DNA from: Schmidtea nova
Taxonomy: Eukaryota
DNA: 64,000 nt
Reading direction: 5' to 3'
Assembly: GCA_044892505.1 (NCBI GenBank)
Contig: CM097883.1
Coordinates: 160,642,001 to 160,706,000 of the forward strand
Shown: in pieces, positions 1 to 64,000 of the stretch
Numbering within the stretch: position 1 is the first letter of the stretch
Layout: the number at the start of each line of letters is the position of its first letter
Program-made: the position numbers and the translations under genes
Notes under the pieces: generated by a model
Database searches by the model: none
Told to the model about the DNA's origin: nothing
The model's input: only the letters and a program-made list of their open reading frames with translations

Positions 1-52
1 TTTAAATTTTTATATTAATTTGGTTGTTCTAGCCTATTTGGCGGGCCCAACA

Positions 53-774
53 AATATCAAAATAAGTAAAGTGCAAAAATTAATTAAAATTTATCAAAAA
101 TTTAAAATTAATATTCATTGGGGGAAATGGGTATGGTTGAATGCCAAATCAAAAGACGAACCCAAAAATAATAATAGAAATTTAGTAAAGGGTCCCCAGA
201 GAAAGTTATTTAATAAAAACAAACTAATTAAAATTAATTAATCGCTCAATGCGAAGTCCGAGACAATGGGAAGCCCGAGGCAAGGGGAAACCCGAGCGAT
301 GAGGAAAGCCCGAGAGCAAAGAGACCCGAGAGATCAAAGTCGGGGCAATTAGGAAAAATCCATTCGAGGGTAATTAAAATTATTTGGTAGCAAAACAATT
401 AAACCCGAGATTGGTTAACTTTGAGATATCGATTAAACCTAATTGCTATTTGCGAGAACTATAAAAGGCAGCGCAAAACAGAGGACGGGCCGACGAGTTG
501 ATAGTTAAAAAAGAGAATATTAAAACGTTTCGAAAACAAATAAAGAAAGATCCTGAAGGAATCAAACAAAGTGAGAAAGTATCCTTTTAACTAAAGAGTC
601 AAATCCGAATCCAAAAGAAAGCGTAAATTGATCAAAAGTGTATATAACAAAGATTGTAATTTGTGTTGATCGTGAATAAAAAGTTTGTTCTGTGTTGGGT
701 TCATTGATTTCAGAAACTAAAGATCACGAGGAGTCAGGTCAGTAAACCGATCTTTACAGAATAATAACCCAACA
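53..774 (+). mobile_element. Probable LTR remnant (cccgag repeats, TATA, AATAAA)
   Basis: Repeated cccgag motifs at 250-410, tataaaa at ~460 and aataaa at ~675. It ends aataacccaaca, the reverse complement of the terminus of the LTR at 35947. Left boundary is uncertain. Confidence 0.45.
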
Positions 775-1719
775 TATTTAAGGAATTTTCCCAGTCTACT
801 AAAACATCTCCCTACCCAAAGTCCAGTAGCCTGACCATTCCTATGTGCAACCAAAAAAATACCTGAAAAATTCCTAACTTTATGAAAATTAAATAGACTG
901 GTCCAACCATCGTGTGAAGCTACGGAGCTCCACGACGACGACTGACTCCCTCGCTGCGTTAGCAGCAGAGGAAGCGTATCTATAGGTAATACATAAATGA
1001 ACTGGATAAAGAAATATTAAATAAAATTGTGAACATCATAACAAAAATATATTAATTAACATCATTGGTAAAATCATGAGAACAGTACAATAACAACAAA
1101 TAAAAATTTACTTCTGTTTCAAGATGATTCAATTTTCACGTACCAAATTATAAATTATGAAGGCTCACAAACAGTATAATCGTTCTGAGTTTCAAATGAA
1201 AATAAAGTGCTAAATCTGTGATTTTCGGATTGGTATCTATATCGATCCAGATGGTCAGACTGATCAATCAGGATCAGGCTGTCCCTCAAAGTAAGTCGAT
1301 CATTTCCAATTTATGCAAATAACACCCTGTTTCCGTTCCAGATTTTCTCGTCGGGTGGTCCTGATCTTCCAAGTAACTATTCAGTCACTTGGAGTTCTAT
1401 TTTATTCAATTTATCTATATTTCTCCACTTTCTGCCTCAGGCCCCCCGCTAGCTGCTCTTTTGCGAAATTTGGACCATTCTACGCCTGTGAGCCGTTCAT
1501 TGCCAGTTTAACTATTCATTTTTATTCCCCTTGTTCAGATTTTCCAGGCTCTAGGCAAATTCATTCTCATTATGTTTTAATTGTCATGTCATATTTACGT
1601 ATTCTAGGCCACTTCGTGGGCCCAACATTATTTTAATATCATTTTATTAGAAAGTTTCTATTATAATATTCTTGATTTCTCCAGCTTTTTATTGATCACA
1701 TCCTTAATATTGTTGGTGG

Positions 1720-2653
1720 TGTTGCTATGTTCACTCTATGGAGGGTGACGAACTAACACAGATTTTTATCGGACTCCAAACGATATAACCAAAATATATG
1801 TATGTTGCATGAATTAAAACTAGCAAAACTCAAATAAATAAGAAATATGTTTTATTAATATTTATTGAGATGTACAAAATATTTTTTACAGAAATGCATG
1901 AAAACTACCTTCACACTGTGACTTTCTAGAAAGAAAGATATCGGTTATTGACAAACCGTCCGCGGAATTATTTGACATGACGAAAGCTTGGTCTAAACGT
2001 TAGCAAAAGCTCCGTTCAATGGCGAGAGGAAATGAGACATTGTGGGAATGCCCAAAATTGTTTTCGCGATAGTATTAACCTGGAAATCGGTTAATACTTT
2101 TTTCTTATACGGAATTTTCTGTATACGGAATCAGATAGTACCAAAAGGCAGTACTTAGATTCTTGGAAAATTGTTTTTATCAAGTTAACTTTAGATAGCA
2201 AATTATATAAAGGAAAATGCTAATACCTTTATGATGCTTCACAAATATCTTCTGACGAGTTTAATTCCGAAATAATTTCTATGCCCAAAATCGAATAATT
2301 CCGTACCGCGAAAAACCTAGTAAATAACTCTGAGTATTTAAAATAAACAATCGATATTTATAATGAAACACTCTACTAAAATCTAGCCGATGTTGTATTG
2401 CTATTGAATTTCAAAAATATTATTGTACTTAAATTTTTCTAATTTCTCATAAACTGTTTTTCTTATATGTATATTTATTATTTTGTTTAATAATTACTAT
2501 ATTAATTATAGTTCTATTTCTAGTATTTATTTATTACTATACTTAGTTGTTATTTATTACTATACTTAGTTGTTATTTATTATCAGTATTTTCTAATTAC
2601 TATTTATACATTATTTAAATTTTTTTCTAAAACTACTATATCAAACCTTAACA
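1720..2653 (-). mobile_element. Diverged solo LTR related to the intact element's LTR
   Basis: Shares ordered motifs with the intact LTR: tatcggactccaaacgata, gatgtacaa, tcggttat..aaaccgtcc, cgaaagct..agctccg, cgcgatagt, an AT-rich block and an aacc(t/c)taaca end. Flanks are gtgg/gtgt (imperfect TSD). Confidence 0.75.
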
Positions 2654-3296
2654 GTGTGGTCAATCCATTTACCAGTAACTCTGCCTACGGTTACTAACCA
2701 TATTCCTTTGAAGTCCTTGAATTCTCTCCATCACACACACATCCCATTATAATTACTTCGCTACAGTCCACCCCTTCGAGCTAAATGTTAAGTTGGTAAT
2801 GTACACCGCAGTCGATAGATCGTTGTCGACAGTGAGCTCGCCTCGTACGAACTGTGTCGACGAATAGCTAGGTTCCAGTGCTTCCGATAGAAAGTGTGTG
2901 TGTTGTGTCCTTTTTCATTTTCGAGGACGTTTAAAACAAAACGAGTTCCTCTTCTCTCCTTCACAGACATGCAAAAACTGTTGGAAAACGAAAACTAAAT
3001 ACTAAATAACTCGCGAACAATGAACATTTATTATCATACACAAGATAAAATTTCAGTAACTTAGCTTTTTATTTTGTAATCCATAAAAATTAATATTTAT
3101 TTTATAATAAGAAAAGCAATTGCTAAATATTTTTTATCAATTGAAACTTTTGAGTGATGAAAAAATGAAATATTTTAATTAGTTAAAGATCATATGCAAA
3201 TTATAAATTAAATATTTCAAAGTGAATTTATACCAAGGGGAATTGTTGGAGTGAAATCAAACAGTTACCACAATGTCGACTGTTTATGCTTTAGAC

Positions 3297-3691
3297 CAAG
3301 GGTCGGCAACATACGGCCCGCGGGCCAAGTACGGCCCATTCGGTATTTTATTTTGGCCCTTCAAGACTTTTATTACCACCTTGTTATTCGGCCCGCTTTG
3401 GTTTAAATTATTTCAGCTTCTCAAAAAATTCAATTCAAAGTAAAATAATGTGAACCTTCAAAAACTCAATTTAATTTATGAATATACAATTTAAAGTTGT
3501 AGGTAAGTACCAATAATTAAAATATTGTGTTTACGCCTGAATAATTTTCTGAAGGTTTAGCGATTGTTGTTATATAATAAAAATGAATTTAATCAAATAA
3601 TTAATCAACATCAAAGATTTTTATTTCTGGCCCATGCGTAAATTGAAAATTCTGTATCTGGCACTCTCCTTAAAAGTCTTGCCGACGCTTG
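3297..3691. mobile_element. hAT (Charlie-like) MITE
   Basis: TIRs caagggtcggcaa / ttgccgacgcttg. 8-bp TSD CTTTAGAC on both sides. Confidence 0.88.
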
Positions 3692-5978
3692 CTTTAGACT
3701 ATATAATATAACTATCCGTGTAATTAATGATTTTTGAACCATATTTCTTTAACAGTCCATTGACAATCTTGGTGTCTTTCTAGCATATCGTTTGGAAAAT
3801 TAATTAATTTATTGCTTTACTTTGTGCTTTATTTACCTCAATTTTCTGTTGTTTACTAAGCTTCAGTTTTGTTTAATTAGTGATTTTATGTTTATCACAT
3901 TTTTGTATATTTTTTGAGAATACCAATTATGTCTTTTTATTCCCTTCATCTACTCTATCCCTGATCTATTTTTCAAAATCTAAATCTGATTACCAGTTGA
4001 TTGTCAATTTTCCATTTTTGTACTTTCTCTACCGTCTTATGCACTTTTTTTATCCATTTGAACCTTTTAAGTTGTTTCTTGACACTGATTCTGTGTTATA
4101 TTAATATTTCGGCTCAGCATATTTTTAATACCCTGACATTTATTCTTCTTAACAAAAATTTCGTCCTCGAAAATAAAGCAATTTTCATTCACAAATTTAA
4201 GCATTTAAATTTTATAGAAAAAGATGAAAGATTTTTAATACTATAAAAAATATTCTCAATTGCAGTCACCATAAAAAGTAATAACGTTGAAATATGATTG
4301 AGAAAAAAATGTATAAAATAAAAATATATTAAATAAATTTTAGAAAATATTTTTATTTTCTTTATCGCTTTATTTTCTTTATACCCATAAACAATTAAAT
4401 TGACAGTTTAATTTCTCACTCAAATTTACAGCAGAAAAATATCAACTAATATAACGACTTGAAACCAAATTTTATATGAAATGCCAATCATTTGTCGTGA
4501 ACTCAGATTTTTTATTCGATTATACTCAAATGCTGGTAAAATTAAAAATATTAAATTACCGTCCTTGTTCTCGTTTCTGTTATCTTTATATTTTTGAACA
4601 CACAAAGATGAAATTTTTTACGTCGAACCAAAATCTCAAGTTTAACTCTGTGTTAAATGCTTTGTATCAGTCAATTTAAGGTTGAAATTTAGAAATGTTT
4701 ACAATTTATTTCTAACATATAAGATTGTATTTATGAATCATAAAATAAAATATAATGTTTCAAACCTTGCAGGATACATCATTCTGAAAAAATATTTTTA
4801 AATAAAATAAAATGAAACTATGAACCACTTGTTATATTTATATTGTTAGCTGTTTCCACTACTTTTTGACTTCTCAAATTTTACTTTTTTAATTCTAAAT
4901 CGTAAAATATAAATAATAATTAAAAAGCCTTTATCGTCAAAAAGCTTTCGAAATTTTCAATAATTTCAAAAGCTTTTCAATTAACTGCAATAAAATTTAA
5001 TCACGTCAATATATTTTCAAAATTTTGATTTCCTCTCACCAACTTATTACGCCGGGCTTATCGAAAAATATATTGGGTTTTATTTAATAAATAGGGAAAC
5101 ATGGTTTCTCATTGACACTTGATGTACTTTAATCAATAAATAACAAACTCTCAACGTATATTGAATAAAATAATATTCACAAATGATCCAATTATATATA
5201 CAGTAAATAAATCAATCTCTTAATCATAAAGTGATGGGACTATGCACAATGTAACAACAATTTTTGTCAAAAATAATCCCTGTCAATGATAACGAATTCC
5301 TTCGAACAATATTCATCTATGTTTCTATTGATAGGAAACATAAAATTTTCCCTTTAGTCAATTAATATTTTGTTATAAACATCTTTAATCCAATTCTTGT
5401 TTTTGTCATTAATTCTTTTTTAAAGATGGGATTGTTGGTGTATTGTATATTTCAAAAAATAAAACTTTGATCTATTTACTTCCTTGCGATCTTCCCTCTA
5501 TACTTGAGTTTACAACAATTCAAACATTTACTCGCTCGACTTTCTAGGGTTACAATACATACATAAAAATCTTACTGTCGCTGCACCCGTGAATTTCCCT
5601 AATACTTCACGTTGAAAATGTGCATCACAGCCGATCGCAAGTCAGCAGGTGAGCTCCTTAACAAGAACTACTCCTGACTTGTCACATCGTTCGAGTTCTT
5701 ACTGACCGATAGAAGGTCTTTTCACTCAAACTCCTCATCCAGTCGCAGGTCTCTTATTCATGGTGATCTTATTACTATAACTTAGCCTACTCTTCCTAGA
5801 AGTTGATGACGACTCTTTTAAATTAAATTGTTGGCGTGAATACTAAGATAAAATACAATTTTTAATATCAATAACTACAACGAATTTTATAAAAACACTT
5901 TTTATTAAAATCAACACAAATTCGTTATCTATACACGAAAATTACAATTCACAAAACAGGCTAATCTTGTTCTCCTCT

Positions 5979-6392
5979 TCATTGGCTTGGATCTGTGGGT
6001 ATTTTGTCCAACTCCGTTGCTAGCTTTTTCCTCAGTTGATGCCTTCGTTGTGTGTGGGATTTGCGACGATTCTTGGCCTTCGGCTTGACCATTTCCGTCG
6101 GTGTTTCTACTGTTCTCTCTATTACTTCCTGTACAGGAAACCATTTCTCTAAAGTCAATGGGCGGATTAAGTCGGCTAGCTGCACGGCTACGAAGTTCTG
6201 GGTGATAACTCGTCGACATTTGTTGGTTTCGATTCTGGTCGCTTCCAACTCGATGTATTGATCTTCGATTGTTTTCAAAGTCCTTCGCAGTTTCTCTCTT
6301 ACGACTTTCATCTCTGCCAGTGCAAAGTAACTTTCTTCTAACTCGATAATTCGTCGCTTCAGTTTTCCGATTATCTCTTTCTCTGTTGTCAT
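5979..6392 (-). CDS. Small coiled-coil/Arg-Lys-rich protein in a repeat unit (137 aa), unknown function
   Basis: Open frame. A homologous disrupted copy lies at 11647-12100 (QLADLIRPLTLEKW vs ELASKIRPMNLEKW; ELEATRIE vs ELSATRLE). Confidence 0.55.
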   Translation of the reverse strand: MTTEKEIIGKLKRRIIELEESYFALAEMKVVREKLRRTLKTIEDQYIELEATRIETNKCRRVITQNFVAVQLADLIRPLTLEKWFPVQEVIERTVETPTEMVKPKAKNRRKSHTQRRHQLRKKLATELDKIPTDPSQ

Positions 6393-9300
6393 GAGTTATC
6401 TTAAAATTATAAGTAATTTAATCTTTCTCCATCCTCTCACTTCTCCTCTCACTTCTCCTCTCAAATGTCCTATTTAACTAGTGTTTCCCTCAACCGAAAC
6501 CAAGATTTTCCTCTATACTCTATCACTCGCAATTACCAGCTCTCTTTACTCTTACTCTCTTTAGACGAATTCACCACTTCCTTAACTGTCTTTATCATAC
6601 TTAAATTTTTATGACAACAAATATAAATAATTAAAATATATAAATGAATAATAAAGAACACATTAATTAATATTTTTCTAATCCCACAATTACATTAACG
6701 TCAACACAAATCGATGAACTCGACACAATCTTCGTCAGAATCTATCTCGCACACTCCCGAGGGACTGTAAGGGGTATCCATTGATTGTTCTGCTGGAGCG
6801 GGACCTAATACAAATCGGCCGAGGCTTCAGAAATCTTCGTCAGGAATTGTTCCAGTATAAAAGATGGTCATCGACTATTTGCCTTGCTAGATCAGTCGGG
6901 ATGTTTTTCAACGGGAGTGCCCAAATCAGATAATTTTCCCTGGCTTCCGGATCCTGATATTCAGATCCCATCTCTCTAACGTCGCTCGATCTTTGCTGTA
7001 TGCATATGCTGATTCGTTCCACAATTTTTCTAATTGAAATTTAGATAAATATTTTTAATAATGCAAAAATGTGTCTCTAAGCAACTCATGGGTGTTGTGG
7101 GTCCCCCCGATATTGGATTATATATGCATCGTTCGTGTGTTCCTTTTTGCCATAACTCAATATTAAATACTCAAGTACTTCAGATTGTTATGTTTTATTG
7201 TCGGTACAATTTTCATTACTAGAGTTTCCCTGAGGATCATTTAATTGGTTTAGTAAATCATCGTCAAGTGGTTACATGATCACTTCAAACGACACTCGAT
7301 CTCGTTCTCCACTATTTACGGCAATACTCTACTCCGGCTGTTTCCTTTCTCCTTATGACTCTCGCATGTCTCAAGTGCGTTGCACTCATATTTCAATTAA
7401 CACTGTATTGGCTCAATTGTACTCGCTCGTCACTCAATATTTCCACTGTGTATCAATTCACTTTAAGTGGCAATTCAGGATTCATGTCTATTAGAATTTC
7501 TCTCCAGCGCTCTCGTGCACGTGTAGATTTAGCTGTAAAATTAAGCACTCGAGAAAACTCACAGTCTAACAAGGACAAGGAGTGGGTAAATTGGCGGGAT
7601 TCAATTTATCGTCAATTACCAAAATAATTAAAATTTAATTTATTATGCGGGAGTTTCTTTTCTAGAAGGATTGTTTGAATAAAAATAAGATTTTGTCAAT
7701 ATCGCTAACGCTCGTTAACCCCTTAGTAAATCATAATTTCGATTATTGCTAACCAGATGGTCGGGTTGATAAAATTCCATTCGTGCTACGGGTTCTCGTA
7801 CTCTCTTTTACTTACTAGAAAAATGGAAAGGCTTGATTCATAATCAAATATCTATAAAAAATGTTTCTTATGAGTGAGTAATTTCAGCTTAACTTTAATA
7901 ATACTATTCATTAGTTTCAACTACGGGGTAGCTTACTACTGCTCCGAATTACTCTGGCATTCATCGTGGTACAAAACAAAATCATTAGGAATCTGCAGCG
8001 CTCCGGTTTCGTCATTCACCCCTGTCTGTAACGGTTAATTTATAAAAAGGTCTTTTACGGAGAAACAGAGAGAGATCCCCGGAGAGTCGACAATCCCTAT
8101 GATCGCCTAAACTCTCGCATTATCTATATCATTAGTGAATATAATAACAAAATACTTTGATGTTCATAAAACTTTTATTAATAGAAACAAAACTACTTAC
8201 AAGCTTCTTCCGAAAAGATGATCAAATAAAGATTCTTCCCCCGAGTGTTGTATTGGGTAAACTTCCGAAAAGTGAATTATGTAGTTAACTGTATGAATTG
8301 ATCTTATTACGGGTATAAATGACTTTTTCAGTTAGTGTAAATGACATTGCAAAGCTAACCTGATCGCTTCCTGATATACTAAATTCAGCGCTCAGGCAGC
8401 CAATGAAAGCTAGAGATTGTCCAAAACAAAAGTAGGGCATTTAGGTAGATTTTGTAGATTAAATCTGAAAGAAAATTTTAGTAACATTAAGGAATATGAT
8501 AATGATCTGAGGAAAACCGTTTCGAAAAAAGTCAGTCAAATTTTCCGATCATTAAAATTAATTAAAAATGAATCGAAAACGGAAAATAAGAGTTTCGTAT
8601 TCAAAGGAAATGAAAAATATAGCTCAATTTATCAATCGACAGCGATATATAGACAGCAAGAAATTTAATATAACAAAGTCACTGAACCAGCTCATAATAA
8701 GCATTTTATAACAAAAGTCTGTGGATATTTGAGCAGAATCAAATATTATTGATCATGAGTCGTTTTAAAGAACTGGAGCTGAATAAAAAATTTCTTAAAC
8801 TTAGAGGAAGTAAATGTAGATTACTTTGCGTAAATGGTTCGCCAATTAACATGGTCGATGAATCTACTATTAACGTGAAACTTGATAAATTTGAGAGACC
8901 ATTAAAATTTAAGGTTGATTGAGTATATTTTTCCTAAAATGATAATATAAATTAGATCTATGAAAACAAACAGAATTCGAATTGTGATAGAAAAGGATTG
9001 TATTTTTATAGATATTAACGGATTCCGTTGGTTTCTAAAATAAAATCTAACGTATCGGAAAACTAAGAAGTACTAATCAAATGAGTCGGGATGTGAGTAC
9101 GTATAGTGAAAAGAATCAGTATTGTTTCCTATGTGTCATTTTATGTGAAACTTTAGTTTTAAATAGTGATAAATAGTATTTTGTATGGGGATCATTTAAT
9201 TACACTGACTTTCGAGTTAAATTAGGAGTTTTTGTTGGATATAAAGATAAATTGGCAGAATTTGATATACTAGTTGTCAGTTCATCGACTCCGCCGAAAA

Positions 9301-10515
9301 AGGAAAAAGATTACAGTTTGATAAACCTGAAAATCTGAATTTTAAAGGCTTATATATGAGATCGGATTGGGGTGAACACGTAGAAGTTATATATAAATTG
9401 ATTTAACGTGATCATTCATTTAGGTATGCCTACCTCGCGTTGGACGAAACGCATCCTGTCTTATGCAATTTTAGGTTATTCCGATGGTTTATATATCGTG
9501 GTTGTTTGTCACTTCACATAAATATAACTTAAGGAAAATTAATAATCGCAAGCATAAGATTAAAATATTTATTCAGGAATCATTCCTATGTACAATCAAT
9601 AAACAAAAATAAAAAATAAAATCACCGCGCAATAGTCATGTACGTAATCACAGGTATCTATTTATTTGAACTCGTATGGTTTGAGATTCGTAATTTTCGG
9701 TGGTTGTTTTCTATAATCTTAACTGAATTGTTAAATTATTAGAGAATTAAATCAAAGGAATACTTTGAGATTTTAAGGAACATTATTGGGAACAAGTAAA
9801 AAATATATCGGGTAAAATACCACATCATTCAATAGGATGCGTTAAGTACGAACAACAATCATTCATATCAATTCATTCAAACATCACCATCATTACACTA
9901 TTTACACCCGATTCGAACATTTTAATTTTGCTGTTGGATCTACTAGGGCTACTGGCGTTTTCGGATTAATGAAGTTTTGATTGATACCGGAGTTTCTTTT
10001 CTATTTAGGGAAGGTATTCTGATCGAATGTTATATTAAAACTTATCTATTTAATTTACGGTAATGGTGGATTTAAAAAGGCATGGAAGTTTAGGTTTATA
10101 GGGTCCTCAAGGTAGAATGAACATGACAGAATTTATTTATTTCACGGGTATTATATACATCATGAATCAAGAATAAATGAATATATACGTTGTTTCAGCC
10201 AAAGTGTGCGTGTGGCATATTTTAATGCTTCTACTCGCGTCCGTGTGCGCATATTGTTGATTATCTTGTCCGCGTCTGTGTGCGCAAGATTATGTTTGAA
10301 TTAATTGGATTTAAAAACCTTTGGAATAATAGTTTGATATTCTGATTTTGTTTTATGGGGTCTTTGGTTTTAGAATTGTTTTGGTGTGGATTCAAATTTT
10401 GCTTAGTGGGATGGATTGAATTTTGAAAATTGGAATTTTGGTGGATTTTAAATTTGGCTGAATATTATTGAAAAGAGTATTGTGTCGGGAATTCGACGGA
10501 CATTTTTCGTTGTGA

Positions 10516-10967
10516 TTGACTCAAATTCATTTCAATGAATATTCAGAAGTAATCTCATTGCATTTCAATGATGTCTACAACGTCGAAGGTTATCTCAATG
10601 AACTGAAAGCTGGTGCGACTCAGTTTTGCCCTGGTCTTCGAGAATCTCGAACGAACCGTGAATCATTAACTCTGTTTTCTGGTGATCGTTATGTCCGTCC
10701 GTGATTAGTGCAATAATTCAAGGAGATCACGTGCCAGAAATCCTGAATGAACTTGATATCGATGTGGCTGTGTATGGCAATCATGATTTTGACTTCGATG
10801 TTGACAAGCTAATGCAATGTGTGAACAAAATGAATTTCCAATGGTTAAACAATAATGTCTTTGACAATATGACAGATGATTTGTTTGCTGATAAAATAAA
10901 ATGCTTATCCGATGAAGTCTTGGCTCGATTCATACGTAATGCTTATACGTATGAAGCAATCCGGTAA
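10516..10967 (+). pseudogene. 5'-nucleotidase (calcineurin-like metallophosphoesterase) N-terminal fragment, frameshifted
   Basis: Motifs LHFNDVY, LFSGD and VYGNHDFDF split over two frames. No introns and no C-terminal domain. Confidence 0.82.
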
Positions 10968-11646
10968 AAAAGAAATTTTAGGAAATTAAACGTATTTGAT
11001 ATAAAATAAATAATAAAGCAAAATTAATAAAAATAACTTAATTTTGATTTTGAATTAAATATTGTGGTATGGTAACCATGGTGGTTTTGGTAGGATGACA
11101 TTGAAATTCCATACCGATTCGTAGGAATAACCTAATCTCATTGGCTCAAGTACACTAAAAAGTAATTCTAATAGTTATTGGTTAGTTGGTAGTGAACGAG
11201 ATATATCTTAGGAATAATAGATTATACAATTAACCGATAATTAACAGATTATTAACAGATTATTACATTTCCCCTCGTATGTGTACCTATGCTTACTCTA
11301 AATAAACATTTTGGTAGTTCACTCTACGGCATCAGTGACTAGGAAGCAGGTTAGCTGTATTTCTACGACTACTCCTTTATAATTCACTCAATTCGAGTCC
11401 ACACATGCTAATATAAGGCATTCAATTCCTACAATGTCTATCTGGTCACAAATTTAGACAACCTTCGCTTTGTACACGCCTATATCGCAACCTTAAAATC
11501 GGTTCCCTTAACCTCAATGAACTAGAATAAATCAACAAGACTAATGAACAAAACACATTAACAGAAATAGTGAATTAAGGGTGTTTCTACAACAATATGA
11601 TCTCATTTATTAGTTCTAATTCAGATAGTCCGTTAAGATTATCGAC

Positions 11647-12100
11647 TTAACGCATAAATTGTCGACTAAGCTCTTCTCCTTGTCGTTGACGGATCTTTTG
11701 TCGTTTTTTGGCACTTTGTCGTCGCCATTTTCGGTTTGTCAATTCAGGCTGCTGATCACTTCGGATGTCTATGGACGACTGTGCTTCACTCCACTTCTCG
11801 AGATTCATCGGTCGTATTTTACTGGCCAATTCTCTCTGAACATACTCGACTGTTACTCCTTTCCTTAGATGACTTTTTTTCCAGGCGAGTAGCACTTAAC
11901 TCTACATCAAGATCACTGTTAGCTCTCTGTAGAGGTTATACTTTCATACGGGCTTCATTCATAGTTGACGGTGAAAAATAATAATTTTCCAATTCAGCGA
12001 CTTTCCTAGTTAATCATCTTATACGGTTGTCGTCCCTCAGGCGTTCTTGTTTAGCGCACTTGCACAGTGAAATGATTTTCTTTGCTACTTCGGGAACCAC
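11647..12100 (-). pseudogene. Disrupted homolog of the 5979-6392 small basic coiled-coil ORF
   Basis: Translated similarity across stops and frameshifts: LTRKVAELENYIF...LDVELSATRLE...ELASKIRPMNLEKW...RKWRRQSAKKRQKIR. Confidence 0.55.
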
Positions 12101-12297
12101 TAAAAGAAAATTTTGTTTAATGCAACGTTAGTAATATTTTCGCAGAATGATTTCCCGACATTTCCCTTTAAGTTCAAGAAAAACTATACCTCTCTAGATA
12201 ACGGAATTCTCTGTGTCTTATTGTTCACTAAATTTTTTTGTGGACGCCGTATAAATCGGCTTCAGAAAAACACATCAACACAACGAAATTGTATTAG

Positions 12298-12726
12298 TTA
12301 TGAACAATCATCGTTAGATAAGTTGAAGTTCATGTTCGAATAGTGTTTTGGCTTCCTATCGAGAATCAGCAGTCTCCCTAATTGCGCTAATTCCGTTTGT
12401 GGCAACTCTTTATCGGCTCTGATCTTCTGAAGTCCGCTCCATCGGCATGATACTGATCGGAAAAAGTGTGGCATATCCGTGTCTATTTCCACATTTATTG
12501 GCCATCGGTGACTCTCTTGCCAGACCGTGTCGATGTGGGGTTCTTCACTCTTCGGAAAATATATTTGACCGGTTATCAAAGTCTCTAATTTCCTGAGCAT
12601 AATCTCTGTCGCTGTTTCTGGATTAACATCCATGGATTCAATTATATGGGATTCCACAGTTGGGATTTCTTCCATAATGCCCCAGATCTTATCACAGATT
12701 TTATTAAAAAAATTAAGTGGTTGCAA
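12298..12726 (-). CDS. 142-aa ORF of unknown function, probably belonging to a decayed LTR-type repeat
   Basis: Coding-like composition and open frame. No recognisable motif. Confidence 0.3.
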   Translation of the reverse strand: MQPLNFFNKICDKIWGIMEEIPTVESHIIESMDVNPETATEIMLRKLETLITGQIYFPKSEEPHIDTVWQESHRWPINVEIDTDMPHFFRSVSCRWSGLQKIRADKELPQTELAQLGRLLILDRKPKHYSNMNFNLSNDDCS

Positions 12727-12979
12727 AAATCTAATAAACTTTCGATATTAAGTTTATCCTTTCAGAAATTTAATGGACATTTATCAAAGGAAGTAAATTT
12801 TATTAATTAGGAAACATAATTTTCATATTTATGGATAAACAAGTTGGATGGTAATTTTATTTTTAGAGAATGTCGAAGTTTATGGCCGATAGTACTGTCT
12901 TTAAAATTTTAGTGCTAAAGCTTCAGATATACTTAACCAAAATTTCAGGGGGAATCAATTACAATAGAATAAATGTTTG

Positions 12980-14062
12980 TGTTCGGTTCGTATCAGTGGT
13001 TTACGACGAACACAGAAAGTATATATATTTATATATATTTGATTTGATTATCGGACTCCAAACGATAATCCGCTTATATAATTATAAATAAAATATATGT
13101 TTTAGGTTGTGTGTAAAGAAAAACAAGAACTAATTATTTTTTAATAAAATGTATTGTGAAATATGTATATCGATGTACAATATAATAAAATAGCTGCAAA
13201 AGCAAAAGTTAGAGAATCGGTTATACAAACCGTCCTAAGATGTTTAAGAACGAAAGCTGGACCTAAAAGGCTCAACAGCTCCGACTAACTGAAAGGACAC
13301 AAGATGAGGGGTTTCCCTGTAGTTTAACCGCGATAGTGACAACCCAGAATTGGTTGTCACTGTGACTTAATAATTTTCCCTTCTGATAATTTATTATGTA
13401 ATGACTTTACTGAAGGGGAAAAATAGTAATACAACTATTTCCCCGTGATCGATTTATAGAATTTTAAAAGAAACAAAACTAGAAGATTTACCAGCTAATA
13501 AAGATTTTTCCGATTTCGGGAAATTATCACAAATGAAATTCAAGCTAAGCTTCTCGTAATACTTCTGCCGTAAAATTAATTTCTCCAATTCACAAATTTG
13601 TCAAACTAAAATTCTAAAATTCACTTCGGTAAAATTTATGTTCTGTAAACACTTATGTTTCTCTCTCTACTTCTGTCAAAATTAATTTCTGTTTCAACTG
13701 ATTTTGCAATCAGTTTATATACAAATTATTTTCTCTCATGTAGGTCTAGACGACCACCTATTACTAACTACGTGTAGGTCGAAATTGACCTTACAAAATA
13801 TTACTTTTAAAGTAATTTATTATTACTATATATATCTTATTATTACTATTTAAATTTCTTATGTATTTATTTATTACTATATTTATTATATATTATTTAA
13901 TTATTACTATATTTAATCTATATTTATTTATAGTAATTATTTATTTACTATTACTATTTATCTATTTATTTATAGTAATTCTTAATTGCTATTTATATTT
14001 ATTTATTTACTTATAATATTTAATTACAAAAACCCGAGATCCCTTGATCTCGAACCCTAACA
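12980..14062 (-). repeat. 3' LTR (1083 bp)
   Basis: Direct repeat of 26876-27958. PPT is adjacent. Confidence 0.97.
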
Positions 14063-14064
14063 TG

Positions 14065-14074
14065 TCTTCCCCCT
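14065..14074 (-). promoter_or_regulatory. Polypurine tract
   Basis: Minus strand AGGGGGAAGA, 2 nt before the 3' LTR. Confidence 0.85.
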
Positions 14075-14357
14075 AACAAGATTTTCGTCCCGAAAATTAA
14101 AGCGGAAAAGACAAGAAGGTTAAGCAGCCAAAAATAAAAAAAATAAAACAACAACACATGCATATATACATAGAATGCACTTGGTCAAAATGAGTCTCAT
14201 AAAACACATAATACATAATTAATGTTGATCACAATCGATATCAAATAATAATTGTCTGTAAGCGTTGGATTGTTGATCACATAGCCGAAGTGCTAATTGT
14301 TTGATTGATAGTTGTCATAGCTTATAGCTAGACCTTGGATTGAACGTAGCAGAAATG

Positions 14358-16394
14358 CTAGTTATCCTTTGCGAATAGGTTTTGAGCTGCTCTCTTGCGA
14401 ATATGCGCTTGCTCGTTCTTGATGCGATCTTCCACTATATCTGGTCTATAGCTGACCACCAATGTTTCGCGTGTTTCGACTTCCTTATATACCAAAGACG
14501 AAATCACGTATGATTTTCCGTTGGCCTCCAATACGCCATAGTAAGGGAAGTTTGAAACTGATGATTGGTGTACCGGTTTCCCGTCGTATTCTTTTATCCG
14601 AGGTACCCAATTTCTCTCTGGTCGCTGCCAAAAACTAGGGTCTTCATTGTCCAAATCCTGGGGTATCTTTGCTGAATTTCCCGTTCCAACGAAATCCCCT
14701 TCTCTTATAATAATAGGTTCGCCCTTAACCTCCGGAATCTGTTCCATATCGGGTGGGATGAATGCTGTTTCGATTAAATCTTTGTCTTCCGTCGAGATGG
14801 GATTTGGTACTTTCTTTTTGATCTTTAGATCTTGTAACCTTACAACAGGTTCTTGACTTTTCTTTGGGGGTGACTTCTCCACTGAAGTCAATTTTTTAAA
14901 AGTCTTAGTAACTTTTTCCAAGAGCTTGTTCTCTTTCTTTGGTGGATTTTCTGGCACGATCTTTGTAATTGTACGGCTGTCTCCGTGTAAAGTTAAACGC
15001 ATCTCTGTTTGCTCCTCACCCTCGCTTTCGCAGGTGGCGTAATCGTCTTCATCAGCTAAGGATATAGCTGGAGGGGATAGTGATTCTTCCTCAACTATCT
15101 TTTGTAATTTGGTTGATAATGGTTGTTCCTGGGGTAAGCTCTCAATAGCTTTCCTTTTACTCGTTTCTTGTGGCTGTATTGTATGAACCATTTTGACTTC
15201 TGATGTAATTGTCCCACTACGATTACCTGGGGTAATGTCATCTACCCAAACTTCTCTCAGTTTAAGGTAAATATTACGTGTCGTTTCCACGTCATTTTCC
15301 GTTTTCAGATCTGAACGGTTTAGTTCTTCTTTTTCGAGAATTGACTTTGATAAATACGCGAGTCGATAATGTCCGTTACATTTCTTTAGTTCTCTCGCTT
15401 CCAGGCATTTTGCTGCTCCTAGTTCTCTAATGCCCAAAACTCGTTGAGGGTGTAACTGGACTGCTTCCAAGAAATCGTTGACTTGGAGACCTATTAGGAT
15501 TTTCCCATCACATAATTTTCTAATACGGTCTGCGCAATCCTCTCCATCAAATTGTCCGATGATTTCTTTTTCGGTCATACCATGCGCGTGCGATTGGTAA
15601 TGTTTGACCTGGTTTCTGGGTGTAACCACCGTGTTTAGTATTAAATCACCACAGTAGTTTGCTATCGAAACAGCCACCAAAGCTGGCTTTAAATAATCTC
15701 GCAAAGTTGCGTAATGCGCTGCAACAAATATTGACAATCTATCTTCTTGATTGGGGTGCAGATTCATCCGAACAAAGGATTTGAATGATTTGAGATCGTT
15801 CTCATTCACATTATAGGTCCAGGCAGGTTCATTTTTCCACAATGATTGCACTGCCTTGCTAGGTTCCAAAATCTCTAATACCACAATAGTATTATATCCG
15901 TCACATTGGATGGAGATATTCTTTTCTCTGCCATCTCCGTTACTAATTTCTAGAGTTGATTCTGGTTGAAGTAGGATGGGTCCTGTGGCTCCTGCCATGA
16001 AGATTGTAAAGGGTTTATTGATCGCGTGAATCAGGAGATGGTGAGTAAATGTTGATCTGTTGAATTCCGCCATGTGTTCAGTCAACCGGGTGTTCTCACG
16101 GCTGGTGATTGTGACTATGCACATTTGTCTCTTAGGCGATCCGAGAAACTTAAAATTGTTCGGGATGCCGGTGCAGTGCCCGTAATACCAATAGCGACGA
16201 CCTTTCCGTGCCTCTGCGGATATCGCTTTTTCGATGTTTCGATAAATCAGTTTTTCCTTCTGTATTGTTTGCACATCGATAGTGCTATAACGCTGCTTGT
16301 ATTGTGACACTTGATGCTTCATATCTGAAAGAAAAATAATTAACGTTAATATCAGATATACTGATATGCCAATATTGGCTAAAAAGGAATGCAT
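14358..16394 (-). CDS. Accessory ORF2 of the LTR element (678 aa): degenerate AlkB-like domain, degenerate REX4/ISG20-like DEDDh exonuclease domain, charged low-complexity region
   Basis: Long open frame between the polyprotein and the 3' LTR. ALVAVSIANYCGDLILNTVVTPRNQVKHY..HG...KILIG...IRE..L aligns by eye to the REX4 fold. The true start may be the ATG after the splice-acceptor-like TTTCTTTCAG at ~16325. Confidence 0.8.
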   Translation of the reverse strand: MHSFLANIGISVYLILTLIIFLSDMKHQVSQYKQRYSTIDVQTIQKEKLIYRNIEKAISAEARKGRRYWYYGHCTGIPNNFKFLGSPKRQMCIVTITSRENTRLTEHMAEFNRSTFTHHLLIHAINKPFTIFMAGATGPILLQPESTLEISNGDGREKNISIQCDGYNTIVVLEILEPSKAVQSLWKNEPAWTYNVNENDLKSFKSFVRMNLHPNQEDRLSIFVAAHYATLRDYLKPALVAVSIANYCGDLILNTVVTPRNQVKHYQSHAHGMTEKEIIGQFDGEDCADRIRKLCDGKILIGLQVNDFLEAVQLHPQRVLGIRELGAAKCLEARELKKCNGHYRLAYLSKSILEKEELNRSDLKTENDVETTRNIYLKLREVWVDDITPGNRSGTITSEVKMVHTIQPQETSKRKAIESLPQEQPLSTKLQKIVEEESLSPPAISLADEDDYATCESEGEEQTEMRLTLHGDSRTITKIVPENPPKKENKLLEKVTKTFKKLTSVEKSPPKKSQEPVVRLQDLKIKKKVPNPISTEDKDLIETAFIPPDMEQIPEVKGEPIIIREGDFVGTGNSAKIPQDLDNEDPSFWQRPERNWVPRIKEYDGKPVHQSSVSNFPYYGVLEANGKSYVISSLVYKEVETRETLVVSYRPDIVEDRIKNEQAHIRKRAAQNLFAKDN

Positions 16395-16508
16395 AAATCT
16401 CGATTTACGGGATCTACTTATGCTGTAAGTTAATGCTACTCGGAGCTCAACAAGATTATAGATTTTAATATATATATAAATACAAATATGTGATTTTATC
16501 TGTAATTG

Positions 16509-19500
16509 TCATAATCTCGTCATCATAATCCCATCAACCGACTCAATAGCCTGGCTGAAGAATAATTTCATCCAAACTCCCATTGCTATCAATGTAGTGA
16601 TCATAGCTAATACTGCTGACGTAATAATCCATACCCCAACGGGTAATTTTCCCAAGTGAGAAATGGGGTTTACTTCATTAATTTCACACTGACAACTTTT
16701 AATATAGCTTTCTGTTGATACTGTTGGTTTTACCATTTTCAATCCTTTCAATCTCTGCCATATTGCAGGATGAATGACGTAACTCTCTTTCCGTATCAAG
16801 GATGTGACTGATTTCGTTGTCGTCGATGATTGTGGTAATTTCAAAGAGATTACTTCATAAAATACCTCATTCCATTCATCGACTCCGGGCTTTTGTTTAT
16901 TATTCATATAAGTGATATGAGCTTCCCACTCCACTGAGCTGTTCCACTTGAGATTTTGTTTCTCAATATCTTCATTTAGCCACAATTCTTGCACTATTTC
17001 CTTGTCGGAATGGATTTCTATCCTTACCCTATCCACTCCTTGTTTTGGTTGGCTAAAGGTAATCATACCTTGTTGGATATTTATTCTAACTTTCCTTTTG
17101 AAATCTGCTGTCTTCAGCTTCCATTGTGACTTTGAAAAATCTGACCATCGTCCAAACATAAAATGTTGAACAAGTATATCTAACAGATATTCCTTTTCTG
17201 CTCGTAAGTCCTTTATGACTTTCACTCTTGTGTTTGAATCCAATGTAAAATGGAAACAACGTCGTTCGCAAAACGAGAACTTGAATTTGGTATCATTTTC
17301 AGCTAATGATATTATCCTAAATTCCTGAAAAGATCTTCTGAATGCGAGATCTTGGATTTGAACCGCTGTTGGAACAAATGTCTTTACACAGGATATGAGG
17401 CAACTTATTATTACCAAAAATGTAACTGATTTTGGCACGCCTCTTGATCGTAATGGATATCTGTCTGAGACTGATTCTGACCCTTTATCCTCCTTTTTCT
17501 TAATCGGATCTTTCTCCGTGACCGCAACTTTCTTGCATCTGTTAGCATGTACCATTATTGGTTCAGCTTTTCTATTTGCTACTAATTGCAAGATTAAATT
17601 CGTGTCTGTGGTTCTCAAAACCTCATATGGTCCTTTGAAGTTTCTCATTAATTTAGGTGATAAGCCCTTTTTATTATAATGGCTTTCCAACATCACCTTG
17701 TCTCCAACTAACATGCCATGTCCTTTGGCTTTCTTATCATGATAATCTTTCGACGCTTCCTGACTGAATTTTATACTAAGACCTGCTTTTGTCCATGCTT
17801 CTTGCATTCTTTCTCTCATTTCCATGAGATAATCCTCTTGGTCTAAATACTGCGTTGCTTTTGGGAAAAACAACAAATCTATAGGCATTTTACTTTGCCT
17901 TAAATACATGAGATAGAACGGCGTTTGTCCCGTACCCTCATGAACAGCATTTCTGTATGCGAATAGGCATGATGGAATATGTATATCCCAATCCGTTTGC
18001 CCTGAATTTACGTATGATGCTAGCATATTTGCGAGCGTTCCGTTAAATCTCTCTACCAATCCGTCTGTTTGTGGATGGTATGGAGAGGTATTCAGTTTTA
18101 AAATGTCGAAATAATCATTTATTCCTTTTAACAGATTACTCATGAAATCTGCTCCTCTATCTGTAAGTAGTTTTGTAGGTACTCCATACCTAAAAACAAT
18201 TTGCTCTACGAAAATCCTGGCTATCGTATCTGCCTTGTGATTCGGTATCGGATAAGCCTCCGGCCATTTCGTCAAGTAATCGCAAAATACCAATATGTAT
18301 TTGTTACCACTATTTGATTCTTTGAATGGCCCTAAAACATCCATTGCCGTCATTTCCATCGGTGTGGATGGTACTGGCATTGGTTTCATTGGCACATGCG
18401 GTTTCTTCCCCGTATTTCTCCTGGTGATACAGATCTTACATGTCTGACACCATTCTTGTACGTCTTGTTTGATTGTCGGCCAGAAATATTTCTGCTTCAA
18501 CCTTGACAATGTTTTCCTGGAAGACAAATGCCCTCCCAGTGCTCCATCATGATATTGTAACATCAAGGCTTCCCGATATTTCTTAGGGACCATTATGACA
18601 TTATCCCTTACGTCTACATATTTGACTAATCCTTCTTCTAGAATAAATTTGTCTCGATTTTTCTCCCAATATTTATTAAATTCCGTCGGTATGAACTTTG
18701 CTTCTAAAGCCTGTCTGATTTGGTTTATCTCTTCATCCGATTGTTGTGCTGCCATTAAATCCGCGAGTCTGTTTGCTTCTCTTGTAAGTGCGAAGATTGT
18801 TCCTTCTAATCTTCCTTCTTTGACGTCTTCTGCTTCATCACCTTGGTCCATTCGAGAAAATGCATCTGCATTCCCATTTTGGTGTCCTTTACGGTAATGT
18901 ATTTCGATATCGTATGGCTGCAAGATCAATGCCCATCTAACCAATTTTGATGTATCCATAGTATGCTTTGTTAACCACTGTAATGGTCTATGATCCGTAT
19001 ACACAATGATCTTTCGACCCCATAAATATGTCCTGAATTGGTGTATAGCATACACAATTGCTAATGCTTCTAATTCGATAACTGCGTAATTCTTTTCATG
19101 TGGTTTTAATCCTCTGCTAGCATACGCTATTGCATATTCGTCTCCTAGGTCATCTCTTTGACCTAACACAGCACCAATACCCCGAGTGCTGGCGTCCGTC
19201 ATGACCAAAAATTGTTTCTCAAAATCTGGAAACCGTAATATAGGAGGTTCCACGAGCATCCTCTTTAGCATATCAAATGCTTCCTGATGTTCTTTTCCCC
19301 ATACAAATTTGACATTTTTGCCCTCTAATTGTGTCAGAGGAAATGCTATTGCCGAAAAGTTCCTGATGAACTTCCTGTAATATCCCACTAAGCCCAAAAA
19401 CCCTTTTATATGTTTGACTGTCTTTGGCTCTGGAAAATTCTTTGCTTTCTCAACATTTGCTGGATCTGGCTTTACTCCATCCTTCGAGATAATGTGACCG

Positions 19501-22500
19501 ACATAGACTACTTCTGATTCGGCCCATTTACATTTTGATGGTTTTACCTTAAGATTTGCATTAATTAACCTTTTGAATACGTCCTCTAAATGTTCTAAAT
19601 GCTTTTCCAAATCTGGAGAAAATACTATGATGTCATCTATGTATACCATTGCATGATGAACATCCATTAACATTAGATTCATTGCTCTTTGAAACGTTGC
19701 TGGCGCTCCTGTGAGACCAAATGGCATTACTGTATATTCGAAGTGTCCCAGGCTTGTAGAAAAAGCCGTAATTGGTATTGTCTCCTCTTTTAACTTGATT
19801 TGGTAAAATCCCTTCTGAGCATCCATCACTGAAAAATATTTTGAATTTCTCATACGACCGTAGATGTAATCCAGTAATGGTAATGGGTGACTATCCTTGC
19901 AAGTTGCTTCGTTTACCATTCGATAGTCGTTGCATAGTCGTACCGTTCCATCCTTTTTAGCCACTACTATCATTGGTGACTGGTATGGTGATTTACTATG
20001 CCTGATGATGTTATGTTTTAACATCAGTTTTACCTGCTTATCGACAGGTTCTTCCAAGCTAAACGGGATTCGATACGGTCTCAGCTTTATTGGTTTAATA
20101 TTGTTAAGAACAATTTCATGTTCCAACAAGTTCGTCTTTCCCAGATCATATTCGTGCTTGGCGAATACTTGATCATATTTTCTTAACAACATGTTTACTT
20201 GAATATTCTCTCTTCGTGAAAGAGCTTTACTATTTGCCGTTGGCGCATCATAGTACTCGATGTCTGGTTCTCTATTCTCTGCCTTCACTGTCAGGACAGA
20301 TCCCCCAATCGGTAATTGATCCGACTTTGATACTCTCCCTACTCTTGTATCTGGGTACAATTTTAATGGTTTTATATCTAAATTGGCTACCCGAATTGGT
20401 ATTCTGCCATTTTCAACATTACCAACGCTATGCGTAATTGGTAGATTATATTTTGCTGAAAACCTTTCATCTGGTTCGAATACAACTTCTCCTTCCAACT
20501 GTTCGCTAGTGGACACGAAACATACTGTTTCTGCTCTAGGTGGTATTATCATCGTATGGTCGATGAAAACTGTATCATCATTATAAACTTTTCTTTTCTT
20601 ACCGATTGATCTAACTAACAATCCGGTAGCACAGTCAAATACGACTCCTTTTAATCTTCTTAAAAGATCCATTCCTAGTAGACATTCCACTGGACAAGTT
20701 CTCATGACTATAATATCATGACGAAATTCTTGGTCACATAGCTTGATGTTACAAGCTAGAGTACCAATAATATTCAATGATGTGCCTGTAGCACCTGTTA
20801 ACGAAACTCTTGAGGTTTCCATTGATTCCAATTCTTTTTGATTTAATAGTGTTGCCTCTATGATAGTGCCGTCTGCTCCTGAATCTATCACTGCATTAAC
20901 TGTGTGTCTGTTTATTTTTATCTTTATCATGGGTTTCTTATCCAAGTTCACCCCATTTGCCATCAAAATAGTAGCATGCGTTATCCCGATGGTATTTGCT
21001 CTGAATTTCTCTGCTTCATCTTGTTCGGTATCGCTCAATTTTGGATTATATTCCTTGAATTTAGCTTTTATTGCTTCTAACGACTCGATAGGATACAGTT
21101 TCCCTTCATTTTCTAACGATAATGATATGCTTTTACCTGTTTCTCGAGCATCTTTGTCGAGAATTTGTTGATGTTTAGAAATGTACATTTTGTTTCTTTG
21201 AATTGTTAAAGCATAATTTAGTTTGCCCTCTCCTGATGTCTTTTGAAACTCTGGCGATTCCCCCTTTGGCGCTGTTGGTAAGCTTCTAAGATATGGTAAT
21301 TGCATATATCTTGGATTTCTTTTCAATCTAGGCGATGCTGTATTGATTGCAAATTTCTGGTCTGCACTATCGTATTCATCTTCTGAAATCATACTTTTGT
21401 CGAAAATCTGTTTTGTCGCTTCGTAAGGTGGTTGATAATCCCGATATTTCATTTTCCTTAATTGATGATTCGGTTTTTTATTGTAGTTTCTTTTTCGACT
21501 TCTACTTTGTCTCTGAACTGTATTAAGAGAGTCTCCAATACCTCCTCCTTCCGAATTGTTATCGTCCCGATAACTTGTATTACCCTCCATTTCGATTCCA
21601 ATAATCTCGTGTTTTACCAAGCTTCTCTGTTTGATTGTCTTTATTTCTTTACGATGATGTTTAAACAATGCAAATTCCGCACACATAGGACACAATCCTA
21701 GTATCAACTTCCAAGACCATCCACCGATTTTGAATATACTGTATGTGGAGATTAATTGTGTTATTATTAACTTTAGAATTACGAATATTGCATATATTCC
21801 TGAGCAGCCTGCCACGAAAATACCAAAATTGGTAAACCTTCCCCATATTTTCATCATCACATTTTTAGCTGCTTCTTTATAATGATCTGGACCGAATAAT
21901 AAATTGTAATCTGGTCTCATTTCGTTTGCTTGGTAAATTGTTCTTATGATTTCAGTGATACCTCTTTCTCTTACTTGAGGGAATAGCAATGTCTGTCTTG
22001 CCTCCTCAATGTCTGCTGAAGTGTAAATTCCTCCTTGTGATAATTCATCGAGTGATTTAAATTCCATGTTTTCCTCGAGTTTCGTGACTTCCAATGTTTC
22101 CACCTTTCTATTAGATGGTTTTCTGTCAGGTAATGAGATCCATCTATCATTTACCTTGTATAACGGTGATATTGCTGGATTGCAAATTGAAGGTTGAGGC
22201 TTTTGTTTTTCATCCAAAAGTCTCCTCGTAACTGGCATTACAAATCGTATTTTGTTTTGATATGACACTGGTAATTCTAGAGTACATTCGTTATACCGTG
22301 TTAATTGTACCTCTATGGGTTGACATTGATAGCTGTATATAGCTTCCCCCATAATTCTGCCAAACATTCCATCTTCTAGCAACATAGGTGTCACTAGATC
22401 CGGATTCACGATTGATATCGCTAACCGATTTCGAACTATTTCGCGATTTAGTTTGCAATCATTGAGTATTACTTCCTGATACATTTCCTGCATTTGTCCT

Positions 22501-25500
22501 TGCAGATCATGATATAAATAATCTATTTTATTATTTATATAGTTCGTGATTTTGATATCCTGGCTGTGAATATTCTTGGCTTTTTGGATAAATGTTTTTG
22601 ACAAATATAATCCTTTATAGTTGGTCTCGTACACCACTTTTCCGCATTTTGTCTTCTTATCTTTTCTGACAAATCTGATTGCATCTTTCTTATCTTCTGA
22701 TACTAATACTAGAGGTGTGATTTCCTCACTAATATCCTCTTTTTGCTGTTTGTTGATCCTTTTCAACGTCTTTTCTTTATCCCAAATTCTTTCTCTTTTG
22801 GGTAAATCTCGATACTTTGTCCCGTTCAACTTATGGAAATTAATTTTCTTTAGTAATGACAATTCGCAATGGTCTAGTATTTGATCGTATAATAATGTAA
22901 TGACCCCTGTTCTGCAGCTTCCAAATTTCGCAAGGCACTGAGGGTGTGCCATTAATCTACCTGATAATACATCGAACGTCCCTTCGTATTCTCTTAATTC
23001 GATTGAATAGTCCTCAATATCTACGACAAAACTTACCAACTCCGATCCGCGAGTTTTCTTTCTTCCCGTACAGGTACCATCTGATCCGATTGATCCTCCT
23101 CGTGTAATGGTTACTCCCAGTGTTTTTCCTACTTCCGCGGCGATGGTTACCTCGTTATCGATTCTTAAAGTACCTTTTCGAAAGGCGTCTAGACAATCCT
23201 CTGGCAATATGTTGACAGGTCTAGGTATTAGAGTGGCTGATAGAAAAGCAGTATAGCTGTGTGAACCACAATAATATTCAAATGTCGCTCTTTGGACTCT
23301 ACATTCTCTTATCTTAGTTCTGAAAAATTCACTTTCTTGGTAGACATAGTATTCGACCTTTTCTCCTGTTTGGACTTTCTCTGGATATGCCTCTTTGCAC
23401 TCAATTGCATCTACGAGCGAATATATCCGAGCTAACTTTGGATCACTGCAATCAAACGCTGTCATTGTGTTTGTCTGTTTCATTATCCCCATCATTACTA
23501 AAAACATTAATATCATATTTGTCATATTCCCCATTCCTCCATTTCCGAGGTGGTTGTTATTCATAGCCTCTTCCACAAATTCATATCGTGGTTTATGTTT
23601 CTCCTCTTCCCAGAAATTATTTTCACTCATCCACGTTCCGAGATAATGCTCCGTTATCTCCGTGATCTGGTCTATTTCTCGATTAATAAGCTTCTTCTCA
23701 TTGCCTGCGCGGGCTAAAGCATCTTGAATCAACATAGATAATGCTGTCAATATTTTTCCTTTAGATAACCCATCTTGTATGAGTGTCTCTAACATACTCT
23801 GTATCTCGTTTTGCGATACCCCTTTAGGTAATCTCCTCATAGTCTTCGCGATTGACTGTGTCACTTTATCCACTTGAATTCCTTTAATCCGAGTGATCTG
23901 CCATTCTGGCTTTAATATTCCTATGATCTGTTTTAATCTCTTCCATGTCAGAGATTTTTCTGGTATATGCACACCTTCGTCTCTCATATCAACATCCCTG
24001 GCTATTCCTGACAGGGTTTTCATCTGAACCTGTTTAATGGTTTCTTGATTTAATTGCTCCGTTGGTGGAGGTTTCATTTGATCTTTCCTAGGTCTTCCTC
24101 GTCTATCTTTCTTTGTCTGCCATGCTGGCCTGATAGTTTCTACCGCCTGAGAAGTTGAAGCTCCCACGTTAGTTTCCTCATTATTGAGTCTGATTTCCTC
24201 TTCTCCGTGATTATCGGCATCGATATCTACATTAAATGGTTGTGTTTCGACGTTACCAGTGACCATTTCATCTGGTAACCGTAATGCTGACCATTGAGAT
24301 TCAGGTGGCTCTACGGGAATGATTGCTACCGTTGTTGTTTCAAAAGGTAGACATCCCACATCTACTAAATATTCATCATCATCTACTTGCCCTCCATGAA
24401 TCATAATCAAGAATATACCGGTAGTCTGCCCAGTATCTATTAAATCCTTTCTCAACGTTATTACTTTGCTAAAACAACGATATAACCTCGTCATGGGTTC
24501 TTTTCCTGATATTCGAATGTCTAAAGTTATCATGCCTTGTCGGTGTGCTTGATGACGTATTGCTGTTCCATTTTTCCTCATTAACATTTTTATTTCCGTT
24601 TGAAACGAACTAGTTTCCTTTACTACAGGTAGTAGAATAGGAATTATACTCTCCAATGATTCTACTGGTATGCGCAATACCAACATCCAGTCTAATATTT
24701 CCTTGATTGTTTCTCCATCCCTCGGAGATTTCTGCAACTCTATCTTCAGACGTTGCTCTATTTGTTGGACTTCCTCCAACTGTGCAATTTCCATTTGTGT
24801 GAGTAGAAACACACTGTCTTGATCCACTACTGGGACCGATATTCCTGTCAGTTTCGTTGTGAGTTTCGTTACCATTCCTGGTAATACACCATTTTGTAGT
24901 AGTGTTTCCCCAACTACTAACTTTTCTCCATATAAATAAAAATCATATCTATTATGTTTCAATTTCATCATTGTATCTGACAACTTGTCTGTTCGACATC
25001 TTACATTCATGTCGATGTTAAACTCCTGCTCCTGAGGAAGTTTTATGTTTAAATGCGAATCCTGAAGATCCCATTCATGCTCCATTGCAGTTCCTATCTT
25101 TCGTAGGATTTTATGTATGTCGCTATGATACCTTGGATCATCTTCGACCTGAGATATTAATTGTAATATCTTTCCAATTTCACTGTTCTTGATATCACCT
25201 TGTGATAATTTCTCTAATTCTCTAGTCAGTCTCTGCTGATACTCATATCTGGAATCCACCAGTTTTAAACATTTTGCTAGGGTATCTGACCCTTTCTTGG
25301 CCTTTGTTTCCTTGAACAAAGCCTGGTCGAACTCGCTCAGTATGGTACTCATACTGGGTTCGTCATCATTATCAGAATTTGTTTCTGATTCTATTACCTC
25401 ATGATTCTCGCTGCTGGAATCCATGGGTTCACTATTTCCTTGCTCATCTGTGTGAGCATCATGATTTTTCTCAGCTGAAATCATCAAAACTGTTCCTTGC

Positions 25501-26774
25501 CCAACTGTGTGAGCATCATCGCTTTCCTCAATGGGATTCATTATAACTGTTCCTCGCCCATCCATGTGAGCATGATTTTTCTCAGCTGAAATCATAAAAA
25601 CTGTCTCTTGCCCAACTGTGTGAGTCTCATTCTTTTCCTCTATTGTATTCATCAAAACTGTTCCTCGCTCATCTGTGTGAGCATGATTTTTCTCAGCTGA
25701 AATCATAAAAACTGTATCATCTCGATCCATTAGCCGTGCTAATCGATTTTTCTCCTCCTGGATTTCCATTTCCAGTTGTTGCAAATACGTCAATTCTTTA
25801 TCGTGATTGACCATGAACGTAGTTTTTGGCTTGCTGACATTACCACTATTGGTAGTCCTATTATTCGTATTATTACTCTGATTTTGAGGACACGACCTCA
25901 GAATATGCCCGAATTTTCCACATCCGTGACATTTTATCTTTCCTGATGAATTAACATCATCCCTTTTAATATTAAAATTCCCATTCGTTGGGAGATTCCT
26001 AACTCTACAAACTGAAGCAACATGCCCTCTGCGTTTGCATTTATCACACTGCAAGTTCGTGACTCTACAGTTCTCAACACTATGATTATTCATACCACAT
26101 TTAGTACACTGAATACTCCTACGAGTATCAGCTACCTTCTTACTGTGGCAATCTTTTGATATGTGCCCTTTCTTATGGCAGTTAAAACATTCAATGGCTG
26201 GCTTCTCATTATTTATCATAAATGATGTAGCTTTTTCTAAGCTGCTTTCGATTACGACAGCTTTTCTTGTTAATTCCCAAAAATCATCTCCCGTGTGGAG
26301 AATCAATGCATTTCTCATTACATTTGTGAATCCAGCTAATAATTGGTCTTTAACCATAGCTTTAGTTGCATCATTCCAGGTAGTTCTGAGCCCAAACGCT
26401 CTTTCGGCTAATAACAATAATTGGTAGGAAAATTCTCCTACATGTTCATTTGCATTCTGCTTCCTGTGATAAAATTGTTGTCGGAAAATTCTACTTGAAT
26501 CTCCCGGTAATATTCTAGCTGTTAGTGATTCTCTCATCTTTTCCCATGTAGCTGGTTTATCTGCTGCTGGTAACGCCATAATATCATTGTAGTTTTCCCT
26601 TGCCATACCCTTAAGGTAAATTGGCAGTCTTTGTATCATTATCGCATCTGGATACCCATAGGCCTTTGCCATCTGATAATATTCTGACATAAACTCCGGA
26701 AATTCCCCTGGATCTCCGCTAAATGCCTTGACAGGTAAAGCGGGATATCTAGCAAAAACATTTTCCTCAACCAT
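16509..26774 (-). CDS. Gag-glycoprotein-Pol polyprotein (3421 aa): Gag/4xCCHC, ubiquitin-like modules, chuvirus-like glycoprotein, aspartic protease, RT, RNase H, integrase, C-terminal FN3-like membrane protein
   Basis: Open frame. CX2CX4HX4C x4. Protease VIDSGA. RT motifs MPFGLTGAPATFQR and YIDDII. RNase H motifs TDAS, ELEALA and TDHRPL. Integrase HHCC, MDVLGP, TDRG, DGLVERFN and GPY. Confidence 0.97.
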   Translation of the reverse strand: MVEENVFARYPALPVKAFSGDPGEFPEFMSEYYQMAKAYGYPDAIMIQRLPIYLKGMARENYNDIMALPAADKPATWEKMRESLTARILPGDSSRIFRQQFYHRKQNANEHVGEFSYQLLLLAERAFGLRTTWNDATKAMVKDQLLAGFTNVMRNALILHTGDDFWELTRKAVVIESSLEKATSFMINNEKPAIECFNCHKKGHISKDCHSKKVADTRRSIQCTKCGMNNHSVENCRVTNLQCDKCKRRGHVASVCRVRNLPTNGNFNIKRDDVNSSGKIKCHGCGKFGHILRSCPQNQSNNTNNRTTNSGNVSKPKTTFMVNHDKELTYLQQLEMEIQEEKNRLARLMDRDDTVFMISAEKNHAHTDERGTVLMNTIEEKNETHTVGQETVFMISAEKNHAHMDGRGTVIMNPIEESDDAHTVGQGTVLMISAEKNHDAHTDEQGNSEPMDSSSENHEVIESETNSDNDDEPSMSTILSEFDQALFKETKAKKGSDTLAKCLKLVDSRYEYQQRLTRELEKLSQGDIKNSEIGKILQLISQVEDDPRYHSDIHKILRKIGTAMEHEWDLQDSHLNIKLPQEQEFNIDMNVRCRTDKLSDTMMKLKHNRYDFYLYGEKLVVGETLLQNGVLPGMVTKLTTKLTGISVPVVDQDSVFLLTQMEIAQLEEVQQIEQRLKIELQKSPRDGETIKEILDWMLVLRIPVESLESIIPILLPVVKETSSFQTEIKMLMRKNGTAIRHQAHRQGMITLDIRISGKEPMTRLYRCFSKVITLRKDLIDTGQTTGIFLIMIHGGQVDDDEYLVDVGCLPFETTTVAIIPVEPPESQWSALRLPDEMVTGNVETQPFNVDIDADNHGEEEIRLNNEETNVGASTSQAVETIRPAWQTKKDRRGRPRKDQMKPPPTEQLNQETIKQVQMKTLSGIARDVDMRDEGVHIPEKSLTWKRLKQIIGILKPEWQITRIKGIQVDKVTQSIAKTMRRLPKGVSQNEIQSMLETLIQDGLSKGKILTALSMLIQDALARAGNEKKLINREIDQITEITEHYLGTWMSENNFWEEEKHKPRYEFVEEAMNNNHLGNGGMGNMTNMILMFLVMMGIMKQTNTMTAFDCSDPKLARIYSLVDAIECKEAYPEKVQTGEKVEYYVYQESEFFRTKIRECRVQRATFEYYCGSHSYTAFLSATLIPRPVNILPEDCLDAFRKGTLRIDNEVTIAAEVGKTLGVTITRGGSIGSDGTCTGRKKTRGSELVSFVVDIEDYSIELREYEGTFDVLSGRLMAHPQCLAKFGSCRTGVITLLYDQILDHCELSLLKKINFHKLNGTKYRDLPKRERIWDKEKTLKRINKQQKEDISEEITPLVLVSEDKKDAIRFVRKDKKTKCGKVVYETNYKGLYLSKTFIQKAKNIHSQDIKITNYINNKIDYLYHDLQGQMQEMYQEVILNDCKLNREIVRNRLAISIVNPDLVTPMLLEDGMFGRIMGEAIYSYQCQPIEVQLTRYNECTLELPVSYQNKIRFVMPVTRRLLDEKQKPQPSICNPAISPLYKVNDRWISLPDRKPSNRKVETLEVTKLEENMEFKSLDELSQGGIYTSADIEEARQTLLFPQVRERGITEIIRTIYQANEMRPDYNLLFGPDHYKEAAKNVMMKIWGRFTNFGIFVAGCSGIYAIFVILKLIITQLISTYSIFKIGGWSWKLILGLCPMCAEFALFKHHRKEIKTIKQRSLVKHEIIGIEMEGNTSYRDDNNSEGGGIGDSLNTVQRQSRSRKRNYNKKPNHQLRKMKYRDYQPPYEATKQIFDKSMISEDEYDSADQKFAINTASPRLKRNPRYMQLPYLRSLPTAPKGESPEFQKTSGEGKLNYALTIQRNKMYISKHQQILDKDARETGKSISLSLENEGKLYPIESLEAIKAKFKEYNPKLSDTEQDEAEKFRANTIGITHATILMANGVNLDKKPMIKIKINRHTVNAVIDSGADGTIIEATLLNQKELESMETSRVSLTGATGTSLNIIGTLACNIKLCDQEFRHDIIVMRTCPVECLLGMDLLRRLKGVVFDCATGLLVRSIGKKRKVYNDDTVFIDHTMIIPPRAETVCFVSTSEQLEGEVVFEPDERFSAKYNLPITHSVGNVENGRIPIRVANLDIKPLKLYPDTRVGRVSKSDQLPIGGSVLTVKAENREPDIEYYDAPTANSKALSRRENIQVNMLLRKYDQVFAKHEYDLGKTNLLEHEIVLNNIKPIKLRPYRIPFSLEEPVDKQVKLMLKHNIIRHSKSPYQSPMIVVAKKDGTVRLCNDYRMVNEATCKDSHPLPLLDYIYGRMRNSKYFSVMDAQKGFYQIKLKEETIPITAFSTSLGHFEYTVMPFGLTGAPATFQRAMNLMLMDVHHAMVYIDDIIVFSPDLEKHLEHLEDVFKRLINANLKVKPSKCKWAESEVVYVGHIISKDGVKPDPANVEKAKNFPEPKTVKHIKGFLGLVGYYRKFIRNFSAIAFPLTQLEGKNVKFVWGKEHQEAFDMLKRMLVEPPILRFPDFEKQFLVMTDASTRGIGAVLGQRDDLGDEYAIAYASRGLKPHEKNYAVIELEALAIVYAIHQFRTYLWGRKIIVYTDHRPLQWLTKHTMDTSKLVRWALILQPYDIEIHYRKGHQNGNADAFSRMDQGDEAEDVKEGRLEGTIFALTREANRLADLMAAQQSDEEINQIRQALEAKFIPTEFNKYWEKNRDKFILEEGLVKYVDVRDNVIMVPKKYREALMLQYHDGALGGHLSSRKTLSRLKQKYFWPTIKQDVQEWCQTCKICITRRNTGKKPHVPMKPMPVPSTPMEMTAMDVLGPFKESNSGNKYILVFCDYLTKWPEAYPIPNHKADTIARIFVEQIVFRYGVPTKLLTDRGADFMSNLLKGINDYFDILKLNTSPYHPQTDGLVERFNGTLANMLASYVNSGQTDWDIHIPSCLFAYRNAVHEGTGQTPFYLMYLRQSKMPIDLLFFPKATQYLDQEDYLMEMRERMQEAWTKAGLSIKFSQEASKDYHDKKAKGHGMLVGDKVMLESHYNKKGLSPKLMRNFKGPYEVLRTTDTNLILQLVANRKAEPIMVHANRCKKVAVTEKDPIKKKEDKGSESVSDRYPLRSRGVPKSVTFLVIISCLISCVKTFVPTAVQIQDLAFRRSFQEFRIISLAENDTKFKFSFCERRCFHFTLDSNTRVKVIKDLRAEKEYLLDILVQHFMFGRWSDFSKSQWKLKTADFKRKVRINIQQGMITFSQPKQGVDRVRIEIHSDKEIVQELWLNEDIEKQNLKWNSSVEWEAHITYMNNKQKPGVDEWNEVFYEVISLKLPQSSTTTKSVTSLIRKESYVIHPAIWQRLKGLKMVKPTVSTESYIKSCQCEINEVNPISHLGKLPVGVWIITSAVLAMITTLIAMGVWMKLFFSQAIESVDGIMMTRL
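17560..20930 (-). other. pol: Pol region: protease (~20620-20930), dUTPase-like linker (~20335-20575), RT (YIDD at 19632-19643), RNase H, integrase with GPY/F motif
   Basis: Canonical Ty3/Gypsy motifs in PR-RT-RH-IN order, with catalytic residues apparently intact. Confidence 0.95.
21660..23525 (-). other. env: Envelope glycoprotein domain, chuvirus (Jingchuvirales)-like class III fusion protein, inside the polyprotein
   Basis: Hydrophobic signal MILMFLVMMGIM, then TAFDC. Cys-rich ectodomain with YINNKIDYL, CKLNREIVRNRLAIS, GEAIYSYQCQPIEV, CTLELPV, FVMPVTRRL and GGIYT, which I recognise from chuvirus-type glycoproteins. TM segment FGIFVAGCSGIYAIFVILKLII. Confidence 0.8.
25888..26774 (-). other. 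gag: Gag region: capsid-like domain plus four CCHC zinc knuckles
   Basis: LPIYLKGMA...RKQNANEHVGEF gag-like motifs. Knuckles CFNCHKKGHISKDC, CTKCGMNNHSVENC, CDKCKRRGHVASVC and CHGCGKFGHILRSC. Confidence 0.9.
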
Positions 26775-26854
26775 GTTATTCGCAAGTTTTACTTTCGAAC
26801 GAGTTGCTAAAGCTATTTTGTATATATGAAAATATGCCCACTGATAATAATTGT

Positions 26855-26872
26855 ATCACGTCGGGCTCACCA
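26855..26872 (-). promoter_or_regulatory. Primer-binding site, tRNA-Trp type
   Basis: Minus strand TGGTGAGCCCGACGTGAT, 3 nt inside the 5' LTR. One mismatch from the canonical animal tRNA-Trp PBS TGGTGACCCCGACGTGAT. Confidence 0.88.
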
Positions 26873-26875
26873 AAA

Positions 26876-27958
26876 TGTTCGGTTCGTATCAGTGGTTTAC
26901 GACGAACACAGAAAGTATATATATTTATATATATTTGATTTGATTATCGGACTCCAAACGATAATCCGCTTATATAATTATAAATAAAATATATGTTTTA
27001 GGTTGTGTGTAAAGAAAAACAAGAACTAATTATTTTTTAATAAAATGTATTGTGAAATATGTATATCGATGTACAATATAATAAAATAGCTGCAAAAGCA
27101 AAAGTTAGAGAATCGGTTATACAAACCGTCCTAAGATGTTTAAGAACGAAAGCTGGACCTAAAAGGCTCAACAGCTCCGACTAACTGAAAGGACACAAGA
27201 TGAGGGGTTTCCCTGTAGTTTAACCGCGATAGTGACAACCCAGAATTGGTTGTCACTGTGACTTAATAATTTTCCCTTCTGATAATTTATTATGTAATGA
27301 CTTTACTGAAGGGGAAAAATAGTAATACAACTATTTCCCCGTGATCGATTTATAGAATTTTAAAAGAAACAAAACTAGAAGATTTACCAGCTAATAAAGA
27401 TTTTTCCGATTTCGGGAAATTATCACAAATGAAATTCAAGCTAAGCTTCTCGTAATACTTCTGCCGTAAAATTAATTTCTCCAATTCACAAATTTGTCAA
27501 ACTAAAATTCTAAAATTCACTTCGGTAAAATTTATGTTCTGTAAACACTTATGTTTCTCTCTCTACTTCTGTCAAAATTAATTTCTGTTTCAACTGATTT
27601 TGCAATCAGTTTATATACAAATTATTTTCTCTCATGTAGGTCTAGACGACCACCTATTACTAACTACGTGTAGGTCGAAATTGACCTTACAAAATATTAC
27701 TTTTAAAGTAATTTATTATTACTATATATATCTTATTATTACTATTTAAATTTCTTATGTATTTATTTATTACTATATTTATTATATATTATTTAATTAT
27801 TACTATATTTAATCTATATTTATTTATAGTAATTATTTATTTACTATTACTATTTATCTATTTATTTATAGTAATTCTTAATTGCTATTTATATTTATTT
27901 ATTTACTTATAATATTTAATTACAAAAACCCGAGATCCCTTGATCTCGAACCCTAACA
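26876..27958 (-). repeat. 5' LTR (1083 bp)
   Basis: Starts tgttcggttcg and ends gaaccctaaca on the + strand. Same length as 12980-14062, with no mismatch seen by eye. PBS is adjacent. Confidence 0.97.
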
Positions 27959-29059
27959 TTTGTATAAATAATTATTCGCACACTGACAGTTATGGCTCAA
28001 AAAAATTGTTAAACAGGATTTATCTAAATATTTCAACCATTTTCTCAAAATATTTAATCATTTTCTCAAAATATTTAATACCTAAAATTCAATTTATTAA
28101 AATGCAAAAACAATAAAAAATCAAAAAAATTACACAATAACAATTAACAAATAATAGACAATCAAGAACATAGCATTTAGAGCTCTTATTTAAAATTATT
28201 CTCTTATCAATGCATTAACCAAAAACTCCTGTGTATGTGAATAAAGGCAACAAAGTGTTCAGGCGATATTTCTTAAAACTTTGTTTGTATGCAACTTAAT
28301 AGCTCTTCACGGGATCTGAAATAGGCACTTTTAATTTTACCTTTCCAAAGAAAACACTTCAATAGTATTTAATTGAGATGTATAAGATGGAAGAAAAGCA
28401 GTTCTGTGTCCTGCTGCTTCTATTTTATTTTATTATTGATATATTTTTGTGGATTGAGCAATTATCAGCTATAATAACCAGATTAATCAAGTTTCGGTTC
28501 AGTAATTCAAGTAACATGTCACCTATAAATTCTGAAAATAAATTAGTGTTAAAAGCCTCCCTTACTATCTTATAATTAATCACACCATTTCTTGTAATCC
28601 TCGCACATACATAAATGTTCTGGGATGTTATTGATGTGATGGTTTTACAAGATGTAATATTTTATAATAACATTTTGAAATAGAAAACAAAATTCAATCT
28701 TATTTACTTCGACATTAAACTGTGATTTTCATGCGGAACGTGATCGAACATTTTAGTGAAGGGTAATAATTAATAATTTCTTATTAATAAAATATTTTCC
28801 CCTTGCAAGGAAAGATAAACCCTGTATGAAGACAGAAAAGATTTCAACAAAAACAAGACAACATCATCATCAACTCCATATCCACATCGCAATTCATTAG
28901 ATCCAATCTCTTTGCAAGACACAACCGCCTCTCAACCAATAATAAATGCGTTGCCACTTAATAATCCCTCATCGTTACCTCAAAAACCAACTACAGATTA
29001 TAATTTCGATTCATCAATAATTCCAATGCAGGTTTTAACGCAAGATTCAGCTCAAGTTT

Positions 29060-29899
29060 TAGTCGGCTCTTAGAAAAGGAAAAAAAAGTTTGGTATGGAG
29101 TTTCTTTGATGAAATAGGTAATAATATGGCCAATGCAAGCATTATTAATATATTATTTCTATGAATTTCAGACCAAAATATGGATAATTTATTTAATATA
29201 CTTTCTGATCAAGATTTTATTGTTATAGGAAAATTAATTTTCTTTTTAAGGCCATTCAAAGAAGTTACAATTATAATATCTTGTGAGAAATGTCACTGCG
29301 TCTTCTATATTACCTATGATAAATCAATTGAAAAAAAATTTTAAAAGAAGCAGCAACACCAATTTTTATTACAAATGATATTATAAAATCCTTTGCCACT
29401 AGTATGTGTTATGAATGCGAAATGATGCAAAAAATACGACGATTCTTTTATATTATTGTGTAAATGTTCATACATCGACCCAATATACAAATCTTTAAGA
29501 TTTTGCAGCAAAGAAGAAAAACTATCAATTAAAAATTCTATTAAAACGGAATTCGATGTTGTTCAACCAAATGTTGAAGGCGGTGTACGAAATTACCTAA
29601 TGGTGAAGAATCTATCATTGTGGGAAGGGTATGAGGAAGAAAATGAAATTTCAAGGAGTGAAATGAATTTATATGAGATTCATCCTGTTTCAGGAATCAT
29701 TGAAAATTCATCGACCTTCTGGAAAAATAACACAAGTAATTTTCCTGTATTTAGTAAGGTTGTTTTGAAATATTTATCAATCCCCGGCTCAAGTGCATCT
29801 TCCGAAAGAGCTTTTTCTTCAGCGGGATTCATAGTTGATGAATTGAGAAATAGGCTGACAACAGGAAATGTGGAAATACTTGTCTTTTTAAAAACATAA
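29060..29899 (+). pseudogene. hAT transposase remnant
   Basis: C-terminal dimerisation domain FWKNN...KYLSIPGSSASSERAFSSAG...RNRL. KSLVWSFF (BED-finger start) near 29085. Internally deleted. Confidence 0.85.
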
Positions 29900-30513
29900 T
29901 TATTCGAAGCTATTTGATGAATAAAAATAGTTAGCTATTTTTATACCTTTATTTAATTAAGTTTTACCTTTTATTTTTTTGTCTATCATGTTTTTATAAC
30001 TATTAAATTTATTTCAACAAATGCTAATGGCAACGTTTCATTAAAACTTCATTTTTCTATGTCAACATCATCCATATGATCCATAAACATTCATTATCTA
30101 TTTCTTTCATATTTTATCTTCTCATTGCTTATTCATATAAATGTTCTTCACATAAATTAATATCTTCACATTAAATATCGTCTGTGCTCCATTCATATGT
30201 ATAGTATTGTATTTTATTTCGATCATGAATTCATTTCATGTAAAAATTTCGTTTTGTATATTTTATTATAATCTCTTCTTGTTTATTAAAAATACACTAA
30301 TTTTCTTTATATATTGTTTACTTATTACATGTAGACTTGATCTGGGAATTGTTATTCATTTGTTCATCTACAATGATTTCTAATTGGGTTTTTTTTGGTT
30401 TCTTGCACTACTTATAACGATTGCTCTTATTTATTTTGCTTCTAAGAACGTAAATTACTGTAAATTGAATTTCTTATTATTAATATTAAAAAAATTATTA
30501 ATACCCATCCCTA

Positions 30514-31133
30514 CCGTCTTAACCCGAAAATAACACCATGGTGTTGTATTTTTAAAACATTGAAGAAAAATTCAAATATAACACCACTTTAAATATAACA
30601 CAATGGTTTTTTTATTTAATATTTAAACATTAATATAATGCTAATTAACCAAGCATATGTATCCCAAAATACTGATCAATTTCTACCATTACCACAGTTT
30701 GAATTGGATTTGATTCTAGATATTCAAATGAAGTTTTAGTATTTGCATTTTTTATTGTAATGTTCCAATTTTCTTTAATGGACACAGCAAAAATCTCGTT
30801 TTCAGATGCAGGTATGTCATCATTCTGAATGTTTTCAAAATAATTAGAATCTACTAAATCAGATAATTCATGCAGAGACTGCATAAATAAAATTAATTGA
30901 TTTTTATAATCCTTCCAAGTAATTTCAGCTTGATTACCATATTTCTTGTGGTGTACACACACATAAAAGCTTGCAGTATTTGAATCTGGTAAGTACCATA
31001 ATATTAAAAATATATAAAAAAAAGTTATTACATTAAAGTATTTTAAAACACCATGGTGTTATATTTGAATAAAACACCAGAGTGGTCTTATATTCAAACA
31101 TAACACCATGGTGTTATTTTCGGGCTAAGACGG
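30514..31133. mobile_element. Tc1/mariner-pogo-type MITE
   Basis: ~32-bp TIRs ccgtctta(a/g)cccgaaaataacaccatggtgtt, flanked by TA, with internal aacacca repeats. Confidence 0.8.
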
Positions 31134-31807
31134 TAGTAATAATAAAATATCGGATTTTATATGGTAGGTGCATTACCGATAAGCGCATCATTAAGAGAAT
31201 AGAATTGTCAATTTCGTGATTTGCTATCTTGATTGTAAATTAGAAAAAAACGAAGATCGAGTCTTTTAGTTCTTATGAATGGAGCATGTGTCAAAAATTT
31301 GATACTTTTCTAAATAGAATGATAGTTATAACGACCTCCGATTCTTTCGTTTTAGCTATAAACTCGATTTAGTTGCGATTTTAGTCTACAATATGTAAAG
31401 ATCGTTTTGAATTATGTGTAAATAAATTGGGGATATCTCAACCTTAACCTTAAATGATTGATTATTAAATAATTGATTAATAAATACAGAAATTGTCAAT
31501 ATTTTTACTAGTTTGTTTAAATTTACATAATTCTTTATTGTGTTAAAAATTGATTTTATTCACATAAATCTAAACACTATTTAATTTCACTTAGACAAGA
31601 ATGTGAAATCATTAAATTTTAACTCGTCGCCTAACTAAATTACCATGTATTTAACTAGTTTTACAATAAAATCTATATTAATCTGTTAAAACTTTTAAAT
31701 AATAAGTAAAATTAATATAAATCAAAAATATATTTATTTTTCGATAAAATCTATATTATTCTGTTAAAACCTTTAATAAGTAAAATTAAAATCAAACAAA
31801 AATACAT

Positions 31808-32349
31808 TTATTCTCGATAAATTAAATTTACAATATCATAAATGATACAGAATCCAATTGTTATCTTCAATATATTTTTCAATCTTTCTTTGGTTTTCCT
31901 AATAGTTCTATTATTTTCAGCCAATTCTATTAGTTTTTTCCATTGTCCATTTTCTTGAACCCAGGGGCATATTTCACTTTGGATAATCTAAAATAATATT
32001 AACATTATAATTAAATAAAAATAATAATATACCTGTACTGACCATTGAAAATAATTTTCATAATTTGAATCCGAATTATCCATTATTTGTTTTATATGCA
32101 TGAACGCCACAATGGCATGTGACCACTTCATTTAAGACTCAAATAACTAGTAAAACATGCTTTTGAATGCATGTTTCTTGCGTGTGACTAATTTTTGATT
32201 TAAAATCCATGAATAGTCGATGGGATTGAATGATATATTTTCTCGGCATCGGACACTAGGATTTGTAAATTTGATATGATTTCGTCATCATCTTTTTCTT
32301 TTGATAAGAAACCATCAATCAAATTTATTATAAATATTTTTTGTTTCAT
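31808..32349 (-). pseudogene. Bcl-2 family-like pseudogene with a 45-nt intron (31988-32032)
   Basis: BH3-like IISNLQILVSDAEKIY, BH1-like KWSHAIVAF, BH2-like ICPWVQENGQWKKL and a C-terminal hydrophobic tail ILKITIGFCIIYDIVNLIY. A GT-AG intron removes an in-frame stop. Frameshifts lie upstream of BH1. Confidence 0.62.
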
Positions 32350-32849
32350 TTTATAAATAATCATAAATTTTCAAGTATTTATAAAAAAATTCCAAGATTT
32401 GTATGTGTTTGTATTTCTCATGCATTGCAATTTGATTGAACAAGTATTGCAACTTGATTGTAACTCATGCGCATGGACAATAAAGAATAAAGATTATCAA
32501 AATAACTAAATTTAAGAATCTCCATGTATTATATCAATTAACATGAGGAAAGATAATTTTGTTATCATTTATTTTAAGATTTTATTTTATAATGAGGTTG
32601 TATTTTACCTTTAACTTTTTAATAAAGCATGCAAGTCGTTGTTGTGGACCACCGTAATCCAACATATTAGATAAAATAATAATAATAATAATACTTTGGA
32701 AAATTGTAAAAATAATAATAATACTTAATAAAATAATATCAGTAATACTTTTAAAAATAATAATAATAATAATACTTCGGAAAATAGTAAGGATAAGAAT
32801 AAGAAATATTTCAATATTATTAATAATAATACTTAGGAAAATAATATCA

Positions 32850-33630
32850 AAATGCAAAATGCAAAATCTTTTCAGCAAATCGAATCCAATTAAAATGAAA
32901 TCAGTTAAAAACGATACGAAATCAAATCAAAACAAATTTGATTTACTACCGGTTTAGATGTTTCACGATTACCAAATGTTTTTCTTGGTAAATGAAATTC
33001 CATTCAAGGTCCCAAATCCGGTAAAGCTGTCGATTTCGCAATATTCCAACTTAATTGGTCAGATTTATAAAAAGATGTTGTTGCAATCAACAAGAAATTA
33101 TCTTGCAATGAAACAATATTTATCAACAACAGGAACACCAAATTTCAAGATGAATTTTAATCAGTTGAATTTATGGATAAGGAAAATTGGTTTGTTGATA
33201 TATCCATCCAAGGATATAAAATCGATCCAAAAGAATCAATGTCTCCAATTTGGAAAATAAAAAGTGCTAGAATTGTATAGGTGGAATCGCATAAATAACA
33301 TTGATGTCGTAGATGTCGATGGAGTCGCATTTGTGTATTTATTAATAAATGTTGATAAAATCTCACTTGTTTTTTTGAAAAATGGTGGTTTTGTAAAATT
33401 TTGTTTTTGAAAAGATTTTTGAATTTTTGTAAAAATAAAATATTTTACCTTGACATTAGTGTGTCCTTAAAATTAAAAAAAATTGATAACTCATCATGGG
33501 TATGTGCAAAAATTTGGGGGGGGGGGGTTCGCAAAAAAAAGTAACCCCGTTGGGTCACTTGATTTTGATTGGATGCACACATGTGGTGACTTCATATGTC
33601 TTTGTTCCCTCGTCCACACTTCCTCCTACT
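32850..33630. mobile_element. Polinton/Maverick terminal fragment (subterminal ORF remnant plus TIR)
   Basis: 33085-33280 matches 58050-58302. 33571-33630 matches the TIR at 58569-58628 and ends ...ctact. The other end was not found. Confidence 0.7.
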
Positions 33631-35946
33631 AACGTTGCCAAAATAGCGCTGGTAAATTAAATCATTAATTTTATGATAAATTTTATACAAATTCGAAATA
33701 ATTTTATTTTAATCCGAAATTTCTAATATTATTCAAAGGTTTTGCCAAATTTATTAAATTTCTATGATCATTGTATTTTATTTAAATATTTTAATTGTCC
33801 TAATATAATTTTATAGAAATTAACCAATTTATTAATAAAATGTTTGGAATGTTTCACACTTGCGGTTAATTGTTGTAATTAAATGTTTTATGTTATATTT
33901 GTTTTTCGTGCTTGCCTCGAGCTTATAGGTTTTAATTTAATTTTTTATACGTATTTAATTTTTACGTTTCATTAATTTTCTTTATTTGGTGTTTCCTCTT
34001 TATCAATATAAGTTTACTTCGTTCTCGCTTTCTACATGCTATGTTACCGCGCTATTTAAAAAAAATCAATCGAATTCAGTTTTGCCCACAAATTTGTTAG
34101 GGTTACCTTACCTGCCGACTTTTAATATAAACGGTTTTAATGCTGACTAACTGGTAATCGTAATATATGCTCGTTCATTGTTTTCTATCAACAACTCTAA
34201 ATGCAGCTCGAGAATGAATAATGTTTGGATAGTAAAACATACATGATCTTACCCTTGGCGAACTTTCTTTTAGAGTTTGTATTAATTACAATATAGATAA
34301 GCGAGTGAACATTTTACTAGTCGAACTTCAATTTGTCACTTGTTGGTTTGTTGATGGTAAAATTCAAATTAATTATATGATACTGTTAAAAGCTGACACA
34401 ATGATTGTTGATGATAAAATGCTGATTTATACTGATTTGACTTCAGTATTTATACTGTTTGGGTCTTACTGGTCGGTCAAAAAAAATCGACCTACCGCTA
34501 AATGCGTAATAATTTGATGTTTATTTATCTTATTATTTTGATGTATGTTTCAGGTTTCCGTTCGCTGGCTCAAGGTTCACTTAATAAAACAATTACAATA
34601 CTTTATTTCGAAATTTATGTTAATTTTCTTGTAGATTCCACTCATCCACTTTGGTTTTTTGTACGCTCGTGATTATTTGTAAATGGTAATTTATTTTATT
34701 TATTCATATTCTTTCATAGCCCTTTTATTTATTCATATTCAATACTCATTTATTTTAGGTTTTATTCTTATTTTTAATTATATTTAGTCAGTTTCTTTTC
34801 CCTTTTTAGATAAATTTGTCAGCCCAACAAACATGTGTTTTATTTAAATTGTGTGTATATTGTATTATAATTTTAGGCAATATTTTGAATGTCTATGTAA
34901 TATTTTATTTCAACTTCTTGCATGTGCTTTGATTTTTGGGTTATTGAACCATTTAAACAAATTGAGTTTAAATTTTTGTTTTTGCCCAACACGTTTATGT
35001 AAATTAAAAATCCATTATTGCCAGGAAAATTATAATAATCATTTCTAGCAACTCGTCTGGCAGAGTGACTGAACTGATAATTCTCATTATCTGATCACTC
35101 ATGAGGTTTCTCGAGACATCGGTGAATGAGCAAAATAATCGGTTTGCTTTGTATATGTCGATAAGTTTCTCGGTGAGTTTCATTGAGAATAATAACTGTA
35201 ACGAATGAATTTTGATTCTGATGATTTTCAATTTAATTTATTTATGTCGGTAATTTATTTCTAGACTTATCACTTTAATTTGATCATGATTTAATTTTTT
35301 AACAAGTAAAATCCTGATGACGTGCTGATTTGACCATTTCTAAACTTCATTCGTGCATGCTCGATTACTAAAAAAATGAAAATAATTAGAAAATGAAAAC
35401 AGAGAACTAGTGCGGCGTTTGGAGAAATTCGTTAAACGTTGCCGAACAATGAAAAGAATGAAACACGTTCAACTCCAAATACAAGCCATGAAGAAACAAG
35501 GCAAGTACGATTCTTTGCAACAGAGAGCATTACAAATCACAATATAGTGAAATCACTCTGCTCCTTATGGAACACGAGTTGGAGATAGTGTCAATCAGCC
35601 AAGTGCGACGAACATATCAGAACTGTTTCCAGCAAATACAGGGATCCAGAAACCAGTGCCAGCAAAACGACAAAAGCTTAGTAAAATGGAACTAGCGCGT
35701 AACAAACAGTGACTCGAAGCTCGGATATTGGAGCAGTTGCTGCTACCCCACCAAGTTGATTTGACAGAAGATTGAAATATTGGGATCCATATTCAAGCAT
35801 AAATAATTTAATGTTTTTATTCTGTTTCATGTAAATTGTTTTGTGAATATTGGTTTTGAATAATATTATTGACACTTAATGTCTCATAGGTATGAAGTAT
35901 GTTTTGAAAATAAAATATTTATTGTTATTAGAATATTTAATGTATT

Positions 35947-37788
35947 TGTTGGGTTATTGGTTTTTTGATGAAGCTTAAAAATTACCAATCAAATTTCTGA
36001 CTCCAATTATTAATCAATATTATAACAGGTACTATCAATCAATAACCTGAGGAAATTATACAGTGCTTATTACAACACTATTGTGAGGAATAGCACTCGT
36101 GTATAATTTCTGCCTAACGATCACCAACTACTGATTTATATTTAATAATAGGTAACCAACTCTTTGTTTTATTTGCTTTGACTTGAACTTCGGCTTACAA
36201 ACTGTTCAATAAATTCCTCAATAAACTTTTCGCAATCAATTTCTTATCGTAAAACTTCTGTTACAAATCACCACAAACTTCTCCGCAATTTTCTTTACAA
36301 TACTTCTCCACAAAACGTCTGTTACAAATTCGTTCCACAAAAATTTTACAAATTTTTCCACAAACTACTTTACAAATTTCTTTTGTCTAAACTGTTGTCT
36401 CAGCTTTTTTATAATTTGTCATTCTCCGGCACTTGTGATGATTTACTTTTTCTCCCATTCCTGCCGCTGGCATTTCCCAATTGTTTTTTCAAATTTTCCG
36501 TGTTATCTTGACAGCTGTCAAGATACCGGTTTTGTTTTTGTTTTCCAATTCAGGAATTTTGGGATTTCAATTTTGTTTTCTTTCACTTTTTAATTTTAAA
36601 TGACCTTTCTCTGTTTTATTTATTTTATTTTTGGTACTCCTTCCTAATTTCTCAATTTTTTGCTTTTGTTGGGTTCTGGGATTGTTGGTGAAATGGTAAA
36701 CGTTACCAATCAAATATCTGACTCCAAAGCGTGCCTTTAATTGACCACAATAACAATTAACACTGGAAACTTTATTAAATATTACAAATATTTTCTTTAA
36801 CACTGAATTGACTTAAATCAACAGACCAACAACTGATTATACGGTGCTTATTACGACACAATGGTGAAGAATATCACTTTGTATAATCTTGGCTCGAAGG
36901 ATCACTCACCACTGAGGGGTATAACAATTGGTAATTTAGCTGGTTGTCTTCTGGATTTGACAAGGATTTACTGGTTGAGTTTTACTCTATTATTAATCGA
37001 TGATAACGGGTTTCACTCAATTTTCTGTCACGTCCGTTATTTCTGATTTAAGATTTAGTCGGATTTTCTTCAAATTATTTTCTAAACTTCTCTTCCAATT
37101 TTCTCTGGCCTCACAATCTTTTAATTTCTCTGATGCTTTACTCTGTATTTTTCTTCAACCGTCTGTCAGTAATATTCTGTTAAATTGTCTCTCGTGATTT
37201 TCTCCCGCCAAATGTTCTGTCTAAAATCTTCTGCAAAAACTTCTGATTATTATGTTCTGACTATTTCTGCTGCCCTTCCTCTTTCTTTACCTCGTCAATT
37301 TGTGGCACTTAAGTTTGTTTTTCATTTTTCCTCCACAGAATTCCCCGACATTTTTCTGCAACGGAGTTATCTCTGACATCTGTCAAGATATTCTCTCTTT
37401 TCTTTTTGTTTTTTATTATCTTTGACAGGCTGTCGAGATAGTGCAATATTTTGTTTTTTGTTTTTCCCGATTAATTTTCCTTTTTCTTTTGCACTAATTA
37501 ATTAGTGTTGACCTTCGTTTTGATTTCTTGTCTGATTTCTCTTTTTCATTTCTCGTTTCTTTTTATTTTCGTTTTCTTTCCCGAGTTCCCATTAGCCATC
37601 TCATTCGTCATGACGATTTTCCCCCAGGTAATTTTATTTATTTATTAGTAAATTTTTATTTAGGTATCCTCAACAATTTTCTGTTTTCTTCCCCAAGTTA
37701 CAGAATGCTCTCTCAATCACCCTATCCGTTTTCCCCCAAGTTATTCAAATTGTCTATAATATTATTTATTATCTAGGTATCCTCAGCA
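35947..37788 (-). mobile_element. Solo LTR containing a nested related solo LTR
   Basis: TG(ttgggtt)...(taggtatcctcag)CA with a 4-bp TSD TATT. Confidence 0.7.
36667..37675 (-). mobile_element. Nested solo LTR of the same family
   Basis: tgttgggtt...taggtatcctcaaca. Shares ttaccaatcaaat.tctgactccaa, gtgcttattac.acac and tatc..gaca.ctgtc.agata motifs with the host LTR. Flanks are cttt/attt. Confidence 0.65.
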
Positions 37789-39649
37789 TATTTATAGTAA
37801 AGAATATTCTAAATAATTATTTAAATAATATTATGCTAAATTTATATTTAATCTGATTGTTTCTAATCAGAAATATTCTATTAAATTGTCTTTCGATGAA
37901 TATAGCGTTTGAAAATGAAGAGACCGTAAAGTAAATGAGTTTAAGTCTTTTATCGACAGCTCTTGAACCCATAATGATACTCTGTCAATTATAGTTATGG
38001 AAACTGCGCTCACTTTTTGCGAGTATCCACCCAATAGTTACATTATAAACGTTGCTTTGCGACGGGCAACTAAAGAATATGCAATGATTGTATACAGTAA
38101 TCAACATTGTTAACGTAACAATGTGGATATTTTAGACAATAAAATAAGCATACATAAATTTAATACTTAATAATAAACGGAAAGTGTAAACATTGTTTCT
38201 TCAGATTAAATGGAAGTTGCAATTTTCATGTTACCAATCTTGATAAAATTGGGAATTTATACCAGTTAGACACTTCTTATAAGGACACAAACTCATAATT
38301 TTGAGATAATACAATACAGTATTAGCTCGGAAATGTAATACCTGAAATGCTAATCAAATTCAAAATTTTCAACTCATTATAATTTCTTTATTTATGAATA
38401 CAAATAAATTTATAATAAATACACTGCTGTGATAATAATAATAATTTAAAATTATTTATAAAGAAAAATTTTAAGAGATATTAATAATAACTGAGACAAT
38501 AGTAATTAAATTAAACTACGATGATAATATACTCTAACAGTGATAATAGTAAATTTTATATTATCCTGTGTTCTTTTTGCCTATTTTAAGCAATTCATGG
38601 ACTCACAGGCGGGTCATTTTTTCAAACACGAACCTGGAATTGTTAAAAATATTGGTTTCATATTTAAACATTTAATATTTAGGGAATAGGAATTCCATGG
38701 AAACCTACCCAACCAAGAATCAAATTCAATCACAAAACTACATCATACGTGCATGTCAATCGAGGTGACATCGAATGTATGCAGTTCCAGTTCTATTTCT
38801 CATTAGCATTATTATTTTACTTTCTCTCCATATGAAGAAATTACTTTTGATTTCCTTGTATTTAGTTTTAAATGAATAGATAATAGTAACTTATTTTTAT
38901 ATTATTTTATTTTTATTTCAGAAAAATTAAATGTGAATGTCAAGTGTAAACTGTATTTTGTTGTATAGATTTTTATTTTAATTTTTCAGAAATATTTCTC
39001 ACTTATTCGCGATAACACGATCTATGTGTGTTCATCATGGAGTCGCGTTACGTGTTATCGCGCATTAAAGTACTCGTTAAAACAATCCTATTTAGTTTAT
39101 TTCAATTTTATAATTCTATTTCCATTATCTTACTGATATTTTATAAGTAATTTTCCTGTAAACTGATTAAAATATTTTATATTTTTAAAAACTATTTTTA
39201 TACTTAAACTATATTCTTTCGTATTTTAGTTCGGCTTTTAAATGTCCCCATCAATTTGTTTGCGGTCCTTCGTATTTAAATTTGACCTGCAATCAAATTA
39301 TGCGATCAACATTTTTATTATTTCCCTATCATGACAGTCTTACAAAATGCTGTTTTTATGTCCATACTAAGTTGATGCTTGTCTTTTCTTGCATTTTAAT
39401 ATTTTATCTATTCATGTTTATTGAACCTCATATATTATGTACTTTTACTTACTGTGTTTTCGTAGATTTTAAATAGACTTCTTGTGGTACTTGTGTATTA
39501 TCGACGCATTTAAACAAATTAAAAGTTATGCTTTCGTCAGTCCAACAATTTTTATCATTTTTATTTCATATAAATTGTAAATACGCACGACTTATATATA
39601 AAAATAATTAATTACTGTTTAATTATGTACGCATAATATTTATCATAAT

Positions 39650-39885
39650 TATCTTTTTGTTTCACCTTTGATCTTTTTAGTTATTAATATCAATAATTTC
39701 CATAATGGTAAGACTATAGATCAAAATAATTTTTTAACAAGTACACAATATTTCGGAACAGCCTTTATCAAGTGTATTTTTCCATACTTGATATAGACTA
39801 TGCCAAAATATTGTGTACTTGTTAAAAAATAATTTTGATCTAGTCTTACCATTATGAAAATTATTGATATTAACATTAATATTTG
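39650..39885. repeat. Long palindromic (foldback) repeat, copy 1
   Basis: ~100-bp arms centred near 39780. A second copy lies in opposite orientation at 61520-61741. Confidence 0.8.
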
Positions 39886-40590
39886 TTTATTTATATTTGG
39901 AGTCAAAAATTGTATCAATATCAATTCTTCACATTTTTGATTTTAACATATTACAGGAGAAAAATATAACAAACTGGTCAATTGATGAACATGTACATAA
40001 AGTACAATGAGGATATTTAGTAACAAACAACAAAAACAGGTTCGAGAATCTCAAAAGCTTTTTATAGCTGGAGAACGGAACAACTTTCATAAATATGGAT
40101 TAACACGCTTTATTATTCCTATAAATAAAACTCATTTGTTATCGCTTTAATTATTCTTTTGAATAAAGAGCAATCAAACGGCTAACAAAATAATATTTAT
40201 TAAAAATCTGTAATTATAATATGAATCTCCAAAAGAACAAGTTATATTTATAATTGATAATTATGTCACCAATGTAGCTGAACAAATTTATAAACTCAAA
40301 TTAAATGTATTAATTAAAAAACAATAAATAAACATATAAAACTGTAGAAACCATACATCAAAGTAGTAGCTGATAAAAATTTCCAAGAAACAATACAAAA
40401 ACAAAAAAGCTGTGTCGAATTAAACACAAAAGTGTCAGTAGTAATTTGATAGTGTTTATCTATTGGTGACATAAGGTCATTGATATATTGTCGCTATTTA
40501 TTTATACAAAAAACATCGATTCGACTCCAAATAGTTTGAAAGATTATCAAAATGTTAGTCATTCAACATTCAGAAAGAGTAATCATGTCA

Positions 40591-41430
40591 TTATTTTCTC
40601 AATTCATTCTCTTCATTTTCATTGTATGAGAAAGCTGTAGATCTCCTACGAGGAAGTACTTGATAAATCGAAATTAATAAGTCCAAAAATGAACCACCGG
40701 GTGTCATTTCAGATAATGATGGAGTGCTAAATCGTCTAGTTCTTCTTGGTCTGACTTCGACGGGAGTGTTCTGTAAATAATAATTTTTAATTTTTTTTAT
40801 TATATAATAATAATAATAAATAGCAATTTCAATAAATTTCAGTAAACTTTTGATAGTGTAATCTAAAATTTTCAAACATGAATTTAATACAATTTATCAT
40901 AAATAATAACTAATAATATGTAAATGTACAATTCAAGGTAAAATATTCATTAATATTAACCAAATATTTTACCATACATTTTTTATCTATCAACAATGAT
41001 ACCAATTTCCCCTTGGAGTAACAAATTCTTTAATTAGACTTCGTTGCTGAATAAAGATGCTAAATAAATAAAAAGTTGATATTCGAGTGTATTTATAATC
41101 TAAACTAGTGCTTATCAACCTTTTTCCTATCGTTGACCTTAAATAACCGAATAATTTTGACGCAGACCAATAAAATGTATGAGTATATGAAAAAAACAGG
41201 AAAATAATAACCAAACAAAATGAGACCCTATAAATGCTCAATCGAGTGTGGTCATGCGTTATTGATTTAAAAAATAAAATTAATAACCATTTGAAATGGT
41301 CCATTTTTTATTATAATTTCTTTGTATATTTTAGTATATATTTTTGAAGACAGGTGGAATATTTTCGCGAGTCTACACCAGTCTACTTACCAGTGGTTGA
41401 GAAATACTAACCGACACATTAAAACAGCTT
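40591..41430 (-). CDS. Possible terminal exons of an unidentified host gene (exons ~41391-41430 and ~40591-40770)
   Basis: ttttgcag acceptor, 40-nt exon and gtaagt donor, then a tttacag acceptor. The join is in frame: SCFNVSVSISQPL|NTPVEVRPRRTRRFSTPSLSEMTPGG...*. No family recognised. Confidence 0.3.
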
Positions 41431-41488
41431 CTGCAAAAAATAAATACACAATACACCTGTATTGCCAACCACTTGTATAAAAATTTAA

Positions 41489-41521
<33 letters not shown>

Positions 41522-42905
41522 ATTTTATTATTTTTATATATCAGTGTAAAAGCTAATAAAATATACACACTATTAATATTCCCACAATAAAAATCAGTGC
41601 AGAGCTGCACTCCATCTAAAATATTCCAAAGAATTATTGATTTAATTTTAGCTTAAATTTTTATTGAAGTTAAAAAATTATTTTCCTATTAATTTCCTAA
41701 AATATTTTCTAAATATTTTTTTCTACTAATAAAAAATTCTACGAAAAATAATATAATGAATAATATTTTAATAATTTAATTTTTTATAATTTTACTTTCC
41801 AAGCGTAAATTCTCGCAGAAATTATCAGATATTGATACAATTTCTTACAATAGACATTTTGATCAATAAATTGTCACGTGACATCGACAGCAATTGTCCT
41901 CGTATGACCTTCAATAAATAATCCAAGGAGAATATTTCCATTCGCCATTGAATGCCATCGATTGACAATGATTATTCATATGTTTAATAATTGAAATTTC
42001 CAGCGGGTGATTTCGGGTGACTGCATGTGACTGTATAATGTCGAATTGCAGTAATTTATTAATATATTATAGCATTTTGACAACAGGGTCTATGGGGATT
42101 ATTGGATTTTTATTTTGAATATCAATATAAATTTTATTTGTTTCTAATGAAGTGACTTGTAAATTATCAATTTTTTTTTGAATTATTAAAAATTAATTAA
42201 TTACTATTTACCTAAGTTTAAAATTAATTCGCCCAGTGACTTATTTTATTATTTTAAATTAGAATTTTAAAAACATCAATTAAAATCCTGATTTCACAAA
42301 ATTTACCTATTTTGATATGATTGATTTTCCGTAACCCTTTATAAAAGCAGTGATTATTCTAAATTGTAATTTAACATTAATTCAAATGGATAGAAAAAGG
42401 AACCCATAAAAACAAGTTTTTAATGTAACTCTTTCTTTTTCTCATGTTCTCGGTTAATTTTATTGTTGTTTTATTGTTTGGTAGTTTCTTGGCAACAGTA
42501 AATTGAAAAATCACATTGTTTCAAAATTTTTCAATTTTTCAATGGAATAATTTGTGGGCCACCACGAGTCTGCTCGCAAATTTTCAGATCGATTGGATAT
42601 CGGGAAGTGGGTTAAAAGTCGATCCAAAGTTTGACAAGAAAACAAACAGAAATTGGAAGTTAAGAGTTTTAAAAAATAATTAATTATAAAATCTTAAAAA
42701 TATATGTTTATACTTGCACAATAATTTGTGATACAGAGTTACAGTTTACACTGCGAGTTCAAATTTTGCATATGATTTCATAATTATTATATACTTATGC
42801 AATTCAATTTTAATAATATCATATAGGTGCTAAGTTTAATGTTTCACATCTGTCCAATACTAATAATAAGATAATTAAATTAATAAAAATTTTAAAGATT
42901 ATATA

Positions 42906-43276
42906 CCCTGGCAGTACTTCCTCAGGAAGTAGTTAATAGTTCCTTTGGGATGGCCAGTCAATGCAGCAGTTTCGCTCTGACTTTTTCCACAAAAGTAACA
43001 TCCGTAAATAATGCCTTTCTGAAAGTCTGTAAGCTCTCTTTGAGTAGTTATATTCTAAGAAAGTGACAATCCTTCATTAACACGACTCACTGTTGTGTGT
43101 CTGCTGGAGTAGTCATATTCTGTGTGAGTGCGTGCGTGTTTACATGTGCGCATGCAGCATGTTGAAGGTGTTGGTAACCTTTGTTCCCATTGCTGTTCAT
43201 ATCTGCACTGCAGAAGTTCATTATAAACTGCAATATGTAAATAACTGCCTGGTCAGAGACTTTTGGTAGGCCAGGG
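42906..43276. mobile_element. TA-flanked MITE, copy 1 (left TIR degenerate)
   Basis: ccctgg...ccaggg flanked by TA. Internal sequence is near-identical to 46485-46870. Confidence 0.75.
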
Positions 43277-43829
43277 TATGTATATACTAGTTTGCCGCCG
43301 GACGCATGGAGCCGTCTAATTATATTTGTTCATTATCACAGTATTAAAGGAACAGTTGAAAAATTATTTATCATATTTCAACACTTGCCGAAAAAGGGTG
43401 ATATTTGCCCTTTAATTTATTCAACTGTATTCATAACTGAGATAATATGGAAATATATTATTTGTAATAAAAATATAGAAAAATTTCAATTAAAACATTT
43501 ACGATTTTGAAAAGAAATTGAGCTAATTTAATATAATCATTAATGATACCTAGGTCAAATTAAATAACCTGTTTGATTAATTTACGTTTATATAGTCTAG
43601 TATTTACAGATAAATACAAATAAATATAATTTTACAATTATATCATATACAATACCACTTATAATTAGACATTAAAATTGTAGTGCCTCCGTCATATATA
43701 TGTTTATTTATATTTTAACTAAATTTAATATATATTTTAATTATATATACATATCTATATTAAATTAAGGATATATATATTTATAAAACCAAAAGTTTGT
43801 TTTAAAGAGAAAAAATAGAGATACGATTC

Positions 43830-44130
43830 GAAATTAAAAACGCAAGAAATTACAATAAATTTGAAATCAAAACGCAAGCAATTTACAACTAATTTGAAAT
43901 CCAAACGCAAGCAATTTACAATAAATTTGAAATCCAAACACAAGCTATTTACAATAAATTTGAAATCCAAACGCAAGCAATTTACAATAAATTTGAAATC
44001 CAAAACTCAAGAAATTTATAATTGATTTGAAATCCAAAACGCAAGAAATTTATAATAAATTTGAAATCCAAAACGAAAGAAATTTATAATAGATTTGAAA
44101 TCCCAAACGCAAGAAATTTGTAAACGCAAA
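43830..44130. repeat. Minisatellite, ~33-34-bp unit, about 8-9 copies
   Basis: Repeated aaatttgaaatccaaacgcaagcaatttacaat. Confidence 0.9.
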
Positions 44131-46484
44131 AAAATTGGAAAACTCAGAAAAGAAGATATTTTTAAAATAAATGTATATTGAATATTTGTTCTTGTTTAAT
44201 TTTGTTTTAGAGGTATCTGCAATGAAAATTGCAACCCCTACAAAAATATTTATAATATAAAGTTTAAAATTGAGAGGAAGACATTGCCAAAAGGAAATAA
44301 TACACAAATAAGTACACAAATAATTGACTTAAGTTAAGGGGAATATAAAACATGGCAAAAGATTCTATCTACATTAATGGAATAAAAAAGCTACTTGTAA
44401 GATGGCGAGAAGTTATAGGTAATAAAGGAAAATGTGTAATTGATTAAAATTATAAGTTGTGTTTTATTTACATTTTTTTTAAATATCACAAAAATGCGCA
44501 CGAATTTATGAACAGACCTGTAACATATAATGGTTAAATAAAAATTTAAAAAATTATAATAAAATTTATCAATTAAAAAAATCAAATTACAAATAAATTC
44601 AATTTATCAATAATTTCAACGATTTTTTCTATTTTTATATGAAAAGGTTTATAAATTTATTCCTGCTGCCTATTGGGAATATAGAATGAAATATTTGAAA
44701 ATGAAAATTGACTTAAGTGATTTACAAATATTTGATTATGCAAATTCAAAAATTGATTCAAAAATTCATTTTATAAATTCCCTTATAATCATCGGGAATC
44801 CATATAAAGTGCCATCTAAATTGAGCCAATATTTTTAATTGATTATAATTTTTAGAACACATGATAAAGTAATTTGAATAAAATTAATGACTATAAATAA
44901 ATTAGGATTGTTTTTAATGAAACATTATAGAAGCTAGACTTTCAAAGAATTTTTCAATCCTTCTTGTAAAATTTGGCATTTAGTCTCGTGAATTAATAGA
45001 GCTAACTTATATATTTTTCAAAATATTTATGATAATTGCTGGTTTTGTTTTTTTATGTATTTAGTAAATCGAGTGCTGAAGGTTCTGTGTTTGTAAATTG
45101 CGATATGTTAAATTTAAAATTGATTTTTTTAATAATTATATTAATACTAGCTGTCCTGTAAAAAATGACAGACGTTTGTTTATATATCAACAAAAATACA
45201 AATCTCTGATGATTTTAAAATCAATTTTTTTTCTTTTTTTTTGTTCTAATTCATATTCAACACCTAATGATAATATTAATATCGGGCACAAAGTCCAAAC
45301 AAAAAGTGTTGTTTTACTTCCAAGGATCGGAGCAAATAGATTTGGATTTTTGTATTTAAAATTTTTTTAATTCAATATTATTTAGTAAAATAATAAATAA
45401 TTTTTTAAAAATCTATATTACTTTTAATAATCAGTAAATAATTATACAACGCTAGTCATACCAAGTAAATTACATATATTGGACTATAATAAAATTACTA
45501 GATATTTTAATACATTTAAGTAATTATTTACGTATTTGCCTTTCTGAAAAGGTTTATGCAGACACCAATAAACTTGATTTCAGAAAGTAAAAATCTAACC
45601 ACTCAGACAATTTTGAAGCATCATTAACTTTGATTACTATATTAATGTACCATAAAATCGTATAAATAAGCTTCATTCAGGTATCAGTAATAACAAAAAT
45701 TGTTTATTATTACTAATATTATTATAAAACTATTTATAAGTTTAAAATACGTGAGACTTATCTAAGAAAATAGATGGTCCTAGTAAAAGTGTACTGGGAC
45801 TAATCTACACGATTTTATGGTATTACTTCTTTGATAGAAGTCACGAAGTCAGTCGGAATTATGTAGAGAAGTAAAATTCATATCATTTTTGTTTCAAATA
45901 AAAAATGTTTTACTAGCTTTACTATTTTTATACTAGTATAAGTACCTTGAATTTCACACTTTTTAAATAGTAAAAATAATATAAAAATTTTATATTTTAT
46001 ATTTTAAATTCCTCTTTTATCCAAAAACCTTTATTAATTGTAAAAATTCAAATAATTAATTGAAATGAGTTGCTAAGCATATATAGTTATTTTAACAAAT
46101 TTTATACTATCACAATTGATTAATAGGAATTTAGAAAACAATTTCACAGTACTCAGTTAATGATCATTAGTCCGCGAGTGTGAGTAAATGTTTGTTTTAT
46201 GTAATATCAACAAATTTATAATCAATATTTATCCACAAATTGAGTAGAATTAAATTATTAATTTATCGTAAACCTATCGCCAATAATCCATTTCTTTCGT
46301 GGTCCACATTTTTGAATCGACTTTATTTTCGAAGCACTATTTCTGACAAATTCGTAAAATTTGTAAAATATTCATAATTAATATATGAAATAATAATCAA
46401 AAAAATGCGAAATAGAAAAATATAATTTTATTTATTTGAAAAATTATGTGACAAAAAATATAAGTGAATTCTCTTCAATATATA

Positions 46485-46870
46485 CCCCGGGCTACCAAAG
46501 GTCTTTAGTCAGGCAGTTATTTACATATTGCAGTTTATAATGAACAACAAATGTCACAAACATTTTAACTCTGACTTTTTCCACAAAAGTAACATCCGTA
46601 AATAATGCCTTTCTGAAAGTTCTCTCCGAATAGCCATATTCTAAGAAAATGGCAATCCTTCATTAACATGATCGACTGTTATCACTGTTGTGTGTCTGGT
46701 GTGAGTAATCATATTCTGTGTGTGAGTGCGTGCGTACATGCGCGCATGCAGCATGTTGAAGGTGTTGGTGAACTTTGTTCCAATTGCTGTTCATATTTGC
46801 ACGGCAGACGTTCATTATAAACTGCAATATGTAAATAACTGTCGGACTTAAGACTTTTGGTAGGCCGGGG
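46485..46870. mobile_element. TA-flanked MITE, copy 2
   Basis: ~60-bp TIRs (ccccgg.ctaccaaa.gtct...cagttatttacatattgcagtttataatgaac) with TA flanks. Confidence 0.8.
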
Positions 46871-47673
46871 TAGTATTACTGTATGCATCTAGCCAATAAA
46901 CATTTTCAGGTGAAAAAATGATGTCTATCAGAAATTTTCAGACCATCCTATCTACTTTTAATTAAAATTTGTTTTAATCAAGATTTTTAATGTTAATAAA
47001 AATTAATAATAATAATTATAATAATTATAATAGTAATAAATATAGTAATATCAAAAATAGTAGAAGTAATATAAATAATAACATCGATATTAATACGAAA
47101 AATGTATATTATTCAAAAAATTAGTGTTTCAATATTCTGACCCTGGAAAATGAAGCAGTCAATTCCAGAAGATTTCAAAATAGAGCAATTTATATATTTA
47201 GTAATAACCATGGATAGGAGTTTTCTGTACTATTTTATCGAATTCTACTGAGAAAAACCCGAAATTAAGTAGGGAAAGTTAGAAATTTTGCTATAAGAAT
47301 TATAGTACCCAAGCTTACAATTTGATTGGAATATTCGTTATAAACTATTTTGGTTCATTTTAAAAGATAAAATGGATAATTTCAAAATTACTTAATGAAT
47401 TCTAGTGATATTTTCAAACTTTTAATATTTTTTACCAATGATATATTCATTAAAGATACTAAAATATAAATTTAATGTCAAATGAATGTGTTTATTCGTT
47501 TTCTTTTCAACTATGTCGAATTATATTAATTATTAGTAAAAAGAAGTACATTTTGTTAAAAATTGAGTGTACACTGTTTTTGTATTGATTATTAAGGGAA
47601 AATGGAGTGGATGACTGGTAAAAATGATTTACATTAGCAACATAATGGAAGATCAGGGGTTAAAATGACGTCA

Positions 47674-47721
<48 letters not shown>

Positions 47722-48827
47722 GACTGAATGCATAACGAACAAAAAAAGTGTAGTCTTCTTTTATCAGCTTTTAGTATTTCGCATATTGAGTTTGGTTTGT
47801 CAATTCGCTATTTGATTCAGATAATAGTGAATATACTATGCATTAACACAATAGTACCCATGCAAATTTTCAATTTTCTTTCATTAACAGAATATTTTAC
47901 ATTTTTGTCTAACCAATATACTATTCTCAAAAAGATGATAAATTCTGCATTTTCTCCGAATTTTGTGCTCAGCGAAACATACTTTTTCCTGTTGATAACT
48001 AAAAATCGCACATCATAAAAATGGCTGACTTTATAGAATTTTTCATTAATATAATTCATTTAAATCTAAAGGCAAAGTAAATAAATTTTTTATTAATAAA
48101 TGTTTTATTTGTTAAATCAATAAGCAATGTGTTACGGCTATCATTGCATAATAATCTATTAAATTAAAATGTCACGAATGATACAATAAAACAAAATCAG
48201 TATCAAATTTTTACAAACCAATTTATAAAGACACCCTTTAACATTTTCTCTCCGAAAAAAAATAAATTTTAACTAATTCTAGTTTATATCATTAATTTTA
48301 TTAATTATATTATATCTCATTTATTAAAATTCTGAGACGATCACATTGCTAAATTGATAAAATTTTTAATTTAAAATTTGATGTGAAAGCTGAAAATAGT
48401 AACGTCAGCTATACATAGTGTACATAAGCGTTCATTTGACTAAATTCTATCACAATAATTCAATCAATAACTGTATTAATCACGTGAGAAATTAATTAAA
48501 ATAATACAAAATTATGCAATATATTATTGAAAATTTTGAATTTAATTAATCAAATGTTTGATGAATTATTTAGAAATTCATTAGAAATAAAATAATTAAA
48601 AGAAAATATTTCCAATAAAAAATAATCTGCGTTTGTAAGCAATCAAAATCAAAAGTCATATAATTAATTGGTTTCAAATGAATATATAGTTTAGTCATTA
48701 TCAAATAAATAATTTTGTCTCGTAAATCAGCAATTTGTTTTATGAAATCAAGTTGTATTTCAACATAAACTTTTTATTTCACCTTCACAACAAAATACGT
48801 AACGGAAAAGGAGAAAATTTGTGACAC

Positions 48828-48877
<50 letters not shown>

Positions 48878-51789
48878 CAAATTTCGTTTTGGGATATTTA
48901 GAATCAGAAAATAATTCCTGTTTGATTTTTGATAAGTACATTAGCCTTTTAAAAATCTTTCATTGTTGAACTTTTGAGTTTATTTATTATCTCAATTTAA
49001 TTCATAAGTGAATGAAAACGGTTATGATATTTAAAAATAGATAAAGCTGCAATAAAATGAAATATATTATTAATTGATAAAGAAATCAAAGTATGACAAG
49101 TGTCTTGTAACTGGGTCATTAGATTATGTTTTTAAATGGAATAATTTATGTTAAAATAATCTATATAATAATAATTAACCATTTTAATAATTAACCCTTT
49201 TATATAAAACGACTATCACTCATTTAATAAATTACAAATTTATTTCATTTTTTCAGACAATAAATCAAAAAATTTAAGCAAAAGGAGTCTGGAAATTTAT
49301 GTTGAGAGAAAAATTTTTGATCTATTGTCTGATAAAAATGAAAATAAATAAAATCGTAAAAATAACAAAGTTATCCGGTTGTCAATGGCTCAAGTGTAAA
49401 TTGCTTGATAAATTTCTGGTACAGTTGATGGATTTTAATTGATCAGTATTAGTGAAAAGTAGACGAAAAAACGAAAAATCCCCTACTGAAAGTAAAAGAT
49501 TTTAATCACAACTTTGATATATGTATTTTGAAAAATCAATAAATAATAAAATTAATTAATTTTATTGTTTTCATTTATTAATATTTTATTAATAATTAAA
49601 ACTAATTATGTCCATTGGATACAATGTATTTCTTGGCAAAATATTCTATGATTTCGCAGATTTATAGACAGACAACTTAAATAAATAAGATTCCTACTGA
49701 TTCATCAATTGAACTGGTGACTTTCTAAAGACTGAAACTAAGTTGGAATTTGAAATAAATAATTCCTAACAAGTCTGATGAAATAATTTTTCATCATTAT
49801 TTTGTAAACTGTTGGTTCGTGAATTTACTTTGATTTCCCAATCATTGTATCAATAATTCGAATATATTTTCTTGATTATTTTTTAAATTGAATTTCATTA
49901 ATTTTAGGATAGATGTTTAAAAAAATAGTTTGTATTACTTGTTAACAACGTTATACTAATTTTGATTGGTCAAAATAGATAAAAAAGGACAATTATATAT
50001 AAAATTTTATTATTCAATTTATTTGAAAACAATCAAATTTTTATTAAATGTGATAGCTTATTTGTTGCAATAAAATTAATTAACAATTACGTGTAGACAT
50101 ATTCGTGACAAGTAGACTAGACTATGTATACTGCATAATAATAAAATTTCAACATCCAAATGTATCATCAAACTCTATTTCAATCATTTGCAGCAATCTA
50201 CTGTAAGATTAAATAAGTTAATAATTTTATATTATAGAAAACATATAAGTTAGTTAATGTTAGTTAATGTATGCCATTGTATACATTTGCAGTATTTACT
50301 ATAGGAAATGAAGTGGGTCAGAAAATCTAAGTGTGTTATAGGTGATTTCAATAAAATGACACACGGATTTGCAATGAAATGAATCGTTTTCAATCATTTG
50401 CAGCAATTCAAATTTTTATTTAAATAAATAATCCAAAAATAATCTTTTAACAATATTTCTGAAACCTCAACACTCAGTAAACTCTTTCTTTTCTTAGAAA
50501 TATTTTAAACTTTAAAAATTTAACATTGTCATAGAATTTGTTGTACATAAAGTTTTTATTTTTACTTAAAATAAATAACTTATATCAATCATTTGCATTT
50601 ATCAAAAATTCCCTGGCAAAGTGGCACATGACAAAACAACTCTTCCTCCTAACATCTCCTATAAATGAATCAAATGCTTTTTAGATAAAATTTATAGAAT
50701 ATCTGTATCATAATTGCGTCGTTTTATCATGAGTCACTTTGTACGGACACATTTATAAAAATGATCCTTAATCAAAAAATGCTAACAGCTAATTATAATT
50801 AAAGAACTGTGTTAAATTTTAAAATTGTTACATTTAAATTACGTAAAACTAATTAAATTACCAAAATGGTCAATAAAAAATTATTATTCAAAAAGTTAGA
50901 CAAAAACTACAAATACACTCTTTGTAATAATGTATAATAAATAATTGCAGTATTTGAAACCCAGATATACCAAGCAAACATTCAAGCATTCATACTTGAT
51001 GATGATAAGGGATTGCTTAATATAAAATAAGGGTCAGAACAATTAAATATTTCATTACAACTACTGATATAATTATTTAATTAGTTTTAAAAAGCCTGTT
51101 TTTTTACAGTGTAAATGGAACCGCTGAAAATATATGTTCAATAGAAATAAATTTTTGATCTATTGTCTGAAAATATTAAAAATGAACTATTTTAAAGTGG
51201 TAAATCGAAAACTGGAAAAATTTCGATAAAAATTTTTAGTTTGGAATTAAAATCAAAATCTTGGCTTTCTTGTCGATCCATAGTGATCATTAGTAACAAT
51301 AATTTGTAGACTGATTAAAACAACGACTGAAAAACGTTAAATCATGTAAGATATATATGGCAGTCAACGTGTTAAATTCTTTGTGTTTATTTTGAAAGTT
51401 TTTGAATTTTAAAATTAATTTTCTTATTGATAGAAATTGTTGACAAAGTAAATAACAATATTAGTACTAGAAACTTGCACATGACATTTTGAATTGTGCT
51501 AATAATGACTCAGAACGGAAATTTAAACAATAAAATTGATTTATTCACAATAAATTAGTTTCTAGTAAAAATTTATCGATGACATGTCAAAACTTTTGTG
51601 TTTATTTATTCGAATGAGCTTTTTAGTTTATACTTTACGATTACGGACAATGTTTTGATTCGACGGTTCTTGTGCTCTATTATTTAACTTATTTTCAGAT
51701 ATTGGATAAATATAATTATTTATTGACTTATATTAAGATATTTATATTTAAAATTTTCAATTAATATAATTATGTAAATCGTATGCAAT

Positions 51790-52318
51790 CAGGGCCAACT
51801 CAGAGGTCGTGACTTCGGGGATTTTTTCCGAGGCCCCGCGCTTTCATATTCTAAAAATTATTAGTAGCTAAGCAAAATTTTTACACCGAATGCGACGTAT
51901 TTTACAAGTCGAGTGTTAACGCAAGTCTTTCCTGCATTTTTAATATCGATGATCCGTAAAACATTGAACAAGTGAATTCCTCTATTGAATTCTCAGCAAT
52001 AAAGAAAGGACATTTTTCACAATATAAATTGGACAAACAAAATATATAAAAAACAATGTATTGTAATAGCATTCTTAATTTATAAAGAACTGTAGCCATT
52101 GTAACTATAGACACAGAAAGTAATGAAAATATTTTAAATGGCAGATGGCTTCGGATCAAAGCGCGGGGTCTACAAAGGTGCAGGGCCTTTTCAATAAAAT
52201 AACAAACCAAATAATAAATGCAAATACAAAATTATGTTCATGTATCATTTCTTCTTTTTGGGGAAGAGCCCCGCATATAATATTTCCCGAGGCCCCGCAA
52301 AACCCACAGCCGGCCCTG
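51790..52318. mobile_element. hAT-type MITE
   Basis: cagggcc...ggccctg termini. 8-bp TSD TATGCAAT on both sides. Confidence 0.85.
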
Positions 52319-54183
52319 TATGCAATTAATTTTTATTAAGTATCTTTGTTAAAAATAGAAAGAGATACAAAAATATATTCTGAAGACAAATATCCAACAA
52401 GCACTTACATAACTCTTCATTGCAAAACATCTAAAAATGTAATTTATTGGTCTACTCATTATTTACAAAGAATACCTGCAAACACAGCAACATTCAAACA
52501 CAACAATCAGACATCATAAATAACCTCTAATCTTGAAACTACGATTTTGACATATTATGTTATAGGTTAATTTAATTTATCTACTTATTCCTTACAATTA
52601 TCATTATTAATAAAATTCTAGTAGCCAAAGCTTTTCAATAGTTAGTTATAATATACGTCAAAGTTAAAATTTAGCTCTTTAATTTTACAAACATCGTGAA
52701 TAACATTTTAGCTACCAACAATATGATAAAGAAAAGAACATAGAAGAGAATGGCTACACATATTAAGCATTAAAATATTATGATCAAATGTTAAAAAATA
52801 TTAATAAACAATTCATTATTAAATTGATTTGTACTACTTTAAAATTTTACCACAAGAGATATTTAATATATGAAATACCTAATAATTAAAATTTCAAAAT
52901 AATTTGTTATAATAAATATTAATTCATTATTGTTACTTTTAAACCTTTAGCAGATACTTAGATAAGTATAGATTCTGAGTAGTAGGATGTGTCCACATCA
53001 GATATAGTACCCTGGGTCACCCAGGCTGGGTGTTATGTAATATTTTACTGTTGATCGCGGTTATGTAATAATTACGACTGGTCCTGTTAAATCAAATTTT
53101 ATCCATATCTTGTTACAAAAATATTTGACCCCTATTATATCTTCCTTGACCCAAATAATAGGTACATGATGCGATATGGGTCAACTATGGCGTAATGGGG
53201 GTCTGATATGATCTAATAGAGTAGATTATTGTGACCTATTACACTGTTATTATGTATTACGTATTAAAGGTCAAATGTTATGTAACACTATGGCACTGTA
53301 TCTAACTGGGACACATACTACTGTTCGGTAGTTTTGAAAATTGCATATTTTAATTTTAATTTAATTTATTTTTTATGTGACGAATAAATCTAAAGGGATT
53401 TATGTAATATTTATTAAAAAACTTTATTAGCTTTACGCATGCATAGCGCTCACTTTTCCCTTAACTTAGATCTAAAAAGATTAAATAAATGTTGCGCTAG
53501 TGAATGAGACGGAAAGTTAGATTTAAATAACGCGATGAAAATCCAGTTATACAAGCATTCAAACAGATACGGATTAAAACTTAGCAAATAGTCGTTTCTG
53601 AGTTCAAATTTTAAATGATCAAAGCATTCTACACATTTTGCAATGTTATTTTTATCGAAATGTAAGTTCCTGAGTAGTTTTTACATTTTAGAATAAGTAA
53701 GAGAAAAATCAAAGTTTAATCAAACAACGAATCATTGAAAAATTAATTTTTTCAACTTTCATTGATCCAGTTGTATTTTCTGTAGTTGTGTTGTCGACTA
53801 AAATTGATCTGAATCATTCTGTATTAATATCCACCAATCAAATTAATTTCAAATATCCCTAACTATTTTTACACATGACATTTTCCAAATTATTTCCAGA
53901 TATTACAAATAATTTAATTTTAGAGTATTCAAATAGAGATCATAATTTGAACTTTTTTTAGTTATATAAATAGTTTTTTAATCGAAATTGTTAAAATTGT
54001 CAGCGTATTTCAATAAGTTATAATTATGGACTATGAATTTTGACAGAAAAAATTTTTTTAGTAAAACTTTTAAATTTAAATTTTATTATTGATCAAGAGT
54101 AAAATTTGGTCATTTGATGATTATAGATCAATAAAATTCCTATGGAAGACTGAAAACATCTGTCACACTAAGAAATATAAATA

Positions 54184-56058
54184 CAGTAGTGTGTGAAATT
54201 TAGGGCACAAATATGTGCTAAAAATCTTATTTGCCCTAAATTTCGAAAAAAATTATTTCGTTTAAAATTACATAAAATCATTATTTAAAATCATTATTAT
54301 TTATGTATAAAAGATTTTTTTACTTTAAAAGGTGTAATTCATTAGCATGAATTGCAGTAAGACAATTCACAGAATAAATTCTAATTACATATATAAAAAT
54401 TTTATTAATTTATTATAAAAATGAAGCATGAACATGTTGCTTGATATTCGCTGTAAAAATCTGTTAGTTTCTTTATAATTGAATATAGCACTGCGCTTCC
54501 GATATATCGGAAATGATTTCATCGAGACAAAATAAGGATTCATCATAAATAGGATCATCTTTCACCACACAGTCTGGATCAATTAAAGTATCAAACAAAA
54601 CTTCATTTTCGTCTTTTTCTAAATCTGCATTCTGAAGCTTCTCTTTCATTTTTTCAAACTTTTCCCAACAATTCAAATACGTCCCTGGAAGAACCTTATT
54701 GATAGACTCTTATCCAGTAACATACTTCTAGCAATGTCAAAGCACTAAAACAAGATTTTATATCCGCACTATTATCAATTATCATATTTGTAACAAAGTT
54801 ATTGACATATTCAGAATAATTAGACTTAATATCGTTAATTATACCTAGATCTAGAGGTGGTAAGATTGATGTAGTATTAGGTGGCAAAAATAACAGTTTC
54901 ACGTTCGAAAATACACCAACCTCGTGACCTTTAAAATTATCGCATAATATTAAGATTTTTCTATCCTGTTTGATCATTTCGTCATTTAGATCGTTTATAT
55001 ATTTCAAAAAAATATCTTTGGTAAGCCACGAAGATGTGTTGTTAGCATATTTGAGGTTGTAATTATCTGGTTTCTCGTTTTTAAAAGCCCTGGGGTTTTT
55101 GCTTTTTCCTATGATTAATGGCGTAATCTCATCACCGTATTTATTAAAACACAATAAAAGAGTAATTCTTGTTTTATCGGTTTTTATACTTTTCTATGAT
55201 CTTCATCCCTCAGAATGTAACTTCTTCTACCAAAATTCTTGATATATAGACAAGTCTCATCTAAATTGTAAATATCTTTTTCATCATAATATTTCTTTAT
55301 AGCTTCAAATTCATCAAAAAAGTCAAGAATCTTGTCTGTCATAACAGATTTTGCCTCTCCGCAAAGGGATTTAAATGCCACATTATATCGCTTTTTAAAA
55401 CCTCTTATAAAGTATGGTGTGATGTTCACACGGCAAGATGGTGTTATTGATTTATATTAAGTTCCCCATTAAAACATTGCCACCTGCATTTCTAATCTGC
55501 CTGATACCATCAAGCATGTATTGATCAATGTTCAATAGCTTGATTTCTGCAGCTTTACATAAATTAAAAGTATCCAATGTTGGATCATCACTTTCCATGT
55601 TTAAAATCTCCTCCGAAGATTTGATTGCTGTTCTAATAACCTTTTGTGATACATTAAATTCTTTTTCGATGTCACACAAAGCCTTTTTATCCTTTTTATA
55701 TGCTTTGGCAATTTCTCTTTTTATTCTTTTGGTGTAAGTTTTTCTTTTTTTCTTATTTAAGTCCATAATGAAGATTGCCTTAAATTTTTAACAAAAATGG
55801 ATTTTTTATAGGTAAATATATACTCCATTAAATTTTAAGTAAAAAAATGCCTTAAATTTTTAACATGCCCTAAAATTTTATTATAAATCGCAGAATTGCT
55901 CGAAAATATTGCTTTTTAAAAATAAATAAACGATATATAAATTTATTTTATTCTTTTTGACATCATACAAAATTTTAATACTGAAATTCTTTTCTTACAA
56001 GATAAATGCCTTAAAAATTTAACATTTACAGTCTATTTTTGTGCCCTAAAATACCATG
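54184..56058 (-). mobile_element. pogo/Tigger-like DNA transposon, decayed
   Basis: TA-CAGTAG left end. tttagggcacaaa / tttgtgccctaaa inverted motifs. Contains a transposase pseudogene. Confidence 0.8.
54473..55766 (-). pseudogene. pogo/Tigger (CENP-B-like, DDE_1) transposase pseudogene
   Basis: N-terminal HTH, then GFKKRYNV...GEA, IYNLDETCL, IIGKSKNPRAF, LILCDNFKGH and FLPPNTTSILPPLDLGII, split by frameshifts. Confidence 0.9.
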
Positions 56059-56902
56059 TAAAATATACTTTAAAAAGTTAGTGACTAAAATTTTATTGAT
56101 CTATTTTCATCAAATAATATGAAATAAGATTAATCCATACAATTTTTACAATTTTGTTTATCTTAATTCTTTCAGATTATAAATCAATGTATTGTTAATA
56201 GAAAGGAAAACATAGATCAATAATATGAAAGAATACAGATAAAAATATCGTAAAAACAAATCAAAGATGAAAAAGTTAAAATATGTTAATGATGAATGAA
56301 TTAATAGTTACTATGAATAATTAATAGTTACAATAGTTACTATTAACTTTTTAATTCCTCATTTCTGGAATTATTAAAATCAATCATAAAATTGATGATA
56401 TTAATTATAAAAATCAGGAAATTACTGCAGGTGACAAATCTCGATCTATCTGATCAGCGATAAGTGAAAGTCGATTTACTAATAATTGGTTATCACGTTG
56501 AAAAATCGGTTGAACTAAATCAGGCATCGGAGATCGAATGCAATGGCACGTTGAGTTTCTAGGTATTTGGAAATTTGAATTTTCCATTGCATCTTAAATA
56601 AAAATAATATTAAATAGAAAAAAATAATATATATAAATAAGCAAATTTATAATAATAATAATAATAAGGTTAGTTAAAAGTGGAGAATGAGAATTTACAG
56701 GAATAAATGACGAGTCAATTGGAAATGATTTCGTATTTGAGTGATCAGGATCTTTTTATGATCGAAATATTTCATCGAAATAAACATTACGAAGAAAGGT
56801 TAACCACTTTTACTTCTATAATATTATTATTATTAATATTTTTATTTATTATTATTAAAGTAATTTATTATTATTTAAAGTAAAATGCCATTTATACAAC
56901 AA

Positions 56903-56949
56903 ATGAACTATATATTTCGAAAGACTCCCTGTCATCATCAGGTATTCAT
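56903..56949 (-). ncRNA. Minimal type-I hammerhead ribozyme motif (Penelope-associated)
   Basis: AUGAAUAC-CUGAUGA-U-GACAG ggagu CUUUC-GAAA-UAUA-UA-GUUCAU. Core is intact, loop III is palindromic, stem II has one mismatch and stem I is bulged. Confidence 0.7.
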
Positions 56950-57104
56950 AAAACTAAGCTAAATTCAAGCTAAATAAACAACTTATAAAATATGATTAAA
57001 TAAAGATGTTAACTTATTTTAAACATTTTTCTATTTATTTTAAAATATAAATTTTAATTTATCAAGAATCAAACTACAAATTAATTTTAAAAAGGAATAA
57101 TTAT

Positions 57105-58078
57105 AGTAGACAGATGTGTGCACTCCAGAAGAAAGACGTATGACGTCATCACATGTGTGCATCCAATAAAAATCAAGTAGACCCCCCTCTTTTTTTGCGA
57201 TCCCCGATAAATTTTTTTGAACAAACCCCCCATAATTATTTTACACACACCAAGGCCTTTACTCTCGTCTTTAAATTTACCGATGACAGAGTCCAGGCTT
57301 TTTGAATATAACGAATGGTTCATATCATAATTGGAAGTGTCCAATAATTTATCTCTGATCATTGCTGGTAATAATTTATTTAATTTGCAATTAATTATTT
57401 CCAAGAAAAGGAATCGGTGTCCCCCGCAATAATATTGATTTGACAATCGAAATCTTCTCGATATTTTTTGCAAATCAATATATTGCAACTGGTACATGCG
57501 TAGTTTGGATAGATCTAGTACTGCTTGGCCGATGTAACTAGGTCTATCCAAACACACCCAATCCTTTTTCAAAATTACTGAAATTAAATCTTCGTCAATT
57601 TTGGTGTTTTTCTTAAATATTACTTTGAAGCAATAAGTTAATAATTTACTGGCAAAGTTACAAAGCCTTAAATTAATTCTCTTTTTTAAGTTTTCAACAG
57701 TCTTACCATAAAGACTGTTGTTTAGTAATTTAAAATAATTTTTGTAGACATTGCTCTAAGTTGTGTGTTAGTATCTATATATTTTAAATATATTAGACTG
57801 GTTAAACTTAATTGCACGATTAACTTTTGTTACTTTTACACCTACATTAATAAATAGTTGGAGAAGCCTCCAATGAAGAACGTAGTGTATGTGAGCAACA
57901 GCTTCTCCAATTTTGTGTTAGGGGCACACAATGTTTCGGCTGCAACTGGAAAATCGTTCAGTTTATCGTGTATTTCTGATGGGATCACTAAATCCACTTC
58001 CAATGTATAATTATATGAAAGTGAATCTAAATCATACATCCCGCTCAAATCAACAAGAAATTATCTTACAATGAAACC

Positions 58079-58149
<71 letters not shown>

Positions 58150-58628
58150 CAACAGGAAAACTTTCTTTCGTTACTCATTTCGATCCGTTGAATTTATGGA
58201 CAATAAAAATTGGTTTGTTGATATATCGATTCAAGGCTATAAAGTAGATCCAAAAGAAGCAGTGTCGCCTATTTGGAAAATCAACAGTGCTAGAATCACT
58301 TAATGTACTTTTAATAAATGTTGATAATCAATTCTTGAGTTTTTGAATTTTTATTTATTTTTTAAAGTTTTATGTATTTTTTAAGTTTTTGAAAATTTGA
58401 TCTTAAAAATAATCATGTCCTTTGACCTCAAGATGACCTGATAGTTTGTTCTTAAATGACCTTAAAAATTAAAAATAAAATTTTATGACTCATCATGTGT
58501 GTAAATAATTATGAAGGGGGTGTGAGCAAAAAAATTTTGGGGGTTTGCAAAAAAAGATGGGCTCTCGGGGATGCACACATGCTATGATGTCATATGTCTT
58601 TGTTCTGGAGTACACACATCTGTCTACT
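57105..58628. mobile_element. Non-autonomous mini-Polinton/Maverick (1524 bp)
   Basis: AGTAGA...TCTACT termini, >60-bp TIRs, a perfect 6-bp TSD AATTAT and internal protein-primed DNA polymerase B fragments. Confidence 0.88.
57250..58048 (-). pseudogene. Protein-primed DNA polymerase B fragment
   Basis: YTLEVDLVIPSEIHDKLNDFPVAAE, KLLNNSLYGKTVEN, RPSYIGQAVLDLSKLRMY and IGKFKDE. Confidence 0.85.
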
Positions 58629-58830
58629 AATTATTAACAAATTTTATTCAAAATTTCTAAAATATTTTAAAAATATATATTTAAAAAAAATTAATTATTA
58701 AATTTAAACAAAACTAATTCAATTCAATTTAATTAATTCAATTTTAATTTTTAATTTATTTTATTTTTCATCATTAAATTTAATACAACAAAATACACAA
58801 ACTATTTTAGAAAATTCAAAACACACGTGT

Positions 58831-59920
58831 TCACTGCACATTAATTTTAGGATTTAACGATTTTATCAACAAATATTCACATATAATGCGTTCATAATGA
58901 TTATTAATGATTTTTTGATAAGATTTTAAAATCAAACATACCAATCTTTCTGTTACAGATTTTATTATGATCACTAATACTGGACACTCCCTTCGGTCGA
59001 CCATGTTTAAGAACTCAAGTACAAAGATGGCGGACAGTCTCTCCAATGTATGTGGCATTACACCCATTATATGTAAATTGATAAACGAGATCTGAACACA
59101 ATCCAATCGGAGTTTGTGACTTACTAACAAGCATACTACTCACTTTGCAAGAATTGGAGATAATTCTAAAGTTTAAACCGCTCAACTGCTTTTCTATTTT
59201 CCTTTTATACGCCTCCAAATACGGTGTTTCCATCGTGAATTTTGGATTTTCTTATTTGAAATATCCTATATTACTATTCTCTACATCATCCAAATTATCA
59301 GTATTATTACATTCACGATTACAAGGATCCTTAGGATTATTTATACATTTATCAACCGTTTCTTTCATCATCATTATCAAAAATTGTTTTGAATAACCAT
59401 TCTTTAGTAACAGTTCTACTAGTTTATCTATAATTTTTACAGAATTTTTGAAAGTATAGGATAAACACCATGATCGATAAATCAATCCTTTTACCATATT
59501 TCTCTTATATTTAAACTCACAAAAACTTTCTGACTTAGTATAAAAACCAGTATCAGTTAGTTTTCTAAAATATCTGTCTCATACTGTTCATCCTTGCGTT
59601 TGATAAACAGATCTGAAAACGCCATCGAGGATTCATTCTCGATTTCACATGTGAACACGATGTTTTTATGTACACCATTCATATAATCTAAAAATGGCTG
59701 TACGTGATCTTTATTTTTAAATATAAGAAAAATGTCATCGACTTATCTTTTATATAGAATTGGAATTTCAAATTGGAAAAAAATAATTTTCTTTTCTAAA
59801 CTCGCTAAAAATATTGAAGTCGTCGTTGGTGCTAAAATAGAACCCATAGCCACTCCGTCTATTTGTTGGTATCATTCATTATTAAAAAGAAAATTAACTG
59901 TGGAAGTAGCGAAATTTATA
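58831..59920 (-). pseudogene. Penelope RT-thumb/GIY-YIG ORF remnant
   Basis: The Penelope RT and GIY-YIG motifs lie across several frames with stops. Confidence 0.85.
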
Positions 59921-60079
59921 AAAATTTATATTTTAAAATAAATATTTAGAATACTTTTTAAAAAAGTTAACATCTTTATCTAATTATTTTTTATAATTTG
60001 TTTCTTTAGCTTGAATTTAGTATAGTTTTATGGATATTATCTTGATATAAAGTTATTATTATTGTTATTATTATTATTA

Positions 60080-60300
60080 CTAGGCTTTATCCTGTGCTAG
60101 CACGGGTAAATAGTTTGAATACTTAACGCCTTGTCACTGTATGTATGTGTCTGTAACGCTGATAATAAATCAACTTAATTAATTTATTTTAATAAATATT
60201 AATAAATTTCAATTTTAATCTACTTACTATAGTAAGTAGACTGTCTAATATGGTCAGCGTTACTGACACATACAGTGAGAAGGCTTTTATATATATTAGA
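60080..60300 (-). mobile_element. Short non-autonomous Helitron
   Basis: Minus strand starts TCTAATATATA and ends with the hairpin cccgtgctagcacagg plus CTAG|T. Confidence 0.6.
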
Positions 60301-61449
60301 ACTAGAATTATTATTATTATTTTTTATTATTATTGTTATTGTTATTATTATTATTATTATTATAAAATGGTGATTCCTTGGTAGCAGCATTAAGTATTAA
60401 ATAAATTAAAAAATAAGTAACAAAATATGCTTAATAAAATTTTTTTTGCAGCAAAGGCTTATTTTATTACTTATTTATTAATTTATTATTATTATTATTA
60501 TTATCATTATTAACTATTTTATTATGCCTGATATTGGAACAAAAATCTGTGAAAACTAGAATAAATCATACCAATTTGTGGCACAAATTTGAAAATCTAT
60601 CAGTTTCATAAATAATGTCTTAGTATTGTATTTCACTGTATAATTAATTCATCTCTGAAACTGTACAGCTGCAAATAAAATTGAAAAAGTACTTTCTCGA
60701 ATTACTTACATCTGTTATAAAATAGTACATTTGTGAACTGTTACAATGAATATTCACATGATTTTATGATATATAGAACTCTTGGAAACATTTTTATGAT
60801 ATTTGGTTATCTCTCCACAATTCCCCTGTAACATACCAATAAATATCGCCAAAACTCTTTAAAAATAACCAAATATTCACTAATGTGAAATTGTTTCTTT
60901 TTCATAAATTAGAGGAAATATTTTATATTAAAAATGAGAATGCATTAAGAGCAGCAATATTGGCAATTTCATCATGCATGAACAATAAAAATTTAAAGCA
61001 ACTTTATATTGTCTTTACCGATTAATTTAGTTGCTTGCGTGCCACATCTGGCCCACAGCTTCAATTCTTTGGGATTCAAGCGTCTAATAAATCATCTAAT
61101 TTTTCCAAAATTACTAACTGAATCAACAACATAAAATCTTTTTACATCGTATTTTCTTAAAAATATCAAAAATAGGAATTTGAAATTTTTTGAAAGTTTC
61201 ACTAAACATCATTGATAGAGTTTTACAGAAGACTAACAAAACAAGATTTTCCAAACCTGAGAATATTTACATCAAAAATGTTGTCAATTTTTGGCAGTTC
61301 ATAAAAATATGAACAAACTTATTCCAAAATGAAAAATACAAAAACGAACAGCAGAAATAAACTATCAGATCTTTTAAGAATAGTAACATCGAAATAGAAC
61401 CCAAAATTAGAGAATTGAAAATTACCATTCAAGCGCACCCATCGCATCA

Positions 61450-61451
<2 letters not shown>

Positions 61452-61515
<64 letters not shown>
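61452..61515. repeat. (TA)n microsatellite (others at ~41489, ~47676, ~48830, ~58082)
   Basis: Pure TA runs. Confidence 0.95.
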
Positions 61516-61519
<4 letters not shown>

Positions 61520-61741
61520 TTTATCAATAATTCCCATAATGATGACTATAGATCAAAATTTTTTTTATAAACAATAACACAATATTTCGGCACAGCCTTT
61601 ATCAAATGTGTATACACACTTGATAAAGGCTGTGCCGAAATATTGTGTACTTATATAAAGAAATTTTGATCTATAGTCATCCATTATGGGAATTATTGAT
61701 ATTAATAATTAAAAAAGATCAAAGGTGAAACAAAAAGATAA
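61520..61741. repeat. Long palindromic (foldback) repeat, copy 2
   Basis: Arms ...gactatagatcaaaa...gcctttatcaa / ttgataaaggc...ttttgatctatagtc. Shares the tail aaaagatcaaaggtgaaacaaaa with copy 1 (inverted). Confidence 0.8.
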
Positions 61742-63705
61742 GTGAAAAAAATTTTAACAACTATATTTATTAGCATTATGGGTTAGGGTTATATCAAAAT
61801 GATTTACAATTAAAATGTATATGAAATTATTTATAACTAGAATTTAATTAAATAACCCATGTTTAAATAAAACATGAAAAACACAATTCCAGAAAACCGA
61901 TAAAATATGTATTTTTGAAGTGTTTGTCTAAAGTCGACAGTGTATGTATGTTCCTTACTTGTCCAGTCTTGAACCAAGGAGTTTTATTTGAGAATACATC
62001 AAACATGTGAGAAGCCGAAACATTTACAGAGACTTTCCTTGTTCAAGCCAGAAAACATTTTTGTTTCAATAGTTCGGTGACAAACACTGAATCGGTACAA
62101 AATCTGTTCCGAAATATGTGATAACTGGAAGAACCATGAATTGAGTTCGGAAGATTGTTATATAGATAAAGAAATATCCTGCTTGAGTAAGATAATCGAC
62201 GTCTGATGAAATTATTTGTTGTTTTTTCGGTAATAAAAAATCAAATGTATAACAATAATTCTGCTAACATATATATGCTTCTTTTTCTTGGCTACTTCAG
62301 AGTGTAAGAAAGGAAAGAAATTCTTCCTGCAGTGATCACAGATCCACAAAATTGTTAAAAATTAAAATTCTTTAGAAATTAAATTAAAAAACTAACTAGG
62401 CGCATATAACAGTGTAAAAAACAACTTCGTTTAAATATTAGAATTTGGTTTTGTTTTTGAAATAAAATATTTTATAATGTTCTTGTATATTTTATTCTTT
62501 TATCAATTAATTAATGTGTTAAATAAAACACGATGGATATTATTTTTAATACTCATCCAATGATTTTAAAAATCGAATGACATTTCAAATTTCAATGCTT
62601 CAATATGAACGTTCACAGTTTCGATAATGCCAACGACAATCATCGATATCTACGAATTCTTGATAGCAAAGATGCGGATACTTTGATTTTTTCATTTGTC
62701 AAATTATAAGCCTTAATGAAATCTTACTGCTGAAGTTGATATTTCTATGGTCATATTTTTTTAGCTTATTTGGTCACTGACAGAGAAAATGAAGACACTA
62801 AATTTACATACATTTTTGTTGAGGAATTCAAGATATCTGTGAATTTTCAAAGTTGTTAGCACTATGTTTACATTTGTTGTTTGGATTATTTCTAAATGTA
62901 ATGCTCAAAAATGTAAAGATTAAACATTTTTGAAAAATGCCTTTTTCAATGAGATGTTTTAACTAATAATCAATTATGCTTTTGAGAAGTCCCAAGCTTA
63001 TAATAACACCTAGAAACACTTTTATTTTGCATTCAGAGGTTTCTTACCCATTCTAAATAAAACGTGAAGATAATTCTCTCCGTGAAAATTGATAGACGTG
63101 TATGTGTTGATTTCTGAAAAAACAAGTTGATGGAACAATCAGTCCAATAATTTTTCCACCACTAGAGAAACTGACTCATTTTTCACGCTTGTCCATTTAC
63201 TCCATTGATGCGTGAATGGAATTCAATTAATATAATTTTTATTTATTCTCATTGGTGGTTACCGTTGTCTACCAAGTGTTATTTCTTCATTATCAGAACG
63301 TTGTAATGAATCCTTATTAATTCTAAAATAAATTCCTAAACATTTTCAGTAATACGTAATGGCCATGTAATATATTAGTGTCATAATAATTGACTTTTGA
63401 CCTCTGGTGTAAAAACATACATTTGAGCTATTGTGTAATTTTTACCTTTGATGTCTTAATAATAACAACACCTTATACTATTTTTACAGTTGTTACATGA
63501 ATTGTCAATATTTACGGTTTTATTGCGTAATATTATGGAGATTTGCATCTGACAAGAACATATCCTAATACTTAAATGTTACGAATTTTATTTTGTGAAA
63601 TAAAATCGATTTTAAGTACCCAAATATAAATACATCTCATACTACTATGTGCACCTAGATAGTAAGTAATAGCTGCAGATGGCAGCCACATAAAATTTTT
63701 AATCA

Positions 63706-63912
63706 ATGGACAAAGTGAAGCAGATTTCTCCCAAGGTTCGCAAAAAGATAATCAAATTAAGTCAACATCCCCAATCCACTCTGACTCCGGCTAAAATCGC
63801 AAAACATTGTGGTGGGGCACAACGGCATCATGAAACTTCACCGAAAAAAAGATCAACAACTCCTAAGCCACATATTGCAAACACTAATAATCTAGCAGTA
63901 ATTGATTTATAA
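63706..63912 (+). pseudogene. Possible Tc1-type transposase N-terminal HTH fragment
   Basis: KQISPKVRKKIIKL...AKIAKHCG resembles Tc1 paired-like HTH starts. Short and not continued. Confidence 0.3.
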
Positions 63913-64000
63913 TTTTTCAAAATTTTATCTAAAGCTTTCTGGCGATACTGGATATTTATATATATATATATATGTGTGTGTGTGGTAATATGTAAACACT

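Follow-up and report, generated by a model that had tools for sequence, protein, structure and literature searches.

The LTR of a young retrotransposon of Schmidtea nova appears to carry two separate RNA features: a U5 hairpin whose loop would make a second contact with the tRNA-Trp primer, and a domain of conserved hairpins (H0–H4) that would single out full-length RNA to be packaged or exported. On the sequence comparisons presented here, a probability of roughly 0.6 is assigned to this reading. The window is a stretch of 64,000 nucleotides (contig CM097883.1, positions 160,642,001 to 160,706,000), and all coordinates are those of the window.

By its sequence the element at 12980–27959 (minus strand) belongs to the gypsy-type retrotransposons; it is young and carries a primer site for tRNA-Trp. 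Its two LTRs are identical over 1084 nt, and the 4-bp target duplication TTTG is present at both flanks. In ORF1 gag, a fusion glycoprotein and PR-RT-RH-IN lie in one frame, which is the Burro-like layout of Ty3/gypsy elements with env inside the polyprotein. ORF2 (654 aa counted from the ATG at 16322) gave no Pfam match and a single weak lead to an exonuclease (score 0.76). The TGA that ends ORF1 (16503–16511) is followed by CAATTA, and the frame continues into ORF2 in this copy; this is a readthrough-like context. The family is large, its core pattern being found exactly 381 times (control 0), and the solo LTR at 1720–2653 belongs to an older sister clade, the other copies of which match it at 66–89%. 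The window also contains a related pair of MITE-like palindromic elements of ~200–250 nt (39649–39896 and 61498–61741).

Table 1. Positions of the retrotransposon features within the window
Feature	Position	Strand	Remarks
3' LTR of intact element	12980..14063	minus	1084 nt, same as 5' LTR
5' LTR	26876..27959	minus	each feature of the 3' LTR repeated at +13896
U5 hairpin	13046..13070 (5' LTR copy 26942-26966)	minus	8-bp stem, 9-nt loop
U5 loop UUUGGAGUC	13054..13062 (5' LTR copy 26950-26958)	minus	complementary to host tRNA-Trp anticodon arm
PAS-like box	13104..13114	minus	10/11 complementary to tRNA-Trp variable loop and 5' T-stem; weaker evidence
Poly(A)-signal-like hexamer	13140..13145	minus	such a hexamer in 24 of 35 copies
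Hairpin H4 (CGGTT/AACCG)	13218..13232	minus	sequence kept, without covariation
Conserved single-stranded block	13233..13239	minus	CTGAGGA in most copies
Hairpin H3 (AGCT stems)	13251..13283	minus	near-invariant G.U, UU bulge; two pairs differ between A and B clades
Small hairpin H2 (GGG/CCC)	13308..13317	minus	poorly aligned
Hairpin H1	13335..13361	minus	10 bp; covaries significantly; a conserved ATCGCG comes next (13329-13334)
Hairpin H0	13415..13444	minus	absent from the preliminary description; covarying stems flank a kept 2-nt pyrimidine bulge
Splice-donor-like G/GTAAAT	13486..13492 (5' LTR 27388/27387)	minus	predicted
TATA box	13714..13721 (5' LTR 27610-27617)	minus	kept with the following bases in A-type copies
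Primer-binding site	26855..26872	minus	complementary to 3' end of host tRNA-Trp(CCA)
ORF1 polyprotein	16509..26774	minus	gag zinc knuckles, Monjiviricetes-type fusion glycoprotein, protease, RT, RNase H, integrase
ORF2	14358..16326	minus	ATG at 16322, two bases past acceptor-like AG (16325-16326)
Old solo LTR, sister clade B	1720..2653	minus	U5 hairpin 1767-1785; H1 2071-2098

A preliminary description of this DNA had compared the element's LTR with the solo LTR and proposed that paired stems persist despite the divergence of the two. Each stem that it listed was recovered in its place. The segment 13335–13361 does differ from 2071–2098 by three compensatory pairs, AGCTG/CAGCT differs from AGCTT/AAGCT by one, and the CGGTT/AACCG stem and the TATCG/CGATA stem with its 9-nt loop are common to both LTR types. 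A profile search then matched 89 of 108 loci, of which 45 non-redundant ones were retained; 37 copies (47–87% identity) were aligned, the eight weakest or interrupted being left out. In this alignment the hand-named stems pair in 83% of cells, against 29–46% with slid partners, a count in which the columns of the poorly aligned H2 are out of register.

Since the split between A and B clades dominates plain covariation (mutual information), double changes were counted over 18 phylogenetically independent sequence pairs, with a null in which partners matched for base and variability were reassigned. Over all stems pairing was kept in 21 of 35 double changes (null 7.3; 0/10000 null runs as high), six of the 21 being contributed by one sequence pair; the covariation on which the proposal had been made to depend is present in the larger alignment. 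The outer stem of H0 kept 7/11 double changes paired (null 2.7), its inner stem 4/6 (null 1.1; 347/10000) and H1 9/13 (null 1.7). The AGCT and CGGTT stems, also listed in the preliminary description, showed no excess over these 18 pairs (H3, 1/3, null 1.2; H4, 0/2, null 0.6). The per-stem counts mean that H0 and H1 are founded on covariation, and H3 and H4 simply on conservation and compatibility. RNAalifold, applied to the full alignment, predicted six pairs, all in H0. The H3 loop could form a pseudoknot with CTGA, and the H1 loop one with AGAA, though neither shows covariation.

As to the sense strand, it had been stated that G-U pairs favour the minus strand. This is clear for one G.U pair in H3, present in 33 of 37 rows; for the remainder the excess is weak (75 G.U against 54 A.C cells, and 16 against 13 in the small U5 hairpin). 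Single-sequence folding is modest and does not favour a strand, z lying between -1.7 and -2.4 for each of them. Bulges are kept in H0 (TT or CT in 33/37) and in H3 (TT in 31/37). ATG triplets are depleted on the sense strand: the 843 nt from TATA box to gag start hold none (11.3 expected; minimum of four in 500 shuffles), although antisense ATG is as frequent there as expected, and 45 domains together hold 39 in sense (141 expected) and 156 in antisense (197 expected). That the stems are DNA palindromes without a role in RNA, maintained by template switching or as binding sites close to the promoter, is quite improbable: the strand-neutral folding energy, the modest G.U excess and the retention of H3 and H4 in sequence, as protein sites would be retained, are what such palindromes would give, but the kept bulges and the near-invariant G.U are unlike perfected palindromes, and the strand-specific loss of ATG indicates that the sense RNA is under selection. 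The sequence data support a conserved RNA structure that acts in cis in R/U5, with the minus strand as sense.

The start site is inferred to lie 20–32 nt downstream of the TATA box. H0–H4 fall between this box and the poly(A)-like signal; in 24 of 35 copies such a signal precedes the U5 hairpin by 50–130 nt. Given the ATG-free leader, the upstream TATA box and the downstream hexamer, H0–H4 probably belong to an R region of ~560 nt that is scanned by ribosomes. A multi-stem domain in R, as expected of a Rex/Rev-type element, is present in H0–H4, the limits of R being inferred.

The domain matched no catalogued RNA. Rfam at loose thresholds returned two chance-level matches in positions 1000–15000 of the window and none in six relatives, and a metagenome pattern search returned 13, all at chance level; searches of open literature turned up no account of such features in planarian LTRs. 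The single-stranded blocks are strongly conserved, and CTGAGGA fits the hammerhead CUGANGA box, which would suit a self-cleaving ribozyme in H3–H4. The GAAA box is missing past the H4 stem, however, there is no adjoining stem I, and no covariance model of a ribozyme or IRES matched, in agreement with the earlier remark that no known ribozyme was recognised; the catalytic core is absent. An IRES in the same hairpins is disfavoured by the ATG-free leader, which suits scanning, and by the ~340 nt between the domain and the start codon. Either identity is accordingly very improbable.

The splice-donor-like site lies ahead of H0 in 16 of 25 A/C-type copies and in one of 20 B-type copies (raw counts, without a control), and all 79 pattern matches retain the acceptor-like AG before the ORF2 ATG. 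Spliced retrocopies were found neither at this acceptor (0/79) nor at one past the primer site (0/72), which is uninformative on splicing. An intron confined to the LTR, from the donor to the CAG after H4, is not supported: no copy has the spliced spacing, none of eight joints shows it, the pyrimidine tract is missing in many copies, and the CAG may belong to a small hairpin. Another acceptor-like site directly past the primer site (26841–26850) is present in all 72 matches, and loci L052 and L056 have similar sites. If spliced to this acceptor, a gag-pol mRNA would lose all of H0–H4, U5 and the primer site.

H0–H4 lie downstream of the donor-like site, with acceptor-like sites further on; were that donor used, this would be the place of a packaging signal. 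A splice from donor to ORF2, if used, leaves the 5' copy of H0–H4 on unspliced RNA and so fits a packaging or export signal, and from its position the domain is probably one or the other; the argument from unspliced RNA is weakened because every transcript also ends, at its 3' side, with a copy of H0–H4. The occurrence in both LTRs would equally suit an element acting mainly at the 3' end, in donor recognition and poly(A) choice or in RNA stability, and the donor-like site upstream of a poly(A)-like signal inside R recalls the foamy virus configuration (PMC3694450). We regard this as rather unlikely, as the donor is ~345 nt from the poly(A)-like signal and nine other Trp clusters with the same poly(A) problem have no H0–H4.

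The second feature of the proposed pair is the U5 hairpin. The host tRNA-Trp(CCA) gene is present in arrays and its 3' end matches the primer site of the element; a copy in a tRNA-Pro array (L165:1501-1572) carries a TAT anticodon within a Pro body. The loop UUUGGAGUC, read in sense, forms seven contiguous Watson-Crick pairs with the host tRNA-Trp, or 9–10 counting G.U, along a stretch running from the 5' anticodon stem through the anticodon loop. Opposite tRNA G37 nearly all copies have U; a methylated G37, which we presume, would account for the absence of selection for C in the loop. The hairpin is present in 43 of 58 loci examined, 31 of the 43 having the exact loop. In an alignment of 40 rows, from which two doubtful rows were excluded, the loop columns are kept in 37–40, and three outer stem pairs swap between clades, a covariation that tracks the division between A and B and could go back to a single event. 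The loop is predicted to be unpaired in the 12980–27959 family (probability 0.90). Its box lies inside U5, 78–87 nt upstream of the primer site, and the complete 3'-end site is also present. Two properties of an HIV A-rich loop, complementarity to the anticodon arm and predicted display by a hairpin that lies upstream of the primer site, are seen in the sequence of this family. A T-arm box with at most one mismatch occurs 30–50 nt upstream of the U5 hairpin in 27 of the 43 copies (a raw count without shuffle comparison), and is not prominent in the 6-mer profile of Trp-primed LTRs. Two other roles for the loop, as an antisense anticodon mimic or as a second priming site within U5, were tried and rejected: the stem is missing in other families, and priming within U5 would cost the LTR end. 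The LTR end itself (12980–13014, and likewise in all Trp clusters) folds as an inverted-repeat hairpin, the stem sequence of which varies by family, and several families have an ACCGAC/GTCGGT pair spanning the primer site.

The comparison was extended to 57 loci with a Trp primer site (11 LTR clusters) and 33 Pro-primed copies. Over the 130 nt that lead up to the Trp primer site GGAGTC ranks first among the 4096 6-mers and occurs in 9 of 11 clusters; it was absent from three upstream control windows. Copy by copy, it is found in 50 of 57 Trp-primed and in none of 33 Pro-primed (giant) copies, the exact core being missing from two Trp clusters and seven copies. Watson-Crick runs of at least seven to the Trp arm occur in 10 of 11 Trp and in none of five Pro clusters (chance 3–11% per cluster), and runs of 9–10 in six Trp clusters; the direction in which the match is extended varies from cluster to cluster, each extension staying in register with the tRNA. 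A generic extended-primer-site pattern gave 63 matches, at Trp sites alone. Pro-primed LTRs have anticodon runs of 5–6 and no clear reciprocal box, primer type being confounded with lineage. In giant Pro-primed LTRs (L140, L144, L147 and L200) 14 of 33 copies have CCCTA(G/A) at a distance of 50–85 nt ahead of the primer site, an ambiguous motif that is complementary both to the tRNA-Pro D loop and to the LTR's own upstream TAGGG loop. Four other Trp-primed families (L021, L022, L023 and L027) have a leader with tandem partial primer-site repeats downstream of the primer site.

It is unlikely that GGAGTC is instead an ancestral protein-binding or DNA-level motif (for integrase, RT, transcription or a 3'-end factor) whose match to tRNA-Trp arose by chance or through pairing within U5 in some families. 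The Trp clusters, which share ancestry (related gag), may count as one origin, and a single origin would suit such a motif, as would the lack of a reciprocal box in Pro-primed LTRs; 7-nt runs also arise in 3–11% of shuffled U5 regions, and a CCGACT close to the box is its predicted pairing partner in several families. Against this stand the runs of 9–10 in 6 of 11 clusters, with in-register extensions on both sides, and in the 12980–27959 family the box fills the loop and has no intramolecular partner. Display in a loop is not general, as the box is predicted to be partly paired in eight other clusters (unpaired 0.08–0.62).

The preliminary description had assigned all the hairpins to a single element for packaging, dimerisation, export or translation. 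The conserved sense-strand structure stands; the hairpin at 13046–13070 has to be taken out of it, its loop matching the anticodon arm of the primer tRNA and its core being common to Trp-primed families without H0–H4. Nine Trp clusters lack H0–H4, for which reason the U5 loop and H0–H4 are treated as separate features, and when 24 loci from other Trp and Pro families were searched with an H3–H4 model, no match rose above noise (best E 0.21).

The two-feature reading can be set out as a sequence of steps. The 3' end of tRNA-Trp would anneal to the primer site while its anticodon loop kisses the U5 loop, which we consider fairly probable; that a second U5 box also contacts the T-arm side is a tentative addition. 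Such a double contact would serve to select the primer, and to pace the initiation of reverse transcription or protect it. Transcription very probably begins past the TATA box, so that the RNA would carry H0–H4 in R. Somewhat doubtful, as judged from the predicted sites, is the further step in which the donor joins the acceptor before ORF2, the 5' copy of H0–H4, U5 and the primer site stay in unspliced RNA alone, and Gag or a host protein binds H0–H4 on the full-length RNA. A bolder proposal, which we hold to be unlikely, is that this gypsy clade checks primer identity through a 7–12-nt U5 box on the tRNA-Trp anticodon arm, in the 12980–27959 family by a T-box-like loop-loop contact, and that together with a Rex-response-like R domain this represents an independently evolved form of complex-retrovirus RNA control in an env-bearing retrotransposon. 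If true, the longer anticodon contact, shared by many diverged LTR families, would be a clear example from nature of primer reading beyond the primer site as a general property of LTR elements, and the R domain would be an uncatalogued structured RNA in an active, envelope-bearing element.

Precedents for an additional primer contact are the A-rich loop and PAS of HIV-1 and the U5/T-loop contact of avian viruses (PMC3185550, PMC13191261, PMC7793103); the anticodon contact of HIV-1 is short, strain-dependent and debated (PMC3185550). By analogy the planarian U5 loop likely acts like the HIV-1 A-rich loop, there being in both a U5 hairpin loop opposite the primer anticodon loop and a U5 box opposite the T-arm side (PMC3185550). 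It differs in belonging to a gypsy-type element, in using tRNA-Trp, in extending over 7–10 mixed pairs into the anticodon stem where HIV-1 has ~4 A-U pairs, and in being clade-wide and known from sequence. Avian sarcoma/leukosis virus likewise combines a tRNA-Trp primer with an extra U5 contact (PMC3185550, PMC13191261), but its contact is with the T arm, whereas the dominant box of the planarian element faces the anticodon arm. The second tRNA sites of Ty3 and gypsy lie near the 3' end, and that of Ty1 beside a short primer site (PMC5371799, PMC1635307); the planarian element has a full primer site and a U5 loop directed to the anticodon. Half-tRNA priming, as in copia and Ty5 (PMC10886601), does not describe it, since the box is inside U5 with a full 3'-end site and not directly after the LTR.

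H0–H4 resemble the Rex response element of HTLV and the R region of foamy viruses in the long R, the ~230–250 nt of stem-loops and the donor inside R (PMC3504254, PMC3694450), and are unlike both in having the poly(A)-like signal downstream of the stem-loops. With the Rex response element the likeness is one of size and place, with no sequence or Rfam match (PMC3504254). Among planarian elements, the present one differs from the gypsy elements Burro and GYPSM1 in its length of 15 kb, its 1.1-kb LTRs and its Trp primer, the giant elements examined being Pro-primed and without the U5 box or H0–H4, and it is like them in that gag and pol are separated by an in-frame fusion glycoprotein (PMC6431247).

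What the first reader, a model, noticed from the sequence alone, without database searches (positions are those of the whole stretch)
12980..27958. Intact, young Ty3/Gypsy element with a gag-ENV-pol single polyprotein: candidate new kind of enveloped endogenous retrovirus
Seen: LTRs with no visible mismatch, TSD, tRNA-Trp PBS, PPT and one uninterrupted 3421-aa ORF. In that ORF a complete signal-peptide/ectodomain/TM glycoprotein sits in frame BETWEEN Gag and protease, and a second membrane protein follows integrase. Known: retroviruses, errantiviruses and env-bearing BEL/Pao elements normally place env downstream of pol. Inference: the polyprotein is threaded through the ER membrane like a flavivirus/alphavirus polyprotein (Gag cytosolic, signal, lumenal G, TM, cytosolic Pol, signal, lumenal FN3, TM). 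It would be cut by host signal peptidase plus the element's protease, giving Gag, Env and Pol from one frame with no frameshift. I do not know a described family with this layout.
Basis: partly seen in the sequence, partly recalled or inferred. Interest (0 to 1): 0.96.

Follow-up and report, generated by a model that had tools for sequence, protein, structure and literature searches.

The report
Intact gag-env-pol Gypsy endogenous retrovirus
This is a freshly inserted, fully intact Ty3/Gypsy retrovirus-like element whose single giant protein carries a complete fusion glycoprotein, captured from a negative-strand RNA virus, between Gag and protease; the layout is real and shared by a whole family, but it has already been described in nematodes, bryozoans and flatworms.

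Summary
On the minus strand, 12980-27958 is an LTR element. It has two 1083-nt LTRs that are 100% identical, TG..CA ends, a 4-bp target duplication, a PBS-like site and a polypurine tract.

ORF1 reads Gag/zinc knuckles, a 780-aa spacer, a hydrophobic signal, a complete Monjiviricetes-type class III fusion glycoprotein (Pfam E 4e-89) with its TM, then PR-RT-RH-IN, then a second hydrophobic/ectodomain/TM module. Pol is closest to Ty3.

The layout is not an assembly artefact. At least 17 diverged public polyproteins place G upstream of RT in the same ORF, and they cluster with the window in a pol tree. All 14 ectodomain cysteines are invariant in the five sequences aligned. The four-segment hydrophobic pattern recurs.

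ORF2 belongs to an ISG20/REXO4-like exonuclease family found downstream in every relative with DNA in hand. The window's copy has lost most catalytic residues.

The novelty claim fails. GAG-ENV-POL Ty3/Gypsy elements with captured RNA-virus glycoproteins are published (Sacco 2022; Chary and Hayashi 2026). The tRNA-Trp and FN3 calls could not be verified. The membrane-threaded polyprotein model is plausible and gains indirect support, but it remains inferred. Verdict: a new member of a known kind, with possibly undescribed accessory modules.

The parts
12976..12979 (.). Target-site duplication (TTTG), 3' side of the element
12980..14062 (-). 3' LTR (1083 nt, TG..CA), 100% identical to the 5' LTR
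14065..14074 (-). Polypurine tract (10-nt purine run, 2 nt upstream of the 3' LTR)
14358..16394 (-). ORF2, 678 aa: a divergent ISG20/REXO4-like DEDDh-exonuclease-fold protein. Four of the five catalytic positions are substituted in this copy. Homology to relatives starts near the second Met (aa 25).
16509..26774 (-). ORF1, 3421 aa, uninterrupted Gag-Env-Pol polyprotein
25869..26774 (-). Gag part (aa 1-302): weak Retrotrans_gag match at 52-126 and several CCHC zinc knuckles at 195-302
23517..25868 (-). Spacer of unknown function (aa 303-1086). It includes a 57-nt (19-aa) tandem repeat at 25436-25715 and is about 25% identical to relatives.
23481..23516 (-). Internal signal-like hydrophobic segment (aa 1087-1098) directly before the G ectodomain
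21822..23480 (-). Class III fusion glycoprotein ectodomain (aa 1099-1651), PF24664 Monjiviricetes_fusion, with 14 invariant Cys
21732..21821 (-). Transmembrane anchor of G (aa 1652-1681)
20943..21731 (-). G cytoplasmic tail plus linker to protease (aa 1682-1944); no domain found
20646..20942 (-). Aspartic protease (aa 1945-2043)
19488..19961 (-). Reverse transcriptase (aa 2272-2429)
18912..19301 (-). RNase H (aa 2492-2621)
18024..18590 (-). Integrase: H2C2 zinc finger and catalytic core (aa 2729-2917)
16557..17441 (-). Post-integrase membrane module: hydrophobic segment (aa 3112-3134), an ectodomain-like stretch of about 240 aa of unknown fold, and a TM (aa 3374-3406)
26855..26872 (-). PBS-like 18-mer beginning TGG, 3 nt downstream of the 5' LTR; tRNA identity untested
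26876..27958 (-). 5' LTR (1083 nt)
27959..27962 (.). Target-site duplication (TTTG), 5' side of the element

Best explanation
The locus is a very recent, structurally intact insertion of a Ty3/Gypsy (Metaviridae-type) endogenous retrovirus. It belongs to a lineage that long ago captured the complete glycoprotein gene of a chuvirus/nyamivirus-like negative-strand RNA virus (a class III fusogen) and keeps it in frame between Gag and protease.

Shown here:
- The element's anatomy.
- The identity of G and Pol.
- That G-before-Pol in one ORF is a conserved trait of a near-monophyletic family.
- That G is under strong constraint.
- That a post-integrase membrane module and a downstream ISG20-like ORF belong to the family.

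Inferred mechanism: the full-length RNA is translated into one polyprotein.
1. Gag and the spacer stay cytosolic.
2. The retained viral signal peptide, now internal, targets the ribosome to the ER, and the G ectodomain enters the lumen.
3. The G anchor stops transfer, so PR-RT-RH-IN is made in the cytosol, tethered to the membrane.
4. A second hydrophobic pair places a small ectodomain in the lumen.
5. Host signal peptidase on the lumenal side and the element's protease on the cytosolic side would release the parts.

This would put Gag, Env and Pol at the same membrane without a frameshift or a spliced env mRNA. ORF2 is an accessory RNA-binding or pseudo-exonuclease protein of unknown role.
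For: - Anatomy.
- Domains: (PF24664 E 4e-89; PR, RT, RH, IN).
- Pol: best solved relative is Ty3 Gag-Pol 7q5b at E 1e-107. This compares with caulimovirus 1e-56, foamy virus 4e-37 and gammaretrovirus 1e-27.
- G fold: the AF2 model (pLDDT 59.6) matches herpesvirus gB in the PDB (E 7e-11). In BFVD it matches chu-, chu-like, xinmo-, nyami- and crusta-virus glycoproteins (E 1e-34 to 1e-27).
- Family: 4 long proteins were found through G. In the pol search, 24 of the top 120 carry PF24664 together with RT/IN.
- Order: G lies upstream of RT in 17 of 17 proteins with both hits. Pfam order was checked in 9 proteins and in locus L006.
- NJ tree of RT-RH-IN: the window sits in an 18-member clade. Sixteen members have G in the same ORF and one has G in the preceding ORF.
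- Constraint: G is 35-54% identical to relatives, close to RT. All 14 ectodomain Cys are invariant.
- Topology: the signal/TM and post-IN hydrophobic pair recur. The Pfam G profile starts at positions 5-7 on the internal hydrophobic segment in relatives. In relatives, ankyrin and ubiquitin-like domains fall in predicted cytosolic parts, and Ig falls after the post-IN hydrophobic segment.
- A Met before the signal is not conserved.
- ORF2 family.
- Published precedent: PMC13524379.
Against: - No expression or protein data exist, so cleavage sites and topology are only predicted from hydropathy. SignalP and DeepTMHMM were not available.
- In some relatives Gag is a separate ORF (L006; probably L004). 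In L005 the polyprotein is split over two frames. A single Gag-Env-Pol translation product is therefore not universal.
- The window's copy has three Met codons just before the signal. This would also fit an internal start or a subgenomic or trans-spliced mRNA.
- The G model is of moderate confidence and its TM-scores are low.
- With identical LTRs, intactness of this one copy says nothing about its own activity.
- The host is unidentified.
- The published nematode sequences could not be compared directly.
Confidence: 0.75

Rival explanations
1. The element is the same, but Env is not made from the Gag-Env-Pol polyprotein. Instead G (alone or as G-Pol) is translated from a subgenomic, spliced or SL-trans-spliced mRNA, or by internal initiation at the Met cluster before the signal. 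The in-frame continuity with Gag would then be incidental, or would serve only Pol expression.
For: The window has three Met codons in the 25 residues before the signal-like segment. Relatives exist in which Gag is a separate ORF and the long ORF starts shortly before G (L006; P0002/L004). Classical errantiviruses express env from a spliced mRNA (established knowledge).
Against: A Met before the signal is absent in P0002 and P0004 and single in P0001 and P0003. There is never a stop between G and PR in the 17 proteins checked, so any such mRNA would still give a G-Pol fusion that needs the same membrane topology and cleavage. Gag-G continuity is kept in ORF1, P0001, P0003, P0004 and P0134.
Confidence: 0.2
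2. The glycoprotein is an inert passenger or an assembly chimera. Under this reading a viral G fragment (an endogenous viral element) was joined to a Gypsy element by nested insertion or misassembly and has no role.
For: Only one copy is visible in the window. The exact protein is not in public collections.
Against: The same order is found in 17 of 17 diverged relatives from independent samples. G is complete from signal to tail against the Pfam profile. It is 35-54% identical to relatives and all 14 Cys are invariant. G-bearing elements cluster in the pol tree. The frame is open over 3421 codons.
Confidence: 0.02
3. It is an Anakin-like BEL/Pao element (a chuvirus G captured by Pao, as in mosquitoes) rather than a Ty3/Gypsy element.
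For: Chuvirus-like G in an LTR element is the hallmark of Anakin (PMC7642597).
Against: No BEL/Pao Pfam families were found. RT_RNaseH, RT_RNaseH_2 and Integrase_H2C2 are present, and Ty3 is by far the best solved relative. G lies upstream of pol, whereas that paper describes env-like genes of BEL/Pao elements as downstream of the polyprotein.
Confidence: 0.02

Closest known systems
GAG-ENV-POL Ty3/Gypsy 'errantiviruses' of Nematoda, Bryozoa and Platyhelminthes (Chary and Hayashi, eLife 2026, PMC13524379) and the nematode ERVs of Sacco et al. 2022 (J Gen Virol 103:1739)
   Same: Ty3/Gypsy pol. A class III (gB-type) Env captured from an RNA virus. Env placed between gag and pol. An ectodomain flanked by a signal or TM and a TM. 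Multiple intact young copies reported.
   Different: Direct sequence comparison was not possible because the Sacco paper and the eLife supplements are not held. The host of the window is unknown. The eLife text does not mention a post-integrase membrane module or an exonuclease-like ORF. From memory only, and not checked, the nematode elements were described as one continuous gag-env-pro-pol ORF with other accessory ORFs.
Anakin (mosquito BEL/Pao elements with a Chuviridae glycoprotein; Dezordi et al. 2020, PMC7642597)
   Same: Capture of a chuvirus-type glycoprotein by an LTR retroelement. Young copies with near-identical LTRs.
   Different: Different superfamily (BEL/Pao against Ty3/Gypsy). 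That paper describes env-like genes of BEL/Pao elements as downstream of the polyprotein. Here G sits between Gag and PR in the same ORF.
Drosophila errantiviruses (gypsy, ZAM, Idefix)
   Same: Ty3/Gypsy elements with an env gene; endogenous retroviruses of invertebrates.
   Different: Their env is F-type (baculovirus F-like, class I), lies downstream of pol as a separate ORF, and is expressed from a spliced mRNA (established knowledge; PMC13524379).
Membrane-threaded polyproteins of flavi- and pestiviruses (works like; not a member)
   Same: One ORF whose internal signal and stop-transfer segments would place alternate parts in the cytosol and the ER lumen. Host signal peptidase would cut on the lumenal side and the element's own protease on the cytosolic side.
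   Different: No sequence relationship. Processing here is only inferred from hydropathy and domain types.
Bdelloid rotifer Juno/Vesta LTR elements with a DEDDy exonuclease ORF3 (Rodriguez et al. 2017, PMC5408684)
   Same: An LTR retroelement carries an extra ORF downstream of pol that encodes a DEDD-superfamily 3'-5' exonuclease domain.
   Different: Here the domain is the DEDDh ISG20/REXO4 type, not DEDDy/RNase D. The window's copy lacks most catalytic residues.

Membership tests
Ty3/Gypsy (Metaviridae-type) LTR retroelement | Two LTRs with TG..CA ends and a 4-6 bp target-site duplication | tested here: met
   1083-nt LTRs, 100% identical, TG..CA, TSD TTTG
Ty3/Gypsy (Metaviridae-type) LTR retroelement | Pol domain order PR-RT-RH-IN | tested here: met
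   Pfam coordinates in ORF1
Ty3/Gypsy (Metaviridae-type) LTR retroelement | RT/RH/IN closer to Ty3/Gypsy than to other reverse-transcribing groups | tested here: met
   Ty3 Gag-Pol 7q5b E 1e-107, far better than caulimo-, spuma-, gamma- and lentiviral entries. Gypsy-type Pfam families RT_RNaseH, RT_RNaseH_2 and Integrase_H2C2 are present.
Ty3/Gypsy (Metaviridae-type) LTR retroelement | PBS complementary to a host tRNA 3' end next to the 5' LTR, and a PPT next to the 3' LTR | tested here: inconclusive
   An 18-mer starting TGG lies 3 nt from the LTR, and a 10-nt purine run lies 2 nt from the 3' LTR. No tRNA sequence was available to test the tRNA-Trp assignment.
Ty3/Gypsy (Metaviridae-type) LTR retroelement | Placement within a named Gypsy clade in an RT phylogeny with reference elements | not tested
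   No reference set (GyDB/Repbase) was at hand. Only an NJ tree of database hits was made.
GAG-ENV-POL Ty3/Gypsy ERVs (Sacco 2022; Chary and Hayashi 2026) | env located between gag and pol | tested here: met
   G at aa 1087-1714, between CCHC (195-302) and PR (1945-2043)
GAG-ENV-POL Ty3/Gypsy ERVs (Sacco 2022; Chary and Hayashi 2026) | Env is a class III (gB-type) fusogen related to glycoproteins of negative-strand RNA viruses | tested here: met
   PF24664 E 4e-89. Foldseek matches gB and chu-, nyami- and xinmo-virus G.
GAG-ENV-POL Ty3/Gypsy ERVs (Sacco 2022; Chary and Hayashi 2026) | Host in Nematoda, Bryozoa or Platyhelminthes | not testable with these tools
   The window's host is unknown. 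Flanks hold only hAT and pogo-like fragments. A relative's contig has animal P4Ha exons.
GAG-ENV-POL Ty3/Gypsy ERVs (Sacco 2022; Chary and Hayashi 2026) | Pol clusters with the published elements | not tested
Class III viral fusion glycoprotein (PF24664 Monjiviricetes_fusion) | Profile match above the curated threshold over the whole ectodomain | tested here: met
   299.7 bits against a cutoff of 27. Relatives match profile positions 5-651 of 653.
Class III viral fusion glycoprotein (PF24664 Monjiviricetes_fusion) | Signal peptide, ectodomain with conserved disulfide cysteines, and a C-terminal TM anchor | tested here: met
   Hydropathy; 14 of 14 Cys invariant in the 5 sequences
Class III viral fusion glycoprotein (PF24664 Monjiviricetes_fusion) | Trimeric fold with fusion loops | tested here: inconclusive
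   A monomer model of moderate confidence (pLDDT 59.6) matches gB/G with probability 1.0 but low TM-scores. Trimer and fusion loops were not examined.
Anakin (BEL/Pao with chuvirus G) | BEL/Pao-type pol | tested here: not met
   Gypsy-type Pfam families and Ty3 as the best relative
DEDDh 3'-5' exonuclease, ISG20/REXO4 type (ORF2) | Sequence-profile similarity to the exonuclease domain | tested here: met
   Family profile against PDB: ISG20L2 E 3.8e-31, ISG20 1.6e-19, SDN1 6.9e-15. 17 of 39 members hit PF00929. The window's ORF2 alone gives no Pfam hit.
DEDDh 3'-5' exonuclease, ISG20/REXO4 type (ORF2) | Five catalytic DEDDh residues | tested here: not met
   Four of the five positions are substituted in the window's ORF2. 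Each position is kept in 23-25 of 39 aligned relatives.
   No Pfam hit at E<=1 and an AF2 pLDDT of 33. Two distant relatives have an Ig_3 domain at the equivalent place, but their tails show no detectable similarity to the window's tail.

The most novel reading that the evidence does not exclude
The window's element and its roughly 20 metagenomic relatives form a distinct, so far undescribed lineage of gag-env-pol metaviruses. The lineage would be defined by three extras beyond the published layout:
- A second, fast-evolving membrane-bracketed ectodomain fused to the C-terminus of integrase. It is Ig-like in some members and could be a second surface or receptor-binding protein.
- A conserved ISG20-like exonuclease or pseudo-exonuclease accessory gene.
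- Lineage-specific cytosolic inserts (ankyrin, ubiquitin-like, dUTPase).

All of this would be expressed through a flavivirus-style membrane-threaded polyprotein.
Probability: 0.3. Interest if true: 0.65.

Novelty: new member of a known kind. Interest (0 to 1): 0.45.

Why it matters
The element is one of the cleanest natural examples of a retrotransposon turned into a retrovirus-like agent by capturing an RNA-virus fusion protein. It has identical LTRs, no breaks, and the complete G kept inside the polyprotein.

The family-level evidence collected here comes from public data:
- G always lies before Pol.
- The ectodomain cysteines are invariant.
- The hydrophobic pattern recurs.
- Domain types match the predicted compartments.

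Together these give an argument for how such a gag-env-pol ORF could deliver Gag, Env and Pol to one membrane.

The post-integrase membrane module and the ISG20-like ORF are accessory features that the literature I could read does not mention. They may interest people who study retroelement evolution and host-virus gene exchange.

It does not open a new category, because the layout has been published.

Tried and rejected
- Exact look-up of ORF1 in public assemblies found nothing, so the host could not be named.
- tRNA and Rfam scans of the window and loci were empty. A full-text search for the PBS string and a pattern search in the loci were also empty. The tRNA-Trp call therefore stays untested.
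- The G piece alone found only one fragment in the word-indexed protein search. Two IMG/VR scans found no relative.
- Aligning the C-terminal piece to whole polyproteins gave a smeared alignment, which I discarded.
I left that row out and did not send it elsewhere. The 3-row model was too poor to use (pLDDT 33), so no fold search was run on it.
- The spacer (aa 460-1086) has no relative among solved structures and no Pfam hit.
- Cluster look-up of ORF2 relatives gave no names.
- Sacco et al. 2022 is not held, nor are the eLife supplements.
- Rejected readings are an assembly chimera or passenger G, and a BEL/Pao (Anakin) identity (see rivals). I also rejected ORF2 as a membrane protein, because its hydrophobic N-terminus is not shared by relatives and homology starts at the second Met.

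I stopped, used it in no tool call, and use it nowhere as evidence.

Full report
**1. Observation**

The window is AT-rich (flanks 21-35% GC) and the candidate region is richer in GC (36-40%).

Direct repeats at 12980-14062 and 26876-27958 are identical over all 1083 nt. They begin TG and end CA, and are flanked by the same four bases, TTTG.

The coding strand is the minus strand. One ORF of 3421 codons runs from 26774 to 16509. A second ORF of 678 codons runs from 16394 to 14358.

Three nt inside the 5' LTR lies an 18-mer that begins TGG (26872-26855). Two nt before the 3' LTR lies a 10-nt purine run (14074-14065).

No stop or frameshift interrupts either ORF. The element therefore has zero breaks.

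**2. Domains of ORF1**

Pfam gives the following:

| Feature | Residues (aa) |
|---|---|
| CCHC zinc knuckles | 195-302 |
| PF24664 Monjiviricetes_fusion (E 4.1e-89) | about 1100-1714 |
| Protease | 1945-2043 |
| Reverse transcriptase | 2272-2429 |
| RNase H | 2492-2621 |
| Integrase | 2729-2917 |

- A weak Retrotrans_gag match lies at 52-126. The knuckles resemble retroviral nucleocapsids.
- Hydropathy shows a short, strongly hydrophobic segment at 1087-1098 directly before the glycoprotein and a TM at 1652-1681 after it. Two more segments follow integrase at 3112-3134 and 3374-3406.
- Residues 303-1086 have no recognisable domain. They include a 19-aa tandem repeat.

**3. What the parts are**

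- **Pol.** The pol piece is far closer to Ty3 Gag-Pol (7q5b, E 1e-107) than to caulimoviral (1e-56), foamy (4e-37), gammaretroviral (1e-27) or lentiviral enzymes. It carries the Gypsy-type Pfam families. I therefore file it under Ty3/Gypsy.
- **Glycoprotein.** An AF2 model built on six sequences has mean pLDDT 59.6. It matches herpesvirus gB in the PDB (probability 1.0, E 7e-11). In the viral library it matches glycoproteins of chuviruses, chu-like, xinmo-, nyami- and crusta-like viruses best (E 1e-34 to 1e-27, 14-20% identity). TM-scores are low, as expected for a multi-domain protein modelled at moderate confidence. Together with the Pfam score this identifies a class III fusogen of the Jingchuvirales/Mononegavirales type.

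**4. Is the layout real, and is it shared?**

- A search with the G region, restricted to long proteins, returned four polyproteins. They are 37-47% identical in G and carry PR, with or without RT, RH and IN.
- Pfam shows the order CCHC-G-PR-RT-RH-IN in P0001 and P0003. P0002 reads G-PR-PR-RT-RH-IN. P0004 reads gag-G-PR.
- A search with the pol region returned 550 long proteins. Those closest to the window in pol (48-56% identity) nearly all carry PF24664. Among the top 120, 24 clusters combine PF24664 with RT/IN.
- Local phmmer with the window's own G and RT pieces found both in 17 proteins. G lies upstream of RT in all 17.
- I built a neighbour-joining tree of RT-RH-IN (94 taxa, 648 columns, no bootstrap). 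The window falls in an 18-member clade. Sixteen members have G in the same ORF and one has it in the preceding ORF. All 23 G-bearing taxa fall in one 32-member clade.
- Along ORF1, G is 35-54% identical to relatives, close to RT and IN at 50-74%. All 14 cysteines of the ectodomain are invariant in the five aligned sequences.

An assembly chimera or an inert passenger is therefore excluded.

**5. Topology model**

- The signal-like segment before G, the anchor after G and the pair of hydrophobic segments after integrase all recur in relatives.
- In relatives the Pfam model of the viral protein starts to align at its positions 5-7, exactly on the internal hydrophobic segment, and runs to positions 650-651 of 653. 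The whole viral gene, from its own signal peptide to its tail, is thus embedded without start or stop.
- Lineage-specific inserts fit the predicted compartments. Ankyrin repeats lie between the G anchor and protease, and a ubiquitin-like hit lies in the Gag-G spacer of P0134. Both are cytosolic-type domains.
- An Ig domain follows directly after the post-integrase hydrophobic segment in P0152 and P0153.
- A Met before the signal is not conserved.

Cleavage by signal peptidase and by the element's protease is inference. Some relatives have Gag in a separate ORF (L006). One has the polyprotein in two frames (L005). The single-product route is therefore not universal.

**6. Post-integrase module**

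- It is conserved in topology but poorly in sequence (14-20% identity; 15-30%).
- The window's tail detectably matches only that of P0003 (E 4e-5). The Ig-bearing tails match only each other.
- The AF2 model is unusable (pLDDT 33).

An Ig-like fold is a reasonable guess, from distant relatives only.

**7. ORF2**

- A full scan of 1.84 billion representatives found 98 relatives.
- A profile of 39 of them matches ISG20L2 (E 3.8e-31), ISG20 and SDN1 among solved structures. Seventeen of the 39 hit Pfam RNase_T.
- Homologues lie directly downstream of the polyprotein in L001, L004, L005 and L006. The P0001 contig also has a 585-aa ORF of unknown family in that position.
- In the window's copy, four of the five DEDDh catalytic positions are substituted. 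Each is kept in 23-25 of the 39 aligned relatives.
- Its hydrophobic N-terminus is not shared by relatives, and homology starts at the second Met.

I read ORF2 as a conserved accessory gene that is probably non-catalytic here. A precedent of a different subtype (DEDDy) exists in rotifer LTR elements (PMC5408684).

**8. Comparison with what is known**

- Capture of a chuvirus glycoprotein by BEL/Pao elements (Anakin) is known (PMC7642597).
- Chary and Hayashi (eLife 2026, PMC13524379) report that Ty3/Gypsy elements of Nematoda, Bryozoa and Platyhelminthes carry only gB-type Env and are arranged GAG-ENV-POL. They also report that chuvirus-like glycoproteins occur next to Gypsy pol genes.
- They cite Sacco et al. 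[quoted passage not shown]
- I could not read the Sacco paper. My recollection that it describes a continuous gag-env-pro-pol ORF is memory, not a tool result.
- The text I could read mentions neither an exonuclease ORF nor a post-integrase membrane module.

The defining trait of the finding is thus published. This locus is a new, very well preserved member. Its accessory modules may be undescribed.

**9. Surroundings**

- No other copy of the element lies in the window. There are only weak LTR-like similarities at 2403-2608 and 46995-47081.
- The flanks hold a hAT dimerisation-domain fragment (29456-29899) and a pogo-like DDE_1 fragment (54696-55154).
- The host is unidentified. It is not human-like in composition. 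A relative's contig carries prolyl-4-hydroxylase exons, which points to an animal host.

**10. Limits and declarations**

- I stopped and used it nowhere.
- The functional test of transmission lies outside what this report may propose.

**Verdict**

- Observation: confirmed.
- Interpretation: partly supported. The architecture holds, the topology is plausible, and the novelty claim does not hold.
- Novelty: new member of a known kind.
- Interest: 0.45.

Noticed in passing
window 14358-16394 (-): A second ORF (678 aa) not mentioned in the finding. It belongs to an ISG20/REXO4-like exonuclease family that sits downstream of the polyprotein in every relative with DNA in hand. This copy has lost four of the five catalytic positions.
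   Followed up: yes
window 25436-25715 (-): A 57-nt (19-aa) tandem repeat of about 5 copies inside the coding Gag-G spacer, in an acidic Ser/Thr/Pro-rich stretch.
   Followed up: partly
window 29456-29899 (+) and 54696-55154 (-): Fragments of DNA transposases in the flanks: a hAT C-terminal dimerisation domain (E 8e-17) and a DDE_1 pogo/Tigger-like endonuclease (E 6e-28).
   Followed up: partly
window 2403-2608 and 46995-47081: Weak (70-77%) similarity to part of the element's LTR. These may be old LTR remnants or AT-rich chance matches.
   Followed up: no
window 13815-14026 and 27711-27922: Degenerate AT-rich tandem repeats (periods 4-57) inside each LTR.
   Followed up: no
P0167 (ENA, 2524 aa, contig 977 kb): A chromodomain-bearing Gypsy polyprotein with a Rhabdo_glycop_FD match after the chromodomain, in the same ORF (gag-pol-chromo-G). 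It looks like a separate case of a class III glycoprotein fused to a Gypsy polyprotein, this time downstream of pol.
   Followed up: partly
P0134, P0194, P0152/P0153, P0002; L005 9624-16787: Lineage-specific inserts in relatives. Ankyrin repeats lie between G and PR (P0134; also present in the second ORF of L005). P0134 has a ubiquitin-like hit in the spacer. P0194 has a dUTPase upstream of G. P0152 and P0153 have an Ig domain after integrase. P0002 has two protease domains.
   Followed up: partly
P0146 (NCBI, 2627 aa): A G-PR-RT-IN polyprotein of this family is deposited as a hypothetical protein of a Flavobacteriaceae metagenome-assembled genome. It is probably a mis-binned eukaryotic contig.
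   Followed up: no
L006 13763-14464: Prolyl-4-hydroxylase alpha N-terminal and TPR exons lie next to a related element. This indicates an animal host for that contig.
   Followed up: no

Follow-up and report, generated by a model that had tools for sequence, protein, structure and literature searches.

Captured DEDDy exonuclease genes (PMC5408684) and AlkB genes (PMC9289625) are already known from LTR retroelements, in both cases with intact sites in the passages cited here. The bdelloid LTR elements Juno and Vesta carry the former as ORF3 (PMC5408684), and Phalaenopsis gypsy elements carry an ALKBH5-like ORF2, read as a means of counter-surveillance in a report that also cites AlkB domains in plant RNA viruses (PMC9289625). 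On the side of element architecture, GAG-ENV-POL errantiviruses with an envelope of the HSV/gB type have been described in Nematoda, Bryozoa and Platyhelminthes (PMC13524379). On the side of accessory function, the CERV protein of the C. elegans element Cer1 is made from a spliced accessory mRNA, contains a pseudo-enzyme domain and exports genomic RNA (PMC10309623).

Accessory genes of invertebrate retroelements mostly lack assigned roles. Here we describe one of them, ORF2 (14358..16394, minus strand), from a 64,000-nucleotide stretch of Schmidtea nova DNA, the whole of which is called the window below and supplies all coordinates. We are highly confident that its product combines two enzyme folds, neither with its canonical site, and that it is under selection. 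ORF2 defines an unnamed and deeply diverged family, which is real and, within the literature searched, unreported as an accessory-protein family. In that literature, a scope that excludes Repbase and subscription journals, we found neither a DEDDh/REX4-type ORF in an LTR element nor an AlkB-exonuclease fusion.

An accessory gene in a young envelope-bearing retroelement

ORF2 is the accessory gene of a Ty3/gypsy element that is young, intact and of GAG-ENV-POL type, with all its features on the minus strand. The two LTRs, each 1083 bp with TG...CA ends and identical to one another, are at 26876..27958 (5') and 12980..14062 (3'), and a 4-bp target duplication, TTTG, flanks both. The primer-binding site (26856..26872), which we take to be of the tRNA-Trp type, has a sequence with 987 genomic matches, while the reversed control has 0; a pattern search of the genome for a tRNA gene matching it returned 0 genes. 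A polypurine tract (14064..14076) precedes the 3' LTR. The ORF1 polyprotein (16509..26774) runs in the order Gag with zinc knuckles, gB-type fusion glycoprotein, protease, RT, RNase H and integrase, and its tail has two hydrophobic segments. The envelope glycoprotein (PF24664, E 4.2e-89; approximate bounds 21633..23453) sits in frame between gag and pol. The element thus has LTRs, a primer-binding site, a polypurine tract, a target duplication, the PR-RT-RH-IN order and a class III glycoprotein between gag and pol. It shares with the elements of PMC13524379, as described there, the Ty3/gypsy pol order, the position of the gB glycoprotein, the LTRs, the primer-binding site and many recent copies; the words 'exonuclease', 'AlkB' and 'accessory' are absent from the main text of that report, which describes no downstream ORF2.

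Near-identical copies of ORF2, with at least 98% identity over nearly the whole of the query (aa 62-388), number at least 79 in the genome, the window included. This count is a lower bound, taken from 79 of 126 matches to the query, with 122 of 2005 candidates scored. Some old ORF2 copies are broken.

Long frames occur on just one strand of the window, the minus strand, where one has 3448 codons (16509-26855) and the other 716 codons (14358-16508). ORF2 is contained in the second, where it runs from an ATG at 16394 to a stop at 14358-14360, so the open 678-aa frame of the initial annotation is confirmed, and every motif quoted there falls within it. Translation probably starts at Met25 (16322) rather than at Met1, giving 654 aa, since the proteins of relatives start at the position matching Met25. 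Two bases before Met25 ends a candidate splice acceptor, recognised by its sequence pattern of a pyrimidine tract and CAG (16325..16345), which is identical across 44 copies; under a strict pyrimidine filter, an acceptor adjoins the start at only 3 of 19 scored loci. Several further loci, judged by eye, have AG immediately before the ATG. This candidate acceptor with its pyrimidine tract would explain the hydrophobic residues 1-24, and a spliced subgenomic RNA is the likely source of the ORF2 product. An N-terminal signal or membrane anchor in aa 1-26 is a probable artefact, because relatives start at the Met25 equivalent and the stretch overlaps the pyrimidine tract. Read-through from ORF1, which is in the same frame with one TGA between, is disfavoured by the in-frame stops that sister elements carry before ORF2.

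Two predicted enzyme folds without canonical sites

An AlphaFold2 model of aa 40-392, built from a 56-sequence alignment (pLDDT 94.6, pTM 0.90; a single-sequence prediction with pLDDT 30.9 was set aside), predicts an AlkB-like beta-helix packed against an ISG20/REX4-like fold. The two are joined by an ordered segment, made of a linker and an N-terminal extension of the nuclease (aa 181-219, 15738..15854, minus strand), which carries a family-specific S-F-x-R motif in the alignment. Both domains were compared with 48,161 solved chains.

The exonuclease domain, of ISG20/REX4 DEDDh type by profile and structure model (aa 220-387, 15234..15737, minus strand), is recognisable from sequence. Although ORF2 as a single protein has no Pfam match above the cut-off, phmmer aligns it with human ISG20L2 (7yw5) over aa 238-385 at E 5.4e-5. 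The 56-sequence family profile matches ISG20L2 (1.7e-30), ISG20 (3.3e-20) and SDN1 (1e-16), with no oxygenase among its matches, and 27 of the 56 members match PF00929. In the model, the C-terminal domain superposes on ISG20 with Z 18.3 (rmsd 2.9, 161 aligned), the next row being at 14.3. The fold is therefore, by profile and model, RNase H-like of the DnaQ type and nearest to ISG20/REX4, in agreement with the scaffold proposed in the initial annotation. The D-x-E and the His reported missing there are indeed gone (A225, H227, L363), and the ExoII acid is missing too (F308), leaving D368 as the one residue kept of the five in the D-E-D/E-H-D pattern. In the 15-row clade of the window, acids are kept at D307 in 10/15 (D or E), at E366 in 11/15 and at D368 in 9/15, so residual metal binding is possible. 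The non-catalytic P259, R260, H271-G272, D283 and G321-I-R323 are still conserved in dead members.

The N-terminal domain is seen by structure. Modelled as a 2OG-Fe(II)-type double-stranded beta-helix without HxD...H (aa 40-180, 15855..16277, minus strand), with an N-terminal helix and extra strands in the predicted model, it aligns best with ALKBH6 (model residues 1-141; Z 11.4, rmsd 3.6, 132 aligned). ALKBH7 (10.8), Ofd2 (10.6) and OsALKBH1 (10.6) complete a top four drawn from the AlkB family. Next come two prolyl hydroxylases, one viral (10.3) and the other bacterial (10.1), both within about 1 Z of the top, and then ALKBH5 (10.1) and E. coli AlkB (9.6). Among the best 50 structural rows, 13 are members of the 2OG-Fe(II) superfamily (Z 9.4-11.4, 125-134 residues aligned), and Foldseek intermixes PHD2, cupins and ALKBH7. 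These comparisons point to a 2OG-Fe(II)-type beta-helix nearest to AlkB proteins and not cleanly separate from prolyl hydroxylases; 'AlkB' here means the nearest branch of the superfamily in the model, not proven membership. A small cupin was also considered: Foldseek lists 3fjs (TM by target 0.65), yet no cupin stands among the best 50 structural rows, which makes a small cupin less likely though still possible.

Sequence comparisons returned no corresponding signal. The AlkB half has no Pfam match, with no PF13532 match in ORF2 or the family; against a host AlkB-family protein hhalign gave a probability of 0.1% and BLAST an E of 0.15, and the family profile scored about 0 bits against two such host proteins. 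ESM Atlas returned nothing usable for the N-domain, whether that of ORF2 or that of P0011. The AlkB C-terminal RxxxxxR was looked for in the last strand, where no two Arg residues are conserved as a pair and the final residue is the conserved Glu174. The metal positions, placed by strand order rather than by residue-level superposition and on what we take to be the AlkB topology, hold aliphatics at the two His positions (L104, I160). HxD/E together with a distal His occurs in 0 of 62 two-domain rows, HxD/E alone in 1 and a His near the distal strand in 9. Conserved instead are P78-N79, H123 (56/62) and Glu or Asp174 (60/62).

The AlkB call of the initial annotation is thus supported by structure and not by sequence. 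The incomplete HxD...H triad that it reported extends to all 62 two-domain rows, and RRYWYYG, which it read as an AlkB-type word, is not conserved in the family. Its ranking of the exonuclease call above the AlkB call holds, the former resting on sequence and structure and the latter on structure. It had named in advance profile or structure searches for a DEDDh or 2OG-Fe(II) fold as the test of its proposal; both folds were recovered, and Foldseek agrees.

The two domains are followed by a charged, Pro/Ser/Thr-rich stretch of about 190 residues, probably disordered by composition (aa 388-575, 14670..15233, minus strand), with the basic clusters KRK and KKK. Comparison of sisters then defines a conserved C-terminal module of about 95 aa (aa 580-675, 14370..14657, minus strand), common to 6-7 diverged dead sister copies, for which we found no Pfam match and no PDB match (best E 0.11). 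A C-terminal beta module across the whole family was apparent by eye and was unrecovered by a leave-out profile.

Site loss and maintenance across the family

A HMMER search over 1.84 billion representatives gave 108 matches, whereas a word-index search with aa 60-385 found no relatives. The strong matches are unnamed, with 0 names in 10 clusters and no informative name among 17 further matches, and the weak matches are cellular REX4-like proteins lacking the N-terminal domain. Across the 62 two-domain rows, the nuclease site is sharply two-state: 35 rows have 5/5 DEDDh residues and 21 have 0, with 5 keeping one and 1 keeping two. The wider set, in which 101 of 129 aligned rows cover the domain, has 70 rows with 5/5 (including about 21 cellular REX4-like rows, and counting ExoII as D or E), 24 with none, 6 with one and 1 with two. 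A D-to-E change (DEED) is found in 24 of the 35 intact members.

The initial annotation had called ORF2 a double pseudo-enzyme and had proposed a search for relatives with intact catalytic residues. For the window copy, which has neither canonical site, the description is apt. For the family it fits only one half, as the nuclease site is complete in 35/62 relatives and the AlkB triad in 0/62, which implies that the two losses differ in age. From these alignments, the AlkB half looks dead family-wide and the nuclease half dead only in some lineages.

Dead and intact nuclease types are both present in this genome. Searching it with an intact-site relative gave 84 matches, and seven of eight sister loci inspected read DEEHD, five of them behind gB-PR-RT-RH-IN and two behind partial pol; the eighth (L033) is dead and lacks the gB-PR-RT-RH-IN context. 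At one of the DEEHD loci both LTRs are resolved, and its primer site is that of the window element. In a metagenome scan, all five loci were DEDHD or DEEHD, and the two long ones have gB-PR-RT-RH-IN upstream; an IMG/VR scan gave 19 pattern matches, of which 0 were confirmed. Integrase identity to the window is 80-85% in dead sisters and 63-71% in intact families of the host and the metagenome, and so tracks ORF2 relatedness as expected from joint descent.

In a tree from all columns, most dead members cluster together, which would suggest a single origin. This is unsupported once the motif columns are masked: with catalytic and neighbouring columns removed, dead members fall in several places. 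In the masked 49-row tree (the 62 rows minus 13 near-duplicates; long-branch warnings, no AU test), the state label changes 5 times, with at least 3 changes forced by starred branches. These changes are read as losses, given that the site is complete in cellular and early-branching rows, and the nuclease site appears to have been lost at least three times. The window falls within a dead clade of 11 rows (support 96), whose branches are about 1 change per site long, so this loss is old. We infer that an ancestral element captured a REX4/ISG20-type nuclease and joined it to an AlkB-like domain that was by then non-catalytic. Many of its descendants would have retained a complete nuclease site, while at least three lineages, that of the window included, would have dropped the site yet kept the protein.

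The dead form is under strong purifying selection. We compared 44 copies, made up of the 24 with the best scores and 20 of lower rank whose frames are open, and counted changes shared by at least 2 copies. In the AlkB-like domain these are 20 synonymous and 4 replacement (pN/pS 0.05) and in the exonuclease 34 and 1 (pN/pS 0.01), values that are lowered for aa 62-388 because the choice of copies favoured high protein scores or open frames. The C-terminal module, which was not used to rank copies, has 16 and 1 (pN/pS 0.02), and the disordered stretch 40 and 18 (pN/pS 0.12). Single-copy changes have pN/pS of 0.22-0.30. Comparing 8 diverged dead copies gives 28 exonuclease pairs, of which 23 are saturated at synonymous sites, with protein identities of 43-71%; the five unsaturated dead pairs have dN/dS of 0.10, 0.16, 0.19, 0.22 and 1.18, the last at dS 0.05. 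Shared-change pN/pS and saturated synonymous sites together indicate that the dead protein is maintained, and the initial annotation, which described the folds as retained and proposed dN/dS across copies as a check, was right on this point.

Function and comparison with known systems

We tentatively favour, at somewhat less than an even chance, a role for ORF2 as a nuclear, non-catalytic RNA-binding accessory factor that shields or escorts the unspliced RNA of the element. The initial annotation had suggested RNA-protecting factors or decoys against host RNA surveillance, and such a function stays putative. The protein, made from a spliced subgenomic RNA, would enter the nucleus via the basic motifs in its tail, and its emptied nuclease groove and beta-helix would bind single-stranded RNA or RNA 3' ends. 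Unspliced genomic RNA would thereby survive host 3'-5' decay or small-RNA attack and be exported. Cutting seems to have been repeatedly dispensable and the fold not, which suggests that what all family members have in common is binding; since the nearest relatives act on RNA 3' ends and function outlives catalysis, RNA is the ligand that we would expect. Against this stands the near-neutral charge of both domains in the window copy, +2 in the AlkB-like domain (mean +4.8 in intact members) and -2 in the exonuclease (mean +1.7 in intact members).

The same charge would suit a protein decoy, whose dead folds would imitate host REX4/ISG20 or ALKBH proteins and titrate away the partners or regulators of these, with no binding of element RNA. 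Both folds resemble host RNA enzymes, and the C-terminal module is equally conserved without a known nucleic-acid fold. However, an identity of 10-19% to host-type enzymes is low for a surface mimic and most of the conserved non-catalytic residues are particular to the family, not REX4-like, and we regard a decoy as unlikely, though not far-fetched. AlkB folds bind DNA or RNA, and the DEDDh folds of ExoX, TREX1 and RNase T, found among the structural rows, act on single-stranded DNA, so ORF2 might instead serve the DNA stage, with intact members trimming and dead members capping the 3' ends of reverse-transcribed DNA, which would be protected from host exonucleases before integration. This seems to us rather unlikely, given that by sequence and structure the nearest relatives (ISG20L2, ISG20, SDN1 and PAN2) process RNA and that it is not obvious how the product of a separate ORF would enter the particle. 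Catalysis could also have been rewired, as in Maelstrom, a nuclease fold that cuts with a non-canonical site. The acids at the D307, E366 and D368 columns, present in about two-thirds of the 15-row clade, would form such a site in the nuclease, or the conserved His123 and Glu/Asp174 a new metal site in the beta-helix. But both ExoI acids and the general-base His have given way to varied or hydrophobic residues (Leu in 12/15), the substitutes vary between dead lineages and His123/Glu174 may be structural, all of which makes a rewired enzyme decidedly unlikely.

Suppression of host small RNAs, in which the 3' ends of piRNAs or siRNAs would be degraded by intact members and sequestered by dead ones, draws on the third-best profile match, SDN1 (E 1e-16), which is reported to trim Argonaute-bound miRNAs; ISG20L2 is reported to prefer uridylated miRNAs. 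The likeness is to the shared DEDDh core, and we consider such a suppressor highly improbable. That the gene is a captured, neutrally decaying relic might be read from the lost catalytic residues and from the existence of broken old copies, but shared-change pN/pS of 0.01-0.05, and of 0.02 in the module unused for ranking, together with saturated synonymous sites in a conserved protein, reduce its chance to next to nothing and largely refute it.

A broader proposal, possible though doubtful, is that this envelope-bearing invertebrate retroelement clade has a counter-defence gene of its own, in which a host ISG20/REX4-type nuclease is combined with a repurposed AlkB fold that reads RNA ends or modifications, in cutting and non-cutting versions, with at least three flips from enzyme to pure binder and both forms multiplying in one genome. 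If true, the two versions would form a natural matched pair for asking by what means a retroelement defeats small-RNA or RNA-decay surveillance. ISG20 is an antiviral nuclease, so a retroelement that holds and repeatedly disarms its relative is a surprising reversal. The two-domain model is confident, one host genome harbours versions with and without a complete catalytic site, and selection on either version is strong. This natural dead/intact pair allows a direct test of what a pseudo-enzyme keeps once cutting stops, and it may expose a counter-defence against host RNA surveillance.

Compared with cellular proteins, the best structural matches of the two domains are the ISG20/ISG20L2/REX4 nucleases and ALKBH6/7, enzymes with complete sites, and in no structural row returned are the ISG20-type and ALKBH-type folds fused to each other. 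The giant planarian gypsy element Burro/GYPSM1 likewise has env in frame between gag and pol and accessory cargo, but it is 30 kb long and its cargo, as listed in the cited passages, comprises MATH, BIR, ankyrin and BCL2 with no exonuclease named, whereas the element here is 15 kb with one ORF2 (PMC6431247). Juno and Vesta also place a 3'-5' exonuclease gene downstream of pol, and the D-to-E (DEED) change recurs in intact members of the ORF2 family. As described in the passages cited, their ORF3 is RNase D-like DEDDy with intact sites and without an AlkB-like partner, in contrast to ORF2, a fused DEDDh protein from the REX4/ISG20 branch whose nuclease half is dead in several lineages (PMC5408684). 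In Phalaenopsis, too, a Ty3/gypsy element bears an AlkB-fold accessory gene; its ALKBH5-like domain is described as a recent capture, recognisable by sequence and active as an m6A demethylase, whereas the AlkB-like half here is seen by structure only, lacks the triad in 62/62 rows and is fused to a nuclease (PMC9289625). The functional analogue is CERV, which combines a spliced mRNA, a candidate nuclear signal and a pseudo-enzyme domain. Its fold is unrelated, being a pseudo-GTPase, and the export role, proposed for ORF2 by analogy, is one that has been demonstrated for CERV (PMC10309623).

Abundance of the element group and other features of the window

The primer-binding site of the element has 987 exact matches genome-wide in the host genome (G000), and the element group is therefore very abundant. 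Elsewhere in the window lie two DNA transposase fragments, one with a hAT dimerisation domain (29426-29899, plus strand; Pfam E 9e-17) and the other with a DDE_1 domain (54696-55193, minus strand; Pfam E 1.6e-30), together with two minus-strand open frames of 222 aa (57087-57755) and 162 aa (5929-6417), both without a Pfam match.

Relatives of ORF2

One ORF2-related host locus, L033 (G000:C1:264552110-264553141), carries an open ORF2 of 601 aa whose five-column nuclease site reads DTKFK, a separate loss, and env and pol of this element clade were not found in its fetched stretch. The gene at this locus may have been domesticated, or the locus may be a non-autonomous copy or an orphan. Another member of the ORF2 family, P0024, is a protein of 1113 aa, including a C-terminal extension of 822 aa. 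Two metagenome elements with ORF2 relatives each have two protease-like matches in the env-RT interval (L054:3833-4639; L055:2995-5217).

Unassigned stretches of ORF1

Between the zinc knuckles of Gag and env, minus-strand ORF1 holds a stretch of ~630 aa (23460-25352) in which a Pfam search found no match; 3-5 imperfect repeats of 54-57/111 bp (25403-25715) are counted to this Gag-env stretch. The ~300-aa tail past the integrase (16554-17441, minus strand) likewise had no Pfam match and has a hydrophobic segment at either end (aa 3139-3167 and 3401-3434). In this layout the tail resembles a second membrane protein.

Follow-up and report, generated by a model that had tools for sequence, protein, structure and literature searches.

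The window, a stretch of 64,000 nucleotides to which all positions refer, carries a retroelement on its minus strand (Table 1). Judged by its LTR features and its Pol order, the element is an intact Ty3/gypsy LTR retrotransposon (Metaviridae); its Pol has Pfam matches to RVT_1, RT_RNaseH and Integrase_H2C2, and its env is close to that of Smed_errantivirus_4. Of the hallmarks of this class it shows paired TG...CA LTRs, a 4 bp target-site duplication (TTTG) flanking the element, a primer-binding site, which we take to be tRNA-Trp-like, a polypurine tract and the order protease, reverse transcriptase, RNase H, integrase. As in Gag-Env-Pol errantiviruses, env lies between gag and pol, and a gB-like class III ectodomain is found between a signal sequence and a TM helix. 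The structure model of the glycoprotein (G) is confident, with a pLDDT of 85.9, and in structural comparison it matches herpesvirus gB proteins best (Foldseek E 2e-15).

Table 1. Features of the element, in their order along the coding strand; aa positions are those of the frame P0001
Feature	Position	Strand	Remarks
5' LTR	26876..27958	(-)	1083 nt, TG...CA; primer-binding site follows
Primer-binding site	26855-26872	(-)	next to 5' LTR
Single open frame P0001	16509..26855	(-)	3448 aa, first Met aa 28; Gag-X-Env-Pol
Gag	25851..26774	(-)	capsid-like region and four CCHC knuckles
Bcl-2-like domain (weak match)	23610..23855	(-)	PF00452 E 0.074; position as in Burro
Internal signal sequence before glycoprotein	23469..23519	(-)	directly after weak Bcl-2-like domain
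Class III (gB-like) fusion glycoprotein ectodomain, Monjiviricetes/chuvirus type	21840..23468	(-)	aa ~1130-1672; PF24664 E 4e-89
Glycoprotein TM helix	21765..21830	(-)	aa ~1676-1697; KD 2.28
Post-TM helices	21657..21764	(-)	aa 1698-1733; amphipathic, Cys-bearing; helical in model
Glycoprotein tail / protease linker	20943..21656	(-)	aa 1734-1971, 238 aa; start predicted disordered
RQSRSRKR	21489-21512	(-)	aa 1782-1789
QPPY	21423-21434	(-)	aa 1808-1811
PTAP	21267..21278	(-)	aa 1860-1863; predicted TSG101-UEV ligand
LYPIESL (LYPx3L type)	21078..21098	(-)	aa 1920-1926; predicted ALIX V-domain ligand
Pol: protease, reverse transcriptase (YIDD), RNase H, integrase	18072..20942	(-)	in frame behind tail
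Second signal-like segment after Pol	17373-17429	(-)	same frame
TM after second signal-like segment	16584-16640	(-)	same frame
ORF2	14358..16508	(-)	716 aa stop to stop; follows main frame
3' LTR	12980..14062	(-)	identical to 5' LTR, 1083 nt; polypurine tract precedes

The aspartic protease occupies aa 1972-2070 of P0001, and the frame's C-terminal end, past the integrase, holds a further predicted membrane protein. ORF2 is homologous to an ISG20-like DEDDh exonuclease ORF carried by a related family in the same genome (family B) but has lost the first acidic motif; the PF00452 match lies below the curated cut-off both in this element and in family B (E 1.7e-4). The family to which the element belongs (family A) is young and abundant: a search of its own genome gave at least 98 matches (97 of 6645 candidates were scored), at least 26 of them in frames of 3400 aa or more and with no stop in the match. 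Four sequencing runs of unrecorded kind cover the whole element, and none of the joints listed is readable as a splice; a spliced message that bypasses env or the tail is conceivable.

Motifs and topology of the glycoprotein tail

The preliminary description had seen in this DNA a pair of late-domain motifs resembling that of HIV p6, placed in the glycoprotein tail; PTAP and LYPIESL are confirmed there in the minus-strand frame, between the TM helix of the glycoprotein and the aspartic protease. When the 238-aa linker is shuffled 200,000 times, P[ST]AP arises in 0.4% of the trials and a strict [LM]YPx[LI] or [LM]YPxxx[LI] arises in 1.6%, while only 0.008% (8 per 100,000) hold the two motifs together; with the tails of relatives enriched as well, the suggestion that the motifs cluster beyond chance is upheld. 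Two further stretches, YQPPY and RQSRSRKR, had been put forward as supporting signals, and of this proposal the location stands (RQSRSRKR reaches slightly past 21500) but the role does not. QPPYE is off the consensus of a PPxY late domain, the whole 3448-aa polyprotein holds no PPxY, and PPxY is not enriched in relatives; neither stretch was seen in the linkers of diverged families, and RQSRSRKR is also rejected as a conserved signal.

Gag contains no P[ST]AP, PPxY or hydrophobic-YP motif; it has only RYPAL, which was unseen in relatives, few of whose Gags are complete. The claim that budding-type signals are carried on the Env tail rather than on Gag is supported. The linker from aa 1846 to 1952 has no match in the PDB, and the modelled part of the tail, aa 1748-1780, has a pLDDT <50. 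A complex predicted for the 41 aa around LYPIESL and an ALIX V domain borrowed from another organism (P0158) scored 0.19, 0.57 and 0.13 against a mark of 0.34, values that speak neither for nor against binding.

Within family A both motifs are intact in 30 of 30 copies, a sample made up of the top-scoring ones; the oldest copy examined (L067) has lost PTAP but also carries stops. Across the 30 copies the rest of the linker shows 37 non-synonymous vs 39 synonymous variants, and the TM and amphipathic part shows 1 vs 16; by its variant pattern, this latter part is under strong purifying selection.

Placement of the motifs in the cytosol depends on how often the chain crosses the membrane. It had been proposed that the linker is cytosolic, with a fully spanning hydrophobic stretch at 21660-21720 named as the case that would overturn this; hydropathy and hydrophobic moment instead give that stretch the pattern of an amphipathic helix. 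In an alignment of 91 proteins the first hydrophobic segment has a median best 19-aa hydropathy of 2.02, reaches 1.6 in 82 of 91 and is rich in K/R on its C-terminal side, while the second has a median of 1.26 and reaches 1.6 in 10 of 90 homologues; the hydrophobic moment of the second segment is 0.93-0.98 vs 0.54 for the TM, and it includes polar or charged positions. The second stretch is therefore unlikely to be a membrane span, and because it looks amphipathic the tail is likely cytosolic, with the post-TM helices likely lying on the cytosolic membrane face. The internal signal sequence matches in position the N-terminal signal peptide of short homologues, in which the first conserved Cys lies at residue 14-41 in 73 of 76. 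With a single span, the tail would likely be cytosolic together with the whole of Pol, as reverse transcription requires; the predicted placement of the tail thus favours what had been proposed.

Retention in relatives and enrichment across the glycoprotein family

The same genome holds further element families of like kind. Between family B and family A, identity is 42-44% over the C-terminal part of G and 32-39% over the protease. The family-B linker is ~100 aa shorter, and 34 of 35 usable copies have PTAP-x-YP-x-x-x-L in it (41 were examined, of which 6 are broken). Across five family-B representatives the motif residues are invariant, the spacer positions vary, and the upstream linker is identical at 18 of 55 columns. 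P0003, 48% identical in G, has a linker with PTAP and FYPTNEL. Both motifs are thus kept in family B and P0003 despite a different linker length and sequence, which is the outcome expected of conserved motifs on a variable background, and their retention across lineages 30-48% identical in G argues for selection. In family D, which has many copies with long open frames here, neither motif occurs in the linker or in those stretches of Gag and Pol that were read. A homologue search for longer proteins gave 3 matches, and a scan of metagenome contigs gave 55 pattern matches, none of them a confirmed relative.

For a family-wide test, the best 150 of 1435 matches from a search of 1.84 billion representatives were combined with earlier matches and four locus frames into 157 candidates. 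From these 37 were dropped (17 unmatched to the C-terminal part of G, 8 ending before the TM, 7 without a clear TM and 5 with tails <25 aa); three near-sister polyproteins and two over-long tails were also removed, and one misfiled protein was moved. The final sets hold 17 linkers from polyproteins and 98 free tails, and every sequence was tested against shuffles of itself (1000 and 300, respectively). Among the polyprotein lineages P[ST]AP occurs in 4 (0.07 expected), a hydrophobic-YP in 12 (1.14 expected) and hydrophobic-YP-x1-3-[LI] in 10 (0.40 expected), counts reached by 0 of 1000 shuffles. The free tails show P[ST]AP in 17 (0.86 expected, ~20-fold over composition-matched shuffles), hydrophobic-YP in 48 (3.85 expected), hydrophobic-YP-x1-3-[LI] in 37 (1.0 expected) and the strict [LM]YPx[LI] in 19 (0.12 expected), none of which was reached in 300 shuffles. 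Reversed and scrambled motifs stay at chance level in both sets, with PA[ST]P absent; PPxY occurs in 1 of 17 polyproteins and 4 of 98 free tails. Since shuffling ignores kinship, these counts describe a family trait, not many independent origins.

P[ST]AP is confined to the tail. The polyproteins contain 4 in 2,039 linker residues vs 0 in 29,215 other residues (ectodomain 8,118, Pol 14,289, upstream of G 6,808), and the free proteins 17 in 5,978 tail residues vs 0 in 50,760 ectodomain residues. The tails hold 78 YP sites; L, I, V or M precedes the Tyr in 59 of them, and L or I stands two residues after the Pro in 47, as in the short motif of ALIX ligands. By these patterns 5 of 17 polyprotein lineages, including family D, have neither motif, so the motifs are not universally needed; 44 of 98 free tails lack both as well.

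A quick tree took in 15 of the 17 polyproteins and 44 of the 90 free proteins that were eligible. It unites the polyprotein glycoproteins in one group (SH-aLRT 84), and motifs are found on both sides, polyprotein and free; families A, B and P0003, the holders of the full PTAP and YPx3L pair, form one clade (SH-aLRT 90) and may count as one origin. Twenty motif-bearing free proteins were looked up, of which 15 are unnamed and five are named, all chuvirus or chu-like glycoproteins: those of Fushun oxya chinensis chuvirus 1, Guangdong red-banded snake chuvirus-like virus, Soybean thrips chu-like virus 2 and Wufeng shrew chuvirus 2, and a Chuviridae sp. protein (Yichun mivirus cluster). Env genes of other retroelements may be part of the free set, as may remnants of endogenous viruses. 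Chuvirus (Jingchuvirales) glycoproteins share with the element the ectodomain, the TM and the amphipathic helices, and their motif-bearing tails have P[ST]AP and/or hydrophobic-YP-x-[LI]; they differ in being free type I proteins whose tail ends the chain, with mostly the short YPx[LI], and are 20-27% identical to the element's G. Because free tails of this type bear the same motifs, the motifs likely arrived with the captured viral glycoprotein gene.

Known systems and host ESCRT components

ESCRT recruitment from the cytosolic part of a membrane protein is seen in bluetongue virus NS3, which is not a fusogen. Gag-Env-Pol elements of nematodes were reportedly treated by Sacco et al. in 2022. 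In the host genome, single exons coding for an ALIX V domain and for TSG101-like UEV domains were identified, which match the human proteins at E 2e-18 (ALIX) and E 1e-26 (TSG101). Residues that we take to be ligand contacts are kept in these exons, namely Phe in the pocket of ALIX and Tyr and Met in the UEV domain; one further Tyr is Phe.

The type of element is already known. In the main text of PMC13524379, Chary and Hayashi describe errantiviruses of nematodes, bryozoans and flatworms with a gB-type env between gag and pol, and the flatworm members resemble this element in their Ty3/gypsy Pol, GAG-ENV-POL order, HSV/gB-type env and many near-identical copies. The closest one listed is Smed_errantivirus_4, whose env domain I agrees with P0001, from aa 1160 onward, at 67 of the first 100 positions (a count made by eye); family B is similar to Smed_errantivirus_1 of the same paper. 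Going by these nearest published relatives, the host is likely a planarian. That main text analyses ectodomains, not tails, and never mentions late domain, ESCRT, PTAP, budding or cytoplasmic. Burro/GYPSM1, a giant planarian gypsy element with env placed between gag and pol in one frame (Arkhipova and Yushenova, PMC6431247, section 7), is alike in having an env with mononegavirus glycoprotein matches and the order Gag, SUMO-like, BCL2, env, protease, of which the corresponding Pfam matches here and in family B are weak. Burro differs in size (~30 kb and 4873 aa vs 15 kb and 3448 aa), and its accessory ankyrin, BIR or MATH domains have no Pfam match in this element, which is therefore rejected as Burro proper; late domains go unmentioned in that section. 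Cer1 is not a parallel, as its extra ORF is placed after pol in the passage of PMC10309623 that concerns it.

Retroviral late domains (HIV-1 p6 with PTAP and LYPxnL, EIAV p9 with YPDL, and those of MLV, RSV and HERV-K) belong to the same two motif classes and, in the passages of PMC8402826 that treat them, show the same order just upstream of the protease. They are carried by Gag or matrix protein, whereas here they lie on the tail of a transmembrane fusogen and Gag has none; the relevant passages of PMC8402826 and PMC3705266 review late domains as features of Gag, matrix and capsid proteins. Budding of foamy virus depends on Env, but its PSAP is in Gag, according to the section of PMC3705266 on that virus. 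An artificial likeness is offered by the engineered EABR spike particles of PMC10121106, in which ESCRT is recruited from the cytosolic part of a membrane protein; as summarized in that paper, an ESCRT-binding region added to the spike tail suffices to drive budding. Full-text searching, with subscription journals mostly outside its range, found among the top matches listed no published report of late domains in these glycoprotein tails, and two papers naming both chuvirus and ESCRT draw no link between them in the passages concerned.

Readings of the tail motifs and their significance

The PTAP and LYPx3L motifs on the fusogen tail are considered probable ESCRT late domains, which would recruit TSG101 and ALIX to pinch off enveloped particles. 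The element would make one polyprotein, in keeping with the single frame observed; the internal signal sequence would guide the glycoprotein into the ER, where signal peptidase would cut Gag off, and the TM helix would stop transfer so that the tail, protease, reverse transcriptase and integrase stay in the cytosol. Gag would be anchored to the membrane by the signal segment and Pol by the glycoprotein. The putative late domains would sit just upstream of the protease, the place of p6 in HIV; once clustered where assembly takes place, the glycoprotein tails would draw in ESCRT-I and ALIX for scission, after which the protease would free Pol. Real particle release is what we infer from the motifs, and ESCRT sorting into endosomes or vesicles would fit them too.

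Such sorting is the substance of a rather unlikely reading that nevertheless accepts binding to ALIX and TSG101: the motifs would direct the glycoprotein, and Pol with it, into multivesicular bodies for turnover, surface removal or exosome-like release, not into virions. ALIX sorts receptors through YPx3L, family D multiplies without the motifs, and the enrichment points to ESCRT-type motifs but says nothing of their use by ESCRT; a host membrane protein is also reported to be recruited into vesicles in a late-domain-dependent manner (PMC9511404). Against this, the same motif pair marks the tails of exogenous chuvirus glycoproteins, the five named ones above, PTAP with YPxnL is described in part of PMC8402826 as the typical viral late-domain combination, and the element's Gag has no late domain of its own. 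It is very improbable that the Tyr motif is instead a tyrosine-based trafficking signal (YxxPhi, AP-2/AP-3 type) or the ligand of another adaptor, with PTAP incidental in proline-rich tails. Signals of the YxxPhi type are common in viral glycoprotein tails, YPxL fits the pattern and 45 of the 98 free tails have YPx-hydrophobic; YxxPhi without Pro, however, stays at chance (12 of 17 vs 9.6 expected in polyproteins, 19 of 98 vs 22.6 in free tails), the residue at Y+3 is E in this element, E in family B and N in P0003, all unfit for YxxPhi, and the strong excess of P[ST]AP, with PA[ST]P absent, speaks against an incidental PTAP.

Few chances are given to the idea that the motifs are a relic, either of donor virus budding or of an ancestral p6-like spacer of Gag, and are irrelevant because the element copies itself inside the cell. 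The lineages without motifs and the many changes tolerated by the rest of the linker fit such a relic, but the invariance of the motif residues in family B beside a divergent upstream linker, their retention across distant lineages and the near absence of non-synonymous variants in the TM and amphipathic part do not. That the matches are due to chance, or that the linker is lumenal because the second hydrophobic stretch crosses the membrane, is hardly credible and largely refuted: the motifs are short and the second stretch is TM-like in a minority of homologues, but the shuffles, the enrichment across the family and the amphipathic character of that stretch, with its polar and charged positions, oppose it, and a second span would place reverse transcriptase and integrase in the lumen.

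If the motifs are indeed late domains of the ESCRT type, what is new is not the element but their occurrence as a trait of chuvirus-type fusogen tails, carried into Gag-Env-Pol retroelements. Textbooks assign late domains to Gag and matrix proteins; here motifs of this type recur across the family on the tail of the fusogen, in retroelements and exogenous chuviruses alike. This bears on whether abundant, recently active elements form enveloped particles, and on the budding of chuvirus-like viruses, and it offers a reason for the repeated capture of one glycoprotein family by retrotransposons. A wider hypothesis, held tentatively and at somewhat less than even confidence, is that class III glycoproteins of chuvirus type are self-budding fusogens, which rely on late domains in the tail rather than on matrix or Gag, and that the captured gene gave Gag-Env-Pol retrotransposons entry, exit and a tether for Pol. 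To our knowledge chuviruses mostly have no recognised matrix protein; if true, the self-budding of their fusogens would explain how they bud. The flatworm elements would then be true infectious retroviruses with a flavivirus-like, membrane-threaded polyprotein, and the tethering of Pol to the envelope tail would be a new route of enzyme packaging.

Predicted products downstream of integrase

Past integrase, the frame of the window's Ty3/gypsy element (family A) continues into a second predicted membrane protein, in which a second signal-like segment is followed by a domain with two N-glycosylation sequons and then by a TM helix; the domain has no match in Pfam. This protein was also found in families B and D, which are diverged Gag-Env-Pol families of the same genome, and in the diverged related polyprotein P0003.

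A second ORF 3' of the polyprotein is common to families A, B, and D. The family-B version matches ISG20-like DEDDh exonucleases (E 4.5e-8) and aligns with that of the window at E 6e-28; because AAH replaces the DAE of family B, the window's version is likely inactive.

Features of the window and of related loci
Feature	Location	Strand
Second predicted membrane protein	window 16512-17438	(-)
Second ORF, family A	window 14358-16508	(-)
Second ORFs, family B/D loci	L091:3055-4533; L095:2462-3910; L093:1909-3828	
Weak SUMO/ubiquitin-like matches, family B	L044:3952-4938	
Region similar to it by eye	window 24276-25178	(-)
Gag-to-X spacer repeats	window 25403-25715	(-)
Weak Bcl-2-like domain/signal sequence	window 23469-23855	(-)
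hAT transposase fragment (PF05699)	window 29426-29899	(+)
DDE_1 transposase fragment (PF03184)	window 54696-55193	(-)
A32-like ATPase frame	L093:6857-7495	

Relatives and neighboring mobile elements

The related proteins P0004, P0005, and P0160 carry three to five protease-like copies and a C2H2 finger between the glycoprotein and RT, where P0160 (4844 aa) has ankyrin repeats as well. P0009, a Gag-Env-Pol-type polyprotein, is catalogued under a Flavobacteriaceae metagenome-assembled genome; it is most likely animal DNA binned together with the bacterium. The hAT and DDE_1 fragments have no relation to the late-domain motifs. A 213-aa frame with an A32-like P-loop ATPase (Pox_A32 match) adjoins a family-D element and is perhaps a Polinton-like fragment.

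The region between Gag and the glycoprotein

Between Gag and the Bcl-2-like domain, family B shows weak SUMO/ubiquitin-like matches; the window's region gave no such match, although it is similar by eye. The spacer between Gag and X (the region preceding Env) contains 57/111-nt short tandem repeats whose VFMISAEKNH-like units are possibly duplicated protease cleavage sites.

The internal signal sequence of the glycoprotein starts directly after a weak Bcl-2-like domain; Burro, the giant planarian gypsy elements, likewise has a Bcl-2-like domain at this position. One helix may serve as both Bcl-2 tail anchor and env signal sequence; if so, the product left would be a membrane-anchored Gag-Bcl-2.
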